Part shown: piece after piece, positions 1-64,000 of the stretch
Position numbering within the stretch: position 1 is the first letter of the stretch
How the letters are laid out: every line of letters begins with the position of its first letter
Assembly: GCF_963921235.1 (NCBI RefSeq)
Contig: NC_086128.1
Span: 13,206,001 to 13,270,000 of the forward strand
Direction of reading: 5' to 3'
Origin: Mobula hypostoma
Taxonomy: Eukaryota
DNA length: 64,000 nucleotides
Position numbers and translations under genes: made by a program
Notes under the pieces: model-generated
The model's input: only the letters and a program-made list of their open reading frames with translations
Database searches by the model: none
Told to the model about the DNA's origin: nothing

Positions 1-252
1 ACAGCAGCCCAAAGCCATACACTCAACATTTTAGGAACAGCTTCTTCCCCTCCGCCATCAGACTTCTGAACGGATAATGAACCAATGTACACTACCTTAA
101 TTTTTTTGCTCTTTTTGCACTACTTATTAGAATAATTAAAAATACATTTCACATTGTAATTTATAGCATTTTATTATTATTTATTACAATGCGCTGTTGT
201 CGCAAAAAAACGAATATTACAAAATTTGCCAGTGATATTAAACCCGATTCTG
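1..252 (+). mobile_element. 3' end of a Rex1/Babar-like LINE
   Basis: AGGAACAGCTTCTTCCCCTCCGCCATCAGACTTCTGAAC encodes RNSFFPSAIRLLN (DUF1891-like C-terminus); tail GATATTAAACCCGATTCTG. Confidence 0.6.
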
Positions 253-1104
253 GTAAGATTTAAAATGTTTTTCCAGACCATCTATTCTATGGGGTGAATC
301 TCCTCCAGAACCATTTTCTGCCAAATGGGAGCTCGTTTTGTGGCCGTGTGACTTGCAAGCTGTTCAGGTTGCAAACAGTTCTTAGGTGCCTTAAACTGGT
401 GAGGACCTGCGATCTGAAAATTGGGTCTTCATTCCCCAGAGGGTCAAGCCTTTGAAATTATGTCGTCAGTTTGTCTGGCCTCTTTGGATAAATTCAAGAG
501 TCAACTGTTCTTGACTCAGAGATTACACCATGTAAAAGATTAGTTCAACAGTGACCAACATATGCAATGATCTCATAGACCGGTTTTGATCAGCAGGGTG
601 GGAGAACAAACGGGAAAAACATGGTGGAGTTAGAGAAGTCTTCCAGAAGCTGTTTATTTATTTTGCTTTCTTGCCTTTCCCAATATATTAAATGACTTCT
701 GGGTATGAACTTATATTGTTGTGATACTCCTGGCATCACAAGTACAAACCTGGCTTGATAAAACAACTGGCCTTTTCCCAAGTCATTTGCATAGTATCAT
801 AGATAACAAAATGGTTTGTGCTATTTTTCTCTATATGATGATCTGCTCTAGCATAATACTCCAATTGTGGCATTACAGGAAACAATTTTTCCTCTGCTTA
901 TCAAACTTCCCATGCACCAGTTTAGGCAGAACAAATTCCTTCACACAATGATATCCCATAAAAATGGTTAATATACAACATTTAGTATATTAATGAGGGC
1001 TCCTGTGATACCTCACATGGCATGATTAGGAGACTAAACAGGAATATAACTGGGAAAAGGCTTCAAAGGTCATGGTTGGGGGGGGGGAAGTGAAATGATG
1101 GTAA

Positions 1105-1967
1105 ACATGAGGAAAACTGCAGATGCTGGAAATTCAAGTAACACACACAAAATGCTGGTGGAACGCAGCAGGCCAGGCAAAATCTATAGGAAGTACAGTC
1201 GACGTTTCGGGTTAAGACCCTTCATCAGAACTAACCGAAAAAAGAGATAGTTAGAGATTTGAAAGTGGGGGCGGGGGAGACCCGAAATGATAGAAGACAG
1301 GAGGGGGAGGGATGAAGCCAAGAGCTGGGAAGTTGATTGGCAAAAGGGATACAAGGCTGGAGAAGGGGGAGTATCATGGGACAGAAGGCCTTGGAAGAAA
1401 GGGGGAGGGGAGCACCAGAGAAAGATGGAGAACAGGCAAGGAGTTATTGTGAGAGGGAGAGAATAAATAAATAAATAAGGGATGGGGTAAGAAGGGGAGG
1501 AGGGGCATTAGCGGAAGTTAGAGAAACCAATGTTCATGCCATCAGGTTGGAGGCTACCCAGACGGAATATAAGGTGCTGTTCCTCCGACCCGAGTGTGGC
1601 TTCATCCCGACAGTAGAGGCCATGGATTGACATATCGGAATGGGAATGGGACGTGGAATTAAAATGTGTGGCCTCTGGGAGATCCTGCTTTCTCTGGCGG
1701 ACAGAGCGTAGGTGTCTCCCAATTTGTGTCGGGTCTCAGCAATTTCTAGAAGGCCACATCAGGAGCACCGAACGCAGTATATCACCCCAGTTGACTCGCA
1801 GGTGAAGTGTCGCCTCACCTGGAAGGACCGTCTGCGGCCCTGGATGGTGGTAAGGGAGGAAGTGTAAGGGCATGTGTAGCACTTGTTCCGCTTACAAGGA
1901 TAAGTGCCAGGAGGGAGATCGGTGGGAAGGGATGGGAGGGACGAATGGACAAGGGAGTTGCGTAGGG
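1105..1967 (-). mobile_element. 5'-truncated Penelope-like element (Neptune type): GIY-YIG region, 3' end and hammerhead motif
   Basis: ORF fragment PCKRNKCYTCPY...FTCESTGVIYCVRCS. Flanked by a 16-bp direct repeat AGTGAAATGATGGTAA (1089-1104, 1968-1983). Confidence 0.85.
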
Positions 1968-1999
1968 AGTGAAATGATGGTAATATTTTTGTTTTGAAA

Positions 2000-2420
2000 G
2001 AGCACTGCCACAAGGAAACAGCACCTATCTTCAAGATCCCCACCATCCAGGCCATGCTCCCTTCTCACTGCTACCATCAGAAAGGAGCTACAGGAGTCTT
2101 AGGTCTCAATTATCACCAGGTTCAGGAACAGATATTACCCTTCAACTACCAGGCTCCCATACCAGTGTGGGTAACTTCACTGACCACAAAACTGAACTAA
2201 TCACTGAACATAATCTGTGGGCTCACTTTAAAGGACTCTACAAATCATGCTCTCAGTACTATTTATTATTATTATTTTGAATTTGCAGTTTGTCTTCTTT
2301 TGCACATTGGTTGCTTGTCAGTGTATGTGCATAGTTATTGCATGCTGGCAAGAAAATGGATTACAGGGCATATGCGGTGACATATGCATACTTTGATTGT
2401 AAATTTACTATGAACTTTAA
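2000..2420 (+). mobile_element. Degenerate Rex1-like LINE 3' fragment
   Basis: ACCAGGTTCAGGAACAGATATTACCCTTCA (TRFRNxYYPS-like) and an AAATTTACTATGAACTTT tail. Confidence 0.5.
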
Positions 2421-2449
2421 AAGTGTATTTCCATTAAAAGCAAGGGTGG

Positions 2450-4280
2450 GCAGAGACAGCCTTGGATGGCTAATGAAATAAAGGAAGGTATCAAATTAAA
2501 AGCTCATGCATGCAGTCACCAAGAGTAGTGTGAAACTGGAAGATTTGGAAAACTTTAAAAAGCAACTTTAGGAATAACCAAGCAAACAATAAGGAAAGGG
2601 AAGATAGATTATGAAAGTAAACTAGCACAACATATAAAACAGTAAGTTATTTATAAAGCAGAAAGGGGTGGCTAAAGTGATTGTAGGTGCCTTGGAAGAT
2701 GACAAGGGTAAATAAATATTTGGTAATGTGGAAATTGCTGAGGGTTTGAATGACTACTGTGTGTCAATCTTCATGGTGGAAGACACATCTAATGTGCCAA
2801 AGAGAAATGTCATGAATGCAATTGCAATCACTAAAGGGGTAGTACTGAGCAAACTAGTGGGCCTAAAGATAGACAAGTGCGCTGGTTCTGAGAGAATGGA
2901 TTCCAGGGTACTGAAAAATATGGCAGAAGTTGTAGCAGAGGCATTTGTGATAATTACCAAAATTCTCTAGACCCTGGAGGATTGGAAGACAGTGAAATGT
3001 CATGTCACTGTTTAAAAGCTAACATTAAGGAAGTAATGGTGAATCACCTGGAGAGAAGTAGCTCCATCAGGCAGATACAACATGGATTCAGGAATGGCAG
3101 GTCCTGTTTGACACTTACTGGAGTTCTTTAAGGATATAATGACAGTGGATAGGGAGAAGCAGGTGAATGTTGTATACTTGGATTTCCAGAAGACATTCAA
3201 TAAGGTGTCAGATGAAAGACATCCATAAAATAAGGGGGCAAGGAGTTGGGGCTAAAGTTTTAGTATTTATAATAGATTGGTTAACCAATGGAAGACAGAG
3301 TTGGGATGAATGGCTATTTTCCTCTGGCTGGCAGTCAGCAGTGAGTAGAGTGCTACAGGAGCTTGTGCTCAGCCTGCAACTGTTCATAATGTACACTAAC
3401 ATTTTGGAAGAGGGGACAGAGTGTAGTGCATCTAGGTTTGCTGATGACACTAAATTAAGTGGGAAAAAATTGCACAAAGGATGTGGAGAGTCTACAGAGG
3501 GATAGAGATGGGTTAAGTGAGTGGGCAAAGGTCTCGCAGATGGGAGTACAATGTTGGTAAATGACAGTTTATTCACTTTGGAAGAAAAATAGATCATATT
3601 ATTTAAATGAAATACTGCAACATGCTGTTGTGTAGAGGGGCTTGTGCCTTAATTACAAAAGGTTGGTTTACTGATGCAACAGAGTTATCAAGAAGACAAA
3701 TGGAATGTTGGCCTTCACTGCTTGAGGGATTGAATTTAAGAGCAGGGATGCTGCAAATGTATCGGGTACTGGTGAAGTCAAACCTGCAGTACTGCATGGA
3801 ATTCTGGTCTCCTGACTTTGTAAAAGATAGAGGCCATTCACCAGGTTGATTACAGAGATGAGGGGGGTTAGCTTATGAGGAGAGATTGAGTTGCCTGGGA
3901 CTGTATTCACTGGAATTCAGATGAGATCTTATTGAAACATAAAATTATGAAAGGGGTAAGATAGAGGCAGGAAAGTTGTTTCCACTGATAAGTGAAACTG
4001 GAACTAGGGAACAGAGCCGCAAGATTCAGGGGGAGTAGATTTAGGATGGAGATGAGGAGGAACTGCTTTTCCCCAGAGGGTGGTGAATCTATGGAATTCT
4101 CTACCCAATGAAGCAGTGAAGACTAACTCAGTAAATATATTTAAGACAAGGTTGGATAGATTCAAGGGTTATAGGGAAAAGGCAGATAGGTGAAGTCGAG
4201 TCCATGGCCAGATCAGCCATAAGCTTATTAAATCAATGGGCAGATGGCCTACTCCTGCTCCTATTTCTTATGTTCCTATG
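2450..4280 (+). mobile_element. Degenerate CR1 LINE ORF2 3' portion
   Basis: Frameshifted RT motifs (VYLDFQK, RFADDTKL, YCMEFWSP) and a CTCCTATTTCTTATG tail. Confidence 0.85.
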
Positions 4281-6834
4281 TCTTAAGGGGAGGGGCATGT
4301 TTAATAGAAATAGATTGGAGAGAGCAAACTGTTGAACAACCCCTTTTTCTTATGAGTCAGTAGAGAGTCAAGTCACAGCTTGGAATGTAGGCAAATTCCT
4401 ATGGAAAAATGTATTTAGTACAATACTAAAGTTAATCATTTTCATTTTTAAAAGTGGCACAAACAATAACTTGCACATACACAACAACTTTCAGGATATC
4501 CTGAACACATTATAATCGATGAAATACTAATGTCATTTTTGTTGTAGAAAATGCAGATTCCCATTTGTACATAGCAGGATCCCTCAAATCATAAACAATG
4601 AACAGATGTTCTAAAAAAAAATCCAAACAGCAGTAATTTTGTACAGTACACAATAGTTTTTAAATTTAAAAAATTCAATTGCATTCAGTGGACCAGAACA
4701 CATTGGAATTTATGGTGTGTATTTGGAGGCTATCAGGTATGTCAACATAAACAACCTATAGTACATTTTGCTGTCACATACTAAATTGTAATGTACAAAG
4801 CCCACACTATTCAGGTTTTAACTGGGGGGAGGGGGAGAGAAGAGAAAGGAAGCTGTGTTGGCATTGATTAAGAGGGGCCCCAAACTTATCAGGTCCACTG
4901 TTATGGATCCCAAGGCATCCAATTAAAAAAAAATCCTCTAGAGTTTCTTAAACGTTGCTTCCATCTGCAACTGTCCCCACTCATTTTACTGCCAATGTCT
5001 GCAGCCCCTGAATACTTGTCCAACAATCTTCTCTGTGCTTTCCTGTCCTGCCCCCAACCCCCTCACACTTCCTCCAGTAGCTCCACAATTACCAATAGAA
5101 GTCGAATTTCTGTTGGGAAGCCCTCAGCAAAAATGACACATCACACCATGTTGTTTTAATGTGCCTCTTCAGTGAAATACATTGTTGTGAGGTTGGCTGA
5201 GGACAGCAGGTAGATCTCCCAGCTCTTCTATGAAGAACAGTTTGGGATCATTAGAGCAGGCAAATCCCCAGTTTTACCCTTCATCCAAAAGACAACACAC
5301 TTGGGAATTGCATTTGTTAACATTCAGGAGTCAGCCAAGATTGTGCACTTAATCTTTAAGAATGGCGCTTTAACTCTTACCTGATTTGAGAACATTAAGT
5401 ATAGACTACATAGAAGAATATTTTGTATATACATATGTGGACATTAACCATATTGATATACAAATATCGCCAGTTAATTCCTCTGGGAAATACCCCAAGG
5501 TACTTTGTGTTGTTAAGATAACAACATAATTTGGTCAATCAAAATGAATCAGAATGAGTTATGAATGTTGGAACAGAAACATTAATGTGCATTTTTATGC
5601 ATACTTGGATTTTCTATAGTTAAAGGTCACAACTAGTCAATGTTTCAGAAAATAAGGTGATTGTAGGTGTTTCTCTGCAGTTTTGTCTGAGATACTCGAG
5701 ACGCAACAGCACCACAATTGGTAGCCGGATACAATGTACCAAGATTCCTATAGGAATTTATAATCAAGGAAAAAAGTTCATACAGAAAGCCAAATATGTG
5801 ACAAATGTTTTGTACTAAGAAACCAGAAGAGAAACTACAAACGTTTGTATTTAACAAATTAATGAATTTCTATATGGAGGCTCTCTTTTGTTGCCGATTA
5901 TACTGTAGGAAGTGCTTGGTGTTTGATTTATCTACTTTAATCATTATCCTCACAGCATTAGTTACAGGAGTTTAAAACATGCATAATTTATGGCAACAAG
6001 ATTAGGAAATGGACACAAAAGGTCCCCATGGCAATATTTTAAGGAACAGAAAATTAGTCCCATCGTTCTGGCCAACATTTAAACCTCTGCCAAAATCATA
6101 AATGAAAGCAGGCTATCTGATCATTATCACATTTATTTTAGTTTACACTAAACAGGCTGCATTTACTTTTTAGAAGGAAATGCATTCTAACTTCCAGCAC
6201 TGTGATGTTCCTGTGTTGCACAAGACACAATCTTTCTTAGTTGGGACAATACCTACCATGCAATACTTACTTTTATGCACATCCTCCAACTTCCAATGTA
6301 CCAGTTATGGAATCCAAGTTGTACAGTAAAGTAAAACACTATTTGGTCTTTCAAAAGAGCTTGACATCTCACTCATTCCCCGCATATCTGCAATTTCTCT
6401 CCATGTATTTACCCTTCTCCCTTTTGAAAGGGATGAATGAAACTTTTTCCATTTTCACAAAAACCAGGGAATACCTTTGCTTAACCACTTATTGCACACA
6501 AAGATATTTTTCTTCCTGTCTTCTCCAGCATTATCTATGACATCTTAATTTGGTTTGATTTCCCTGCCTCCACCTCAGAAGACAAGCCACGAAGTCAGAG
6601 CACATATTCCAACAGTGGCCAAGTTTAGTTTCACACACTAATTACATTTTCTACAGAGGCAGCTATTCAAATAACCTGATTTTGCTTCAGGCATTCAGAA
6701 AAAATTTGATTCAAAATTATTTGCATTGCAGCTCCAAAATGTTGTCATCATCTACCAAGCCCACCTGTTCTGCATTCTCCTGCAAAATTGAAGGTCTTAA
6801 CAGATTTGCAACTGCAGTAAATTCAAATCAACAA

Positions 6835-6995
6835 ACAAGATAAAATCTGCAGATGCTAGAAATCCAAGCAACATACACAAATTGCTGGAGCAACTCAGCA
6901 GGCCAAGCAGCATCTATGGATAAGAGTATTGTTGACATTTTGGGCCGAGACCTTTCATCAGGACCCTTCCTCCAGCAATTTTTGTGTGTTGCTAA
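6835..6995 (-). mobile_element. Short Penelope-derived 3' end with a degenerate hammerhead and a short inverted segment
   Basis: Shares CTGCAGATGCT...CAGCAGGCC...GAGACC..TCATCAGGAC with other copies; inverted CTCCAGCAATTTTTGTGTGTTGCT follows. Confidence 0.7.
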
Positions 6996-9900
6996 ATTCA
7001 AGTCAATCTGCTTTAATATGTTAGCTATTGGCAACATTACACAGGTAATGCACCAATGTGCAAAGACAAAAAACAAAGTATAAACATTGCATATTCAGGT
7101 AAGTCAGGGGAAAAAAGACACCTCCTAGAGTCTTTTGTATTGGATTTACTTTATTCCAAACCGAAGTTTATTGAGCAGATATTGACATGATGTGTTACTA
7201 AATCTGTAATAAATAACAGAATTGATGTTCTCTTCTGACTTCCTACTTGACCACTTGCAAAGATTTTTTGATGCTTTGATTTCAATTCTATACACGTAGA
7301 AAGCAAAGATTATGAACAAGAGCAGGATCAGTTAAAACCTGCTCGATCATGGCTGCATTTTGCCATTCTATCTGGTCGTATATATCTGAATGCAGCTCAG
7401 AGCATAAAGCAGATGAATTCAAACAATGTTAGAAATCATCATCAAGCAAAATGGGGAAAGAGCTATAACCTTAAGCCAAGCTACAAATGGAGTCAATCCT
7501 CTGACGCTGACTCTGGCTCAAGCTACGATTCAAGCTGACCCCAGACAAGTCAGTTTAAGCAAGTTAATACAAACTAGTGGATTTCATAAGCAAAGCGGAA
7601 ACCCAAAAAAATATCTAGGAACACTGCTAAATGTAGTTCATTATTTAGAACTATATCTTTTAAATCCAGTGAAAATGATGTGATTAAGAACTGAAAATGT
7701 TCAACAAAGAAACATCACAATGCACACACACAATCCAACAGTACAATTACTTCCCCCATTTGTTCAGCAAGATGCAGATATTTTCCCTCTATAACTAATT
7801 GCCCTGTGCATGACATTACCGAACCTATAGGTAACAAACTGGCTGTCCTTCACCCAGCATTATACTGCTCTGAAACTGGTGCTGCTGGCAGAACAATTCC
7901 TTCTGCGGCCCCTCCCTATGCTTTCAATGTGAGGAAGTAGTTGATTTTCTGTCCAGCTCTTTCCCTCATAGACATAGCAAGTTTGCAGCTTTATATCCCT
8001 CTTCATACAAAATACTTGTTTCCCAATTCAAATTCAAATCTTCCACAGTTGTTGGGTAAGACAATGAACCATAATAGGTGTTTCTGTTGGACGCCCACAC
8101 TCCGCACAAAATCTATTGTATAAGTTATTCTGGCGAATTATGACCATCCAATATGTATGAATGACAGACAAAAGGTCTTTAAGTACTTGCTAAACTGCCT
8201 AGATTTTTCTGAGCACTTAAGACTAAAAACCCTTAGTGAATACTTAAAATAATTATTAACGTCAAGAGTTAAAACATTAACTGATGATATACGATATATA
8301 CAAGTTATACACTATTGAAAAAGTGCTTTTTAAAAATTTTATCACAATATGATTTTAAAAATCTACAATTTGCACAATATATCAATTAAACAACATACAA
8401 AAGAAAACTGGGAGTTTAGGTTATATAAAAGTTAATTAGAAAATAATATTACATGCATCCCAATTGAGAAACACAAGAAAGATAAATTTTTTCCAAGTCC
8501 AGTAGCTCCTTCAAAAAGAACATGAACTCACCAGTTCTGGTCCTGAATCAGTTTTAATCCCAACAATATAAGCAACAACACTACAGAACATTCATTTTAA
8601 TATATTTTGTAGTATTTACACATAGTGTTTAACCAATCGTACTAACTAGAGGGTAACCAACAGTAAACATTTACAGATTCCCAATAAATCGCAACTTCTC
8701 ATAAACATCAGACAGCATTGACATTTGGTATCTACAGTAACAACTTATTAGTTAAAAAATGGACAAAATGAGCTTTCTGGGCCTTTAAAACATATCACAA
8801 ATTGTTACACATTTTGGATTTTTTTTGGCTGCAATGAACAAATCTTGGAAGTTAGCTACTATGTTGTACAATCTCAGGGATTCTTAAAAGAGTAAAGTGT
8901 TAGCTGTATTTTAGGACCAAGGCTTACAGAAGACTCGTGCCAAATTTCTCACTGTTGGTGTTGGCCTTATAAATCCTTCCCCACAAAGTGCATTTTCAAA
9001 CTGTTCACGATGACTCAAAAAGAAACTCCCATGTTCATTGCAGTAGGTTAGAAATCTATTGACTTCCAAACAATAGATTAAAAATTTAACGTAAAAAGTT
9101 GTAGAATTATCATTATGACACTAATATGCAGGCATAGGTTTATCTTCCAAATGTCACTAACTTTTACCTCCTCTTTACAGCTCACTCAAGATGCCCCAAG
9201 AGTGCAGGACATTTATGCATCCAATGGTGCATTTTGTTTTAAGTAAAGGAAAATGAAATCGGCACAATTATGTACCACTCATGCAAATTACATTCAGAAA
9301 CACTTAAACTGTCAAGCATTGGGACTCTATGTCCTCAAGTCTTTCTTGCTGCATTTCACTTTTCTAATCTATGTATAATTGCAAAACTTCCCCTTCCTCT
9401 TTTGCCTTTGCCAATTTTTTTACTGTCATCTTTCTCACTCAAAAGGTCCAGACACAATGTGGTCAAGGTGCTATCTGATAATTAATGAGCCCATGTAGCA
9501 TATTATGCTGAGTCAGACTTTATGCTTGACAGCCACAAGCATTTTCAGCAGGGATACTCAGATAATATACTTCAATGCACATTTATACTATTCATGACTA
9601 AAATGTATTTTAGTCAAATCACTTACATATATATTATGTATACAGTAGCATTTTGCATGTGTTTTTATCTTGTGCAATTGGTTTTGCAACTTAAAGCATC
9701 AGACATCCCCAAAACCCTCCGATTGAAAATGAACTAACTGCACAGTGGGGCATCTGACTGGTGAGTGCCCAGGTCAGGTGTGAAAATGGCATGGTATTAT
9801 ACAAGAGCTGTGCATCAACTTTCCAATAATGCAACAGCATATATATGAAACCAGCAATTTTTCCTTTACATCTTCTGCTGCAATACTTGACATGCTTATT

Positions 9901-11713
9901 TACAGACCAACACCCAGTTTCCATACCTAGGCACGAAATGAAATCTATATGTATTATATATTCATTTATCTTCGCTTCACAAGCTTGCATCACAATTACT
10001 TGCATGTTCTAGCTTCACTTTAATATCCTTGGTGGTTACAGCAACTGTTAATGGTGAAAGTATATTAATTTTTATTTCTAAAACACTTTTTGTATTCCAT
10101 TTTCAGAGGACTTCTACAGTTTTGAAAGAAAAATATAGAACATGAACAAATGCTTTATCAGAAAAATCTGTTTTTAAGAATACAAAAGAAAACATGTTAA
10201 TTGATGGCTTAAAAAAGAGGCAGAGTGCATGCTTAATTATTAAAATACTTTGAACTAAATAAAATGACTCTCAATTTTTTTCTCCATACACATTTGCTTA
10301 AAAGTGGGATGGATACAAAAATTATTTTCTCACATACCAGAATACTTATGCTTAGCAAAAAGTAGGGATATTGCTAATTAATTTCTAATAACGATCCCAA
10401 ATGTAATTTCTGAATAAAAAGGAAAATTTGTGGCACAGGATCACTATTTAAAAATACACTGTAATCAACCAAAAAATGTGATAAATTAACACGTTAAGGG
10501 GATGAGGAAGTGTGCTCATTATCCCATTTAATTGTTTGTTTTGTCAGAACCCATACTCATTACTGTTCTTGCAGCAGATTTTTATATTTCATACAAGTAG
10601 AGGAAGTCTTGCCATCAACACCCCTTCTGGAAAAAACCTAATTTTTTTATTACATAATACAATTTGAACTTTTAGAGTACTCAAATCTGAGTATTTTTTG
10701 GAGTGAGACAGTTTGAAAGAGCTTAATAATCAGTAACTGCCATCATTAGCCCAAGGTGCTTCTGTGACCTTACTTCCAAATACCCTCACCCTTAAGTTAG
10801 CCCTATGTTGTTGCCCAACTCATTACTCTAAAGGAAAACGGCCATTATGTTATAGATTTGCATTGTCCTCCATTAGTGGGTGAAACTGACTAACTTATCT
10901 CACTTGTGCTACAAGAGTTTCACCAACAAGGAGAAACGGGAGCTATGGTGTCATTTTCCGCACACTCTTACTTCTGCTCTGATCACAATCAAAGCAGCAG
11001 AGGATGCTTCTTCAGATAGGTGGGGTGAAGAGAAAGAGGGTAATTTACTATACTTTCATTTTAAAAAATTCCTGGGTTTAAAAAAAAAGATAAAAAAACA
11101 TCAATGACTGAAAAGGCACAAAGCTCTTTAAGCGCATACATATGTGCTTTTAGGAAGCGTTTTTAGATGTTGATTGAAACCAATTTTATATGAGCAAGCA
11201 AAGCAGCCATACTTGCAAACAAAACCTATTCCCACTGCTGCAGCAGTCGGAGAGCTCGAGTTGGTGTGGGAATTGCAATGCGCTGTCAAAGACTTTGCCT
11301 TCATTAGCACCAGAGCTTACAATGTGAGCAAATCAAAACAAAAATCAAGGTTTCTGCTGACACCAAATGTTAAAGGAATTCAAAAACATAAGTCCTATTT
11401 AACCCTTTGTCCCCCCCCCCAAAATATTTGCGACATATGTAATGGCAAATTGTTTTAACTTCCATTTGCTACTATTACTGAATTACAATTCTGCGCAGAC
11501 TTCTCCTGGTGAGTTCAACAGCAATTGCTACTTGAGACAGGAAACAAAAAAAGAATTCTCATTATTTCTTTTTTTTTTTGCTTTTGCAAAAGGGTTCGTG
11601 ATGGTGAGACTCCCTCTTTAAGAATCATACTTGACTCATTTTTCACAATTGCCCTAGGAAGCAATGAGAAATAGAAAACTCCTGTAAAGCTTCGAATGAA
11701 ATGTCCTCTAATC

Positions 11714-13360
11714 TCAACTCTCCTCCGCACGACAGAGGAACCTCATACTCTGTGATGCATTTGGATAACTGACCATTTGAGTGGTGGTATAACTCATGGC
11801 AATTCCAGGAAGTGATTGCGTTACTGCCACTGGTGCAACTGAAATGGCAATTGGTGCCACTGAAACTGGTGAAGCCATCCCTTGGGCATAAGGTGTAGAG
11901 AGAGCAGCACTAAGGTGGGGTGGACTTTGGGACGTAGCTTCAGAACACAAAGCATTGTGAGCTCTCGCTTGCGCTATCAATTCTTGATGAGAAATAGGCT
12001 GTGATCTCAAGGATTGGTTGCTGAGGGTGGTATGAGTCTCCACTATGCTATGATTATAATTGGTAACACTGTGCATAGCTGGTGACTGTGTTGGGTCAGT
12101 TCCTGTGGTCAGGATTCCTAGCTTCACTTGTTTGCGGAGATCAGCATTTTGTTTCAGAAGTACCTCATTTGTAATCATTAGGCTTGATACCTGCTTCTTG
12201 AGCTCTTCATTGCGCTTTCTAAGCATATGGTTTTCCTCCTCCAGGAAACTCCTTTCAACTGGCCGCAGACTGGGTGTACTGTAATCAAATACTTCAAACC
12301 GCAAGCCCTCCATTCTTTTCCTTTTTGGATTTTGGTCATAAGCACATTTCTCAGTCTCATAAAGGTCATCCAAACGGTCATATCTGCAGATCTCAGGGGA
12401 AGCCTCTCTATTTTGCGACACTTTTTCTGTGCTTTTCTTATCATTGTCATCACGTTTCAAGTGCTGAAATTTACACTTGGATCCTCTTCGACATTTGCCT
12501 TTGAGAAAGTCACGGCAGAATGGGACTTCCTTTGTAATAAGGGGCAAATTGGAGGGCGAGAGCCCAAATGTCACAGCCACTGTCTTTTGCAAGTGGGCAG
12601 GAAGCTTACCTGTTTTATTGTAATAATTTTCTTCAGCCTTTGTCCCGTGAATGAACGTGCAGTTTTCACGGGTACACTTACTATTCTGAAAGTACTGACA
12701 AAATATAGACTCATGCCGCATATCACCTACATCATAGGCTTCAACATTGTCTGGGTGAAAGTACCTGCAATTCTTACCACGACTGCAGACATTGCGCAGA
12801 AAATCACGACAAACATTCCGTTTGTTCTTGCTAGCATCATATTTGCTATTATTGACTAAGTTATCAGCATCATCACTTAGGTCAGCATGGTTGGATACCT
12901 CAATATCATCTGGGTGAAAATATCTGCAATTCTTACCACGATTGCAGAGATTGCGCAGAAAGTCTCGGCAAATGTTCAGTTTGTTTTTGCCAGCCTCATC
13001 ATTGCCAACGTTGACTAAATTATCAATGTCATTCCTTATGTCAGCAAGGTCTGAAGCCTCAATGTCATCTGGATGGAAGTACCTGCAATTCTTACCACGG
13101 CTGCAGATATTGCGCAGAAAGTCTCGGCAAATGTTCTGTTTGTTTTTACCAGCTTCATCGTTAGCAATGTTGACTATATTATCAGTGTCATTCCTTATGT
13201 CGGCGAGGTCGGAGGCCTCAATATTGTCGGGGTGGAAGTACCTGCAATTCTTACCACGGGTGCAGACATTGCGCAGAAAGTCTCGGCAAACATTCCGTTT
13301 GCTCTTGCCAGGCTCATATTTGCCGCTGTTGACTAAATTATCAGTGTCGTTCTCCGACAT
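11714..13360 (-). CDS. ZC3H10-like paralogue with expanded N-terminal CCCH zinc fingers (548 aa, 6 CCCH fingers, coiled coil, low-complexity C-terminus)
   Basis: Uninterrupted 548-aa ORF. Four copies of CRDFLRNxCxRGKNCRYFH, then CQYFQNSKCTRENCTFIH and CRDFLKGKCRRGSKCKFQH, FLEEENHMLRKRNEELKKQ coiled coil and YPNASQSMR. Colinear with the ZC3H10 ORF at 34823-36025. Polypyrimidine/CAG acceptor just upstream (exon starts 13408). Confidence 0.9.
   Translation of the reverse strand: MSENDTDNLVNSGKYEPGKSKRNVCRDFLRNVCTRGKNCRYFHPDNIEASDLADIRNDTDNIVNIANDEAGKNKQNICRDFLRNICSRGKNCRYFHPDDIEASDLADIRNDIDNLVNVGNDEAGKNKLNICRDFLRNLCNRGKNCRYFHPDDIEVSNHADLSDDADNLVNNSKYDASKNKRNVCRDFLRNVCSRGKNCRYFHPDNVEAYDVGDMRHESIFCQYFQNSKCTRENCTFIHGTKAEENYYNKTGKLPAHLQKTVAVTFGLSPSNLPLITKEVPFCRDFLKGKCRRGSKCKFQHLKRDDNDKKSTEKVSQNREASPEICRYDRLDDLYETEKCAYDQNPKRKRMEGLRFEVFDYSTPSLRPVERSFLEEENHMLRKRNEELKKQVSSLMITNEVLLKQNADLRKQVKLGILTTGTDPTQSPAMHSVTNYNHSIVETHTTLSNQSLRSQPISHQELIAQARAHNALCSEATSQSPPHLSAALSTPYAQGMASPVSVAPIAISVAPVAVTQSLPGIAMSYTTTQMVSYPNASQSMRFLCRAEES
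12716..13351 (-). repeat. Coding tandem repeat, 4 x 159 bp (53 aa), each unit carrying one C-x7-C-x5-C-x3-H finger
   Basis: TTCTTACCACG recurs at 12771, 12930, 13089 and 13248 (exact 159-bp period). The translated units align residue for residue. Confidence 0.95.
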
Positions 13361-15239
13361 GCTTCCAGATTATTTCTGCGCTAATCAGCCAAGGCTCTCA
13401 ATAAACAACTGTAAAAGAAAAAGAAGCCAGGTCTTTTACAATGAATAAGAGATTAATCTACAAAGTAATTTAGGTTAATCCCTTTCTCACAAAATATTGT
13501 AGATTTATGTACATTGGCAAATCACTAGAAAATACTTACTGGAAGGTATGAGCAGAACATTGAGGTTTACATTAAAATCATAAAGGGATAAGTAGTATTG
13601 TCTGTTTTTTAAAAAACTTTTACAACCACAGATACCATTGCTTTGTGTTTTTCTGAAAAAAAATACTGGCATTGTACATAAGCATGCCTTTGTGAATGTT
13701 AATACTCCAGGTAATACAGTTAGGAAAAATAGAATGCATACTGCAAACGTTTTAATAGAAATTTGTAAATGCAGTGAGATAGAATCAGCACAAGAAATAA
13801 TTACTAGGGAAACAGGTTAAAGAAAGATTAGGGAGGAGGTGCTGATTTAGCTCACCAGAATCCTTCAACCACAATTAAAAGATACCATAAGTATTGGGTA
13901 AATGAATACTGAAAGCCAATCTTTGACTTTTCACAAGGAACTCCAACAAGAATAGTTAACTACTTTGGAATTTTTCTATCTGCAACAGACATGTTTTTTT
14001 AAGCCAGAATTGGTCACTTAAATTCAACCTTAAAAATAGCAACACATATTTTGTTCTGCCATCCATGTGTAAACAATACCAGAGACTGCAAGGTAAATGT
14101 TTGATATCAATTTTATCAGTAAAAGCAATAGGTATGTTTTAGACTGTATATGAATATCTCTAAATACACAAATTAGCATATTACAGACACAATCAAGACA
14201 TGTCGTTGCAATATGCGTAAATAAAGAAATATTATTGAAGTTACAACCATGAATGTGAGGTTAAAATTTTCATTTGTAAAAGCCAATTTTAAAGAAAACA
14301 TATGCTTAATAGTAATGTCAAGATAACTAAAATAGCAATTTTGAATGGATTTTAAAACAGACTATAGAAATAACAAAATTCCATCAACATATATTGTCAA
14401 CTTCATTGCAAACTATGTAATTCTCAGGAATTAAAGCTGTGAGTTCTAATGTGGTAATGCACATTCCTTTGGCATTGTAATGTTGACTCGCATTTATTGC
14501 CTCCTTTAGCACCATTTTACATTATTGCCTCTGATCTCAAACAATACCTAACCTCTCTCTATGATTCCCAAGAAATTTCATCATTTTGAGTTCAAGTCCT
14601 TACCCCTTTTAAATCTTTAGGAAAATAACGTGTATCAAACAACTTCCAAGTATTGATCTCGTATTCCAAAACTAGCAGTTGGTTCTTTCTGCACTATTCT
14701 AAATGATGCAAAAGCTAGCTATTTAAGAGAATTGACACTCATTTACTTTTACTGAATAAACACCAAAATTTAGATTGATATAATCATCACTCTTCTAAGC
14801 AAAATCTCCTGCCTCTCCATGAGTCCCAGAGTCTTTCGATATCTTCCTTGAAATAAAGAAAAACTTATGCTATTGCTTATTTTAATTAATTCTTTCTCAG
14901 GGTCTCAAAAATTGAAGAATTTGTTACCTCACTTTCTCTGATTGAATTATCATTTCCTAGCTTTGCCGATCTTTTGATCTCCTAATTTATTTTAGTCATC
15001 CTCCAGAAAAGGACTTATTATTCAAGTTTTTCTATTATAGTTTAGAAAATTCAAATTTAAGGTGTAGGAGGTCAGCATTCAGTCCACTGTGCCCTCACTA
15101 ACAAAAGGAGGACATTGGGTTAATCCTAGTTCCCAATATTTGGTCGAATTTGGTCGCGAGTCTTACTCATCAAGTGCTCATCCAGATACAATTTAAATGT
15201 GGGGAAGGTTTCTACCTCCATTACCCTTAAGATATAGTA

Positions 15240-16440
15240 TGGTTGAATTTTCAAAACATGTTTGACGAGGTGCCATACAAAATCAGATAAGACCTTATGG
15301 CATTAGAGGTAATTTACTAGCATGGATAGAAGATTGGCTAATGAACAGGAAGCATCAAGTAGGGACCATTTTTCAGCTGGCAATCTTGAACAATTGGAGT
15401 GATATAGAACACAGTTGTTATTGATTAACAGTAGTTCAGAAACAGGCTCCTCAGCCTACCATATCCATGTTGAAAAGTACACCCACCGTAAGTAAATTTG
15501 TAAATGATAAGCAACGTGGAAAGATGAGCTGTGAGGAAGATGCAGTTAATTTACTAAGAGGTATTGATACAAAGAATAGGCAAAAGGAAGTACAATATGA
15601 GGAAGGTGCAAATTGTTCACTTTGTAAGGAAGAATAATTAAACAGATTATTCAAATGGAGAAAGCCTGAAGAAAGCTTAGAGAACGAAGGATTTTTGAAC
15701 ATGAAACACGGAAGATTAGTGTATAGGACAGCAGGTAAAAGGGAAGGTTAATGGAATCAACACACACAAAATGCTGGAGGAACTCAGCAGGCGAGGCAGC
15801 ATCCATGGAAGTGGATAAGCAGTTGGTGTTTCGGGCCAAGACCCTTCTTCAGGATAGTTCATTCCCTTCATAATGGAATGCTAGTTTTTAATTCAGAGGC
15901 TTTAAGTATAACAGTAGAGAAATCTGACTACAATTGTACAAAGGCATCAGTGAGACCACATCTAGATTCGTGTACAGTTGGTCCCTTGACTTAAGGAATG
16001 GTACATCATTGGAGGAAGTTCAGAGGCTTCAACAAAGTGATCCTGGAAGTAGAGGGACTGTTTTATGGGGAAAAGAGTGAATAGATTGGGCCCACTCATT
16101 GGAGTTCAGAAGCATGAAAGCCAAACTTATTGAAATATCTAAGGTTCTTAGGAGACTTGAAATGATTTCCTGTTTATGAGTGTTGATGAAATTTGTTTTC
16201 AGATAAAAGGTGTGTCTATTTAAGACTGTGATGAAAAATCTCTCCAAGGGTTGCAAACTATTAAAATTCCTTATCCCAGAAAGCTGTGAAGGTTATATTG
16301 TTGAATATATTAAAAGACTAAGACAATTTAAAAAAAAAATCAGTCAGGGAATCTAGGGCTAGGGAGAAGTGGGCTTGACAGAAGTGGGATCAGCCATATT
16401 ATTGAAGTAGGTGAATGATCTACTCCTATTTCTAATGGCC
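15240..16440 (+). mobile_element. Old CR1 LINE fragment interrupted by a short Penelope-derived insertion (~15760-15856)
   Basis: Degenerate similarity to the CR1 copy at 2450-4280; the inserted piece matches the PLE 3'/hammerhead segment. Confidence 0.65.
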
Positions 16441-17244
16441 TTTCATGCATTGAATTCTAGACCATCACCACTCATTTAATGATTAATGAAACAAATATTC
16501 CTCAAACCTTTCTATTATCTTAAAGCCATTCTCCTGTTATTGGTCTCTCCAAGAGAAACACATCCTTCTAGTGTTTACTCTCTCTATGCCTCTCATGAGT
16601 TTAATAGATCTAAGTACTGAGCCCTATGGAGTCTGATTCTGTCAGTATATACTTTCTTGATCAACCTGCTAATTGACATTAATCTAACACCTTTCCAAAA
16701 TTCATTTATATTACATCAAATGCCCTTCAAGCATCTCTGCAAAAGTTTAATTAAGTGTGTCTGATTTACGCAAATTTCCAACAACAATCCATGCTATCAA
16801 AATGACTGGCCTGTGGATATTCATCTATCTCATTCCCCCTTTTTTTCCAAAATAGTACCACATGTGTAACTTTCCAGTCCTCTGTCACCACATTCGCAGA
16901 CAAAGAACAAAAGAAAATTATAGCCAAAGCTTGCACTATATCCTCTCCTGCTTCTTTTGAGAGCTTGGAATACATTTTATCTAGGCCAAAGCAATTTATC
17001 AATTTAAAAAAAAAGATGCCAGGTCTCTTTAATGCATCCTCATGTCACTTCACAATGCCAATACATATAATCATACCCCACTTCTTTAAAGACAAATACA
17101 AAATTTTCTTATAGAACTTTACACATCCCCTGGCTTCACACTCAGGCTGTTATTTGGTCTCTAATGCGACCTACTCCTTCTTTTTACCTTGAACTAGTTC
17201 TAATTTGTACTCAGGAGGAGGAGTCTGATTACATATCTAAGAGG

Positions 17245-17979
17245 CAAACAACAGGAATTCTGCAGATGCTGGAAATTCAAGCAACACACATCAAAGTTGC
17301 TGGTGAACGCAGCAGGCCAAGCAGCATCTATAGGAAGAGGTACAGTCGACGTTTCAGGCCGAGACCCTTCGTCAGGACTAACTGAAGGAAGAGTTAGTAA
17401 GAGATTTGAAAGTTGGAGGGGGAGGGGGAGATGCAAAATGATAGGAGAAGACAGGAGGGGGAGGGATGGAGCCGAGAGCTGGACAGGTGATTGGCAAAAG
17501 GGGATACGAGAGGATCATGGGACAGGAGGTCCGGGAAGAAAGACAGGCGGGGGGGGTGACCCAGAGGATGGGCAAGAGGTATATTCAGAGGGACAGAGGG
17601 AGAAAAAGGAGAGTGAGAGAAAGAATGTGTGCATAAAAATGAGTAACAGATGGGGTACGAGGGGGAGGTGGGGCCTAGTGGAAGTTAGAGAAGTCAATGT
17701 TCATGCCATCAGGTTGGAGGCTACCCAGACGGAATATAAGGTGTTGTTCCTCCAACCTGAGTGTGGCTTCATCTTTACAGTAGAGGAGGCCGTGGATAGA
17801 CATGTCAGAATGGGAATGGGATGTGGAATTAAAATGTGTGGCCACTGGGAGATCCTGCTTTCTCTGGCGGACAGAGCGTAGATGTTCAGCAAAGCGGTCT
17901 CCCAGTCTGCGTCGGGTCTCACCAATATATAAAAGGCCACATCGGGAGCACCGGACGCAGTATATCACCCCAGTCGACT
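17245..17979 (-). mobile_element. Young 5'-truncated Penelope-like element (GIY-YIG C-terminus, 3' end, intact hammerhead)
   Basis: ORF IYCVRCSRCGLLYIGETRRRLGDRFAEHLRSV...LQPDGMNIDF. 11-bp TSD TATCTAAGAGG (17234-17244, 17980-17990). Confidence 0.9.
17343..17380 (-). ncRNA. Minimal type I hammerhead ribozyme motif (PLE-borne)
   Basis: Minus strand reads UAGUC-CUGACGA-A-GGGUCUCGGCCU-GAAA-CGUC-GACUG: catalytic cores, stem II, palindromic ACGU stem III, GUC site and stem I. Confidence 0.75.
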
Positions 17980-18184
17980 TATCTAAGAGGAATATGCTGC
18001 TCTACTTCCAACTGTCAGAGGTTTGTTACCACCAGTACCAAAAAACAGAATCTGAATTAAGTTCAATAAAATATATAAAAGTTATTGATCTATTTTCTCA
18101 AAGCAGAATACCAAAACGTGACAATTGTCAGAAAAAAATGGTTTCAAATATCATTCAGCAACCTTACAAGAGCAGTATACTTAC

Positions 18185-18352
18185 TTGTTGAATGGTTTTG
18201 CCACAATAACTGGCAAATTGGATCATGCGATTTTAAGTTGCGTTGAGCCCTGAGTTCTGAACTTTCAGTACTTTGGTAAATAATCCTAATCAATTTCTGC
18301 TCCAATTTGTGATGCTGAACTCACGCCAGGCAGGGGAGGATCATTTTCTCAC
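18185..18352 (-). other. Candidate 5'UTR exon of the ZC3H10-like paralogue
   Basis: TATTTCTCAG acceptor and GTAAGT donor bracket 168 nt between the CpG region and the CDS exon. Based on splice signals only. Confidence 0.3.
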
Positions 18353-19699
18353 CTGAGAAATATAGATAAGAGCAGAACTTGGTACTATTGTGCTTTCTTG
18401 TTACTGGCTTTTAAAAGTAGCAATACAACCTAGTCAAAATCATACAGAAATTTCTCCTCTTCCCACCCTCATTCCTGCCAAAAACTCAAGCAATACTGTG
18501 CAACAAACAACAATGCAGAATAGCACAGTGTCAGGATCTTCCCACAGTATGCATTTTACTAACTGATCTCAACTACCTGTATGTCAGGAAGAGAAGAACA
18601 AAAACAGTCTTTGACTATTAATATCTTTAGAATGGTAGGATTCCAGTTCAAACAGGATTAAAGAATACCCTTTCAGTACCTTCCAGTTGGACAAGGTCAC
18701 TCTAGAGATCCTGGGGTACATTTAATCCATCAACAAACATTCATAACTAAACTAATATCTTCAGTGGAGCTACCAAATTCATCAGATGAACGATAGCCAC
18801 ATTCCTAATGATATTCTGATGGTGAAATGGCTTCAGGGGTCACAGTCAGCTGGATGCCCATATTTCCAATAAACAAAGACAACTGTAAGTATGATTGAAG
18901 AAGGTGTGTTCTGGCAATTAACAAATAGTCATGAACAGTCATAATCTCTAGAGTTTGACTGTTCAGGAGGGCATTGAAGGAAAAAAACAAATTTCAACTA
19001 ACAGAAGTCAGAGAAAGCAGAAATAAGCAAATTTTCACTTCCTTAGCCCATGGCATTCATCTGCAGCAAGCGTGACAGAGATATTCAGGCGAAAGAGGAA
19101 TTCTAGGCCACACCAAGCAACGTCCAATGAGTGACTGACTATCAAAGAACAAATCATCACCCTATAGATTAGAAGGCTGCTATCCAGATGGACACTGGGT
19201 AACTGTAACTGTGGACCCCTACAGCAGTCAAAATTTACAGTTGGATCAAACTCCTAATTGGCTGGTGCAACCTCTAGACTACATCTCACATATCATTAGC
19301 TCTAGGAGGGTTAAGGAGACAAAACTGGGCAGGACAGAAAGGGAGGAAGACTGGAATTTTAAAAGTACGGTATTTACATCATAAATTGGTTGCAATGTTG
19401 CAATATTCAAAGTTGATTGCAAAATAAAAATTCCATAATTCCCTCACAAAATAGCAAAGAGAAAGGAAAATCTGATAATTTGGCCTCCCACATACCTGTA
19501 AATGGCCAAGTGCACCTCGCTGATTATTCCTTTTGAATGACAAAAGATGCAATGACCTAAGGAGGAAAATGTTAAATAACATAATGGCAACAGTAATTTG
19601 GAAATAAAATATTTTAAAATGCAGTCAGTATTATTTTTATAAGTCAACTAGTTAACACACTTATTTTAAAATCACACGCACACTCTTGAAATCAATTGA

Positions 19700-21000
19700 T
19701 TTAGTAGTTGAAAGTAACCCGGTTGAGTATTGTACGACATGGCTTCAGCTTCAATCTCCAGGATAACAACGCATCCTAGATCAAACCGAACTGCGATTAT
19801 CTCTTTTCCCAGACTCAGCGGCCTTTCGATACCCCCAGAACGGGCACAAAATGCTGCACACTTGGTTGAAGCTGGGCCACACCGTTGGTCCGTAATATCA
19901 AAAGAAAATCGCTTTCTGAGGCAATTAGTTTAAAATTTGAGATTTAAAATCAAGGACTTTAAAATCCCGTAGGAGCATCACGATTGAAAAAACTATAAAT
20001 TCAGCTTGGACGCTCTTTTATGGTTCATTCATTTTGACATTGTGTATTTTCTTTTTGTGTATCCGGAATACACAATTCTATTCCTTCAAGACGGCCATAA
20101 GTTTTAATCTAACCACTAGATGTGACTTTCTCCACAAACAATTTTTGTTCCTCGGCCTACCGCCATGAGGAGACTCGTCGAAAACGGGCTATTGACAGTT
20201 TTGGTGGCGTCGCGGCGGAAAGTTCTCGAACTTGCTGCGAGGCTTCGACTGCGTTCCTAGGCCTCAAGTGTTTTACACAAATTGATAAAATTCCAGCACG
20301 CAAAGGAAAGCAAAACCGTTATTTGATTTCTAAAGACGTAAATAAATAATCTCACTTTGCCAGTACTGGGAATAAACTCGATAAATAAGAAACGGAAGGC
20401 AAGAAACACATTTACTTACACTATTTAGCCTTTCACCCCTCACTTGGTCCTCCAAGCACAACCAGCTTCGATTCAGGTCCTCCGAGGCAAGAGCAACCGT
20501 AGAAGACGCTGTTTGGAGCGACTCTACGAGCATCTGTCGATGAACGGCAATCTGTTCAGCTGTTGACGACGAGTGTGTAGTTCGGGACTGTTTTCTAACA
20601 CAATATTTTTAGATGTTTAATTTCAAAATTTATATTTAGGCTATTCGGTTTACACAACTTTTAATTTGAAATACTGCATCTCATTGCGAATTTGATCAAA
20701 GAAATTAAGCGTTCGAACCTGTTATTTGGCTCTAATTCGCTCTTGCCTAAGAGGACCTGTTCGGTGCTCGTTGTGTTTGGAGGAGCGAGTAAGGGAGCCG
20801 AACCATGTATGTAAATAAGCCCCAATTTTCTATCAATTTTATAATAGTTCCAATCCGTTCTTTTAATTATGCCAAGAGTTTAAATATTCTTAGTCAACAT
20901 TTAGTTCTGTTAATACATGGATTTGTTCCATGCAACGGAACGTTGAGGCCTACAAATCCCGTAACAGCCTTCGAAGTTTGTTACTGTATATCGCATGATT
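19700..21000. promoter_or_regulatory. CpG-enriched putative bidirectional promoter between the divergent ZC3H10 paralogues
   Basis: Visible CpG enrichment against CpG-poor flanks, no recognisable repeats, ETS-like CGGAA and CGCCAT motifs. Candidate donors point outward: minus GTAAGT at 20419-20414 and plus GTAAGG near 20789. Confidence 0.6.
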
Positions 21001-22329
21001 TACAGTAATAGACATTGTTTTGACATTCTTGGATTGTTTTTGGTTCTATGTCTATTATTAAGAAGTGGATTTAGACTTTGTTTCCGTGCAAAATGCTTTA
21101 ATTTTCTTTTTGTTAGTACTTTAGTTTATATTTGTATAAAACCTTTTTAATGTAACAAAGTATCTGAATAAACTTGATAGATAGGGAACTAGTCTCTCAG
21201 GAAGAATTGTGTGGGTGACTGAAGATGTGATTGAAACAAAGTATTTATAGTTGATTGTACCAGTAGGATCAGTAGGCCGTGGGAAAGTTGTTTGAAGCTT
21301 AAGTATGTCAGGGTTAACAATTCTGATGTTATTTGGATAGATGTTATCATTTATTTCATACAGTTGAGTTGAACCAATCCATATAAAGTATTCTCTCAGT
21401 TACATAAAGTAAATCATATTCTTCTGCATTACATTGATAGAATCTGTCTAAGGCAGATTAGGTATCCATAGTAAAAGAGATGGATCCTTAATTTGTGTCC
21501 TGAAGTTAATAATGGAATACAATAATATCATGCTGCATATTTGTAAAGTGTTTTTGAAACTTTTGTTTTACCTTACCCTCATAGTACCATAGAACAGTGC
21601 AGCACAGGAAGATAGAATGCAGTTTATTCTCCCTTTGCCATCCCTCCAAAAATGAGCTTCTTGTTTGTTTTAATCTGTTTTTTTTCATGTTTATCGGCCT
21701 GTGGATAGTAGCATTGCAAGTGCACCTCCAGGTGCATTTTAAATGTAAAGAAATCTGTCTCTTCCACCCTTTCAGGCAGTAAGTTTTAGACTGTCAGCAA
21801 TCTTTGATTTCAGAAGAATCCTTTCAGCATTACCTTGAATGTTTCTCTCTCCCTGGTTACTGTTCTTGCTGATGGGGAAATTCATGTTTTCTTATCTGGG
21901 CCTTGCACGTTATACATTTTGATTCTACCTCTTCCTGGCTTCATCTATTCTAAAGAAAATAACCCCATTTTTGACAATCTTTCTTCATAACTATCCTTGT
22001 ATGGGACCCAATTCTTAAAGCAATGGATTATTTGGATATACTGTGTTCCATGGCTGGAACCTTTTAATGTCCTACCAAAAGTGACATTCTTCATCAGTGA
22101 ATTGACCTTAGAATGTCAGTAAGGTTTTTGTCTTTGAACCATATTGAAGCTGCATCTGCAAATTTCTAGCAGCTTAAAAGAGTAATATTCAAGGGTAGGA
22201 ACTTAGTCACACAATTCCTCCATTCTGGAAGTGGTGCTATCTATTATAGTATAAGGATTGAAACTGGGACATTATTGTCTGTGTGTTGTATCTACTTTAT
22301 TTAATTTTTTAATTTTACTTATTTAGATG

Positions 22330-22590
22330 TACAGCACAGAATAGGCCTTTTGAGTTGCACTGTCCCACCACCCACCAACAATGCCAATTTAACCCCATAC
22401 TAATTGTGGGACAATTTACAATGACCAATTAATCTACCTGGTATGTTTATGGACTAAGGGAAGACATGGGAGGACCCAGAGGAAATCCACACATTCCACA
22501 GGGAGGATGTAAAGAGGACGCTGGAATTGAACTCCGAAGCCCTGAGCTGTAATAGCGATGCACTAACTGCTACACTACTGTGGCACAAGT
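22330..22590 (-). mobile_element. tRNA-derived V-SINE-like element (degenerate)
   Basis: Reverse-complement similarity to the SINE at 47833-48095 (ACAATTTACAATGACCAATTAA; terminal GCTACACTAC). Confidence 0.6.
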
Positions 22591-22619
22591 AGTGAAAGAT
22601 ATTTTCCTCTAGATCTAGG

Positions 22620-24100
22620 GTAATGCATACAAAATGCTGGAGGAGCTCAGCAGATCAGACAGCATCTATAGAGAGGAATAAACAGTCGATGTTTCAGGTT
22701 GAGACCCTTCATCAGGACTGGAAAAGTAGTGAGAAGCCAGAATGTGGGGTGAGGGGAAAGAAATACCAGCTGGCAGATGATAGGTAAGACCAGGTGAGGG
22801 AAGGAGTGCTGAAGTGAGAAGCTGGCAGGTGATAGATGGAAGGGATAAAGAGCTGAAGAAGAAGGAATCTGATAGGAGAGGAGAATGGGCCATAAGAGGA
22901 GCAGGAGGGGCACCAGAGGGATGTGATGGGCAGATGAAAAGAAGAGAAGGGTTAAGACGGGAGCCAGAATGGGGAATGGAAGAGAGAAGGGGGAAGAGGG
23001 AGAAATTACTAAAAGTTAGAAATTGATGTTCATGCCATCAGGTTGGAGGCCACCCAGCCGAAATGAGGTGTTGCTCCTCCAAACTGAGAATGGCCTCATT
23101 GTGGCAGTAGAGGAAACCGTGGACGGACATGTCAGAACAAGAATGGGGATGGGAATTAAAATGGTTGGCCACCAGGAAATCCCGTTTTTTGCAGATGGAG
23201 CAGAGGTGCATTGACAAAGCAATTCTCTAATCTACATCAGGTCTCACCAGTGTAGAGGAGGCCACATTGGGAGTAGATACAGTAGACAATCCCAAAAGAT
23301 TTGCAGGTGAAATTTTGCCTCACTTGAAAAGACTGTTTGAGGCCCGGAATGGGAGTGAGTGAGGCGATGAATGGGCAAGTGTAGCACTTCTGCCACTTGA
23401 AGGAATAAATGCCAGGTGGGAGATTAGTGGGGAGGGATGAATGAGGGAGCGATCCCTTGAGAGAGTGAGGGGAGCTAAAGATGGGTTTGGCGGTAGGGTC
23501 CTGTTGAAGATGGCAGAGGTAGAGGTGGCCATGGACCGACATGTCAGAATGAGAATGGAAGACAAATTAAAATGGGTGGCCACCAAGAAATCCCACCTTT
23601 TCTGGTGGATGGAGGAAGGTGCTCAATGTAGCAGTCCCCCAAACTATGTTGGGTCTCACGGATGTAGAGGAAGCCACACCGTGAGCACCAGATCTCCCTT
23701 CTCTCTTTTATCATTTACCCATTCTGGCTCCCCTCTTATCCCTTTTCTTTCCTTTGCCTGCCCATCTCCTCCCTCTGGTACCCTTGCTCTTTCCCTTTCG
23801 CCCATGGTCCACTGTCCACTCCTATTGGATTCCTTCAGCCCTTTATCTCTTTCACCTATCACCTCTCAGTTTCTCAATTCATTGACTCCCCCCCCCCACC
23901 GTCACCTGCCAGCTTGTACTCCTTCCCCTCCCCCACCTTATTCTGACTGCTTTCCTCTTTCTTTCCAGTCCTGATGAAAGATCTCAGCCTGGAGTGTCGA
24001 CTGTTTGTTCATTTCCATAGATGCTGCCTGACCTGCTGAGTTCCTCCAGCATTTGTGTGTGTTGCTCAAGATTTCCAGCATCTGCAGAATCTCTTGTGCA
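22620..24100. mobile_element. Rearranged Penelope-like element(s): minus-strand GIY-YIG/3' pieces joined to an inverted plus-strand 3' end
   Basis: GIY-YIG remnants (GIVYCIYSQCGLLYTGET; LQPDGMNINF). Hammerhead-like motifs at both ends in opposite orientations (22683-22720 minus, 23966-24003 plus). Confidence 0.8.
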
Positions 24101-26899
24101 TATGATTTTCCTCTTGTGCTGCTTAAAAGGTTGGCAGCTAAAATTCTATTTTGATAAAATTGCAGTTCCTGTGTGAAATTCTGTGCTTAATTCTGTCCTT
24201 TGTTCCTTGCTTCTAAAATGGTAGCTTGATGTTTTTGAAGGAATCTCATGGAAAATGTAGAGGTCTGAGGCGGAAGTGTATGTTAAATTAGTGTACAATA
24301 AAGCTATGAACACCCAAACTTTAGCAGGTTTCATTGCTTTGATGGATGTAATGATGATTTATGTCCTGAGTTTTCTTCCCCCCCACCCCTTTTCATTCTG
24401 AGGAAGACCCTGGCTTTTGCTTGGTGATACGTCAGGAAACTTGATTTTTGGAGCATTAACATTTTGAATGAGGAACTGAGTCTACATTCTGTGTTCAACC
24501 TGTTGATATTCTATATGTCCACCAGTAACTGATTTTGCCATTTTCTGAGGTCAGTTATACCAAATTTTTGTTGTTCTCCTGGCTGGGAACAGCTAACAAA
24601 GAACAAACTAGGGAGCAATCTTAAATCTTGACTGATCAGTGGATTTAGACAGATTGGAGGAGTCCTTAGTCTTTGTACCCAGCTTGTTTAATCAAAATTT
24701 CAGGCCTTTTACTTGCTGGAAATATATATTTGCTTACATGGCATATCAAAATGTAATAAATTTATTAAATAGTTACTTGGCAGAGTATTGTATATTTCTG
24801 AATTATAATGTTTTTTAATATATTCATGTGGAAGGTGTGGGTACTAGTCAAAGTTGCAAATTCACTATGTCTTGGGCATTGTGGTTGCTTCCTTGAGTGA
24901 TGCTTAGGTTGGGTGATGTCTTGATGGACTTTGATCCTTTTTAGAAATCACTGCTGATATTATGGGATTTAATTGTATATGATTTCTTTCTTGGTATCAA
25001 GACATGGTCTAAAATTAAAGAGAAATTTCTTTCTGAAGTGCAAAATGTAGAATAGTTATTGTCAATTTATATATTATTTAATTGGCTTACGTGTAAGTTT
25101 AATTTTAAAGGGTGCTCATAGAATTTTCACTCACATGAACCATCAGTTCATAACCCTGATTTAGCACAGGATGACATGTATTATTTTGGATTTGTCTTCT
25201 CTCCCCCCGCCAAACAAATCTGCATAATTTAGCATTTTTAATGCAGATAAATTCATAATCAACCATTTGGTTCCATGTTTCAAGCTATTGTTACCATTGG
25301 AACTCTTCATTATAAAAACATGATTGTTAAATTTATGGGGATTGCATTTCATCACGTTGAAAGCTGACACCTTCTTTCTGCTACAATGAATCTCGCAGTG
25401 AGGGAATGAGGGCGCAGAATCACAGGCCCCGAATTTACTGACCTCTCAAGTGGCTGCACTCAAATGTTCGACTCCTCATGGAATCCAGCAGCAGAGTGCA
25501 AATTTGCTGTAAATTTCCCAGCATGGGGCTGCAAGGGACCAAGGCAGTATAAGGTAATTTATAATATTTTGAATTAATTGGGTGTGCTAAGTGTTGTGTT
25601 GTTTAATTTATTTTAATAGCTTTTGAATGTTTCTGAATGCTAGTGGCATTCAAAAGCCTTTAATTCTTGACAGATTTGACAGTCAGCCAAGCCTGGATAT
25701 GTGGTTTAGCTGGCTGCCATTTCTTAGCCGTTTCGTGACTCCATGTCCTGGAAGAATATATTTTGTTTTCTGTTAGAAGGCTTCATGCACTCTATTAAGA
25801 CAATAATACAGGCAAGGGAGGCAGATCAGCCCACCTTGGCCACATGACAGCATTACCTAGCTCACTGCCCTTCTGCTACATGCAAACTCATCATTTTGGA
25901 TCAGGACAGTTTTGGACAACACCTTTAAATCCATGACCTCTAATACTGAAAGGGAAAAGGACAGCAGGCTAATGAGAACACCATTGACTGTAGGTTCTCT
26001 CCAATTCGCACACCATCATGACTTGTTCCTTCAAAGTTATTGGGTCTAAATCTTGGAACTCCCTACCCTAAACATTGTGGGAATATTTTCACTAGAAGAA
26101 CTGCAGAAGTTCAAAAAGACTTGCTTCCTACCTTCTCAAGGACAATTAAGTATAGGCAGTAAATGTTAGTCTTGCAAGTTGCCATAAGTGATTCCAGAAG
26201 GGGTAAGTTTAATTGTGCCACAAAGGTCAGCAGTGTGCACAGTCAGCTTGTCACTGCCAGCAAGTTCTAACAGGTTTCAATTTTCAAGCAAATGCTTTTG
26301 ACATTTTTGTGGATCTTGTATTCTGGTGTGCTGTTTATTTTTACAGAAATGTGGGGCTTTACAGCAACTTCTTAATTTTTTTATTTCCAAAAAATGTTGT
26401 AAATATTATTACATGATTCATTGAATTCTTAATGATTGATGTGCCAGGATTGGATATAGTTGGCTTGTTTGACTACAGTCAGCAAGGGAAGAGTACTAAA
26501 TAGTGGAATACTTCTGTGTATTCTGGGAAGGCTTCTTGCAATGCACTTGGAAGTCCAGATAAGGAAGGTAGATCTTGCAGCATGTTTTGTAGAAAACCAC
26601 AATTCCAGCCACTTCAGAATATCTCACCACCTCTTGAATGAATACAAAGGGGTTTGTCTTCATATCTTGAAGAACTCAATTCTTGATCTCTGTGCAAATG
26701 ATTTCTGACACGAGTCCTTTTATCATTTTATAACTTTTGCTTTCCTTGTTTTTGAATCATAGCTTAATAAAGCATTGTTCAAAAGAATCTTTAACATTCC
26801 AGTTAGTGTTTTATGTCGCACCATCTTACTTGCCTCCTTTGAAAACTGACAAGTCTGTTTTTCCAACTTTTTTTGCTCATAATTTCTTCCTTCTCCTCT

Positions 26900-29800
26900 A
26901 CATCTGTTCCTACACTCTGGTTCCCCTCCCCCCTTGTATCTACTTTAAATCCACTGGAGCCTCTCTAGCGAACCTACCTGCAAGAATATTAGTCACCTTC
27001 CAGTTCAGAAGTAAACCGTCCCGCTGGAACATGTCCCATCTTCCCTGGAAAACTGCCCAATTATCTATAAATTTGAAGCCTTCCCTCCTGCACCATGTCT
27101 ACAGCCACATGTTGATCTGCGCTGTCTTACTATTTCTAAACCCGCCTGCACGTGGCACTGGTAGCAATCCTGAGATTGCTATCATAGAAACCATAGAAAC
27201 TACAGCACAGAAACAGGCCTTTTGGCCCTTCTTGGCTGTGCCGAACCATTTTCTGCCTAGTCCCACTGACCCACACACGGACCATATCCTTCCATACACC
27301 TCCCATCCATGTATCTGTCCAATTTATTCTTAAATGTTAAAAAAGAACCCACATTTACCACCTCGTCTGGCAGCTCATTCCATACTCCCACCAGTCTCTG
27401 TGTGAAGAAGCCCCCCCCTAATGTTCCCTTTAAACTTTTCCCCCCTTCCCCTTAACCCATGTCCTCTGGTTTATTTCTCCCCTTGCCTCAGTGGAAAAAG
27501 CCTGCTTGCATTCACTCTATCTATACCCATCATAATTTTATATACCTCTATCAAATCTCCCCTCATTCTTCTACGCTCCAGGGAATAAAGTCCTAACTTA
27601 TTCAACCTTTCTCTGTAACTGAGTTTCTCAAGTCCCGGCAACATCCTTGTAAACCTTCTCTGCACTCTTTCAACCTTATTTATATCCTTCCTGTAATTTG
27701 GTGACCAAAACTGAACACAATACTCCAGATTCGGCCTCACCAATGCCTTATACAACCTCATCATAACATTCCAGCTCTTATACTCAATACTTTGATTAAT
27801 AAAGGCCAATGTACCAAAAGCTCTCTTTATGACCCTATCTACCTGTGACGCCACTTTTAGGGAATTTTGTATCTGTATTCCCAGATCCCTCTGTTCCACT
27901 GCACTCCTCAGTGCCTTACCATTAACCCTGTATGTTCTACTTTGGTTTGTCCTTCCAACGTGCAATACCTCACACTTGTCTGTATTAAACTCCATCTGCC
28001 ATTTTTTAGCCCATTTTTCCAGCTGGTCCAAGTCCCTCTGCAGGCTCTGAAAACCTTCCTCACTGTCTACTACACCTCCAATCTTTGTATCATCAGCAAA
28101 TTTGCTGATCCAATTTACCACATTATCATCCAGATCATTGATATAGATTGCAAATAACAATGGACCCAGCACTGATCCCTGTGGCACACCACTAGTCACA
28201 GGCCTCCACTCGGAGAAGCAATTCTCCACTACCACTCTTTGGCTTCTTCCATTGAGCCAATGTCTAATCCAATTTACTACCTCTCCATGTATACCTAGCG
28301 ACTGAATTTTCCTAACTAACCTCCCATGTGGGACCTTGTCAAAGGCCTTACTGAAGTCAATGTAGACAATATCCACTGCCTTCCCTTCATCCACTTTCCT
28401 GGTAACCTCCTCGAAAAACTCCAATAGATTGGTCAAAGATGACCTACCACGCACAAAGCCATGTTGACTCTCCCTAATAAGTCCCTGTCTATCCAAATGC
28501 TTGTAGATTCTGTCTGTTAGTACTCCCTCCAATAACTAACCAACTACCGACGTTAAACTTACCGGCCTATAATTTCCCGGATTACCTTTCGATCCTTTTT
28601 TAAACAACGGAACAACATGAGCCGCTCTCCAATCCTCCGGCACCTTGCCTGTAGACAGCGACATTTTAAATATTTCTGCCAGGGCCCCTGCAGTTTCAAC
28701 ACTAGTCTCCTTCAAGGTCCGAGGGAACACCCTGTCAGGTCCCGGGGATTTATCCACTTTAATTTTCCTCAAGACAGCAAGGACCTCCTCCTTTTTGATC
28801 TGTACAGTTTCCATGATCTCACTACTTGTTTCCCTTAATTCCATAGACTTCATGCCAGTTTCCTTAGTAAATACAGACGCAAAAAACCTATTTAAGATCT
28901 CCCCCATTTCCTTTGGTTCTGCACATAGCCGACCACTCTGATCTTCAAGAGGACCAATTTTATCCCTTAGAATCCTTTTGCTCTTAATATACCTGTAAAA
29001 GCTCTTTGGATTATCCTTCACTTTGACTGCCAAGGCAACCTCATGTCTTCTTTTAGCCCTCCTGATTTCTTTCTTAAGTATTTTCTTGCACTTCTTATAC
29101 TCCTCAAGCACCTGATTTACTCCCTGCTTCCTATACATGTCATACAACTCTCTCTTCTTCTTTATCAGAGTTGCAATATCCCTTGAGAACCAAGGTTCCT
29201 TATTCCTATTCACTTTGCCTTTAATCCTGACAGGAACATACAAATTCTGCACTCTCAGAATTTCTCCTTTGAAGGCTTCCCACCTACCGATCACATCCAT
29301 GCCAGAGAACAACCTGTCCCAATCCATGCTTTTTAGATCCTTTCTCATTTCTTCAAATTTGGCCTTCTTCCAGTTAAGAACCTCAACCCTAGGACCAGAT
29401 CTATCCTTGTCCATGATCAAGTTGAAACTAATGGTGTTATGATCACTGGAACCAAAGTGCTCCCCTACACAGACTTCTGTCACTTGTCCTAACTCGTTTC
29501 CTAACAGGAGATCCAATATTGCATCCCCTCTAGTTGGTCCCTCTATATATTGATTTAGAAAACTTTCCTGAACATATTTTACAAACTCTAAACCATCTAG
29601 ACCCCTAACAGTATGGGAGTCCCAATCAATATATGGAAAATTAAAATCCCCTACCACCACAACTTTATGTTTCCTTCAGTTGCCCGCTATCTCTCTGCAG
29701 GTTTGCTCTTCCAATTCTCGTTGACTATTGGGTGGTCTGTAATACAATCCCACTAATGTGGCCATACCTTTCCTGTTTCTCAGCTCCACCCATAAGGACT

Positions 29801-30200
29801 CGGTAGACAAGCCCTCTAATCTGTCCTGCCTGAGCACTGCTGTAATATTTTCCCTAACAAGCAATGCCACTCCCCCACCTCTGCCTCGATCACATCTGAA
29901 ACATTGGAACCCTGGAATATTAAGCTGCCAGTCCTGCCCCTCCTGTAGCCACGTTTCACTAATTGCTACAATGTCATAATTTCACGTGTCAATCCACGCC
30001 CTCAATTCATCCGCCTTCCCCGCAATACTCCTAGCATTGAAATATATACACCTCAGAAGATTTTTACCACCACTCACAACCTTTCTATTAGTGGATTTGC
30101 TTAAACTTTTAACATCATTATCCTGGAGGTCCTGTCCTTTAACTTGGTGCCTAACTCCCTAAACTTGCCTTTCAGGACCTCCTCACTCTTCCTACCCAGG
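26900..30200 (-). mobile_element. Older LINE fragment (probably CR1 5'/ORF1 region) split by the young CR1 insertion
   Basis: AATCCTGAGATTGCTATC (to 27183) resumes as TATCCTGGAGGTCCTG at 30119. Confidence 0.55.
27184..30118 (-). mobile_element. Young CR1 LINE, 5'-truncated: endonuclease part and RT, with in-frame stops
   Basis: In-frame ORFs 29870-29676, 29660-28536 and 28532-27471 with YRPP, GDFN, QHGF, DFSKAFDKV, GVPQGSVLGP and FADD motifs; (GTTTCTATG)2 3' tail; nested in an older element. Confidence 0.95.
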
Positions 30201-30209
30201 TCTTCTTGC

Positions 30210-31280
30210 TTATCAAGGATCTGTCAATGTCTATCTTGGAAAAAATATTCAAAGACTGCTTTCATTGCTTTTTGTAAAAAAAAAAGTTTCAAAGATTTGT
30301 GCATGACTCTGCAAGAAAATAATTTCATTTTATCTCTGCCTTAAACGGGTGGCACCTTATTTTTAAACAGTGACCGTGATTACCATAGGAGAGAAACATT
30401 AAGGCTACTTAAGACATTATCTATTTCAAGCATTTTTTTTCCCTGTTCTAAATTGCAATGTAAGCCTAGCCTGTCCAATCTTGTAGGACAACCTGCCCAA
30501 TCCGGATATTAGTCTAGTAAACCTTCTCTGTATTCACCAATTCCCCACATAACTGAAGTTAGTTTTGTGTTCAATCCTCCTCACAATACATAATGACATT
30601 CTGTTAAATTTTCCAAGGAACTTCCTATACCTGCATGTTAGCCTTTTGTAAATCATGTACCAGGACACCCAGATCCCTCTGCATTTCAAGAGCTTTGCAG
30701 TGTTTAACTATTTAAATTATATACCTTTACAAATTTTTCTTGACAAAATGGACAATTTCACATTTTCAGAATAAAGTATTTCTTACTGAAATCGTATAGA
30801 TTCTCGTGAGACTGCAGTGAGAGTATTGCCTACTTAATGAAAGTATACCTGCAACAGAGCAAGTGCACCAAAGGTTCATCAGATTGATTCCTGAGATGAC
30901 AGGTTCCTACTGTGAGGAGAGCTTAACTAGATTAGGCTTTTACTTGCTTTGAATTCATAAAAATGAAACATTCACATTCTTATAGGCCTTGATAGGATAA
31001 GTGCAGAATTGATGTGGCCCCTGGCTAGGATGCAACAGTCTCAAAATAAGAGGTCAGGCCTTTAGATCTGAGATGACAAGCAATTTATTCATCCATATTT
31101 TTGCCATTCTGTACCTAGAGGGCTGCAAAGCATACTCAGGATAGATAAAAGATTGATTTTTTTCGATGCTAAGGGATATGGAGTTTATGCACGATAGTGA
31201 TGCCAAGGTAACAGATTAGCCATGATGTTAATGAATTACAGAGCAAGTGTAATGGTCCAAATGGGATGTACCTGCTTCTA
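30210..31280. mobile_element. Highly degenerate CR1 3' remnants in both orientations
   Basis: ACACCCAGATCCCTCTG (minus-type) and a plus-type CTGCTTCTATTTTGTATGTTTCTTATG tail. Confidence 0.5.
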
Positions 31281-32292
31281 TTTTGTATGTTTCTTATGCC
31301 AGATCTAAAATAGCCCATTCCCTGAATGTACTGATTGAGAAGGTTATATTGGATGCATCCATGAACCTATCCTCCTCATCAATACTACTATTTTGGTTTG
31401 CCTAGTGCTGATGTGGACTAAAGTCCTACGTGACTTATGTGCTACCCTTGTTATGTGAGCATCTAAATTTCCTTATTTGTATCATGCTCTGCCTACTGTC
31501 TTAGGGTTATAGGCGACTATCAAAACGTCTTGCCCCTTGTGTTTCTCAGGTCCATCCAAACTGGTACTACTATTTAAAGTTCAGATCTAAGATTCTTTTT
31601 CTCCGAATTCTGACCTTATTGACCCCATGCCAAATTACATGTGACTTGGATGTTAAACAAGAATTGTTCGTGGCACTGAATATCAGCAGAGTAAAGCTAC
31701 CTTCTGCACCTCCATACCTACCATCAGCCTTTTCAAAATAAAACTTTTTGATCATGTTGTTTTATGAAGCAGTGTGATTTTTTTTATTTTAAAATATTTT
31801 ATTTACAAAAATCAACCCCCCAACCCCCCACACAGTACAGTTTACAAGGTGACGCATCGTGTCTGTAGATATCTGGAGAGCTACTGATGTCACACTTTAT
31901 TCATCATACTAGTTTGGAATCCTCTGAGAAAGTCAGCAATTTTGTTAATAGTCCAGATTCAGTCATATTAATTATAACATTCTGGGTGTCTATAGTTAAT
32001 TGGAGGGAGGAAGCTATACATTTGGTACTGAGGATGTTTTAATTACTTTGGCTTTTCAGCTATATGGGTTTGTTCAGTTGTCTGGCTGAGCAACTGGGAC
32101 TTCATGTGAATTTCTTATTTAATATCAAATGTGCCCACTATTTTGAGAAATGATATACCAAAAAATCAAAGCAATGTTCAAAGGTAATTTAAAAAAATTT
32201 CTTACTGGGTTTCTGTTACTCACCATTTTAATCATTTGGCCTTTCATTGCATTTCTAGTTCTATGATGTTTTAATCTTTTCTTTTTTCTTAG

Positions 32293-32447
32293 GTTAATAC
32301 TTCTTGATCATTATTGCAAATATTGGATCCTATTCTCAATTTTGTCTCTTCTAAAAGTGCAGACTCTTCCTGGGGTAAACTTCCGATTGTCTCATCTTTC
32401 CCAGTCGATGGGTTTCCTTGTACGCGAACCAAGATGAGTAATTATTG
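32293..32447 (+). other. Candidate 5'UTR exon of ZC3H10
   Basis: Strong CTTTTTTCTTAG acceptor and TG|GTAGGT donor. Based on splice signals only. Confidence 0.3.
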
Positions 32448-32734
32448 GTAGGTCATTTTGCAGTGGGTGGCATCACATCTGACCACAGCCTATGTATGAC
32501 TATCTCTACATAGTGTTTTCCAAATTCTGTGTCATGACCCCAAATTGTTTGCCGCATGAGCTGTTGGAATCATGATTCATGGGCCACATAGAGTCCATCG
32601 TGTTCCCACGATAGTGGTCTTGGCTAATTTTGGAAGCAGTCAAACTACACCTTGTAACTCCTTGCTGAAGGACTAATGATTTACTTTGCTGACATGTTAC
32701 AACTGCAGGTAATGGTTCTTTCGAAATAAAAAGA

Positions 32735-33880
32735 ACCAACCAGTTCCCCTCCACCACCACACTCCTCCGTCTGGCAGAACTAATCCTCACCCTCAATAAT
32801 TTTTCCTTTGGCTCCTCCCACTTTCTCCAGATTTGAGAGGTAGCCATGGACACGAGCATGGGCCTTAGCTATGCCTGCCTCTTTGGCTAGGTAGAACATC
32901 CAAATTCCAAGCTTTCTCTGGTAATGGTCCCCGACTCTTCCTCTGCTACATTGACGACTGCATTGGTGCTGCTTCATGCACCCATGCTGAGCTCATGGAC
33001 TTCATCAACCTTGCCTCCAACAGCCACCCTGCTCTTAAATTCACTTGGTCCATTTCTGACACCTTTCTTGATCTCTCTGTTTCCATCTCTGGAGACAAGC
33101 TGTCAACCAATATCTTTTATAAACCAACCGATTCCCATAGTTATCTTGACTATACTTCTTCCCACCCTATCTCCTGTAAAAATGCTATTCTCTTTTCTCA
33201 GTTCCTTCATCTCCACCGCATCTGTTCCCAGAATGTGATTTTCCTTTCCAGGACATCAGAGGTGTCATCCTTCTTCAAAGAACGGGGTTTCCCTTCCTCC
33301 ACCATTGATGCTGTCTTCACCCACATCTCCTCCATTTCCTGGACATTTGTGCTTACCCCATTTTCCCACAGCCTTAACGGTGGTAGAGTCCCTCTTCTCC
33401 TTGCTAACCACCAACACATCCTCTGCGACCTCCACTATTTCCAAAGGGATCCCACCACTAACTATATCTTTACTTAACTTCCCCGGACTAATCTCCCAAC
33501 TGGCTCTTATCCCTGCAAGTGGCCTAAGTGCTACACCTGCCCAGTCATCTCCTCCCTCATCTCCATTCAGGGCCCCAAACTGTCCTTCCAGGTGAGGCAA
33601 CAAATCTACTGGGGTTGTCCATTGTGCCTGGTGCTCATGATGCAGCTTCCTCTAGATTGGTGAGACCCGTCATAAATTGCTTTGTTAAGCACTTCTGCTC
33701 CATCCGCCCACAGTGGAACCTTCTGGTGGCCAAACAATTTAATTCAGATTCCCATTCCTGTTCTGACATGTTGGTCCATGGCAGCCTCTTATGCCAAGAT
33801 GAAGCCACCCTCAGGAGGAGCCACACCTTATATTCCATCAGGGTAGCCCCCAGCCTGGTGGCATGAATGTCGATTTCAAG
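32735..33880 (+). mobile_element. Degenerate Penelope-like element: RT C-terminal half and GIY-YIG
   Basis: TTTLLRLAELILTLNNF, GVAMGT, YIDD, FYKPTDSHSYLDYTSSHP, Cys-motif and GIY-YIG remnants with frameshifts. Confidence 0.85.
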
Positions 33881-34822
33881 CATTAGATTGGAAATAAAGT
33901 ATTCAAAAATACTTTGGGAAGCCCAAATCTGTGGAGAAACACTTTCCAGCAGGGATCATTGTGTTGAAATCAGAAATAGGAGCTCTTGTTATGTTTCCTT
34001 CCCCCTTTACTTTGGCTGAAGGGCAACTGTAATTAAATCAGTGCAAGTTGGCTTCATTTTATTTCATTATATCAGTTTTGCACCATCATTGGACTTGCTA
34101 CCATTATATTAGGAAATATTTGTTGGCTGAAGATGGATTTGTTATCTCCTAAAACTGTATCAAGCCTGTATCTCCAGAGGTGTGAAGTTATGGAGGGTGG
34201 GGGTTGGTGAGTAGAAACAATGTGATTGCTGCCTGCTATGTTTGAAAGCATGCATATACATTTAGTAGTGATACATATTTAACAGTTCACACTGGAAAAC
34301 TTTAACCTAAAAATTAGTCTTCCAAAAATCTTACATTGGCATTCATTTAACAGCAGTTGTATAATGTATCCCACAGTGATAAAGGGAGCACTCTTTTACT
34401 CTTTTGGTTGTAATCGCAAAACAAAATAAGTTTGGCAAATTTTCAACAGAACCTTAATGGGCCTAAGTAATTGCACAAAAATTTGAAATTTACTAGGGAG
34501 AAGCACCCAATATATTCCCAGTCTTAAGCCCTAGGGATAAATTATTGGGGAATGAAATTGTGTCACTGGTATGATGGGTCCTATTTATCTTGGGTATGAT
34601 CAAGGGGAAGTGTATTACAACTAACCTTATAATATTTGATGTCAACACCAGCCAAACACTGTTCCCAGTCAACATTGTTCAGCTTGCTGAGCTCAAAATG
34701 CAGTAGTTCAAGTAACGTTTACTTTGTGGGTTAATTCCTCCTTCTCTGTAAAGACATACCTTGATTTTCTTTTTCAGATGTTTTAATGTACAGTTGCTGA
34801 GAAACAATAATAGTCTGTGAAG

Positions 34823-36025
34823 ATGCCGGATAAAGATAATTTATTTAACAGTGGTAATGACGAGGCTGGCCACAGCTCAGATGATATTTGCCGTGACTTC
34901 CTGCGCAATGTCTGCAAACGTGGCAAGCGCTGCAAGTTCTACCACCCTGACATTAATGAGGTATCCGACTTGGGCGTTAAAAAAAATGAGTTTGTCTTTT
35001 GCCATGATTATCAGAACAAGGAGTGCACTCGTATCAACTGCAAGTTTATTCATGGGACAAAGGAAGATGAGGAACATTACAAAAAATCAGGGGAGCTTCC
35101 CCCACGTCTGCGCCTTACAGTAGCCATGGGTCTTGGCCTTTCACCATCTGACCTTTCCTTTAAAAAAGGCGAGGTTCCAATCTGCCGAGATTACCTGAAA
35201 GGGGACTGTCAAAGAGGATCTAAGTGTAAATTTCGGCACTTAAAACGTGATGAATATGAGTATGAAAACAGAACCTTAGAGAGATTGGCACGAGACCAAG
35301 TGCTTTCTCCTGTAGTGCGGCGATATGACCCATTTGATGACCTTTATGACTCTGATCGCTATACTGATTATGACCATATACTAAAGAGGAGAAGAGTGGA
35401 TGGCTTACGATTTGAAAGTTATGATTTTAGTATCTCAAATTCGCGTCCAGTGGACTATAGATTTCTAGAAGAGGAGAATCTGATGCTTCGAAAACGTGTT
35501 GAGGAACTTAAAAAACAGATCTCAAATTTGATGGCAACTAATGAGGTACTTTTGGAGCAAAATGCACATTTCCGCAACCAAACTAAGGTGGTGACGCTGA
35601 CTTCCACTCCCACAGCAACAGAGCAAATACTGGCAGCACCAACTGTGGCCACACTGACCAATTACAACCATGGTGTAGCACAGACTCATACTACTTTAAG
35701 CAGCCAAGCACTTCAACCACGACCCGTCACCCAGCAAGATCTAGTGGCAACTGCTGCAGCTTCTGCTGCAGCGCCTACCAATGCTGCACCAACAGCACAG
35801 CATCTTAATCCTGAAATTGCTTCTCTCCCTGCGGCACTTGCCCAGACCATTGCTCAGGGAATGGCACCTCCAGTTTCCATGGCTCCGGTGGCTGTCTCTG
35901 TTGCACCAGTGGCAGTATCAATTGCACAAGCTCTGCCAGGAATTACCATAAGCCATGCCACCACTCCAATGGTTACTTATCCAATTGCTTCGCAGAGTAT
36001 GAGAATTACAGCAATTCCTCACTGA
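34823..36025 (+). CDS. ZC3H10: Zinc finger CCCH domain-containing protein 10 (400 aa from the ATG at 34823)
   Basis: MPDKD...ICRDFLRNVCKRGKRCKFYH, CHDYQNKECTRINCKFIH, CRDYLKGDCQRGSKCKFRH, coiled coil and C-terminus YPIASQSMRITAIPH match vertebrate ZC3H10 as I recall it. The ORF track starts at a GTG (34817); the first ATG is 34823. Acceptor TTTTCTTTTTCAG ends at 34777. Confidence 0.95.
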   Translation: MPDKDNLFNSGNDEAGHSSDDICRDFLRNVCKRGKRCKFYHPDINEVSDLGVKKNEFVFCHDYQNKECTRINCKFIHGTKEDEEHYKKSGELPPRLRLTVAMGLGLSPSDLSFKKGEVPICRDYLKGDCQRGSKCKFRHLKRDEYEYENRTLERLARDQVLSPVVRRYDPFDDLYDSDRYTDYDHILKRRRVDGLRFESYDFSISNSRPVDYRFLEEENLMLRKRVEELKKQISNLMATNEVLLEQNAHFRNQTKVVTLTSTPTATEQILAAPTVATLTNYNHGVAQTHTTLSSQALQPRPVTQQDLVATAAASAAAPTNAAPTAQHLNPEIASLPAALAQTIAQGMAPPVSMAPVAVSVAPVAVSIAQALPGITISHATTPMVTYPIASQSMRITAIPH

Positions 36026-39000
36026 GAAGCCATGATCAAAGAAACACATAAAGGTTTTAGAAGAGATTCTGTTCCCATGTTGCTTTCCATGATGTGTGTT
36101 ATATAGATATGCACGCCAAAGCCAAATTGGATTCTGACCCATAATTTATTTTTATGTCGATTAAATATTCCTCTTCAATTCATTGCATATTCTGAACACT
36201 TATTTTACTCCTCATAATTTGTGCTCACCTCATCCTCTTGTAAATCCATTGTCTAATTTAACTTAAAATGTGTGCAAATGACACAGAAGTTTTTCTATAA
36301 AGGTTTTTGTGTTAGAACAAATCACTGGGCTGCGATGCTGCGCAAATATTCCGATCTACTTTTCTCCTTTGTCTATTTGCTTTCTTGACGCAAAACTGAA
36401 GTTTAGCAGCAGATGAAATTGTAAGTTTTTCTGGCAGTAATGAGCAAAAAGAAGTAGTGGAAAACTTTTTTTGTGGCTGTTGTTGGCGCTGAATGACTGC
36501 TGAATTTCCCATATAGAGGCCATTGCACCACAGAGTAATTCTCAGTGTGAAACATTTTTGGGGCATCTTGAAGATGAGGTGGCGCTCGCTTAAATACAAA
36601 TACTTTTTTGAACTTTCTGAACCATCAGATTTTACAATTTAATCTTCACAATATGAGAAAAATGCATTGCATTACCAAAGTGTCTAATTAGTTTTGAAGC
36701 TATTAGAATGACTGAACCTAAAGTGTACTTTCAGCTTTGTCATTCTTGTTGCACTGGGTGCCCAAGGTATGAAAAAGTCACAAATCCACAATAATAAGAT
36801 TAAACTCTTACCTTTTTGCTAGCTGCAAGAGCAATGTGAGCTAAAAGAATTTGAATTGCTTTTTCTGCTGGACACCAGAGCCCTAAACAAAAATGTCCTT
36901 GGTTTGGCATTTTACTTGAATTAGTTTATTGGAAGAAATGGGAAGTGGATGGGGAACACACATATTCAGGAAGGATGTCATGAGGTCAAGTGTTGTAGGT
37001 AGAAAGTGACTCTGGATCTAGCCTGCAGCTGTTGTTGCTCTGGCGTCTCTTCTCTTGAGCTGTGAATGCACCAAAACCGCAGCAAAGCACATTTCTTAAT
37101 GTTGACTGGTGACAATAATTGAGGATGGGACTGGATAAAGATAGTTGAGTAAAATGGATGAAAAACAAGTGTCAAAAACAGTTCCTCTGCATACAGCTTG
37201 AGTCAGCAATACAAATCTTTTTCAAATCCTTGTGTGAAAATGCATATTCTATTTAATCCAAATATTGTAATTTGTATGCAAGTTCAAGAAATGTACAAAT
37301 TCTTTGATAAATTGTGTAGAGCTGATAATTTACAGTATACCGTAAAGTAATTATAAAGACAGTCTTACCTGGGGCCAGAATAGAAGTGTTTGCACACCAT
37401 CTTTTAAGTTTGCTGAGCTGAACTGTTGCAGGTAGGGAATGTGCACATTCATGTTGAAAATATCTTTTCTCCCTTTCAAGCTTGTGTCCATCTCCATTAG
37501 GAGCAGGACATTCCTTTCCTGGCTAGTTGGCTTCAAACCAGATAATGCCCTTAAAGACATTTTGAACACAGTTTATCTTTTTTCTTAAACTTTGAAACTC
37601 TTGAAAATCCACAGATCATGGTAAAAATCCATTGGGATTTTATATTCAATGTTCTGACCACATGATTCATTTTCCTGAAATTTGCCAAAATGATCTTCTA
37701 ATTAGTTAAATGTGAATGGCTTTTGTTTATTCACTGTTGAAATTTAACTGATGTCACTGTAACAATTCAATTTCATTGGACCAGGTGCTCAATTTTAAAG
37801 GAGTGGTTGTGACATTTTACCCAAAGTTTGATTACATTGTTGTTTAATTAGCTAGTTATTGGGGGCACTTACCCTCAATTGTTGCTTTTCTGTTAACCTT
37901 ATCTTCAACTTGTATATAGTAGCTGTGTAGTCTTTTCAGATATGCACGTGATGCTTGTCAGGTTCTTGTGTGGTCGAGAAATTAGAACCAATGATCTAAT
38001 CTTGCACAATTGAAAGAAACTTAAATGATCAAATTCATTTGCAATGTTCCCATTATTATTCTACTAGTTATTTGTAATAGCTCTTCAGCTGCTTTGCTGT
38101 AATTTGTATTAAGCCAGTGAGGGTGGGAAAGGAATATACATTTCTCTGGACAACTTTCTCCCACAGCTCCTTATGCTACCATTATGAACATCCAGGATTC
38201 CCTTGACTGAAACTAACACATACAATATTGTTGGTATGCTTGTAAAACATTTAAGAGCCATTCAAAACCAAGCCCTTTCCAGTTTGGTTAAGAGCTATAT
38301 GGACGACAGTATAGTAAACTAAGTAAATACCATATATCATGGTGATAGCACCAATTAAAATGGTGCAAATGCTAGATATTGGACCCTTTTCAAGGAATTT
38401 TCAAACTAGTCTGTATATTCAGTTAACATAGGTGAGTGAATAAAAGCATTATTTAATGTGTCACAGAATCCTGGTGAATGTAACGTGTTTGAATATGACA
38501 TATTTGCATAAAACAGGAATCTCTATCACTATTGGGTCAGGAAAAATTCAAAATTTAAGATAATTTTCTTATAGTTTTATGCATATTTATAAAATTGATT
38601 CTGAGGTGTCTTAAATTCTGTCAAAACTTAATTATTTTAATATTGTCTGTTTATGAAAAACAGTTGAGCTATCATTTTATAAAATAATCTTTGGCTCCAA
38701 TATTGGCAATTTTTGTCTTTCACATTTGTTGGGTTGGGGAGGTATCAATAACTTCAGATATTTGTATAATTTTTGAAATTTTCCTTGGCATGAAGTTCAC
38801 CAATAATTTGGCAATGGATGATGCACTGAACAAAAATGTGAATTACCCCTTAAAATCAGCATTGCCAAGTAAGCTAATTTTCTGCTCAAGATTTATTTAG
38901 TCTTGTGTATAAAGTGAGAGAATTCTTTTGCTAAATGGTCATTATGAACCATTAGTGTTTTGTTAGCTTACAAACATTAAGGTATCATTTCAATGAGACA

Positions 39001-41449
39001 TAGACTTCTCTGGAATATAAAGACCAAAAACACAACACAAATGTGTAATTGATATGTAATTTGTGTGAAATTTTCAAATTAATTTCATGCTTTTTCACGT
39101 GTTTTGTTTTACAAATTTCAATGAAAGATGTGACATACTGCAACCTTGGTGAACTATGCTATAACATTGGCACCTGTAATCCTTTATCCAGTAAATTGAT
39201 CTTAAAAGACCTCCTCACTAGTGTGATTCTCATGGTTAAAAAAATATTTGGATGGTCCATTTACCTGCTTGATCAGTAACCTGGGTCTCCATTCACCACC
39301 TGCATTCCCTTGCCACAGATGCTGTTCAACATGCTGAGTTTCTCCTTGCAGATTGTTGCTTCAGTTTCCAGCATCTGCAGTCTCTTGTCTCCCCACTTTA
39401 TTTACTCTTTCAGGCTGAACTCTTTCACACTTTCCCCCAAATAACAGGAGTAACCAGGAGAACCCACGTGTGTTTTCACTGTGTCAGATTTTTTAAAAAT
39501 TACCCATTGAATACTCCTCCAATGGTGGTCTGCCCTGATGTACTGTATCCCCAGGATTTTTCTTCTATTTCTGTCTATGCTGGAGAAATTCATAAATCAA
39601 TGAATTTACCTTTACATTTTGCTTACATTTTTTGACACCGTCTATCCTTGACACTTATGTTCTCTGTCTAAATGTCTTTATCTCCAATCTGGCTAATAGT
39701 TTTCCATTGATTATTATGAGCCCAGTGACTCTCATAGCTACTTCAATTATATATTCCACTGAGTCTTTTTTTTAAAGTTGTATCCACCCAGTTGATGCCA
39801 CCAGAGCTTCTGAAGTGTCTTCCCACTTTTCTCAGCAGTGATTGTGTTGTTATATACTGAATACTTAAAACCAAATCCATCTTATTTCCTGTACTTACCC
39901 ACTTAGCTATCTCAGAACTATTACTGTTTATCTTGCATCCCACCACTATTTGACAGATCAGTCTTTACCACTTCTAACACGATCTCACATTCCCCCAACC
40001 CCAAATTACCAAAAATATCTTCACTTTTTTTGTCATTATCTCACCACATTCCAAAGGAACGATTTCCATTCGGCCTCTAAACCACAGTGCTTGAATTCAT
40101 TTATGTTTCCATTCAACTGTAAGAAATTTGAAACCTGATCTATGGCTCAGGATTGCAAACATATTTTCAAGGGAGATGGTTAGTTTTTGTTTGCACAGTG
40201 GGTGGGGTGTTGGAAAGACTTGAACTGGGTTACAGTCATTTGTTGAAACTTCCATCTTACTCCAACTTCGATCTCTATGCGCTTGGCTTCTTGCGTTGCT
40301 CCATTGAGCTCAATACAAGCTCAAGAACATATTCTCATCTTTCTACTCCATATTTTACAGTCCTTTGCATTAAAAGTTGTCTCTTAATTTCAAAACTAAA
40401 CCACTGCTTTGATTTTCTCTCAGACGGTGTGTACTGGTAATTTAGGGTGGGTATACTGGTACTTCCAAGAATGAGGTTGGCTCTGACCAGCTTCTTGGAA
40501 AAGGAATCCCTCTGTGTCTACATGACCAACGTGGGTGTCTCCCTACCTTTTTGTTCTATTATTTTTGTGAGCTACTGGAGTGCCTTTTCTGCATTGCCAG
40601 ATCTTCTATTCTCTCCCTCTCTGCAATTCTGCTTTAACTTTTTATGCATACTTGGGTCCTAGAAACATCATTTTTCATTTGTTTTTTCTAATATCTTACA
40701 TTGTTTTCTCTTATTGCCTTACACTTCAAGATTTTTTTTAATCAGCACCGTCTCCAGATAAATTAATCTACAGTTGATCTTTATGTATAAGGACAGTACT
40801 TTTTCTCTTCATTTCCTATTCCCTGGCTCTGTTCCTCTTCATGAGCTCTGTTCTGTGGTGCCCTTCAATTGTGATGAATGATCAGAGATGTAAAACATTA
40901 ACCCTTCCTCCCTTTTTCCACTGATACTGCCTGACCTGCTGAGTGTTTCCAACATTTTCTGTTTTTTCCAAGTCCCTTGCTCTCAGGTGCCACACTGAAA
41001 CTAGATACCTCCTCATAAGAAGACCGGTCATCACATTAACGTCCCTTTCAAATTCTGAAGTTCAGTCCTCAATGTTCATTTGTTCAATTATTCTACCATT
41101 TCCATGTAGTTTATTTGTAAATGTAAGAATGAAGCCACAGACTATTTTGATACGTTTATTCTTTGTTGTATTTAAGAATATTATTAAAATGATCAACCAG
41201 TGCTGCAAACGGCTTCCTTACAAGTTGATTGGATTAGTATTATGTACATATTGTTTGCTATGCTGTGTTTGGCAGTTTTTACCCTGTGATTGTCCTTGAG
41301 AAATTCTTCTAAACAGGTTAATGTTTCGATTAATACACGTTTCCTGACCATTGGAGCTTAATACTGTTCAAGTGACTATTTAATTGAAAAGGAAATAAGT
41401 CTTTGCACTTATTTGTATGGAATCCTGACAATGTAGAACAAAAAAGAAC

Positions 41450-41598
41450 GAAGGGTCTGACGAAGTCCTGACGAAGGGTCTTGGCCCGAAACGTCGACTG
41501 TACCTCTTCCTAGAGATGCTGCCTGGCCTGCTGCGTTCACCAGCAACTTTGATGTGTGTGGCTTGAATTTCCAGCATCTGCAGAATTCCTTGTGTTTA
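41450..41598 (+). mobile_element. Short Penelope-derived insertion beginning at an intact hammerhead
   Basis: AGTC-CTGACGA-AGGGTCTTGGCCC-GAAA-CGTC-GACT followed by the ~100-nt PLE 3' end; near-perfect flanking repeat AACAAAAAAGAAC/AACAATAAAGAAC. Confidence 0.8.
41464..41500 (+). ncRNA. Minimal type I hammerhead ribozyme motif
   Basis: CUGACGA and GAAA cores, stem II GGGU/GCCC, GUC cleavage triplet, stem I AGUC/GACU. Confidence 0.75.
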
Positions 41599-41829
41599 CA
41601 ACAATAAAGAACATTTAACTTTAAGCTTGCACTTTCTATTGAACTCTCATTTACTTTTAAGTCCACGTTAAAAATTTGCTGGGTAAAATGGTTTAAGTAA
41701 CACTACTGTTTTGTTGAAGGGTCACTTGACAGTGTGTATTGTATCTAAATACAGTTAAGCCTGACATAGTGTTAGAGTTAAGGGGAAGCTCTTCACTGGT
41801 TTGAGTCATACCCATCACATAGGGCTTTT

Positions 41830-42735
41830 TGAGCTGAGACCCTTCATCAGGACTGGAAAAGAAGGGGGAAGATGCTAGAATAAGGTGGTAGAGGGAAGGA
41901 GTATAAGGTGATGGAAAGTAATAGATGAAACCAGGTGGGTGGGGGAGAGGGGAATGAAGTAAGTAGGGAGGTGATGGGTGGAACAGGCAAAGGGCTGCAG
42001 AAGGAGGACTCTGATAGAGGAAAATGGACCATGGGAGATCTCACTGATAATTACCGAATGTTGAAAGGACTAGAAAAGGTGGATGTGGAGAGGATGTTTG
42101 ATGGGGGGTCCAGATCTAGGGGGCACAGCCTCAAAATTGAGGGGTGACCCTTTAGAACAGAGAAGGAAGAATTTTTTTTTCAGCCAGAGAGTAGTGAATT
42201 TGGAATGCTCTGCTACAGACAGCTGTGGAGGCCAAGTATGCGGGTATATTTACAGTGAAAATTTATAGATTCCTGATTGGTCAGGGCACCAAAGGTTATG
42301 GTGAGAAGGCAGATGTATGAGGTTGAGTGGGATCCAGGATCAACCATGATGGGCTGAATGGCCTAATTCTCCTATGTCTTATGGGAGGGGTACCAAGGAT
42401 AGGCAGGTGATGAGAAGAGGCAAGAGGGTGCCAGAGAAGAGGGAAAGGGGGGGGGGGGGGAACTACAGACGTTGAAGAACTGGATGTTGATACCATCAGG
42501 TTGGAGGCTACCCAGATGGAATTATAGGGTGTTGCTCCTCTAATAACCTTTGGAGGAAAACCCTTCTCTCCCCCCCCCCACCTTCTTATTCCAGCATCTT
42601 CCCCCTTCCTTTGCGGTCATGAAGGGGTTTGGCCTGAAACATTGACTTTATTTATTTCCATAGATGCTGAGTTCCTCTAACACTTTGTGTGTGTTGCCCT
42701 GGATTTCTAGCATCTGCAGAATCTCTTGTGTTTGG
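41830..42735. mobile_element. Penelope-like 3' fragments (inverted pair) with a CR1 3' end inserted at ~42040-42385
   Basis: PLE purine-rich 3' segment on both sides; CR1 tail GGCCTAATTCTCCTATGTCTTATG. Confidence 0.7.
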
Positions 42736-45700
42736 AATTGGTCAGATTTGTTTCAGCTCAGATCCTACCACTGCATTCCAAAATTGACAAATAGAGGTGA
42801 TTCCCTTTGATTTGTACTCAAGTGGAGGTATCAGAGCCAGAGCAGCAATCTTGTAACTTGGTGTTATTGTGAAATTTTTACTATAGCAAGGTATTGGAAT
42901 GATAAGTTAGTGTGGTTCTTTAGTGAATAGTAGGGCAACTGGTTCTTATTTTTTGATTATATTATCTTGAAGAGTCTCTTGGGAAAAATTAAAAACAAAC
43001 CCTAAGGACATCACATCAGATACCTCCAACAGAATAAGACTAGGAGCAAGTTATTTCTTTTGCCAACAGTTATTATTTATGAAGTTGTATGCTGTGGAGA
43101 AGAGGAATAGATAGTACTGAATGAGGGTTTAAAAATCAAGGTTTTATGTGAATAAATTCCTTTTTGGTGTTTGGATAAAACTATTACAGACTTTGAATAT
43201 TCTTATTATTGCAGGTTGCCACACGCTGTGGATCAAATACACAACATGACATTTGTCTATTAACATGAGAGGAAAATTGTCACAATTTCAAGTTGTGTAG
43301 GATTGTTTTTCTTTCCTCATCTCTATGGGTTACAAACACTAGTAAACATGAAGATAAATGTAACCTTTACATTATCCTTTATAGTAATCACTGAAAAATA
43401 CATAAAAGTATATATTGTAAAGTCTTACAAGTACATAATTGTGTGGTGCTTATAAAGAGCTGGTATTGTGTTTCTGTAACTTGTGGAAGAGGATCCAATT
43501 TGGTTGCAACTTGCTATAGCAGTCAGATGGCATGTGTCTGAGCACATTTTATTTTAAAACAGACAATTTAAAAAACTCAATCTCATTCAATTTAAGTTGA
43601 CCTTGAATTTAATAGTTTCAAATTAAAAAAAAAACTATTAAATTAACTGCAAATTTTTGTTTCCAAGTGATGGGTTGGATATGAAAATTTCATAGCAGCA
43701 TCCATTCACCACCTTTAGTGTGTTGCCCTTGAAAAAATTAGTAAGTCTGTCCAGTCTGTTTTTAGTTGGCTTCTGGCTCCTTTAGCATCTTGCTTGAGAA
43801 GGCACAAAATTATTATAGTGGTATGTTTAAAAAAAAGCGTTTATTAGTTGCAACTTGATTTGTTTAATGGACATTTTTTGGAAGAATCAAATCTGCAAGT
43901 TTTCCAATAAACGTGCCCTATTAAAATACTTCCATTATCCTCCTAAAGCAATCTACAAAAGTTGTAAAAATAAAGGGAAGTTTAAGCACCAAGCAATTCA
44001 GAGTTCAAATGACTGACACACTTTAATGCTATTTCAGTGCAAAGTGTGAGCTAAGAAAGCATCCTGCATTCTTTCTTACATCTTGAATATTTTAAGAATG
44101 ATCAAATTTTTACTGAACTTGCTATTTTAAGTCTACTTCCATTTGATGCACTATGAATTCACCAATACAATCACAATCAATTTAAACTTTTACTGAAATA
44201 ATGCTGTGCCACTTTTCAAAATTTATTTATTCAAAATATAATGCCTTAACAATACTACAAAGATGCACTATTTTAACAATATAGCATCACTCCCAATTCA
44301 AAAAAAATCTTGGTCAAAAAGACCAAAGTGAATACACACAAGGAATTGCTCTTAGTGGGCAAAAAAGAAGTCCAAACTGTTTGCCCTTAAGTACAAGAAC
44401 TAATCCTAGTAATGGTGCCAATGTTAAATGAACATTTTATTTCAGGTGACTAGGAGGGGAAGAAAATCTCCATTCCAAAACAAATAAGGACAGTATTCTT
44501 CCTTCTAAAAACCTCACCACAAAGCATAAATCTCACACAGCTTGTAAAAAAAAAATCCTTGTGTGTGGATCCAGAACTTTGTTACAGGGAAGCACATTTA
44601 CAATAATACCAATTGACTAATTGTTACTGGAATATTCCCCTAATTAATTGTTTTCCAGCTACCATTCACTGTAGCCAAAGGAATTTACAATAGGGAATAA
44701 ATTGACAAATCAGGTGAACATATCGTATTAGGTTTAGCACAATTCAGAGTGTGAAATAGACAATATTCTTTCAGTTCATTAATTGTTATTAAATAGCTAT
44801 TTAAATTTTTTTTGTACCTTTTCCTTTCCCTTCTGCCTCATTGTGTTGTTTTTTACTGGAGTCAAGTGATTGATAAGGTCTGTACTCTTTATATGGGTGC
44901 CACCAGTGCAGTCCTAGTGATTAATTTTATGAGGTAGAAGTATTCATTCATACATCCCTTCATCTTTTAAGATGCTAATATTTGAACTATGTAACAATCT
45001 TATCTAGCAGCTTCAACAAGAAATGATAAAATTTATTCAATGTTGTATTTGTATGTTAGTGTAGATATGGAGTTGTAACGTTCAGATTTGGGAGCCCCAT
45101 GCTCCATCATTCATAACAATACAGTATTAGGACCATTTGAATTTCTAAAAATGTTGAAATTTAGTTTGGAATTTACAAAATAAGGTTTAAAAGAAAACAA
45201 AAATGAGGAACAGAACTCTGCTACCCCCCCCCACCCCAAGTTGTTCATAAACTTGTGTTCTTCACACAGAGCAGAAAATCTTGAGGAATGGTTGTAACTG
45301 CGTCCGTATATATTAATAGTCTTCCTGGTGTACCAAGCAGAGTGGAATTCTTGGACAACCCTACAAATGAACAGTGAAGGACTGTAGGCAGATTTTGTGA
45401 ACTTTAGTTTACATTATGTCTTCAAGAGATTATGCAGCAAAATTACCAAGTACATTGTGGTGAACATTCAGAACTTGTTCTTGTGAAATTCAAATTTTTA
45501 GATTTTGATTAGGCATTCTACAACCATTAAAGATTTAAGTCTTTCATATCCCCATAATACAAATTTTCATCCCAACCCATTAATCTTCAAAATTGTATTT
45601 CCTGCTGCCTCTTGGTTTCTCACTGACTAAATGGTGCCGAGTTACTGATAATTGTGAAAGTGTTTAAAAAATTAAAAACCAGTGTTGTGTTGTATTGTAC

Positions 45701-46956
45701 ACACAGATCAATTAGACACTTTTTATCCACTTTGAGGCAAGTTCTGCAACATGTTTTGTGAAAAAAGGCACTGGCACCTCTACTGGAAAATAAAATTGCC
45801 TATGGTCTTTATAACACTGCATCTTGAAATTTCATATTCTCTAAATTCTAAATTCAACTCTAAATTCTATGCTGGTACAACATTAGAATGCAGGGCATAT
45901 ACCCAAAATCAGCTTGTGAGTGGGCAAGGCAAACATAGAGGGTCAATCCAAACTATTTTAAAATTAAAATACTGAATTTTCTGGTGTTTATTTTGCAAAG
46001 TGAAAGGACTATAATGATCAGTTGTTGTATGTATAACATTTCATAAAGCAGAAGATTATACTTTGTCACAAAATCAATTTGCTCCCTTGTTTAATAATTT
46101 GAGTTAAATTGTCTTGAATGACAATCTAATCTATGTAAAAATACTTTTAAGTTGCAGGGTTTTGATAGTAAGAAAAATGTCTCTGAGGTTATGTAAATAC
46201 TATAAACTACTTAGAATGGTGGGGAGGGTTTTAAGTTGCACCAAGTGACCCAATACTATCTGTGTGATAAAACCTATTGGCTACAAAAGAAATTTTCCAA
46301 AACGCTAAGTTACCAGCAAAGTTCCACTTAATGATACCTCCTTATTTGGCGATTTTTTTCCGAAGTAAACTTCAATTTTATTTTGGAGGGATGGGGTGGG
46401 CGATGTTATGGGGAGCTGTTTGCTTTTTTTTTAAACAAAAAGGAAGTTATAAGATCTATAAAAATCCATTCTACTTCAGAAAAGGTAGATTTAACCAGCT
46501 AGATTGGACTTCCACTGCTGTAAAATGTAAACTTGCCTACGTTTTTCATGAACTTAAAGAACTTAAAAATATATTTTTGTCCCATCAAAACAGCCCATTA
46601 TATTATTAAAGCATGTGCAATTAGTACTTTAAAGATAGCAGGTTATAATTTCAATTTAACTTTTGTAAAATATGATTATATATAATATTTTTCCAATTAA
46701 TGAAATTCAAACCCTGAACTTGAAGAATCTTAGAATGTTGAAAATATCTGAGTAATTGATCTCCATTTGTTTTTTTAATTCCTTTTTATCTGTACTGTAA
46801 TTTAGATATTATAATTTCCTGCCTAGGGACATTGACAGCATTCATATTCTTTCAAGCACACCTTGAGTAAAAACACAGAAAATTTCACAATATATCTTTG
46901 TGATGATAGGATAGATCTTGTGTTGTAGACCACTTTCTTTAAAGAGAAAGCTACTT

Positions 46957-47142
46957 TTATAAGGCTTGTGTTTTGAGTTCAATGGGATCACTCCGAGGTT
47001 CCTGTTGTCCATCAGCTTCAAGGGGATGAGCTCCTTTAAGAATAGCCAATCTCTCTGAGATCCCTCTCATTCTGGGGAACAGGATAAAATCATACAGCAG
47101 AGCTGCAATAGAACCTCCTATCAGAGGGCCTACCCAGTATAC
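46957..47142 (-). CDS. MIP: MIP exon 4 coding part (aa 203-263 + stop)
   Basis: TTTGCAG acceptor; [10 protein letters not shown]...[16 protein letters not shown]...IELKTQAL*. The four exons sum to 792 nt = 263 aa, the AQP0 length. Confidence 0.95.
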
Positions 47143-47832
47143 CTGCAAAGACATAATTGACATAAATAACATAAGTGAAAAACAAAGTGGTGTTAACTAA
47201 TTAGAATTGAGCATTTCCTCCTAAGGCTTGTGACTGAGACAATGCATGATTCCATAGGTCCTAATGTCCCACCTGAACCTTACCCAAGTGAATATCTTAA
47301 TGTATGAATCTAAGCAACCCAGCTATTTCTTCAGGGATACATCATAGATGAGCCAGTTCCTAAAGTTATTCAACATATGTATTTTCACCAACTGTTACAA
47401 ATGTTCCAGTTCATAGCAACCTTGCATCTGGACAATACAAACTCCACTGAAGAGACCGGAGTATGAAAATCTTAGTTAGTGCTCCAGTGCAGTATTTCTG
47501 GGCGTTCTACTCTGTTGAAGGTGTCTTTTGGGTGAGACATTCATCTGAAGGAACAGATGATATCAGATCTGCTCTTTCAAATCTATATCATTTTTCAAAA
47601 AAAAAGGCAGGGGTATTATCTCAGCTGTCAATATCTCTATAAGCCAGTATCTGGGTTATTATTGTGTTGATGTTTGTGTGAATTGCCTGCTTAGTTTCCT
47701 ATCTTATAACTGTAATTGAACTTTGAAAGTACTTTGACTGTAAAGTGCTTTACAGCCTGAGGCCATAAATAGAGGATTTTGTATATGCCCATCTACACTT
47801 TTCTACGAGAGTCACCAGTAGTAAATATTGCA

Positions 47833-48095
47833 CCATGGTAGTGTAGTGGTTAGCATGATGCTATCACAGCTCTGGGCGTTGCAGAGTTTGGAATTCAATT
47901 CTGGTGCTGTTCTGTAAGGAGTCTCTGTATGTCCTCCCCGTGGAATGCGTGCGTTTTCCCCGGGTGCTCCAGTTTCCTTCCACAGTCCAAAGATGTACTG
48001 GATAGGTTAATTGGTTATTGTAAATTGTCCCGTGATTAGGTTGGGGTTAAATTGGAATTGTCGGAGATTGCTGGGGCGGTGAGGCTCAAAGGGCC
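47833..48095 (+). mobile_element. tRNA-derived V-SINE in MIP intron 3
   Basis: A-box-like GTAGTGTAGTGGTTAGC, B-box-like GAATTCAATTC and V-domain GGGTGCTCCAGTTTCCTTCCACAGTCCAAAGA. Confidence 0.75.
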
Positions 48096-49075
48096 TACTT
48101 CGCGAAGGAAAGAAGAAAAGACTATTTTTTTGGCATCCCAAGTCTGAGGATATTTGACACCCAGTTGTGATGAGCTAATTCAACTTGAAATATGGAGCTT
48201 GGTGTTTAGAAGCAACACAATGCTCGGCATCTTAAACAGATCTTAGAAAGTTTGGCAAAATGCAGCAATGATATGTAACTGCATCAGTCTGATAGAAAAT
48301 TGGACAGGAATAGCTATGGAAAGTAGGACAATACCTTGTACCTTCCCTCACCCAGAGCAAGTAAGTTTCCTGACATACACTTGCAGCATTGTTGAGTATT
48401 TGCCTGTTGCAACTTCTGCAGTAGGATCCAACCTGCTGCAATGGAACTTTATATCTATTCAAAAAAAAAGTTAGTGAGCAAATAACTACTTTAAAGCACC
48501 TTTTAGTGCTCAGTGAGTGCTTTCCAGTTCCCATCACAGACATCCTTATCTCTGTTTTTAGAGATTGATAACAAAGCCAATTTCTGCTGAATTATAAATG
48601 ATACTGCTTTTTAAATATGTCAGTTCTTTAAAACCTGCAGCTTAGGACAAGGACATTTGACCTTCTAAGATAGTGTTTTGGATTACTTTAGAATCAAGGG
48701 CATGCTAAAAGATGCATGCTTTATTAAAAATGGGAAAGGCTTGCTTATAATGAGCATATACAGTCTGATAGATCCCCTTTAAGAATTATGGACAATTTTT
48801 AACCTTTTTAAAGTGCTTTACAAATAAGCAGAATGTATGATCAGACAGGAGAACTTGAACTTATTTAGCTGCATTTGAATTATCTGTTATCTACCAATTA
48901 TAAAAATATCCTTGAGGTACAAAAACCCCATAGTTCCTAACTTGAAAGATTCTGTTTATGTGCGATTGAAGAAATGTTGGTGCATTTTACAAGCACCTTT
49001 AATGTTTTCATTTCTTTGTAAATGAGCTTTGTTCAGTTGCTCACTTGGTTTGCATTGAATACAGTTTGTGCTTAC

Positions 49076-49156
49076 CCAGTGATTTCCAAAATTTCTAGTG
49101 AGTACGGCTGGTGCAAAGGACCTTGCTGGATTCATTCCACATCCAGTGTAATAAAG
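49076..49156 (-). CDS. MIP: MIP exon 3 (aa 176-202)
   Basis: CTCCAG acceptor; [27 protein letters not shown] contains the second NPA; 81 nt; GTAAGC donor. Confidence 0.95.
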
Positions 49157-50754
49157 CTGGAGAAAACAATGTGGTATGCTATAATTCTGATCAGACATAA
49201 TTGAATGCATAAAAAGTTTTAACAGATAATTTCTAAGAAGCAGTACTGATTACTACTCATCACCAATAAAGTATTCAGAGCCATGAGCTTAAAATATCTG
49301 TCAACAGTATGCATGGAAATATTAAAGAACATAAAACCTTTTGCTAATTAAGCTGAGTTCTTCATACAGGATCACAATTGACTTTTTTGACTGTGTTTCT
49401 GACTCTGGCTTCAGTTGTATTCTTGAGAACTACAAAATACCATCCCAACAATTCAGAGCCAACAAAGAAAACTTTCTACACCAGGCAGCAGGATGAGCTG
49501 GAAATGGAGAGTAATCACAGAGAGGTGGGCAGAGCCAGATGCGACTTGCAACTCTAGCACATATACATTGTTAGGATGCCTATGACTTTTGCATAGTACT
49601 ACAGTAATTTTATGTATTGCACTGTACTGCTGCAGCAAAAAAAAAATTCATGGCATACATGAGTGATGATAAACCTGATTCTGAAATGGGTCTCTATTGT
49701 GTACTGAGAGTGGAAAGGGGAAGGGAGAGGGGAATTGTGGTTGGGGAGAGGGGAGGAATAGAAATCACCAGAGAGAGAGATTCTGTAATGATCAATAAAC
49801 AATTGTTTGGAATCAAATGACCTTCCCTGTTGTCTTAGGACTGGCCCACACCACCCCCTGCCCCAGCACCCCTTCTCTGCCACCTGTCCCACACCCCTCC
49901 CGCAGTGCTCCACCCTTGCTATTCCCAACATCCTTTTGTCCTGCCAGATTTACAAACTTGCACTCTGCTCCACATTGACAAATACAGTACTATGCAAAAG
50001 TTTTAGGCACCCATATATAGTTTAAGTGTCTAAGGATCCCTGATCTCCACTATAAAGGGGTTCTTGCCCAGGTTTATTAGACATTAGAAGACCTATTACT
50101 CCAGACCTGATGTGTAACTCACAGAAACTTAAGAACTGACAAATTTAAGCATAGATGGAGATTCGTGCGGGCTAAAGTCATTCTGTTTAGGTTAATCAGT
50201 TCCCAGTTGTTGGTCTACAGCCTTGCTCATTAAACAGCAATGAAATTGGTTTCATACCAAGGTGACAATGATCCTTTTAATGCTGGTTGATCTGAATGAA
50301 AATCAGTCATTGCATCTTTTGTGATGATCTGGACTCAGGCTAATTATTCTGATTTTGGGTAAATTTTCCAAAGTGACAATGACATGTGGTTTGATAGGGT
50401 AAAAATAATCAATTAAAACTAGTGCCTTAAAGAGGCCAATGCACATAAAATAATCACATAGAGGTGGTGTCTGTCTTTGCTTCATGTTTATGTGTTTGTA
50501 CTTTCCAGTAGGAATTGCTGAATGAAGGTTAACAATGTAAGGCTTAATTATAAACCCTTCCTGCTCTGAGGGTTCATGGCCATTTTGAGCACCTCAGCTG
50601 GACATCTTCCTAGCCTGGATGTGGCAACAACACAGAGTCACATTTTGCAAGTCAGCTGTCAGGGGAACGCTTGTTACCTTTTAGTCTGGAGCCAAGTACA
50701 TTTTCCACACCAAACCTAGTCCTTTGGCAAATGAAGTGAAAATTCCAGACTTAC

Positions 50755-50919
50755 CCCAAAGAAGTGACCTACAGTGAGTGAAAAGCCAATAATCATGGCT
50801 GCTGAACCCATGAATCCATTTCTGCGAATGTCTGTTGTGGCAAAAATACAGAGGACAAACTGAAGAGTAAGGAATATCTCCACGACTGTGCCCTGGCCAA
50901 TACCCACTCCGGCATGCAG
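50755..50919 (-). CDS. MIP: MIP exon 2 (aa 121-175)
   Basis: TTTAG acceptor; [35 protein letters not shown]...GHFFG; 165 nt; GTAAGT donor. Confidence 0.95.
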
Positions 50920-51539
50920 CTAAAGAATAAAAACAATATTGCTATTAGAAATGGCAACAATAGATCAGAAAGGAATCTAAAGGGTTGTATTTACAGGCAC
51001 TTCTAGAGATATAATTGTCTGCTACCAAAAGTCAAAAACCAATACTATTCTTTAGATTCTACTTAATTCTAGATTTTACTATTCGTTCCTGGATCTGAGC
51101 TTATGATAGTGTTTGAATGCCATCTCAACCCACAGATTTACTGGGTACGATGTGATGTAAATGTGCACACTTTGCAATGAATGGCTAAGAGAGGGATCAT
51201 TACTGTGTCATGACTTCATTATGTGTTATTACTTCAGGAACATGATAACTAATTTAATGAAACAACCCAATTTCAAAGCATTTCTTTGCTGGCTGGAGAA
51301 TGGAGTTGCTCCAGTTTTGAAACCATGAAGTATCTGAGTAAAACTGATGCTATTGCTACTTTGCCTAACAGTATAATGTCTTGACCTTCAAGTGATTTTA
51401 TTTCATTTTCCAAACAATAGCTTTGCATTGCAATGAAAGTGGCAAGTAATTCTTAAGTATCGTTCAGAGATGTAGAACCATATTCATGTGAAATTGTATT
51501 GAGCTGTTCTGTGTTTCAAATAGGAAAGCTAATAGCTTG

Positions 51540-51635
51540 CAGTCCTGCTGAAGGGTCTTGGTCCGAAATGTTGACTGTACTTTTTTCCATAGATGGTATC
51601 TTGCCCACTGAGTTCCTCCAACATTTTGTGTGTGT
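51540..51635 (+). mobile_element. Short Penelope-derived 3' end with a mutated hammerhead
   Basis: CAGTCCTGCTGAAGGGTCTTGGTCCGAAATGTTGACTG plus the PLE tail. Confidence 0.65.
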
Positions 51636-52233
51636 AGTTTGTGATAGGTCAAGATTTCAGGGAGAAGGAAGCAATATTTGGGATAAAAGTAAATATTTAA
51701 AAATATTGCTTTCACCTACCTCCCACTGGGAAATTAGTTGAATTATGACCTTTCTAAAAAAAAGTCAATATTTAAGTTTGTGAATTCAATGTTTGAATAA
51801 TATATTTAATGATAAACTGGGATTTTGTTCAGCATTGAGGAAGTTTAACATCCTATAATTGAATTATATCAATGATGAAATTTAGCCAAGTAATTGCGAA
51901 CTTTTACTATATCTCCCATCTGGTCTCTGAATCACCACCTCACTTCTGTTTACCTGTACATTCCACACAACACTTGAGGAAGAATTCTTTTGTTTTCTGT
52001 GCATGCGCTAAATTTTCACATTTAACAACACATAATATCCTTGTGAATCTAATTCTTCGTTTAACCATACTTAAGAATCTAATTCTTCATTTGTCTTCTG
52101 CATTTTGTATATACAGTGCATGGAAGAAATCAATGCCAAGTTGAATTGGAATTTTGAAATGATCCAAATAAATATGAAAATTATGTTTTCCTTGTTCATC
52201 ATTTTACTCAAAAATATCAAACTGCAAAACATA

Positions 52234-53783
52234 CAGTGGTGCTAGAAAGTTTGTGAGCCATCTATTTCTGCATAAATGTGATCAGATCTTCACAAAAGTC
52301 ATAAGACTAGATAAAACCAAATTGAATAAACAACATTAAAAACATTATACTTTTATTTATTGAGAAAAATGATCCAATGTATTTGTTGGAAAAAGTATGT
52401 GAACCTCTAGGGTAATGCCTTCTACAAAGGCTATTTGGAGTCAGGTATTCCAATCAATGAGATGAGATTGGAGGTGTGGGTTGTAGAGCCCCTGCCTTAT
52501 AAAAAAAGGCACACAAAGTCAGGTTACTGACAGAGCCTGCCCTTCTCAAGAAAGATCTGTTTATGTACACCATGCCTCGATCAAAACAAGGACCTTAGAA
52601 GAAGAATTGTAGAGATGCATGAAGCTTGAAAAGGCTACAAAAGCATTTCTAAAAACCTGAGTGTTCATCAGTCCACAGTAAGAGAAATTGTCTACAAATG
52701 GAGGAAATTCAGTAACTGTTTCTACTCTCCCTAGGAGTGGGCATCCTGCAAAGATCACACCAAGAGCACAATATGCACTGCTGAAGGAGGTGAAAAAGAA
52801 CCCAAGGGTAACAGTAAAAGACCTGCAGAAATCTCTAGAACTTGCTAAAGTCTCTGTTCATGTATCCCCTATAAGAAAAACACTGAACAAGAATGGTGTT
52901 CATGGAAGGACACCATGGAAGAAACCACTGCTCTCCCCAAAAGGAACATTGCTGCACATCTCAAGTTTGCAAAAGACCACCTGGATGTACTACAATACTT
53001 CTGGGACAATGTTCTGTGGACATGAGATAAAAGTTAAACTTTTTGGCAGAAATGCACATTGCTATGTTTGGAGGAGAAGGGGCACTGCACACCAACACCA
53101 AAACCTCATTCCAACTGTGAAGCATGGTGGAAGGAGCATTATGGTTCGGGCTGCTTTTCTGATTCACGGCCTGGACGGCTTGCAACCATTGAGGGAACAA
53201 AGTTGTATCAAGACATTTTACAGGAGAATGTCAGGGTAGCAGTCTGTCACTTGAAGCTTAATAGGTCAGATAATGCAACAAGAAAATGATCCAAAAGATC
53301 AGAATAAATCAACAGCAGAATGGTTTAAAAAGAAGAAAATGTGTGTTTTCGAATGGCCGAAAAGGAGTTCTAACCTTAATGTTGTGGTGGAAGGACCTGA
53401 AGCAAGCAGTTCATGCAAGGAAGCCCACCAACATCCCAGAGTTGAAGCAATTTTGTAAGGAGGAATGGCCTAAAGTTCCTCCAAGCTAATGTGCAGGACT
53501 GATCAAGTTACCGGAAACATTTGGTTGAAGTTGTTGCTGTACAAGGAGGTCATACTAGTTACTGAAAGCAGAGGTTCACATAATTTTTCCAACAAATACA
53601 TGGAATATTGGATCATTTTTCTCAATAAATAAATGAACAAATATAATGTTTTGTGTTATTTATTTAAATAGGTTCTCTTTACCTAGTTTTAGGACTTATG
53701 TGAAGATCTGATCACATTTTAGGTCACATTTATGCATAAATAGAGGAAATTCTACAGGGTTCACAAACTTTCTAGCACCACTG
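52234..53783 (+). mobile_element. Full-length, inactivated Tc1 DNA transposon (Frog Prince-like, IR/DR ends) in MIP intron 1
   Basis: TA|CAGTGGTGCTAGAAAGTTTGTG...CACAAACTTTCTAGCACCACTG|TA with ~200-bp TIRs containing inner direct repeats. Transposase remnants LPRSGHPAKITPRAQ, KPLLS, TVKHGG, QQENDPK, DLKQAVHARKP with stops and frameshifts. Confidence 0.93.
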
Positions 53784-55074
53784 TATAGTGAGTTTGCACA
53801 GGAAAATCTGTACACCAGAATGCCATAGACAACAGTTGTTAATCTGGTTTTGATGAAGTTTGTCTGAGGAAGAAAGTTGATAGGTGAGTGGGACCTCTTT
53901 GTCTTTGAAGAGTGCTATGGGATTGATAGCAATATTTGAAATACCAGAACAGGTAGATGGGCCTTTTTGAGGATGTGAAACACTACAGATGCATTAGGAA
54001 ATATCTTAACATGCCTTACTGTAATAATATTAATCTGAATGCATTAATATGGCACAAAATTAGAAGAGGAATTTCAAATACTGTATGCAATTGATGTGTC
54101 TACTTAGAAGGGCAAAACATATTTCTTGTGTCTGCAACTTACTGCTAAAACTAAATTGTATTTTAATTCATTACTATTATTTAATTTTAACTTTTCATAT
54201 TGGAAATGATTTTGGGGGTATTGTCCCATTTGTCCTAATACCTAGTTGGTGCTGAATTGCGTGTTTGGAAAGGTCTAAAGTCTTAGTGATCTATTGAAGC
54301 ATTGCTTTGCAATATACAGTAAAGTACAATACAGTAAAATACACAACTGTGCCCTGTCATGGAAATAGTGAATTTTGCCTGTAGCCCCTGGTGACTAATG
54401 GCCAACTGTATATTTAGTCTAAGGAAGGCAAGTGACAGGTATTTATTGTAGCCCTGGCTAGCTGTTCTGAACTATATTTTGGTTTTGACAGACTAGCAGA
54501 AAATTATCCATTTCTTGGAAGACTGGTGGTGATAGTATGTCACCATTAACTGAAGTTTAGGTAGTCATCTAAAGTAATAGTGATGAGTCTGTATGTGAAT
54601 CCTGGGGAGGAGAAGGAAGAATTTTAGCCATTATTCCTAGTAGCCATGAAAGAGCTGTTTCAGTCACTCAATATATAAAGCTTGGATAAAATACTTATTC
54701 CTGGTTACATCTTTGCAGAGTATCATTAACAGATAGTGCTCAAAAATACATCTCAAAATGCTTTAAAATACAGTAGTCTGACTTCATTCAACATTACATA
54801 AATGCAACATCACATTTCTATTAGATTCCACAGAGGACAAGATGGTCAATGTACAAAGTCTTTTGCCAATAGTTTGAACATATAAGGATTCCTGCAAGCA
54901 GAAAAGCGTTTAATTATCTCTCAGTTGGTTTTAGTTTCACACACACAAGTCAGCAATGACTCAGTGACGAGATAATGTACTGCTAGTGATTTGCAACCCA
55001 TATCCTATAGTCAAAGGTATTAGATTTGATATTCTGTTTTGGGCAAGAGAAGTTAGATCAATTACAACCTAGCC

Positions 55075-55660
55075 TGCTTTGGTGGTGCTTTGCTCACAGC
55101 GAGATCCCACAAGCAACAATAAGGGCAATAACCAGAAAGACTCTTTTTACGGTGGTTTTGCGCTCAGAAAGATGTAACGGAAAAAAAAACGATGGATATC
55201 CAATCCGTTTTGCGCACAGCAAAGACCCCTGTTTAAAATGTAATTAATGGCCACCTAGTCCATCTTGGCGATGTTCTGTGCTCAGCAAAGTTTCGCTAAA
55301 ATTAATTAGTGGCCACCTAATTCATCTTACCGATTTTTTTTATTGCGCTCATCGAAATCCCACAAGCAGCCTTGGTAACCCTGTTTTGGTGACGTTTGCG
55401 CACAGCAGGATCCACAAAATATTTGAGCAACGGACACTTACTTTGTTGGCAATGTTTTGCGCATAACTGGACACCACTAGCAACCACAATGCCCCACCGT
55501 TCGTTTACTTTGATGTATTGCAGATAGCATGTCCCACAAACTACAAGATTCATTACCACCTTGTTTTCGTGGTGTTTTGCGCACAGCAACATCCCACAGG
55601 CAACAACATCAGTGACTAGTAAGTTTGTTTTGCTAGTTTGCACACAACAGCCATACTTAA
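55075..55660 (+). repeat. Degenerate tandem array, ~10 units, ~61-bp period, core TTTGCGCACAGC
   Basis: TGC cores at 55091, 55159, 55211, 55277, 55344, 55397, 55458, 55519, 55578 and 55639. Confidence 0.8.
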
Positions 55661-57901
55661 AGAGAAACGAGATCGGTGACTTGTTCCCTCTGTTTTCGAT
55701 GAGAAGTGTGGCCCAGATCATACTGAGAACTCTGCTCAATTAGCGCAGGGGATTGTTTTGCCAGTGCCATAATTGACAGCGAAACTAAGATATGCCAGCA
55801 ATAAAGTCTCGGCTGCAAGCGAGGATTTTTTTTGTTGCCATTTTTATGTCATGGAATACGGTTGCAACCCTGAATCACAGACATTGGGTATATTCATATA
55901 AACCAGTCCAGTCAGAAACCGTTAAAATTTTATTCTTTACTTCACCCTAAATCAAACGCAAATTCTAAAAGCGATAGCTGCCAGCTAGGTACATATTTCT
56001 AACTGTAAAATATTATAGCACACCCATGGTATGCCTTTCATGCTTCTCCGCTTGTTTGTTCTGGAGCAAGACAAAATGTAATTCTATTTGCAACAATATG
56101 AGCTTTCCCCAAGTTATTGTGACCGAGATCGCGATCTCGACCGAGTGACTGAAGCATATAATTTGTGGTGTAAACAGTGGGCAACAACAAAAAAAAATCC
56201 CTCATAATATGGTATCTAGATTTACTAACAGATAGCTGGTCTTCGCTCTGAACTCATATTGGGAGGGGTGTTTGTACCCTTCCGTATTAAGAGTCAATTC
56301 TCAAATATAGGTTTGACACCTGTAATATTAGAGGGGCGTCCGTCTTAACGTGTTTCCCCAATCACGAAGATTATTTACCATTTTAACTGCTGGCATCCTT
56401 TCGTGCGTTGATGTCGCTGAACTTTAAAGGTCTGGGGCTGTAGTTGCACAACTTATAGCCCAAGTACAATCACTATAGCTAAGAATGCAATCAATCACAC
56501 TGTGGACACGGAGCGTTTGAACCCTGGTAAGCTGTATCTGCAGGACAACCGTGAAATCACAGCTGAGTGAGCTTTGCCATTTTCCTCCTTTTAAATGTTA
56601 TTCCCCAAGTTTGACACCCGCAATTTAGAAGCATAACAAAATGTTCGGAAAATCGAAAGTTTAACCCTTAACTCTCATGCAAACTGGAAGTTACATAAAG
56701 TCGCGACACATTTCGAGAAGTTTTTAAATCTCTGAAAATGTTACCACACAGAACGTTAAAATAAAATTCCTTGTTAGGTCAACACGCAAAGTAAAAGTGA
56801 TAAACCAAACAAAACCTCACCTATTTAAAAATATATTGAATACGAATTGAGACAGAAAATAACTTAACACGAATTACTGCTAAAAATCCAATGAACATAC
56901 CTTTAAGCTGATGGGAAACCTACCATTTTGGATTATTCGGATAAATATTCTGCTCAGAACCAGTCCAAAGCAACGAACCTTTCAAAGTCCACCAGATCTT
57001 GCACTATAAATATAAATTTTCCTACCCTTGCCACATTGGTCTGTAGATTAAATTGCAGTTGTACAGAAAGTTTTCAAAAGCACTTTTCAAAAGTAGTCGG
57101 CTATTTTCCGAAAACAATACAGAACACTAAATGAAGACTAAGTAAAACGAAAAAGATAATTTTTTCATTAACCTTACGACCCTTCATGTTTTGTTTTATC
57201 TCCTCAGTTTTCACGTTGCATACACGATCTGACTTGACATCGTTCAACAAATCTCATGGAATTAATGACCAGGAGTTCAACGCGGAAAAACTCTAGACTC
57301 CTGTTCCCCATTATTATTATTTATTAATCTTAAATTATGGTGGCGCCACAAATAAATAATTCTGGGAATAAGCCACTGAAAAGTACTTTAATAATAGCAC
57401 GTTATTTCCAATTCGTCTGTCCAGCCATTTTAAAGGGTTCATTAATATGGGGAACTTAAATTCGAAATGATTTATATTCTTGGAACAATATCGTTTATTT
57501 TAATCCATTTAATTCCCAGCGAAAGTAATGTCATTTAGCTTCTCGTTTACTTAACTTTAGTAAATGTTTAAGTCCCAAAGTTTAGACACACCTTAATCAT
57601 TTCCGAATAATGTAACCCATCACTTACTAAAATGTATTAATGCTGCTTCAATTCATTCTCTATTATATTTTTATCTCAAACCTATTATATAGATATCCTT
57701 TAAACGTAATTTTTATAAATCTCTACACCTTTACACTCGTTATATTTACTAATTACCTTTGTTACTATTTTTATACATGATTTTCCAAGACATTTATCAT
57801 TTTGCTTCAAACTTTAATATTGGCTTTCAAAACAAGATTTTAGTTTGTACAAGATCATACTTTAACTCCCTTTATAGCGTACTATTTGCAGACATATTTA
57901 C

Positions 57902-58261
57902 CGTGTTGAGCCCTAGGTTGCCCCGTACAGCAGGAGGGGTGACCCCGAACAACACAGCTGCCCCTGCCACTGCCCCGAGGAGCTGAGCTGCTATGTACAT
58001 CACACAGCGGAACATGCTCAGTTGCGCCCCCAGCAGGTAAGCGAAGGTAACAGCCGGGTTGAGGTGCGCCCCGCTGACATGTCCCACAGCCTGTACCAGG
58101 GCAGCCAGGACAAAGCCAAACCCCAGAGAAACCAGCAGCACGTTGACGGGGCCCGGAGACCATCGCATCGTAAAGCCCAGTCCAAAAAACACGAAGAGCA
58201 TGGTGGCAAAAAATTCTGCAAACACTGCCCTCCAAAAGGCGATGGATTTCAGCTCCCACAT
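57902..58261 (-). CDS. MIP: Aquaporin-0 / major intrinsic protein of lens fibre, exon 1 (aa 1-120)
   Basis: [20 protein letters not shown]...[14 protein letters not shown]...VRGNLGLNT contains the first NPA. 360 nt followed by a GTAAAT donor. Confidence 0.96.
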
Positions 58262-58380
58262 GATCCCGATCTTCCAAAGAGCAGACTATTACAAAATAAC
58301 AGAAAAAAATTTAAAAAAAAGATGAAATTATCTCCCAGCTCCTCAAATGTTTCCCCAAATTTAATTGCTCAGAATGAAGT

Positions 58381-58390
58381 ATTTATAAGG
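58381..58390 (-). promoter_or_regulatory. Putative TATA box of MIP
   Basis: CCTTATAAAT on the minus strand about 120 bp upstream of the MIP ATG. Confidence 0.55.
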
Positions 58391-59379
58391 GGCTCTGGAT
58401 CTGGGGGAGGGACTTGGCCAGTTGGTCATTGTATTAACTGTTTCATCCCAGGACATCAAGCATGTTCTAATAGTTTCTGTTTCCACCATCCTCGGTTTGC
58501 AATGCATTTTGAAGGCAGATGTAAGTCAAAATACGAATATACAGCCGCATAAATTTCAAGCTATTAAGATAGGGACAGGGATGTGTGTGATGAACCCACA
58601 GTAATGTCAAAGAAGTGGCAAAAAATTGGGAAGTTACTGAGTCTCAGGTTTCACCTGTGCAGTAGCAACATGGACAGGGCGTTTGAAGATGTTAAAACAT
58701 TTTAGATTGAAGGGAGGGTGATACCTCAAACAAGACAAACAAAAAGAATAAAATTCCAAGATTGCAACCGTGTATACGAAAAGAAGCTGGGAAAGATACA
58801 GAGGAGGCACTGTAACAGAAGAGGGAAGTAATATTATGTAAATATTCAAAATAAGATGGAACAAATCCTGTTTTGGAAAATGGAGATTATGGATTAAAGG
58901 AGACTCCTCAGAATGTGGAAAGCAATGACCACAGAATTAATGCTACAATCACTGTTTTTCATCACTAGGCAAACAATTTAGACTTGGGATGGTTGTAATT
59001 ATTGGAGGCAAATTGTATTAGATCCAGAACATTACCCCAAAATTTCCTCAGGCCCTGAGGATTATACAATGTTCAATTATATTCACAGCTCTTTGGATAA
59101 CGAAAATCAGAAATGAAACAGTAAATGCCAGAAATCTGAAATAAACAAAAATGCTGGAACCACTCAGCAGATCAGGTAGCATCTGTGGAAAGAGAAAGAG
59201 TTCTGACAAAGAATCTTCAAACTGAGCCATTAGACTGCTTCTCCCTCCATAGGCACAACCTACCCTACTGAGGTATTTTCTGTTTGTATTTCCTCTGTCT
59301 TCATTTTCTCTTTGTATTTCCTATGATAATTAAGTAGTCTGACCCTGCCTATTGGAACATAAATGCTGCGGCTTCAAAA

Positions 59380-59965
59380 GCAGGTTGAAGGCTAGTTATT
59401 TTATGGTGAATGACACACCTGCTGAGATCCCAAAGCCTTTCCACCATCTCCAAAGCACAAGCCAGAAGTGTGATGGGACACTTTCCACTTACTTGGATGT
59501 GCGTGGCTCCAACAACACTCAAGAAGCGTGACACCATCCAGGACATAGAAGCCCACCTGACAGGAATGCCATCAACCAGCTACCAGTTTACTCACTCCAC
59601 CAGCAGCACACTATGGCTGCCGTGCGTATGCTCCACAAGCTTTGTTGGATTCTCTCGCCTGGATTTTTTTCAACGGCACTTCCCAAGCCTGTTATCAATG
59701 ACCAAGAAAAACAAGGCCACTAGGCACAGGGGACCATCACCATCACCTGCGGGTTCCCCTCCAAGTCACACACCATCCTGACCTGGAAATATATTGCTGG
59801 TCCTTATCATTGTTGCTGGGTATAAATGCAGGAACTCCCTTTGCAATGACACCGTGGAAGCAATGGTTCAAGGAAGTGGTTTACCCCACCACCTCAATAG
59901 TAGTTAGGGATGGGCAATAATGCTGACCTTGTCAGTGATGTCCACAGCATGTTACTGAATAAAAA
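59380..59965 (+). mobile_element. Degenerate LINE 3' end (CR1/L2-group); related piece at ~25950-26190
   Basis: Both share a CCAAGTCACACACCATCCTGACCTGG...GGGCAATAATGCTG-like tail. Family not identified. Confidence 0.5.
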
Positions 59966-60009
59966 CAAAGATCCCTGCATACATGGCACTCCAAAAGTTA
60001 TTTTATGTT

Positions 60010-60190
60010 TTACTTAGAGTTACAACACAGTAACAATGAGCCCATGTCACCCAATTACACATGTGTGACTAATTAACCTACTAACTCATACGTCTTTGCA
60101 ATGTGGGAGGAAACTGGAGCAGCCAGAGGTCACAGGGTGAACGTGCAAACTGCTTACCGACAGTGTTTGGAATTGAAACTGGATTGCAAT
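60010..60190 (-). mobile_element. V-SINE fragment
   Basis: CTTTGCAATGTGGGAGGAAACTGGAGCA is the reverse complement of the V-domain. Confidence 0.6.
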
Positions 60191-62569
60191 TATTTTAAGA
60201 TGTATCCAATATATGCAGTGAGCACACTGATGGAAAGATCCTTTCCTGGATGATTCAAAGGAACATTGGTTTCAAATCTGCTGTAACTACATTCAAGCCA
60301 GATTTTTGCAATATTTTTTTGAAAACTAGAGCTGTGTATGTTAATCCATTATATTATGACCAAAAACTGTAGATGCTGGAAACCTGAAATAAAAATTGAA
60401 ATAGCAGTAATGCTCAGCAGGCCAGGCAGCATCTGTACATAGGGAAACATTTGGTGAAAAAAAAACTTCTTGTGTTGAGATTCCTTTCCTCAAAGCTTTG
60501 AGAGCACCACTGAAAATATATTCCACTAGACAAGTCAGAGGACCACAGAGTCTAATCAATGACCTGCCACAATGTCTGTTTTACTGCCTGCTCTCTATAT
60601 TCTCTGATCTCCTTAGTGTCCAAAATTTATCATTTGCAAGCTCAATATCCTCAATATCTGAGCATCCATAGATTTCTGAGGTAGGGAGCTTAAAGGTTTA
60701 CAATCCTCTGTGTTAAGAAATTAGTCCCATCTAGTACTAAATATTTTATCCCTAATGAATTCCAGTGAGTAAAAGCCATTCTTACTGAATCTCTCCTCAT
60801 GGGGAAACAATTCCTAAATTATTAAGGTTAAGGTAGTTTCAGTTTGGTTACTAGCTTTTCAAGATCTGAGCAGAATGCATTCCTAGTTCTACCTCTATCA
60901 GATGTCAGCCCTCCCCCCCACCAATGACACTCCTTAATAAAAAAGTAGCTCACTCATAACAATGCAGGTAACTAACACAAATCACTATAACCACCCACAC
61001 AGATTTGTAGCAAGTGAGGTTTATGGATCTTCATGGTAAGCTCAATTTGGCCTTTGGGGTGATAGAGCAACTATTTGCATAGGCAAAGGGGAAATGAACC
61101 GCATGGGAGGCTGTAAATGTCCTCTGTCCTCAAGGCAGCTAGTCATTGCTGAGGCCAACTCATAATCTTGACATTGCATCCATAAATGGAAAGAATTGTC
61201 TCTACACCCCATTCAGTGTTGGATCCGGAGCTCATTTTATGTGGAAAGAATCATCTTGAAAAATCTAAACAGAAAACCTAATCCTATATCTCATCCTTTG
61301 TTAACAAACTTGATGCACTAATTCGGGAGTTGGTACCTGATCCCTGAAAACAATGACTGTTATAGGTGTCACTTAAATGGGTCTTCATTATGGCTGCCTT
61401 TCTTGAGCCAGATCAACTTTCTTAATATTAGGAGACTCACCTGGAGGAAATCACAGTAAATGCTGCTCATCACTACTTCCCCATAAACCATCCCCAATCT
61501 GGTAACAGGTTGAGGAACTTAAAAATATCCCCCAGACACTTTTAAAACAGTACCAAGTGCATGGACCAAGATAACCTAGCAAGTCAAAATCTTCATCTAG
61601 GACCCTACATCCAAATGCCCAGGTTATGACCTGAAATGGAAGCAAATGTCCATGTTAAGCAGGCTCTGATTTGGTCAGTGTAGGTGTAGGTCAACTAATG
61701 CACATCCGGCACACAAACAAATGCCTAAATGTGATTATGGGCATTCAATCCAATCCATGAAATACATTCCCCACCATATCTCAATGCTGTCTGTTGATGA
61801 TCCAATATCTGAATTTGCTGAATGAATCCTCAATTCATTAAAATGACCGAACAACATAAATGTCAAACTTTAGTCAGTGCTGATCACCCTGCAATTCTAA
61901 TGTTAAATCATTGTCGCAAATACTTCATTCCAAGATATGTTAAATAATCTTGACATATACTTTATATTGACCTCTGTTGAACAATCTCAACATAGATTTC
62001 ACATTGTTAAATCAGAGACGCAGGGTTTTCTCGGGCAGGTCCTGGTTGACAGTCTGAATTACTAATGGAGATCACTCATGCAAAAGTCCAAACTTGCTGA
62101 GTGGTTCTTCCTGCAGTTATTCCCACATTGCTCCCTTGTTGGATGCCTTGTGAAGTTCAATGGAGGAGCACCAAATTCCCAATGTTTACAAGTGGGATCT
62201 GCCCATTAACGTTGTATCAATCAGGCAATTTCAGTGACTACTCACTACCATGGAGACAAACAGATTCAAGGGGGAAAGGCAAGTTTCAGTTAATGTACAT
62301 TAGTTTGAATTTAAATATATTTCATTCTTAACTGCACTTAAAAAAGTGAAACATCAAAAGTGATCACTGGAAGTTCCAAGAAGCTTAGACTGAAAAAGCT
62401 ATTACAATTAAATTTCCTGGGGGCATACTGGAAGTACTTTGGATTGTCAATCCTCTGCCCCTAACACAAAGTTGTGCACAATGTCACATTGATTTATATT
62501 AAATAATTCCGACATCTCATGTTCAACTCTGTTAAATAAGAATGCAAAAAAGAGCAATTTATATCTAGT

Positions 62570-64000
62570 GATTGTAATTTCATTAGCTTCAAGGTAATTG
62601 TGAAGAAGGACAGTTCTGTTCCTTGGGTTGAGATTCAGAAATGGAGAAAGGCCAATTCTGAGGGCATCAGAAAGGATCAGGCAAGTGTGAATAAGGATAG
62701 CTTGTTTTCTGGCAAAAGGATGCTTGGTAAGTAGAAGCATTTCAACGTGAAAATTTGAGAGTATAGAGTTTGTATGTTCCTGCTCAATTAAGAGGCAAGG
62801 TTTAGGGAACCTTGGTTTTCGAAAGATATTGAAACCCTGGTTAAGAAGGAGGCACATAGTGGGTATCGACAGCAAAGAACAAATTAGGTGCTTGACGAGA
62901 GTAAGAAATGCAAGAGAACACCAGCAGTGCTAAAAGAAGGCATGAGGTTGGGATAGCCGACAAGGTGAAGGAGAACCCCAAGGGCTTCGACAGGTACTTT
63001 AAGAACAAAGGATAGCAATGGAAGATCAGTGGTTCATCTATGCATGGAGCCAAAACAGATGAGGGAGAACTTAAGCAACACACATAAAAGTTGCTGGTGA
63101 ACGCAGCAGGCCAGGCAGCATCTCTAGGAAGAGGTACAGTTGACATTTCGGGCCGAGACCCTTCGCCAGGACTCGACGTTTCGGGCCGAGACCCTTCGTC
63201 AGGACTGCTGCCTGGCCTGCTGCGTTCACCAGCAACTTTGATGTGTGTTGCTTGAATTTCCAGCATCTGCAGACTTCCTCGTGTTTGCAAGGGAGAACTT
63301 AAAATGGATTTTTGCCTCTGTATTTACTCAGGAGATGGACACAGAGTCTATAGAACTGAGACAAAGCAAGGTCATGGACGGGGGCTGATTGGGGATAGTC
63401 AGCATGGCTTTGTGTGCAGTAGGTCATGTCTAATTAATCTTATAGATTTTTTTGAGGAGGCTACCAAGAAAGTTGATGAAGGAAAGGCAGTGGATGTTGT
63501 CTACATGGACTTTACCAAGGCTTTTATCAAAGTCCTGCATGGGAGGCTGGTCCAGAAGGTTCACTCGCTTAGTAATCAGGATGAAATAGCAAATTGGATT
63601 CAATATTGGTTTAGCAGGATTATTCAGAGAGTGGTAGTAGATGGTTACTTCGCTAACTGGAGGCCTGTGACTAGTAGTGCAGGGATTGGTGCTGGTTCTC
63701 TTGTTGTTTGTCATCGAATGGACGACATCAAGATTGGGACCGTAATGGACAATGAGGAAGGCTATCAAAGCTTACAGCAGTATCTGGACCATCAGGAAAA
63801 GTGGCTGAAAATTTAATGCAGACAAGTGTGAGGTGTTGTATTTTGTGAGGACAAGCCAGGGTAGGACATATACAGTGAACGGTAGGCCACTGAGAAGTGT
63901 GGTAGAACATAGGGATCTGGGAATACAGGTACATAATTTCTTGAAAGTGGCATTGTAGGTCGATAGGGTTGTAAAGAAAGCTTTTGGCACATTGGCCTTC
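62570..64000 (+). mobile_element. Degenerate CR1 LINE ORF2 (same family as 27184-30118), interrupted by a PLE-derived insertion; runs off the window
   Basis: GLIGDSQHGFV..RSCLINLIDFFEEATKKVDEGKAVDVVYMDF and KRRHEV..ADKVKENPK remnants. Confidence 0.9.
63075..63289. mobile_element. Fold-back Penelope-derived insertion with tandem hammerhead motifs
   Basis: Flanked by AGGGAGAACTTAA direct repeats (63062-63074, 63290-63302); ~45-bp inverted arms enclose two hammerhead copies (63137-63207). Confidence 0.85.

What the first reader, a model, noticed from the sequence alone, without database searches (positions are those of the whole stretch)
11714..13360. Intact ZC3H10 paralogue with a fourfold first zinc-finger module (six CCCH fingers)
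Seen: a second, clearly divergent but fully open 548-aa ZC3H10-like ORF in which the 53-aa N-terminal module (linker plus finger 1) occurs four times. All Cys/His ligands are kept in all six fingers, as are the basic NLS-like patch (PKRKR vs KRRR) and the coiled coil. Known: ZC3H10 is normally a three-finger nucleic-acid-binding protein, and I know it as single-copy. Inference: a lineage-specific duplicate under purifying selection with an enlarged, possibly altered RNA/DNA-binding array. The shared coiled coil could allow heteromerisation with the parent. This is the best candidate for an undescribed system in the window.
Basis: partly seen in the sequence, partly recalled or inferred. Interest (0 to 1): 0.8.

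Follow-up and report, generated by a model that had tools for sequence, protein, structure and literature searches.

The report
Six-finger ZC3H10 paralogue of sharks and rays
This is a real, expressed and strongly conserved second copy of the nucleic-acid-binding gene ZC3H10 that all surveyed sharks and rays carry, with its first zinc-finger module repeated four times; databases already list it under an automatic name, but I found no study of it.

Summary
Window 11714-13360 (-) is an open 548-aa ORF, 49% identical to the canonical ZC3H10 ORF 21 kb away. It has a 159-bp unit in four in-frame copies and six complete CCCH fingers. It is not a lineage oddity or an assembly artefact. The same protein, with fingers at the same positions, is annotated as 'ZC3H10-like' in at least 19 shark and ray species. 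The window's own product is already in NCBI/UniRef.

The repeat units group by position, not by species, so the fourfold array predates the shark-ray split. dN/dS is 0.10-0.28, against 0.015-0.10 for the parent. Transcript contigs of 4.9-5.4 kb from three organisms carry the whole array and stop at a splice acceptor, so the gene is transcribed and spliced.

The pair lies head to head in four species. The first exons map to one CpG-rich segment that holds mirrored splice donors in an inverted repeat, which suggests an inverted DNA duplication and a shared bidirectional promoter.

The NLS, the p38 site, the critical finger-2 arginine and a six-heptad leucine zipper are kept. A heterodimer model with the parent passes its controls but cannot tell hetero- from homodimer.

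The function, a dimeric multivalent RNA/DNA binder, is inferred. I class it as a new variant of a known kind, of moderate interest.

The parts
11714..13360 (-). Complete coding sequence of the ZC3H10-like paralogue (548 aa plus stop), all within the last exon
   Evidence: ORF list. Identical to database protein P0121. Orthologues are 85-91% identical.
12725..13360 (-). Four in-frame 159-bp units (residues 1-212). Each encodes the N-terminal D-x-D-N-L-V-N motif, CCCH finger 1 and the HPD..E..D tail.
   Evidence: TRF period 159, 0% indels. Unit sequences and unit tree.
12458..12724 (-). Fingers 5 and 6 (equivalent to ZC3H10 ZF2 and ZF3) and the linker holding the conserved S268-P269 site
   Evidence: Motif positions 221 and 282. 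Invariant R231, S268 and P269.
12107..12247 (-). Leucine zipper, residues 372-418. Leu at d positions 373, 380, 387, 394, 401, 408; Asn at a positions 377, 384, 398, 405.
   Evidence: Heptad register. AF2 helix 367-418 with pLDDT 90-96. In-register parallel contacts in the complex model.
12317..12331 (-). Basic patch PKRKR (residues 344-348), aligned with the experimentally defined NLS of human ZC3H10 (205-213)
   Evidence: Alignment. NLS defined in PMC13375009.
13361..13408 (-). 5' UTR part of the coding exon. The splice acceptor AG is at 13410-13409, after a polypyrimidine tract.
   Evidence: Sequence. Transcript contigs in four runs stop at 13412, with four letters ambiguous with the end of the 61-nt upstream exon. 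Spliced Logan contig L004.
13409..19495 (-). Intron (GT at 19495-19494, AG at 13410-13409), about 6.1 kb
19496..19556 (-). 61-nt non-coding exon. Some transcripts read through its acceptor, so a proximal first exon extends to at least 19642.
   Evidence: L004 aligns to 19642-19500. L012 aligns to 19500-19556, with AG and GT on the minus strand of the Leucoraja genome.
20437..20795 (.). Shared 5' segment. It is canonical ZC3H10 exon 1 on the + strand (about 20442-20785) and, by homology to Leucoraja contig L012, a distal first exon of the paralogue on the - strand. It is bounded by inverted-repeat arms 20437-20494 and 20739-20795 that carry the two mirrored splice donors.
   Evidence: Leucoraja transcripts L012-L014 mapped to the window and to their own genome. 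Inverted repeat. CpG o/e 1.16 in 20000-20999. Block and cross-strand hits conserved in five other elasmobranch species.
8261..11713 (-). 3' UTR; the extent is inferred. Contigs run about 2.5 kb beyond 10800. A proximal end lies near 10893-10919 in another batoid.
   Evidence: Record lengths and laid ranges. L003-L005 end at 10893-10919; a single 6.2-kb block at 76% identity with Narcine ends at 8216. No AATAAA or ATTAAA was found near either end.
34823..36025 (+). Canonical ZC3H10 coding exon (400 aa, three fingers), the parent copy, head to head with the paralogue

Best explanation
This is a functional, ancient paralogue of ZC3H10 that is present throughout sharks and rays.

Inferred origin: an inverted DNA duplication of ZC3H10, including the end of its first exon, placed the two copies head to head on one CpG-rich promoter region. 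Three in-frame tandem duplications of a 159-bp segment (N-terminal motif plus finger 1) then built a four-module array. All of this happened before sharks and rays separated. A burst of change followed, with 54 fixed differences from the parent, and then purifying selection.

Inferred mechanism: the protein enters the nucleus through the retained basic patch and forms a parallel dimer through its six-heptad leucine zipper. It binds nucleic acid with an enlarged array. In mammalian ZC3H10, ZF1 and ZF2 together bind RNA (GCAGCG / AGUGCAG), and the zipper region is needed for DNA binding. Four ZF1-type fingers on flexible linkers would therefore add valency, or length, to the recognised site. That suggests clustered or repeated short motifs as targets, with 12 fingers per dimer.

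The paralogue is expressed in the same samples as the parent, so it could act alone or as a heterodimer with it.

Shown here: the gene is intact, conserved, constrained, transcribed and spliced. Inferred: the mode of origin, dimerisation, nuclear localisation, nucleic-acid binding and its specificity.
For: Intact ORF and repeat.

Conservation:
- Orthologues of 545-557 aa are 85-91% identical. They come from Heptranchias, Narcine, Chiloscyllium, Pristiophorus, Scyliorhinus, Mobula, Hemitrygon, Hypanus, Cetorhinus, Stegostoma, Heterodontus, Mustelus, Rhinoraja and Pristis.
- Fingers sit at identical positions in all 22 such proteins.
- Units cluster by position. Same-position identity across species averages 92%, against 78% for different positions. 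The U3 and U4 clades have 98/97 and 100/98 support.

Selection:
- NG86 dN/dS is 0.10-0.28 overall, 0.15-0.33 in the array and 0.08-0.32 in the rest. The parent gives 0.015-0.10.

Synteny:
- The pair is head to head, 16-22 kb apart, in Narcine, Heptranchias, Pristis and the window.

Expression:
- One contig of 4.9-5.4 kb per run (X1, X3, X5, X15; three organisms) covers 10800-13412. X1 and X3 show one mismatch.
- Each contig stops at the acceptor and continues for a further 20-270 letters (about 225-270 in X1, X3 and X5) that are not in the adjoining intron, while the intron itself has only scattered short pieces.
- L004 joins 19642-19500 to 13410.
- The parent is found in the same runs.

Shared promoter and inverted repeat.

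Retained functional residues:
- R231 (human R89), S268-P269 (mouse S126-P) and PKRKR (human NLS 205-213) are kept.

Zipper:
- AF2 helix 367-418 has pLDDT 90-96.
- The heterodimer model is in register: ipSAE 0.61 against a best control of 0.00, partner pLDDT at least 63, runs agreeing in at least 65% of contacts. The mark was reached by 51 of 78 solved complexes and 2 of 108 mismatched pairs.

Parent's functions: PMC6911170, PMC11612968, PMC13375009.
Against: - There is no direct evidence for any biochemical activity of this protein.
- The AF2 model is poor over units 1-3 (pLDDT 25-54; mean 46.9), so the geometry of the array is unknown.
- Tissue and expression level cannot be read from contigs.
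- Hemiscyllium ocellatum is modelled as two pieces (180 and 335 aa) that break in unit 4. This is either an assembly error or a real disruption.
- One batoid lineage (Logan contigs) has the last 46 residues replaced by 10 others, so the C-terminal tail may be dispensable.
- The complex test does not discriminate between family members.
- The paralogue-specific N384 at a zipper core position could favour homodimers.
- The shared distal exon is seen in Leucoraja transcripts only. In the window species it is inferred from sequence conservation.
Confidence: 0.85

Rival explanations
1. The paralogue works mainly as a heterodimer partner, modulator or antagonist of canonical ZC3H10. It would bring extra fingers to the parent's DNA or RNA targets rather than having targets of its own.
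For: The zipper is the best conserved part outside the fingers. The in-register heterodimer model scores 0.61 against a best control of 0.00; the mark was reached by 51 of 78 solved complexes and 2 of 108 mismatched pairs. Both mRNAs are in the same RNA runs. The first exons share one promoter region, which would couple their expression.
Against: The test passes close relatives of true partners, so it cannot separate hetero- from homodimers. All paralogues have Asn384 at a zipper a position where canonical proteins have Val (Met in Callorhinchus). They also have L408 for F and V412 for T. From general knowledge of bZIP zippers, an Asn-Val a-a' pair is disfavoured relative to Asn-Asn and Val-Val. 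No binding data exist.
Confidence: 0.3
2. The duplication is older than elasmobranchs, dating to the chondrichthyan stem or earlier. The copy would then have been lost in chimaeras, and possibly in bony vertebrates, rather than being an elasmobranch invention.
For: The ML tree puts the paralogue clade outside the Callorhinchus plus elasmobranch canonical clade (98/95). Holding paralogues together with elasmobranch canonical copies costs 10.3 lnL units, AU p = 0.014. Holding them with all chondrichthyan canonical copies is not rejected, p = 0.22.
Against: The paralogue stem is long (0.64-0.86 changes per site) and the tool warns that long branches meet. Without the long outgroups the rejection weakens to p = 0.081. 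No Callorhinchus paralogue appears among the protein hits or within 10 kb on either side of Callorhinchus ZC3H10, whose downstream MIP-family neighbour is conserved. The promoter block has no match there.
Confidence: 0.45
3. The fourfold repeat, or the whole copy, is an assembly artefact or a decaying pseudogene.
For: Tandem repeats are prone to mis-assembly. Two RefSeq models deviate: Pristis at 495 aa, and Hemiscyllium split at 180 and 335 aa.
Against: Independent transcript contigs from three organisms carry all four units, with no joints inside the CDS. The units are 14-25% diverged from each other, so they cannot collapse or expand by mis-assembly. The Pristis genomic ORF is a whole 548 aa, and its model merely drops residues 47-99 as a false 159-nt intron. 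dN/dS is well below 1.
Confidence: 0.02
4. The copy is a retrogene, made from a reverse-transcribed ZC3H10 mRNA, since its coding sequence is intronless.
For: The whole CDS lies in one exon.
Against: The parent's CDS is also in one exon. The paralogue has its own 5' UTR introns with GT-AG sites. It lies head to head next to the parent in all four species checked. An inverted repeat around the two first-exon donors mirrors the parent's exon 1 end. That pattern is expected of an inverted DNA duplication, not of retroposition.
Confidence: 0.05

Closest known systems
[quoted passage not shown]
   Same: The domain order is the same from unit 4 onwards: N-terminal motif, ZF1, ZF2, SP site, ZF3, basic NLS patch, leucine zipper, and an Ala/Pro/Val-rich tail ending in the YP.ASQSMR motif. 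Identity is 49% over 393 aa. Both have a single coding exon, and the two share a 5' region.
   Different: The paralogue has three extra ZF1 modules, giving six fingers instead of three. It has 54 fixed substitutions, some in every finger and in the zipper core (V to N384, F to L408). Its C-terminus differs (RFLCRAEES against RITAIPH). It evolves two- to threefold faster.
Multi-CCCH RNA binders such as Unkempt (six CCCH), ZC3H14/Nab2 (five to seven), MBNL (four) and ZAP (four); comparison from general knowledge
   Same: They have arrays of CCCH fingers in which each finger or finger pair reads a few bases, and valency sets affinity and site length. Pfam's best hit here is the ZAP-like zf-CCCH_10 model.
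   Different: There is no sequence relationship beyond the finger itself. Here four of the six fingers are near-copies of a single finger on roughly 30-residue linkers, and the array is joined to a leucine zipper. The comparison is an analogy, not a tested membership.
bZIP transcription factors
   Same: A six-heptad leucine zipper has Asn at several a positions. Yi et al. 2019 call the equivalent region of ZC3H10 a bZIP and show that it is needed for DNA binding.
   Different: Pfam bZIP_1 matches only residues 372-394, at E = 0.029 and 14.9 bits against a cut-off of 27.6. The segment just before the zipper is not basic, and the basic patch lies about 25 residues upstream.

Membership tests
ZC3H10 family (orthologues and paralogues of vertebrate ZC3H10) | Full-length sequence homology to ZC3H10, with the same order of domains | tested here: met
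   BLASTP gives 49% identity over 393 aa, E = 3e-126, to the neighbouring canonical copy. All best database hits are ZC3H10. It aligns colinearly with human-like, coelacanth and chimaera proteins.
ZC3H10 family (orthologues and paralogues of vertebrate ZC3H10) | Three CCCH fingers ZF1-ZF3 with complete Cys/His ligands | tested here: met
   Homologues of ZF1, ZF2 and ZF3 are at residues 184, 221 and 282, with all ligands invariant. There are three additional ZF1 copies.
ZC3H10 family (orthologues and paralogues of vertebrate ZC3H10) | NLS basic patch, leucine zipper / coiled coil and the critical ZF2 arginine (human R89) | tested here: met
   PKRKR at 344-348, heptad Leu at 373-408 and R231 invariant. 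The features are defined in PMC13375009 and PMC6911170.
ZC3H10 family (orthologues and paralogues of vertebrate ZC3H10) | Orthology to ZC3H10 proper, as opposed to a paralogue | tested here: not met
   The window holds a separate canonical copy that groups with canonical ZC3H10 of other elasmobranchs. The 548-aa gene forms its own 100/100 clade.
ZC3H10 family (orthologues and paralogues of vertebrate ZC3H10) | RNA binding through ZF1 and ZF2; DNA binding through the zipper region | not testable with these tools
   Known for the mammalian protein only. It needs a binding assay with the shark or ray protein.
bZIP transcription factors (Pfam PF00170) | A match to the bZIP_1 model above its gathering score, with a basic region contiguous with the zipper | tested here: not met
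   14.9 bits against a cut-off of 27.6, covering the zipper part only. There is no basic run directly before L373.
Processed retrogene | No introns, a location unlinked to the parent, and a poly(A) relic | tested here: not met
   There are 5' UTR introns with GT-AG sites. The copy is adjacent to and head to head with the parent in four species.

The most novel reading that the evidence does not exclude
Sharks and rays have kept, since before the two groups split, a ZC3H10 relative in which the RNA-binding finger has been multiplied fourfold. It is driven from the same bidirectional promoter as its parent. The quadruple finger would make it a dedicated reader of tandemly repeated short motifs (a clustered GCAGC-like element in RNA or DNA), with its own homodimeric zipper code (Asn384) that insulates it from the parent. 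That would be a distinct regulatory factor with its own target set, not merely a redundant copy.
Probability: 0.3. Interest if true: 0.6.

Novelty: new variant of a known kind. Interest (0 to 1): 0.42.

Why it matters
ZC3H10 is an unusual dual DNA- and RNA-binding regulator. It acts in thermogenesis and mitochondrial biogenesis, in pri-miRNA processing and in repression of interferon-stimulated genes.

This paralogue is a natural experiment. Evolution has multiplied only the first finger module, kept the copy number fixed at four across all surveyed sharks and rays, and left the parent next door on a shared promoter. Comparing the motif length, affinity and partner choice of the two proteins would show three things:
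- what ZF1 contributes to specificity;
- how finger valency is used by CCCH proteins;
- how paralogous zippers become insulated from each other.

For genome annotation, the finding corrects two misleading automatic models (Pristis 495 aa, Hemiscyllium split). It also shows that 'ZC3H10-like' in elasmobranchs is a distinct gene that deserves its own name. It is not a new kind of system.

Tried and rejected
- **Whole-protein AlphaFold2 model (48-row alignment).** Mean pLDDT was 46.9 and units 1-3 scored below 55. That is too poor for fold searches, so none were run, and nothing is claimed about the array's geometry.
- **Poly(A) signals.** No AATAAA or ATTAAA was found on the minus strand near 8150-8400 or 10850-10990. 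The 3' ends are therefore given only as approximate.
- **Hemiscyllium locus.** The 180-aa product is not on record, so the break in unit 4 could not be inspected.
- **Scyliorhinus and Mobula loci.** No DNA was served, so they are missing from the dN/dS set.
- **Dating the duplication.** The AU test rejects an origin after the chimaera split at p = 0.014 with long outgroups, but only at p = 0.081 without them. The date is left open.
- **PA2G4 and ESYT1 (the human neighbours).** tblastn with fusion models P0055 and P0049 matched only their ZC3H10 parts in the window.
- **Literature.** No paper holds ZC3H10 together with 'elasmobranch'. The three papers holding 'shark' appear unrelated from their titles and abstracts.
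- **Earlier scan notes.** Nothing concerned this gene.
- **Rejected readings.** Retrogene, pseudogene and assembly-artefact readings were considered and rejected (see rivals).
Full report
**1. The observation**

The minus strand of the window holds an uninterrupted ORF from 13360 down to 11714, 548 aa long. Tandem Repeats Finder reports a 159-bp period, 3.8 copies, 83% matches and no indels at 12750-13352.

Read in frame, residues 1-53, 54-106, 107-159 and 160-212 are four versions of one module. The module has an acidic D-x-D-N-L-V-N motif, a short linker, a C-x7-C-x5-C-x3-H finger and an HPD..E..D tail. Two further fingers follow. All six CCCH motifs have complete ligands and start at residues 25, 78, 131, 184, 221 and 282. 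Pfam recognises the fingers; zf-CCCH_10 scores 8e-36.

A second, three-finger ORF lies at 34817-36025 on the plus strand. Its real start is the ATG at 34823, giving 400 aa. The long protein is 49% identical to it over 393 aa, from unit 4 to the C-terminus.

**2. Not private to this genome, and not unannotated**

A search of the 5.8-billion-protein collection returned proteins of 545-557 aa that are 85-91% identical. The 90% clusters hold RefSeq entries named 'zinc finger CCCH domain-containing protein 10-like'. They come from:
- sharks: Heptranchias, Chiloscyllium (two species), Scyliorhinus (two species), Stegostoma, Heterodontus, Cetorhinus, Mustelus, Pristiophorus and Hemiscyllium;
- rays: Narcine, Rhinoraja, Mobula, Hemitrygon, Hypanus and Pristis.

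The window's own product is in NCBI/UniRef as P0121. All 22 such proteins have six fingers at the same positions. Every canonical ZC3H10 examined has three.

By tree and identity, the window comes from a myliobatiform ray nearest to Mobula.

Two deviating models are artefacts or need checking:
- The Pristis 495-aa model drops residues 47-99 as a 159-nt 'intron'. The genomic ORF there is a whole 548 aa.
- Hemiscyllium is modelled as a 180-aa piece and a 335-aa piece that break in unit 4. I could not inspect this locus.

**3. Age of the array**

In a tree of the 159-nt units from five species, units group by position rather than by species:
- The U3 clade has 98/97 support and the U4 clade 100/98.
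- All units together form a 100/100 clade apart from the canonical finger-1 module.
- Same-position units average 92% identity across species, against 78% for different positions.

So the fourfold array was complete before sharks and rays diverged, and it has not been homogenised since. From my own knowledge, that split is of the order of 270-300 million years old. The branching order suggests stepwise growth, with U2 and U3 as the youngest pair.

**4. Selection**

Nei-Gojobori estimates on codon alignments give dN/dS of 0.10-0.28 for the paralogue. The values are 0.15-0.33 in the array and 0.08-0.32 in the rest. The canonical copy in the same species gives 0.015-0.10.

In the protein tree the paralogue clade sits on a long stem (0.64-0.86 changes per site) but has short internal branches. 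That pattern indicates a burst of change followed by constraint.

Fifty-four positions are fixed for different residues in the two clades. They include sites in every finger and in the zipper core.

**5. Expression**

Logan contigs of four runs from three organisms were laid on 10800-16799. Each run has a single contig of 4.9-5.4 kb that covers 10800-13412. Organism A shows one mismatch in 2,613 letters. Each contig stops at 13412 yet continues for another 20-270 letters (about 225-270 in X1, X3 and X5; about 20 in X15), while the following 3.4 kb carries only scattered short pieces.

The stop coincides with a polypyrimidine tract and an AG at 13410-13409. A contig from another batoid (L004) joins the equivalent of 19642-19500 directly to 13410. 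The window has CAG|GTATGT at 19496|19495.

These are therefore spliced mRNAs. They carry all four units with no internal joint, which also rules out an assembly artefact.

The contigs run about 2.5 kb past 10800. A single 6.2-kb block at 76% identity with Narcine ends at 8216. Together these suggest a conserved 3' UTR of about 3.4 kb. Contigs give neither tissue nor expression level.

**6. Genomic setting and origin**

The two genes are head to head and 16-22 kb apart in Narcine, Heptranchias, Pristis and the window.

Leucoraja transcripts of the canonical gene (L013, L014) place its first exon at window 20484-20785, followed by an optional 45-nt exon and the coding exon.

A third contig (L012) runs in one piece through the following, in this order:
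- the reverse complement of the paralogue's coding-exon start;
- the paralogue's 61-nt exon (window 19500-19556);
- the canonical first exon;
- the canonical coding exon.

In the Leucoraja genome, the paralogue-side junctions read AG and GT on the minus strand, and the canonical-side junctions read GT-AG on the plus strand. The simplest reading is that the two genes have overlapping, oppositely transcribed first exons on one segment.

In the window this segment is CpG-rich; o/e is 1.16 at 20000-20999, against 0.06-0.5 elsewhere. It is bounded by inverted-repeat arms at 20437-20494 and 20739-20795. The arms are 58 nt long and 80-90% complementary, and they contain the two mirrored donors.

The block and its cross-strand matches are conserved in Heptranchias, Pristis, Leucoraja and Narcine. 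This is what an inverted DNA duplication through exon 1 would leave, and it argues against retroposition. In the window species itself the shared exon is inferred, not observed.

**7. When the gene duplicated**

With an annelid and a hagfish as outgroups, the paralogue clade falls outside a 98/95 clade of Callorhinchus plus elasmobranch canonical copies.

The AU tests give:
- paralogues forced together with elasmobranch canonical copies: rejected, p = 0.014;
- paralogues forced together with all chondrichthyan canonical copies: not rejected, p = 0.22;
- the first test repeated without the long outgroups: p = 0.081.

No paralogue was found in Callorhinchus. It is absent from the protein hits and from the 10 kb on either side of Callorhinchus ZC3H10. 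A MIP-family neighbour is conserved on the downstream side.

The copy is therefore at least crown-elasmobranch in age. Whether it is older remains open.

**8. How it probably works**

For mammalian ZC3H10 the papers report:
- three fingers, an NLS, a zipper (called bZIP or coiled coil) and a Pro-rich tail;
- RNA binding through ZF1 and ZF2, with motifs GCAGCG and AGUGCAG;
- DNA binding (TYCCNG) that needs the zipper region;
- p38 phosphorylation at S126;
- repression of interferon-stimulated gene promoters that needs the NLS, all fingers, the coiled coil and R89.

In the paralogue, the counterparts of R89 (R231), S126-P (S268-P269) and the NLS (PKRKR) are kept.

The zipper has Leu at six successive d positions (373-408) and Asn at a positions 377, 398 and 405, as in the parent. 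AlphaFold2 models it as one helix, 367-418, at pLDDT 90-96.

The pair of zipper segments (paralogue 340-425, parent 182-267) is modelled as an in-register parallel dimer:
- ipSAE is 0.61 against a best control of 0.00.
- Partner pLDDT is at least 63, and the runs agree in at least 65% of contacts.
- The mark was reached by 51 of 78 solved complexes and 2 of 108 mismatched pairs.
- The test cannot tell which family member binds.

All paralogues carry Asn384 at an a position where canonical proteins have Val (Met in Callorhinchus). From general knowledge of bZIP zippers, that is a typical partner-specificity switch.

My reading is a nuclear, dimeric nucleic-acid binder whose RNA-binding array has been lengthened by three extra ZF1 modules on flexible linkers. 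This would give more valency, or a longer or repeated target site. It is co-expressed with the parent and may be able to pair with it. All of this is inference.

**9. Novelty**

No paper in the searched library links ZC3H10 to elasmobranchs or describes the long form. Automatic annotation has nonetheless listed it for years. It is a new variant of a known family, not a new kind of system.

Noticed in passing
window 20437-20494 and 20739-20795: A 58-nt inverted repeat (80-90% complementary) brackets a segment of about 360 bp that serves as the first exon for canonical ZC3H10 (+). By homology to a Leucoraja transcript, it also serves as a distal first exon for the paralogue (-). Each arm carries a splice donor. 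It is conserved in five other elasmobranch species.
   Followed up: partly
window about 20779-20792: The canonical gene's exon-1 donor reads GGAGGA|GCGAGT in the window, where Leucoraja has GGAGGA|GTGAGT. This may be a GC-AG intron or a shifted donor in this species.
   Followed up: no
window 12725-13360, compared with 11714-12724: Synonymous divergence between species is lower in the repeat array (dS 0.11-0.30) than in the rest of the gene (0.21-0.71) for nine of the ten species pairs. The cause is unknown.
   Followed up: no
L003-L005 (Logan transcript contigs of an unnamed batoid), protein P0005: This lineage encodes a 512-aa form. The last 46 residues are replaced by 10 unrelated ones after residue 502. 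The form appears in three near-identical proteins on 21 contigs.
   Followed up: partly
RefSeq models P0133 and P0134 (Hemiscyllium ocellatum), P0126 (Pristis pectinata): The Hemiscyllium gene is modelled as 180-aa and 335-aa pieces that break in unit 4. The Pristis model omits residues 47-99, although the genomic ORF is whole.
   Followed up: partly
P0010 and P0013 (Rhinoraja longicauda, same contig); P0152 (Ambystoma mexicanum): Other lineages have their own extra three-finger ZC3H10 copies. Rhinoraja has two near-identical canonical copies, and the axolotl has a divergent 'ZC3H10-like' copy.
   Followed up: no
window 15756-15810: A short element inside the paralogue's intron is present at very high depth (summed contig depth up to about 120,000) with many different flanks in all four RNA runs. 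It is probably a high-copy interspersed repeat.
   Followed up: no
window 27471-29660 (-): Two adjacent ORFs of 374 and 353 aa resemble the two halves of a LINE-type protein (reverse-transcriptase-like motifs read by eye, no domain search run). They lie inside what is now mapped as intron 1 of canonical ZC3H10. A further RT fragment is at 63304-63816.
   Followed up: no
window 46825-47149 and 49059-49174 (-): Exons of a MIP/aquaporin-family gene lie downstream of canonical ZC3H10. The neighbour and orientation match those beside Callorhinchus ZC3H10.
   Followed up: partly
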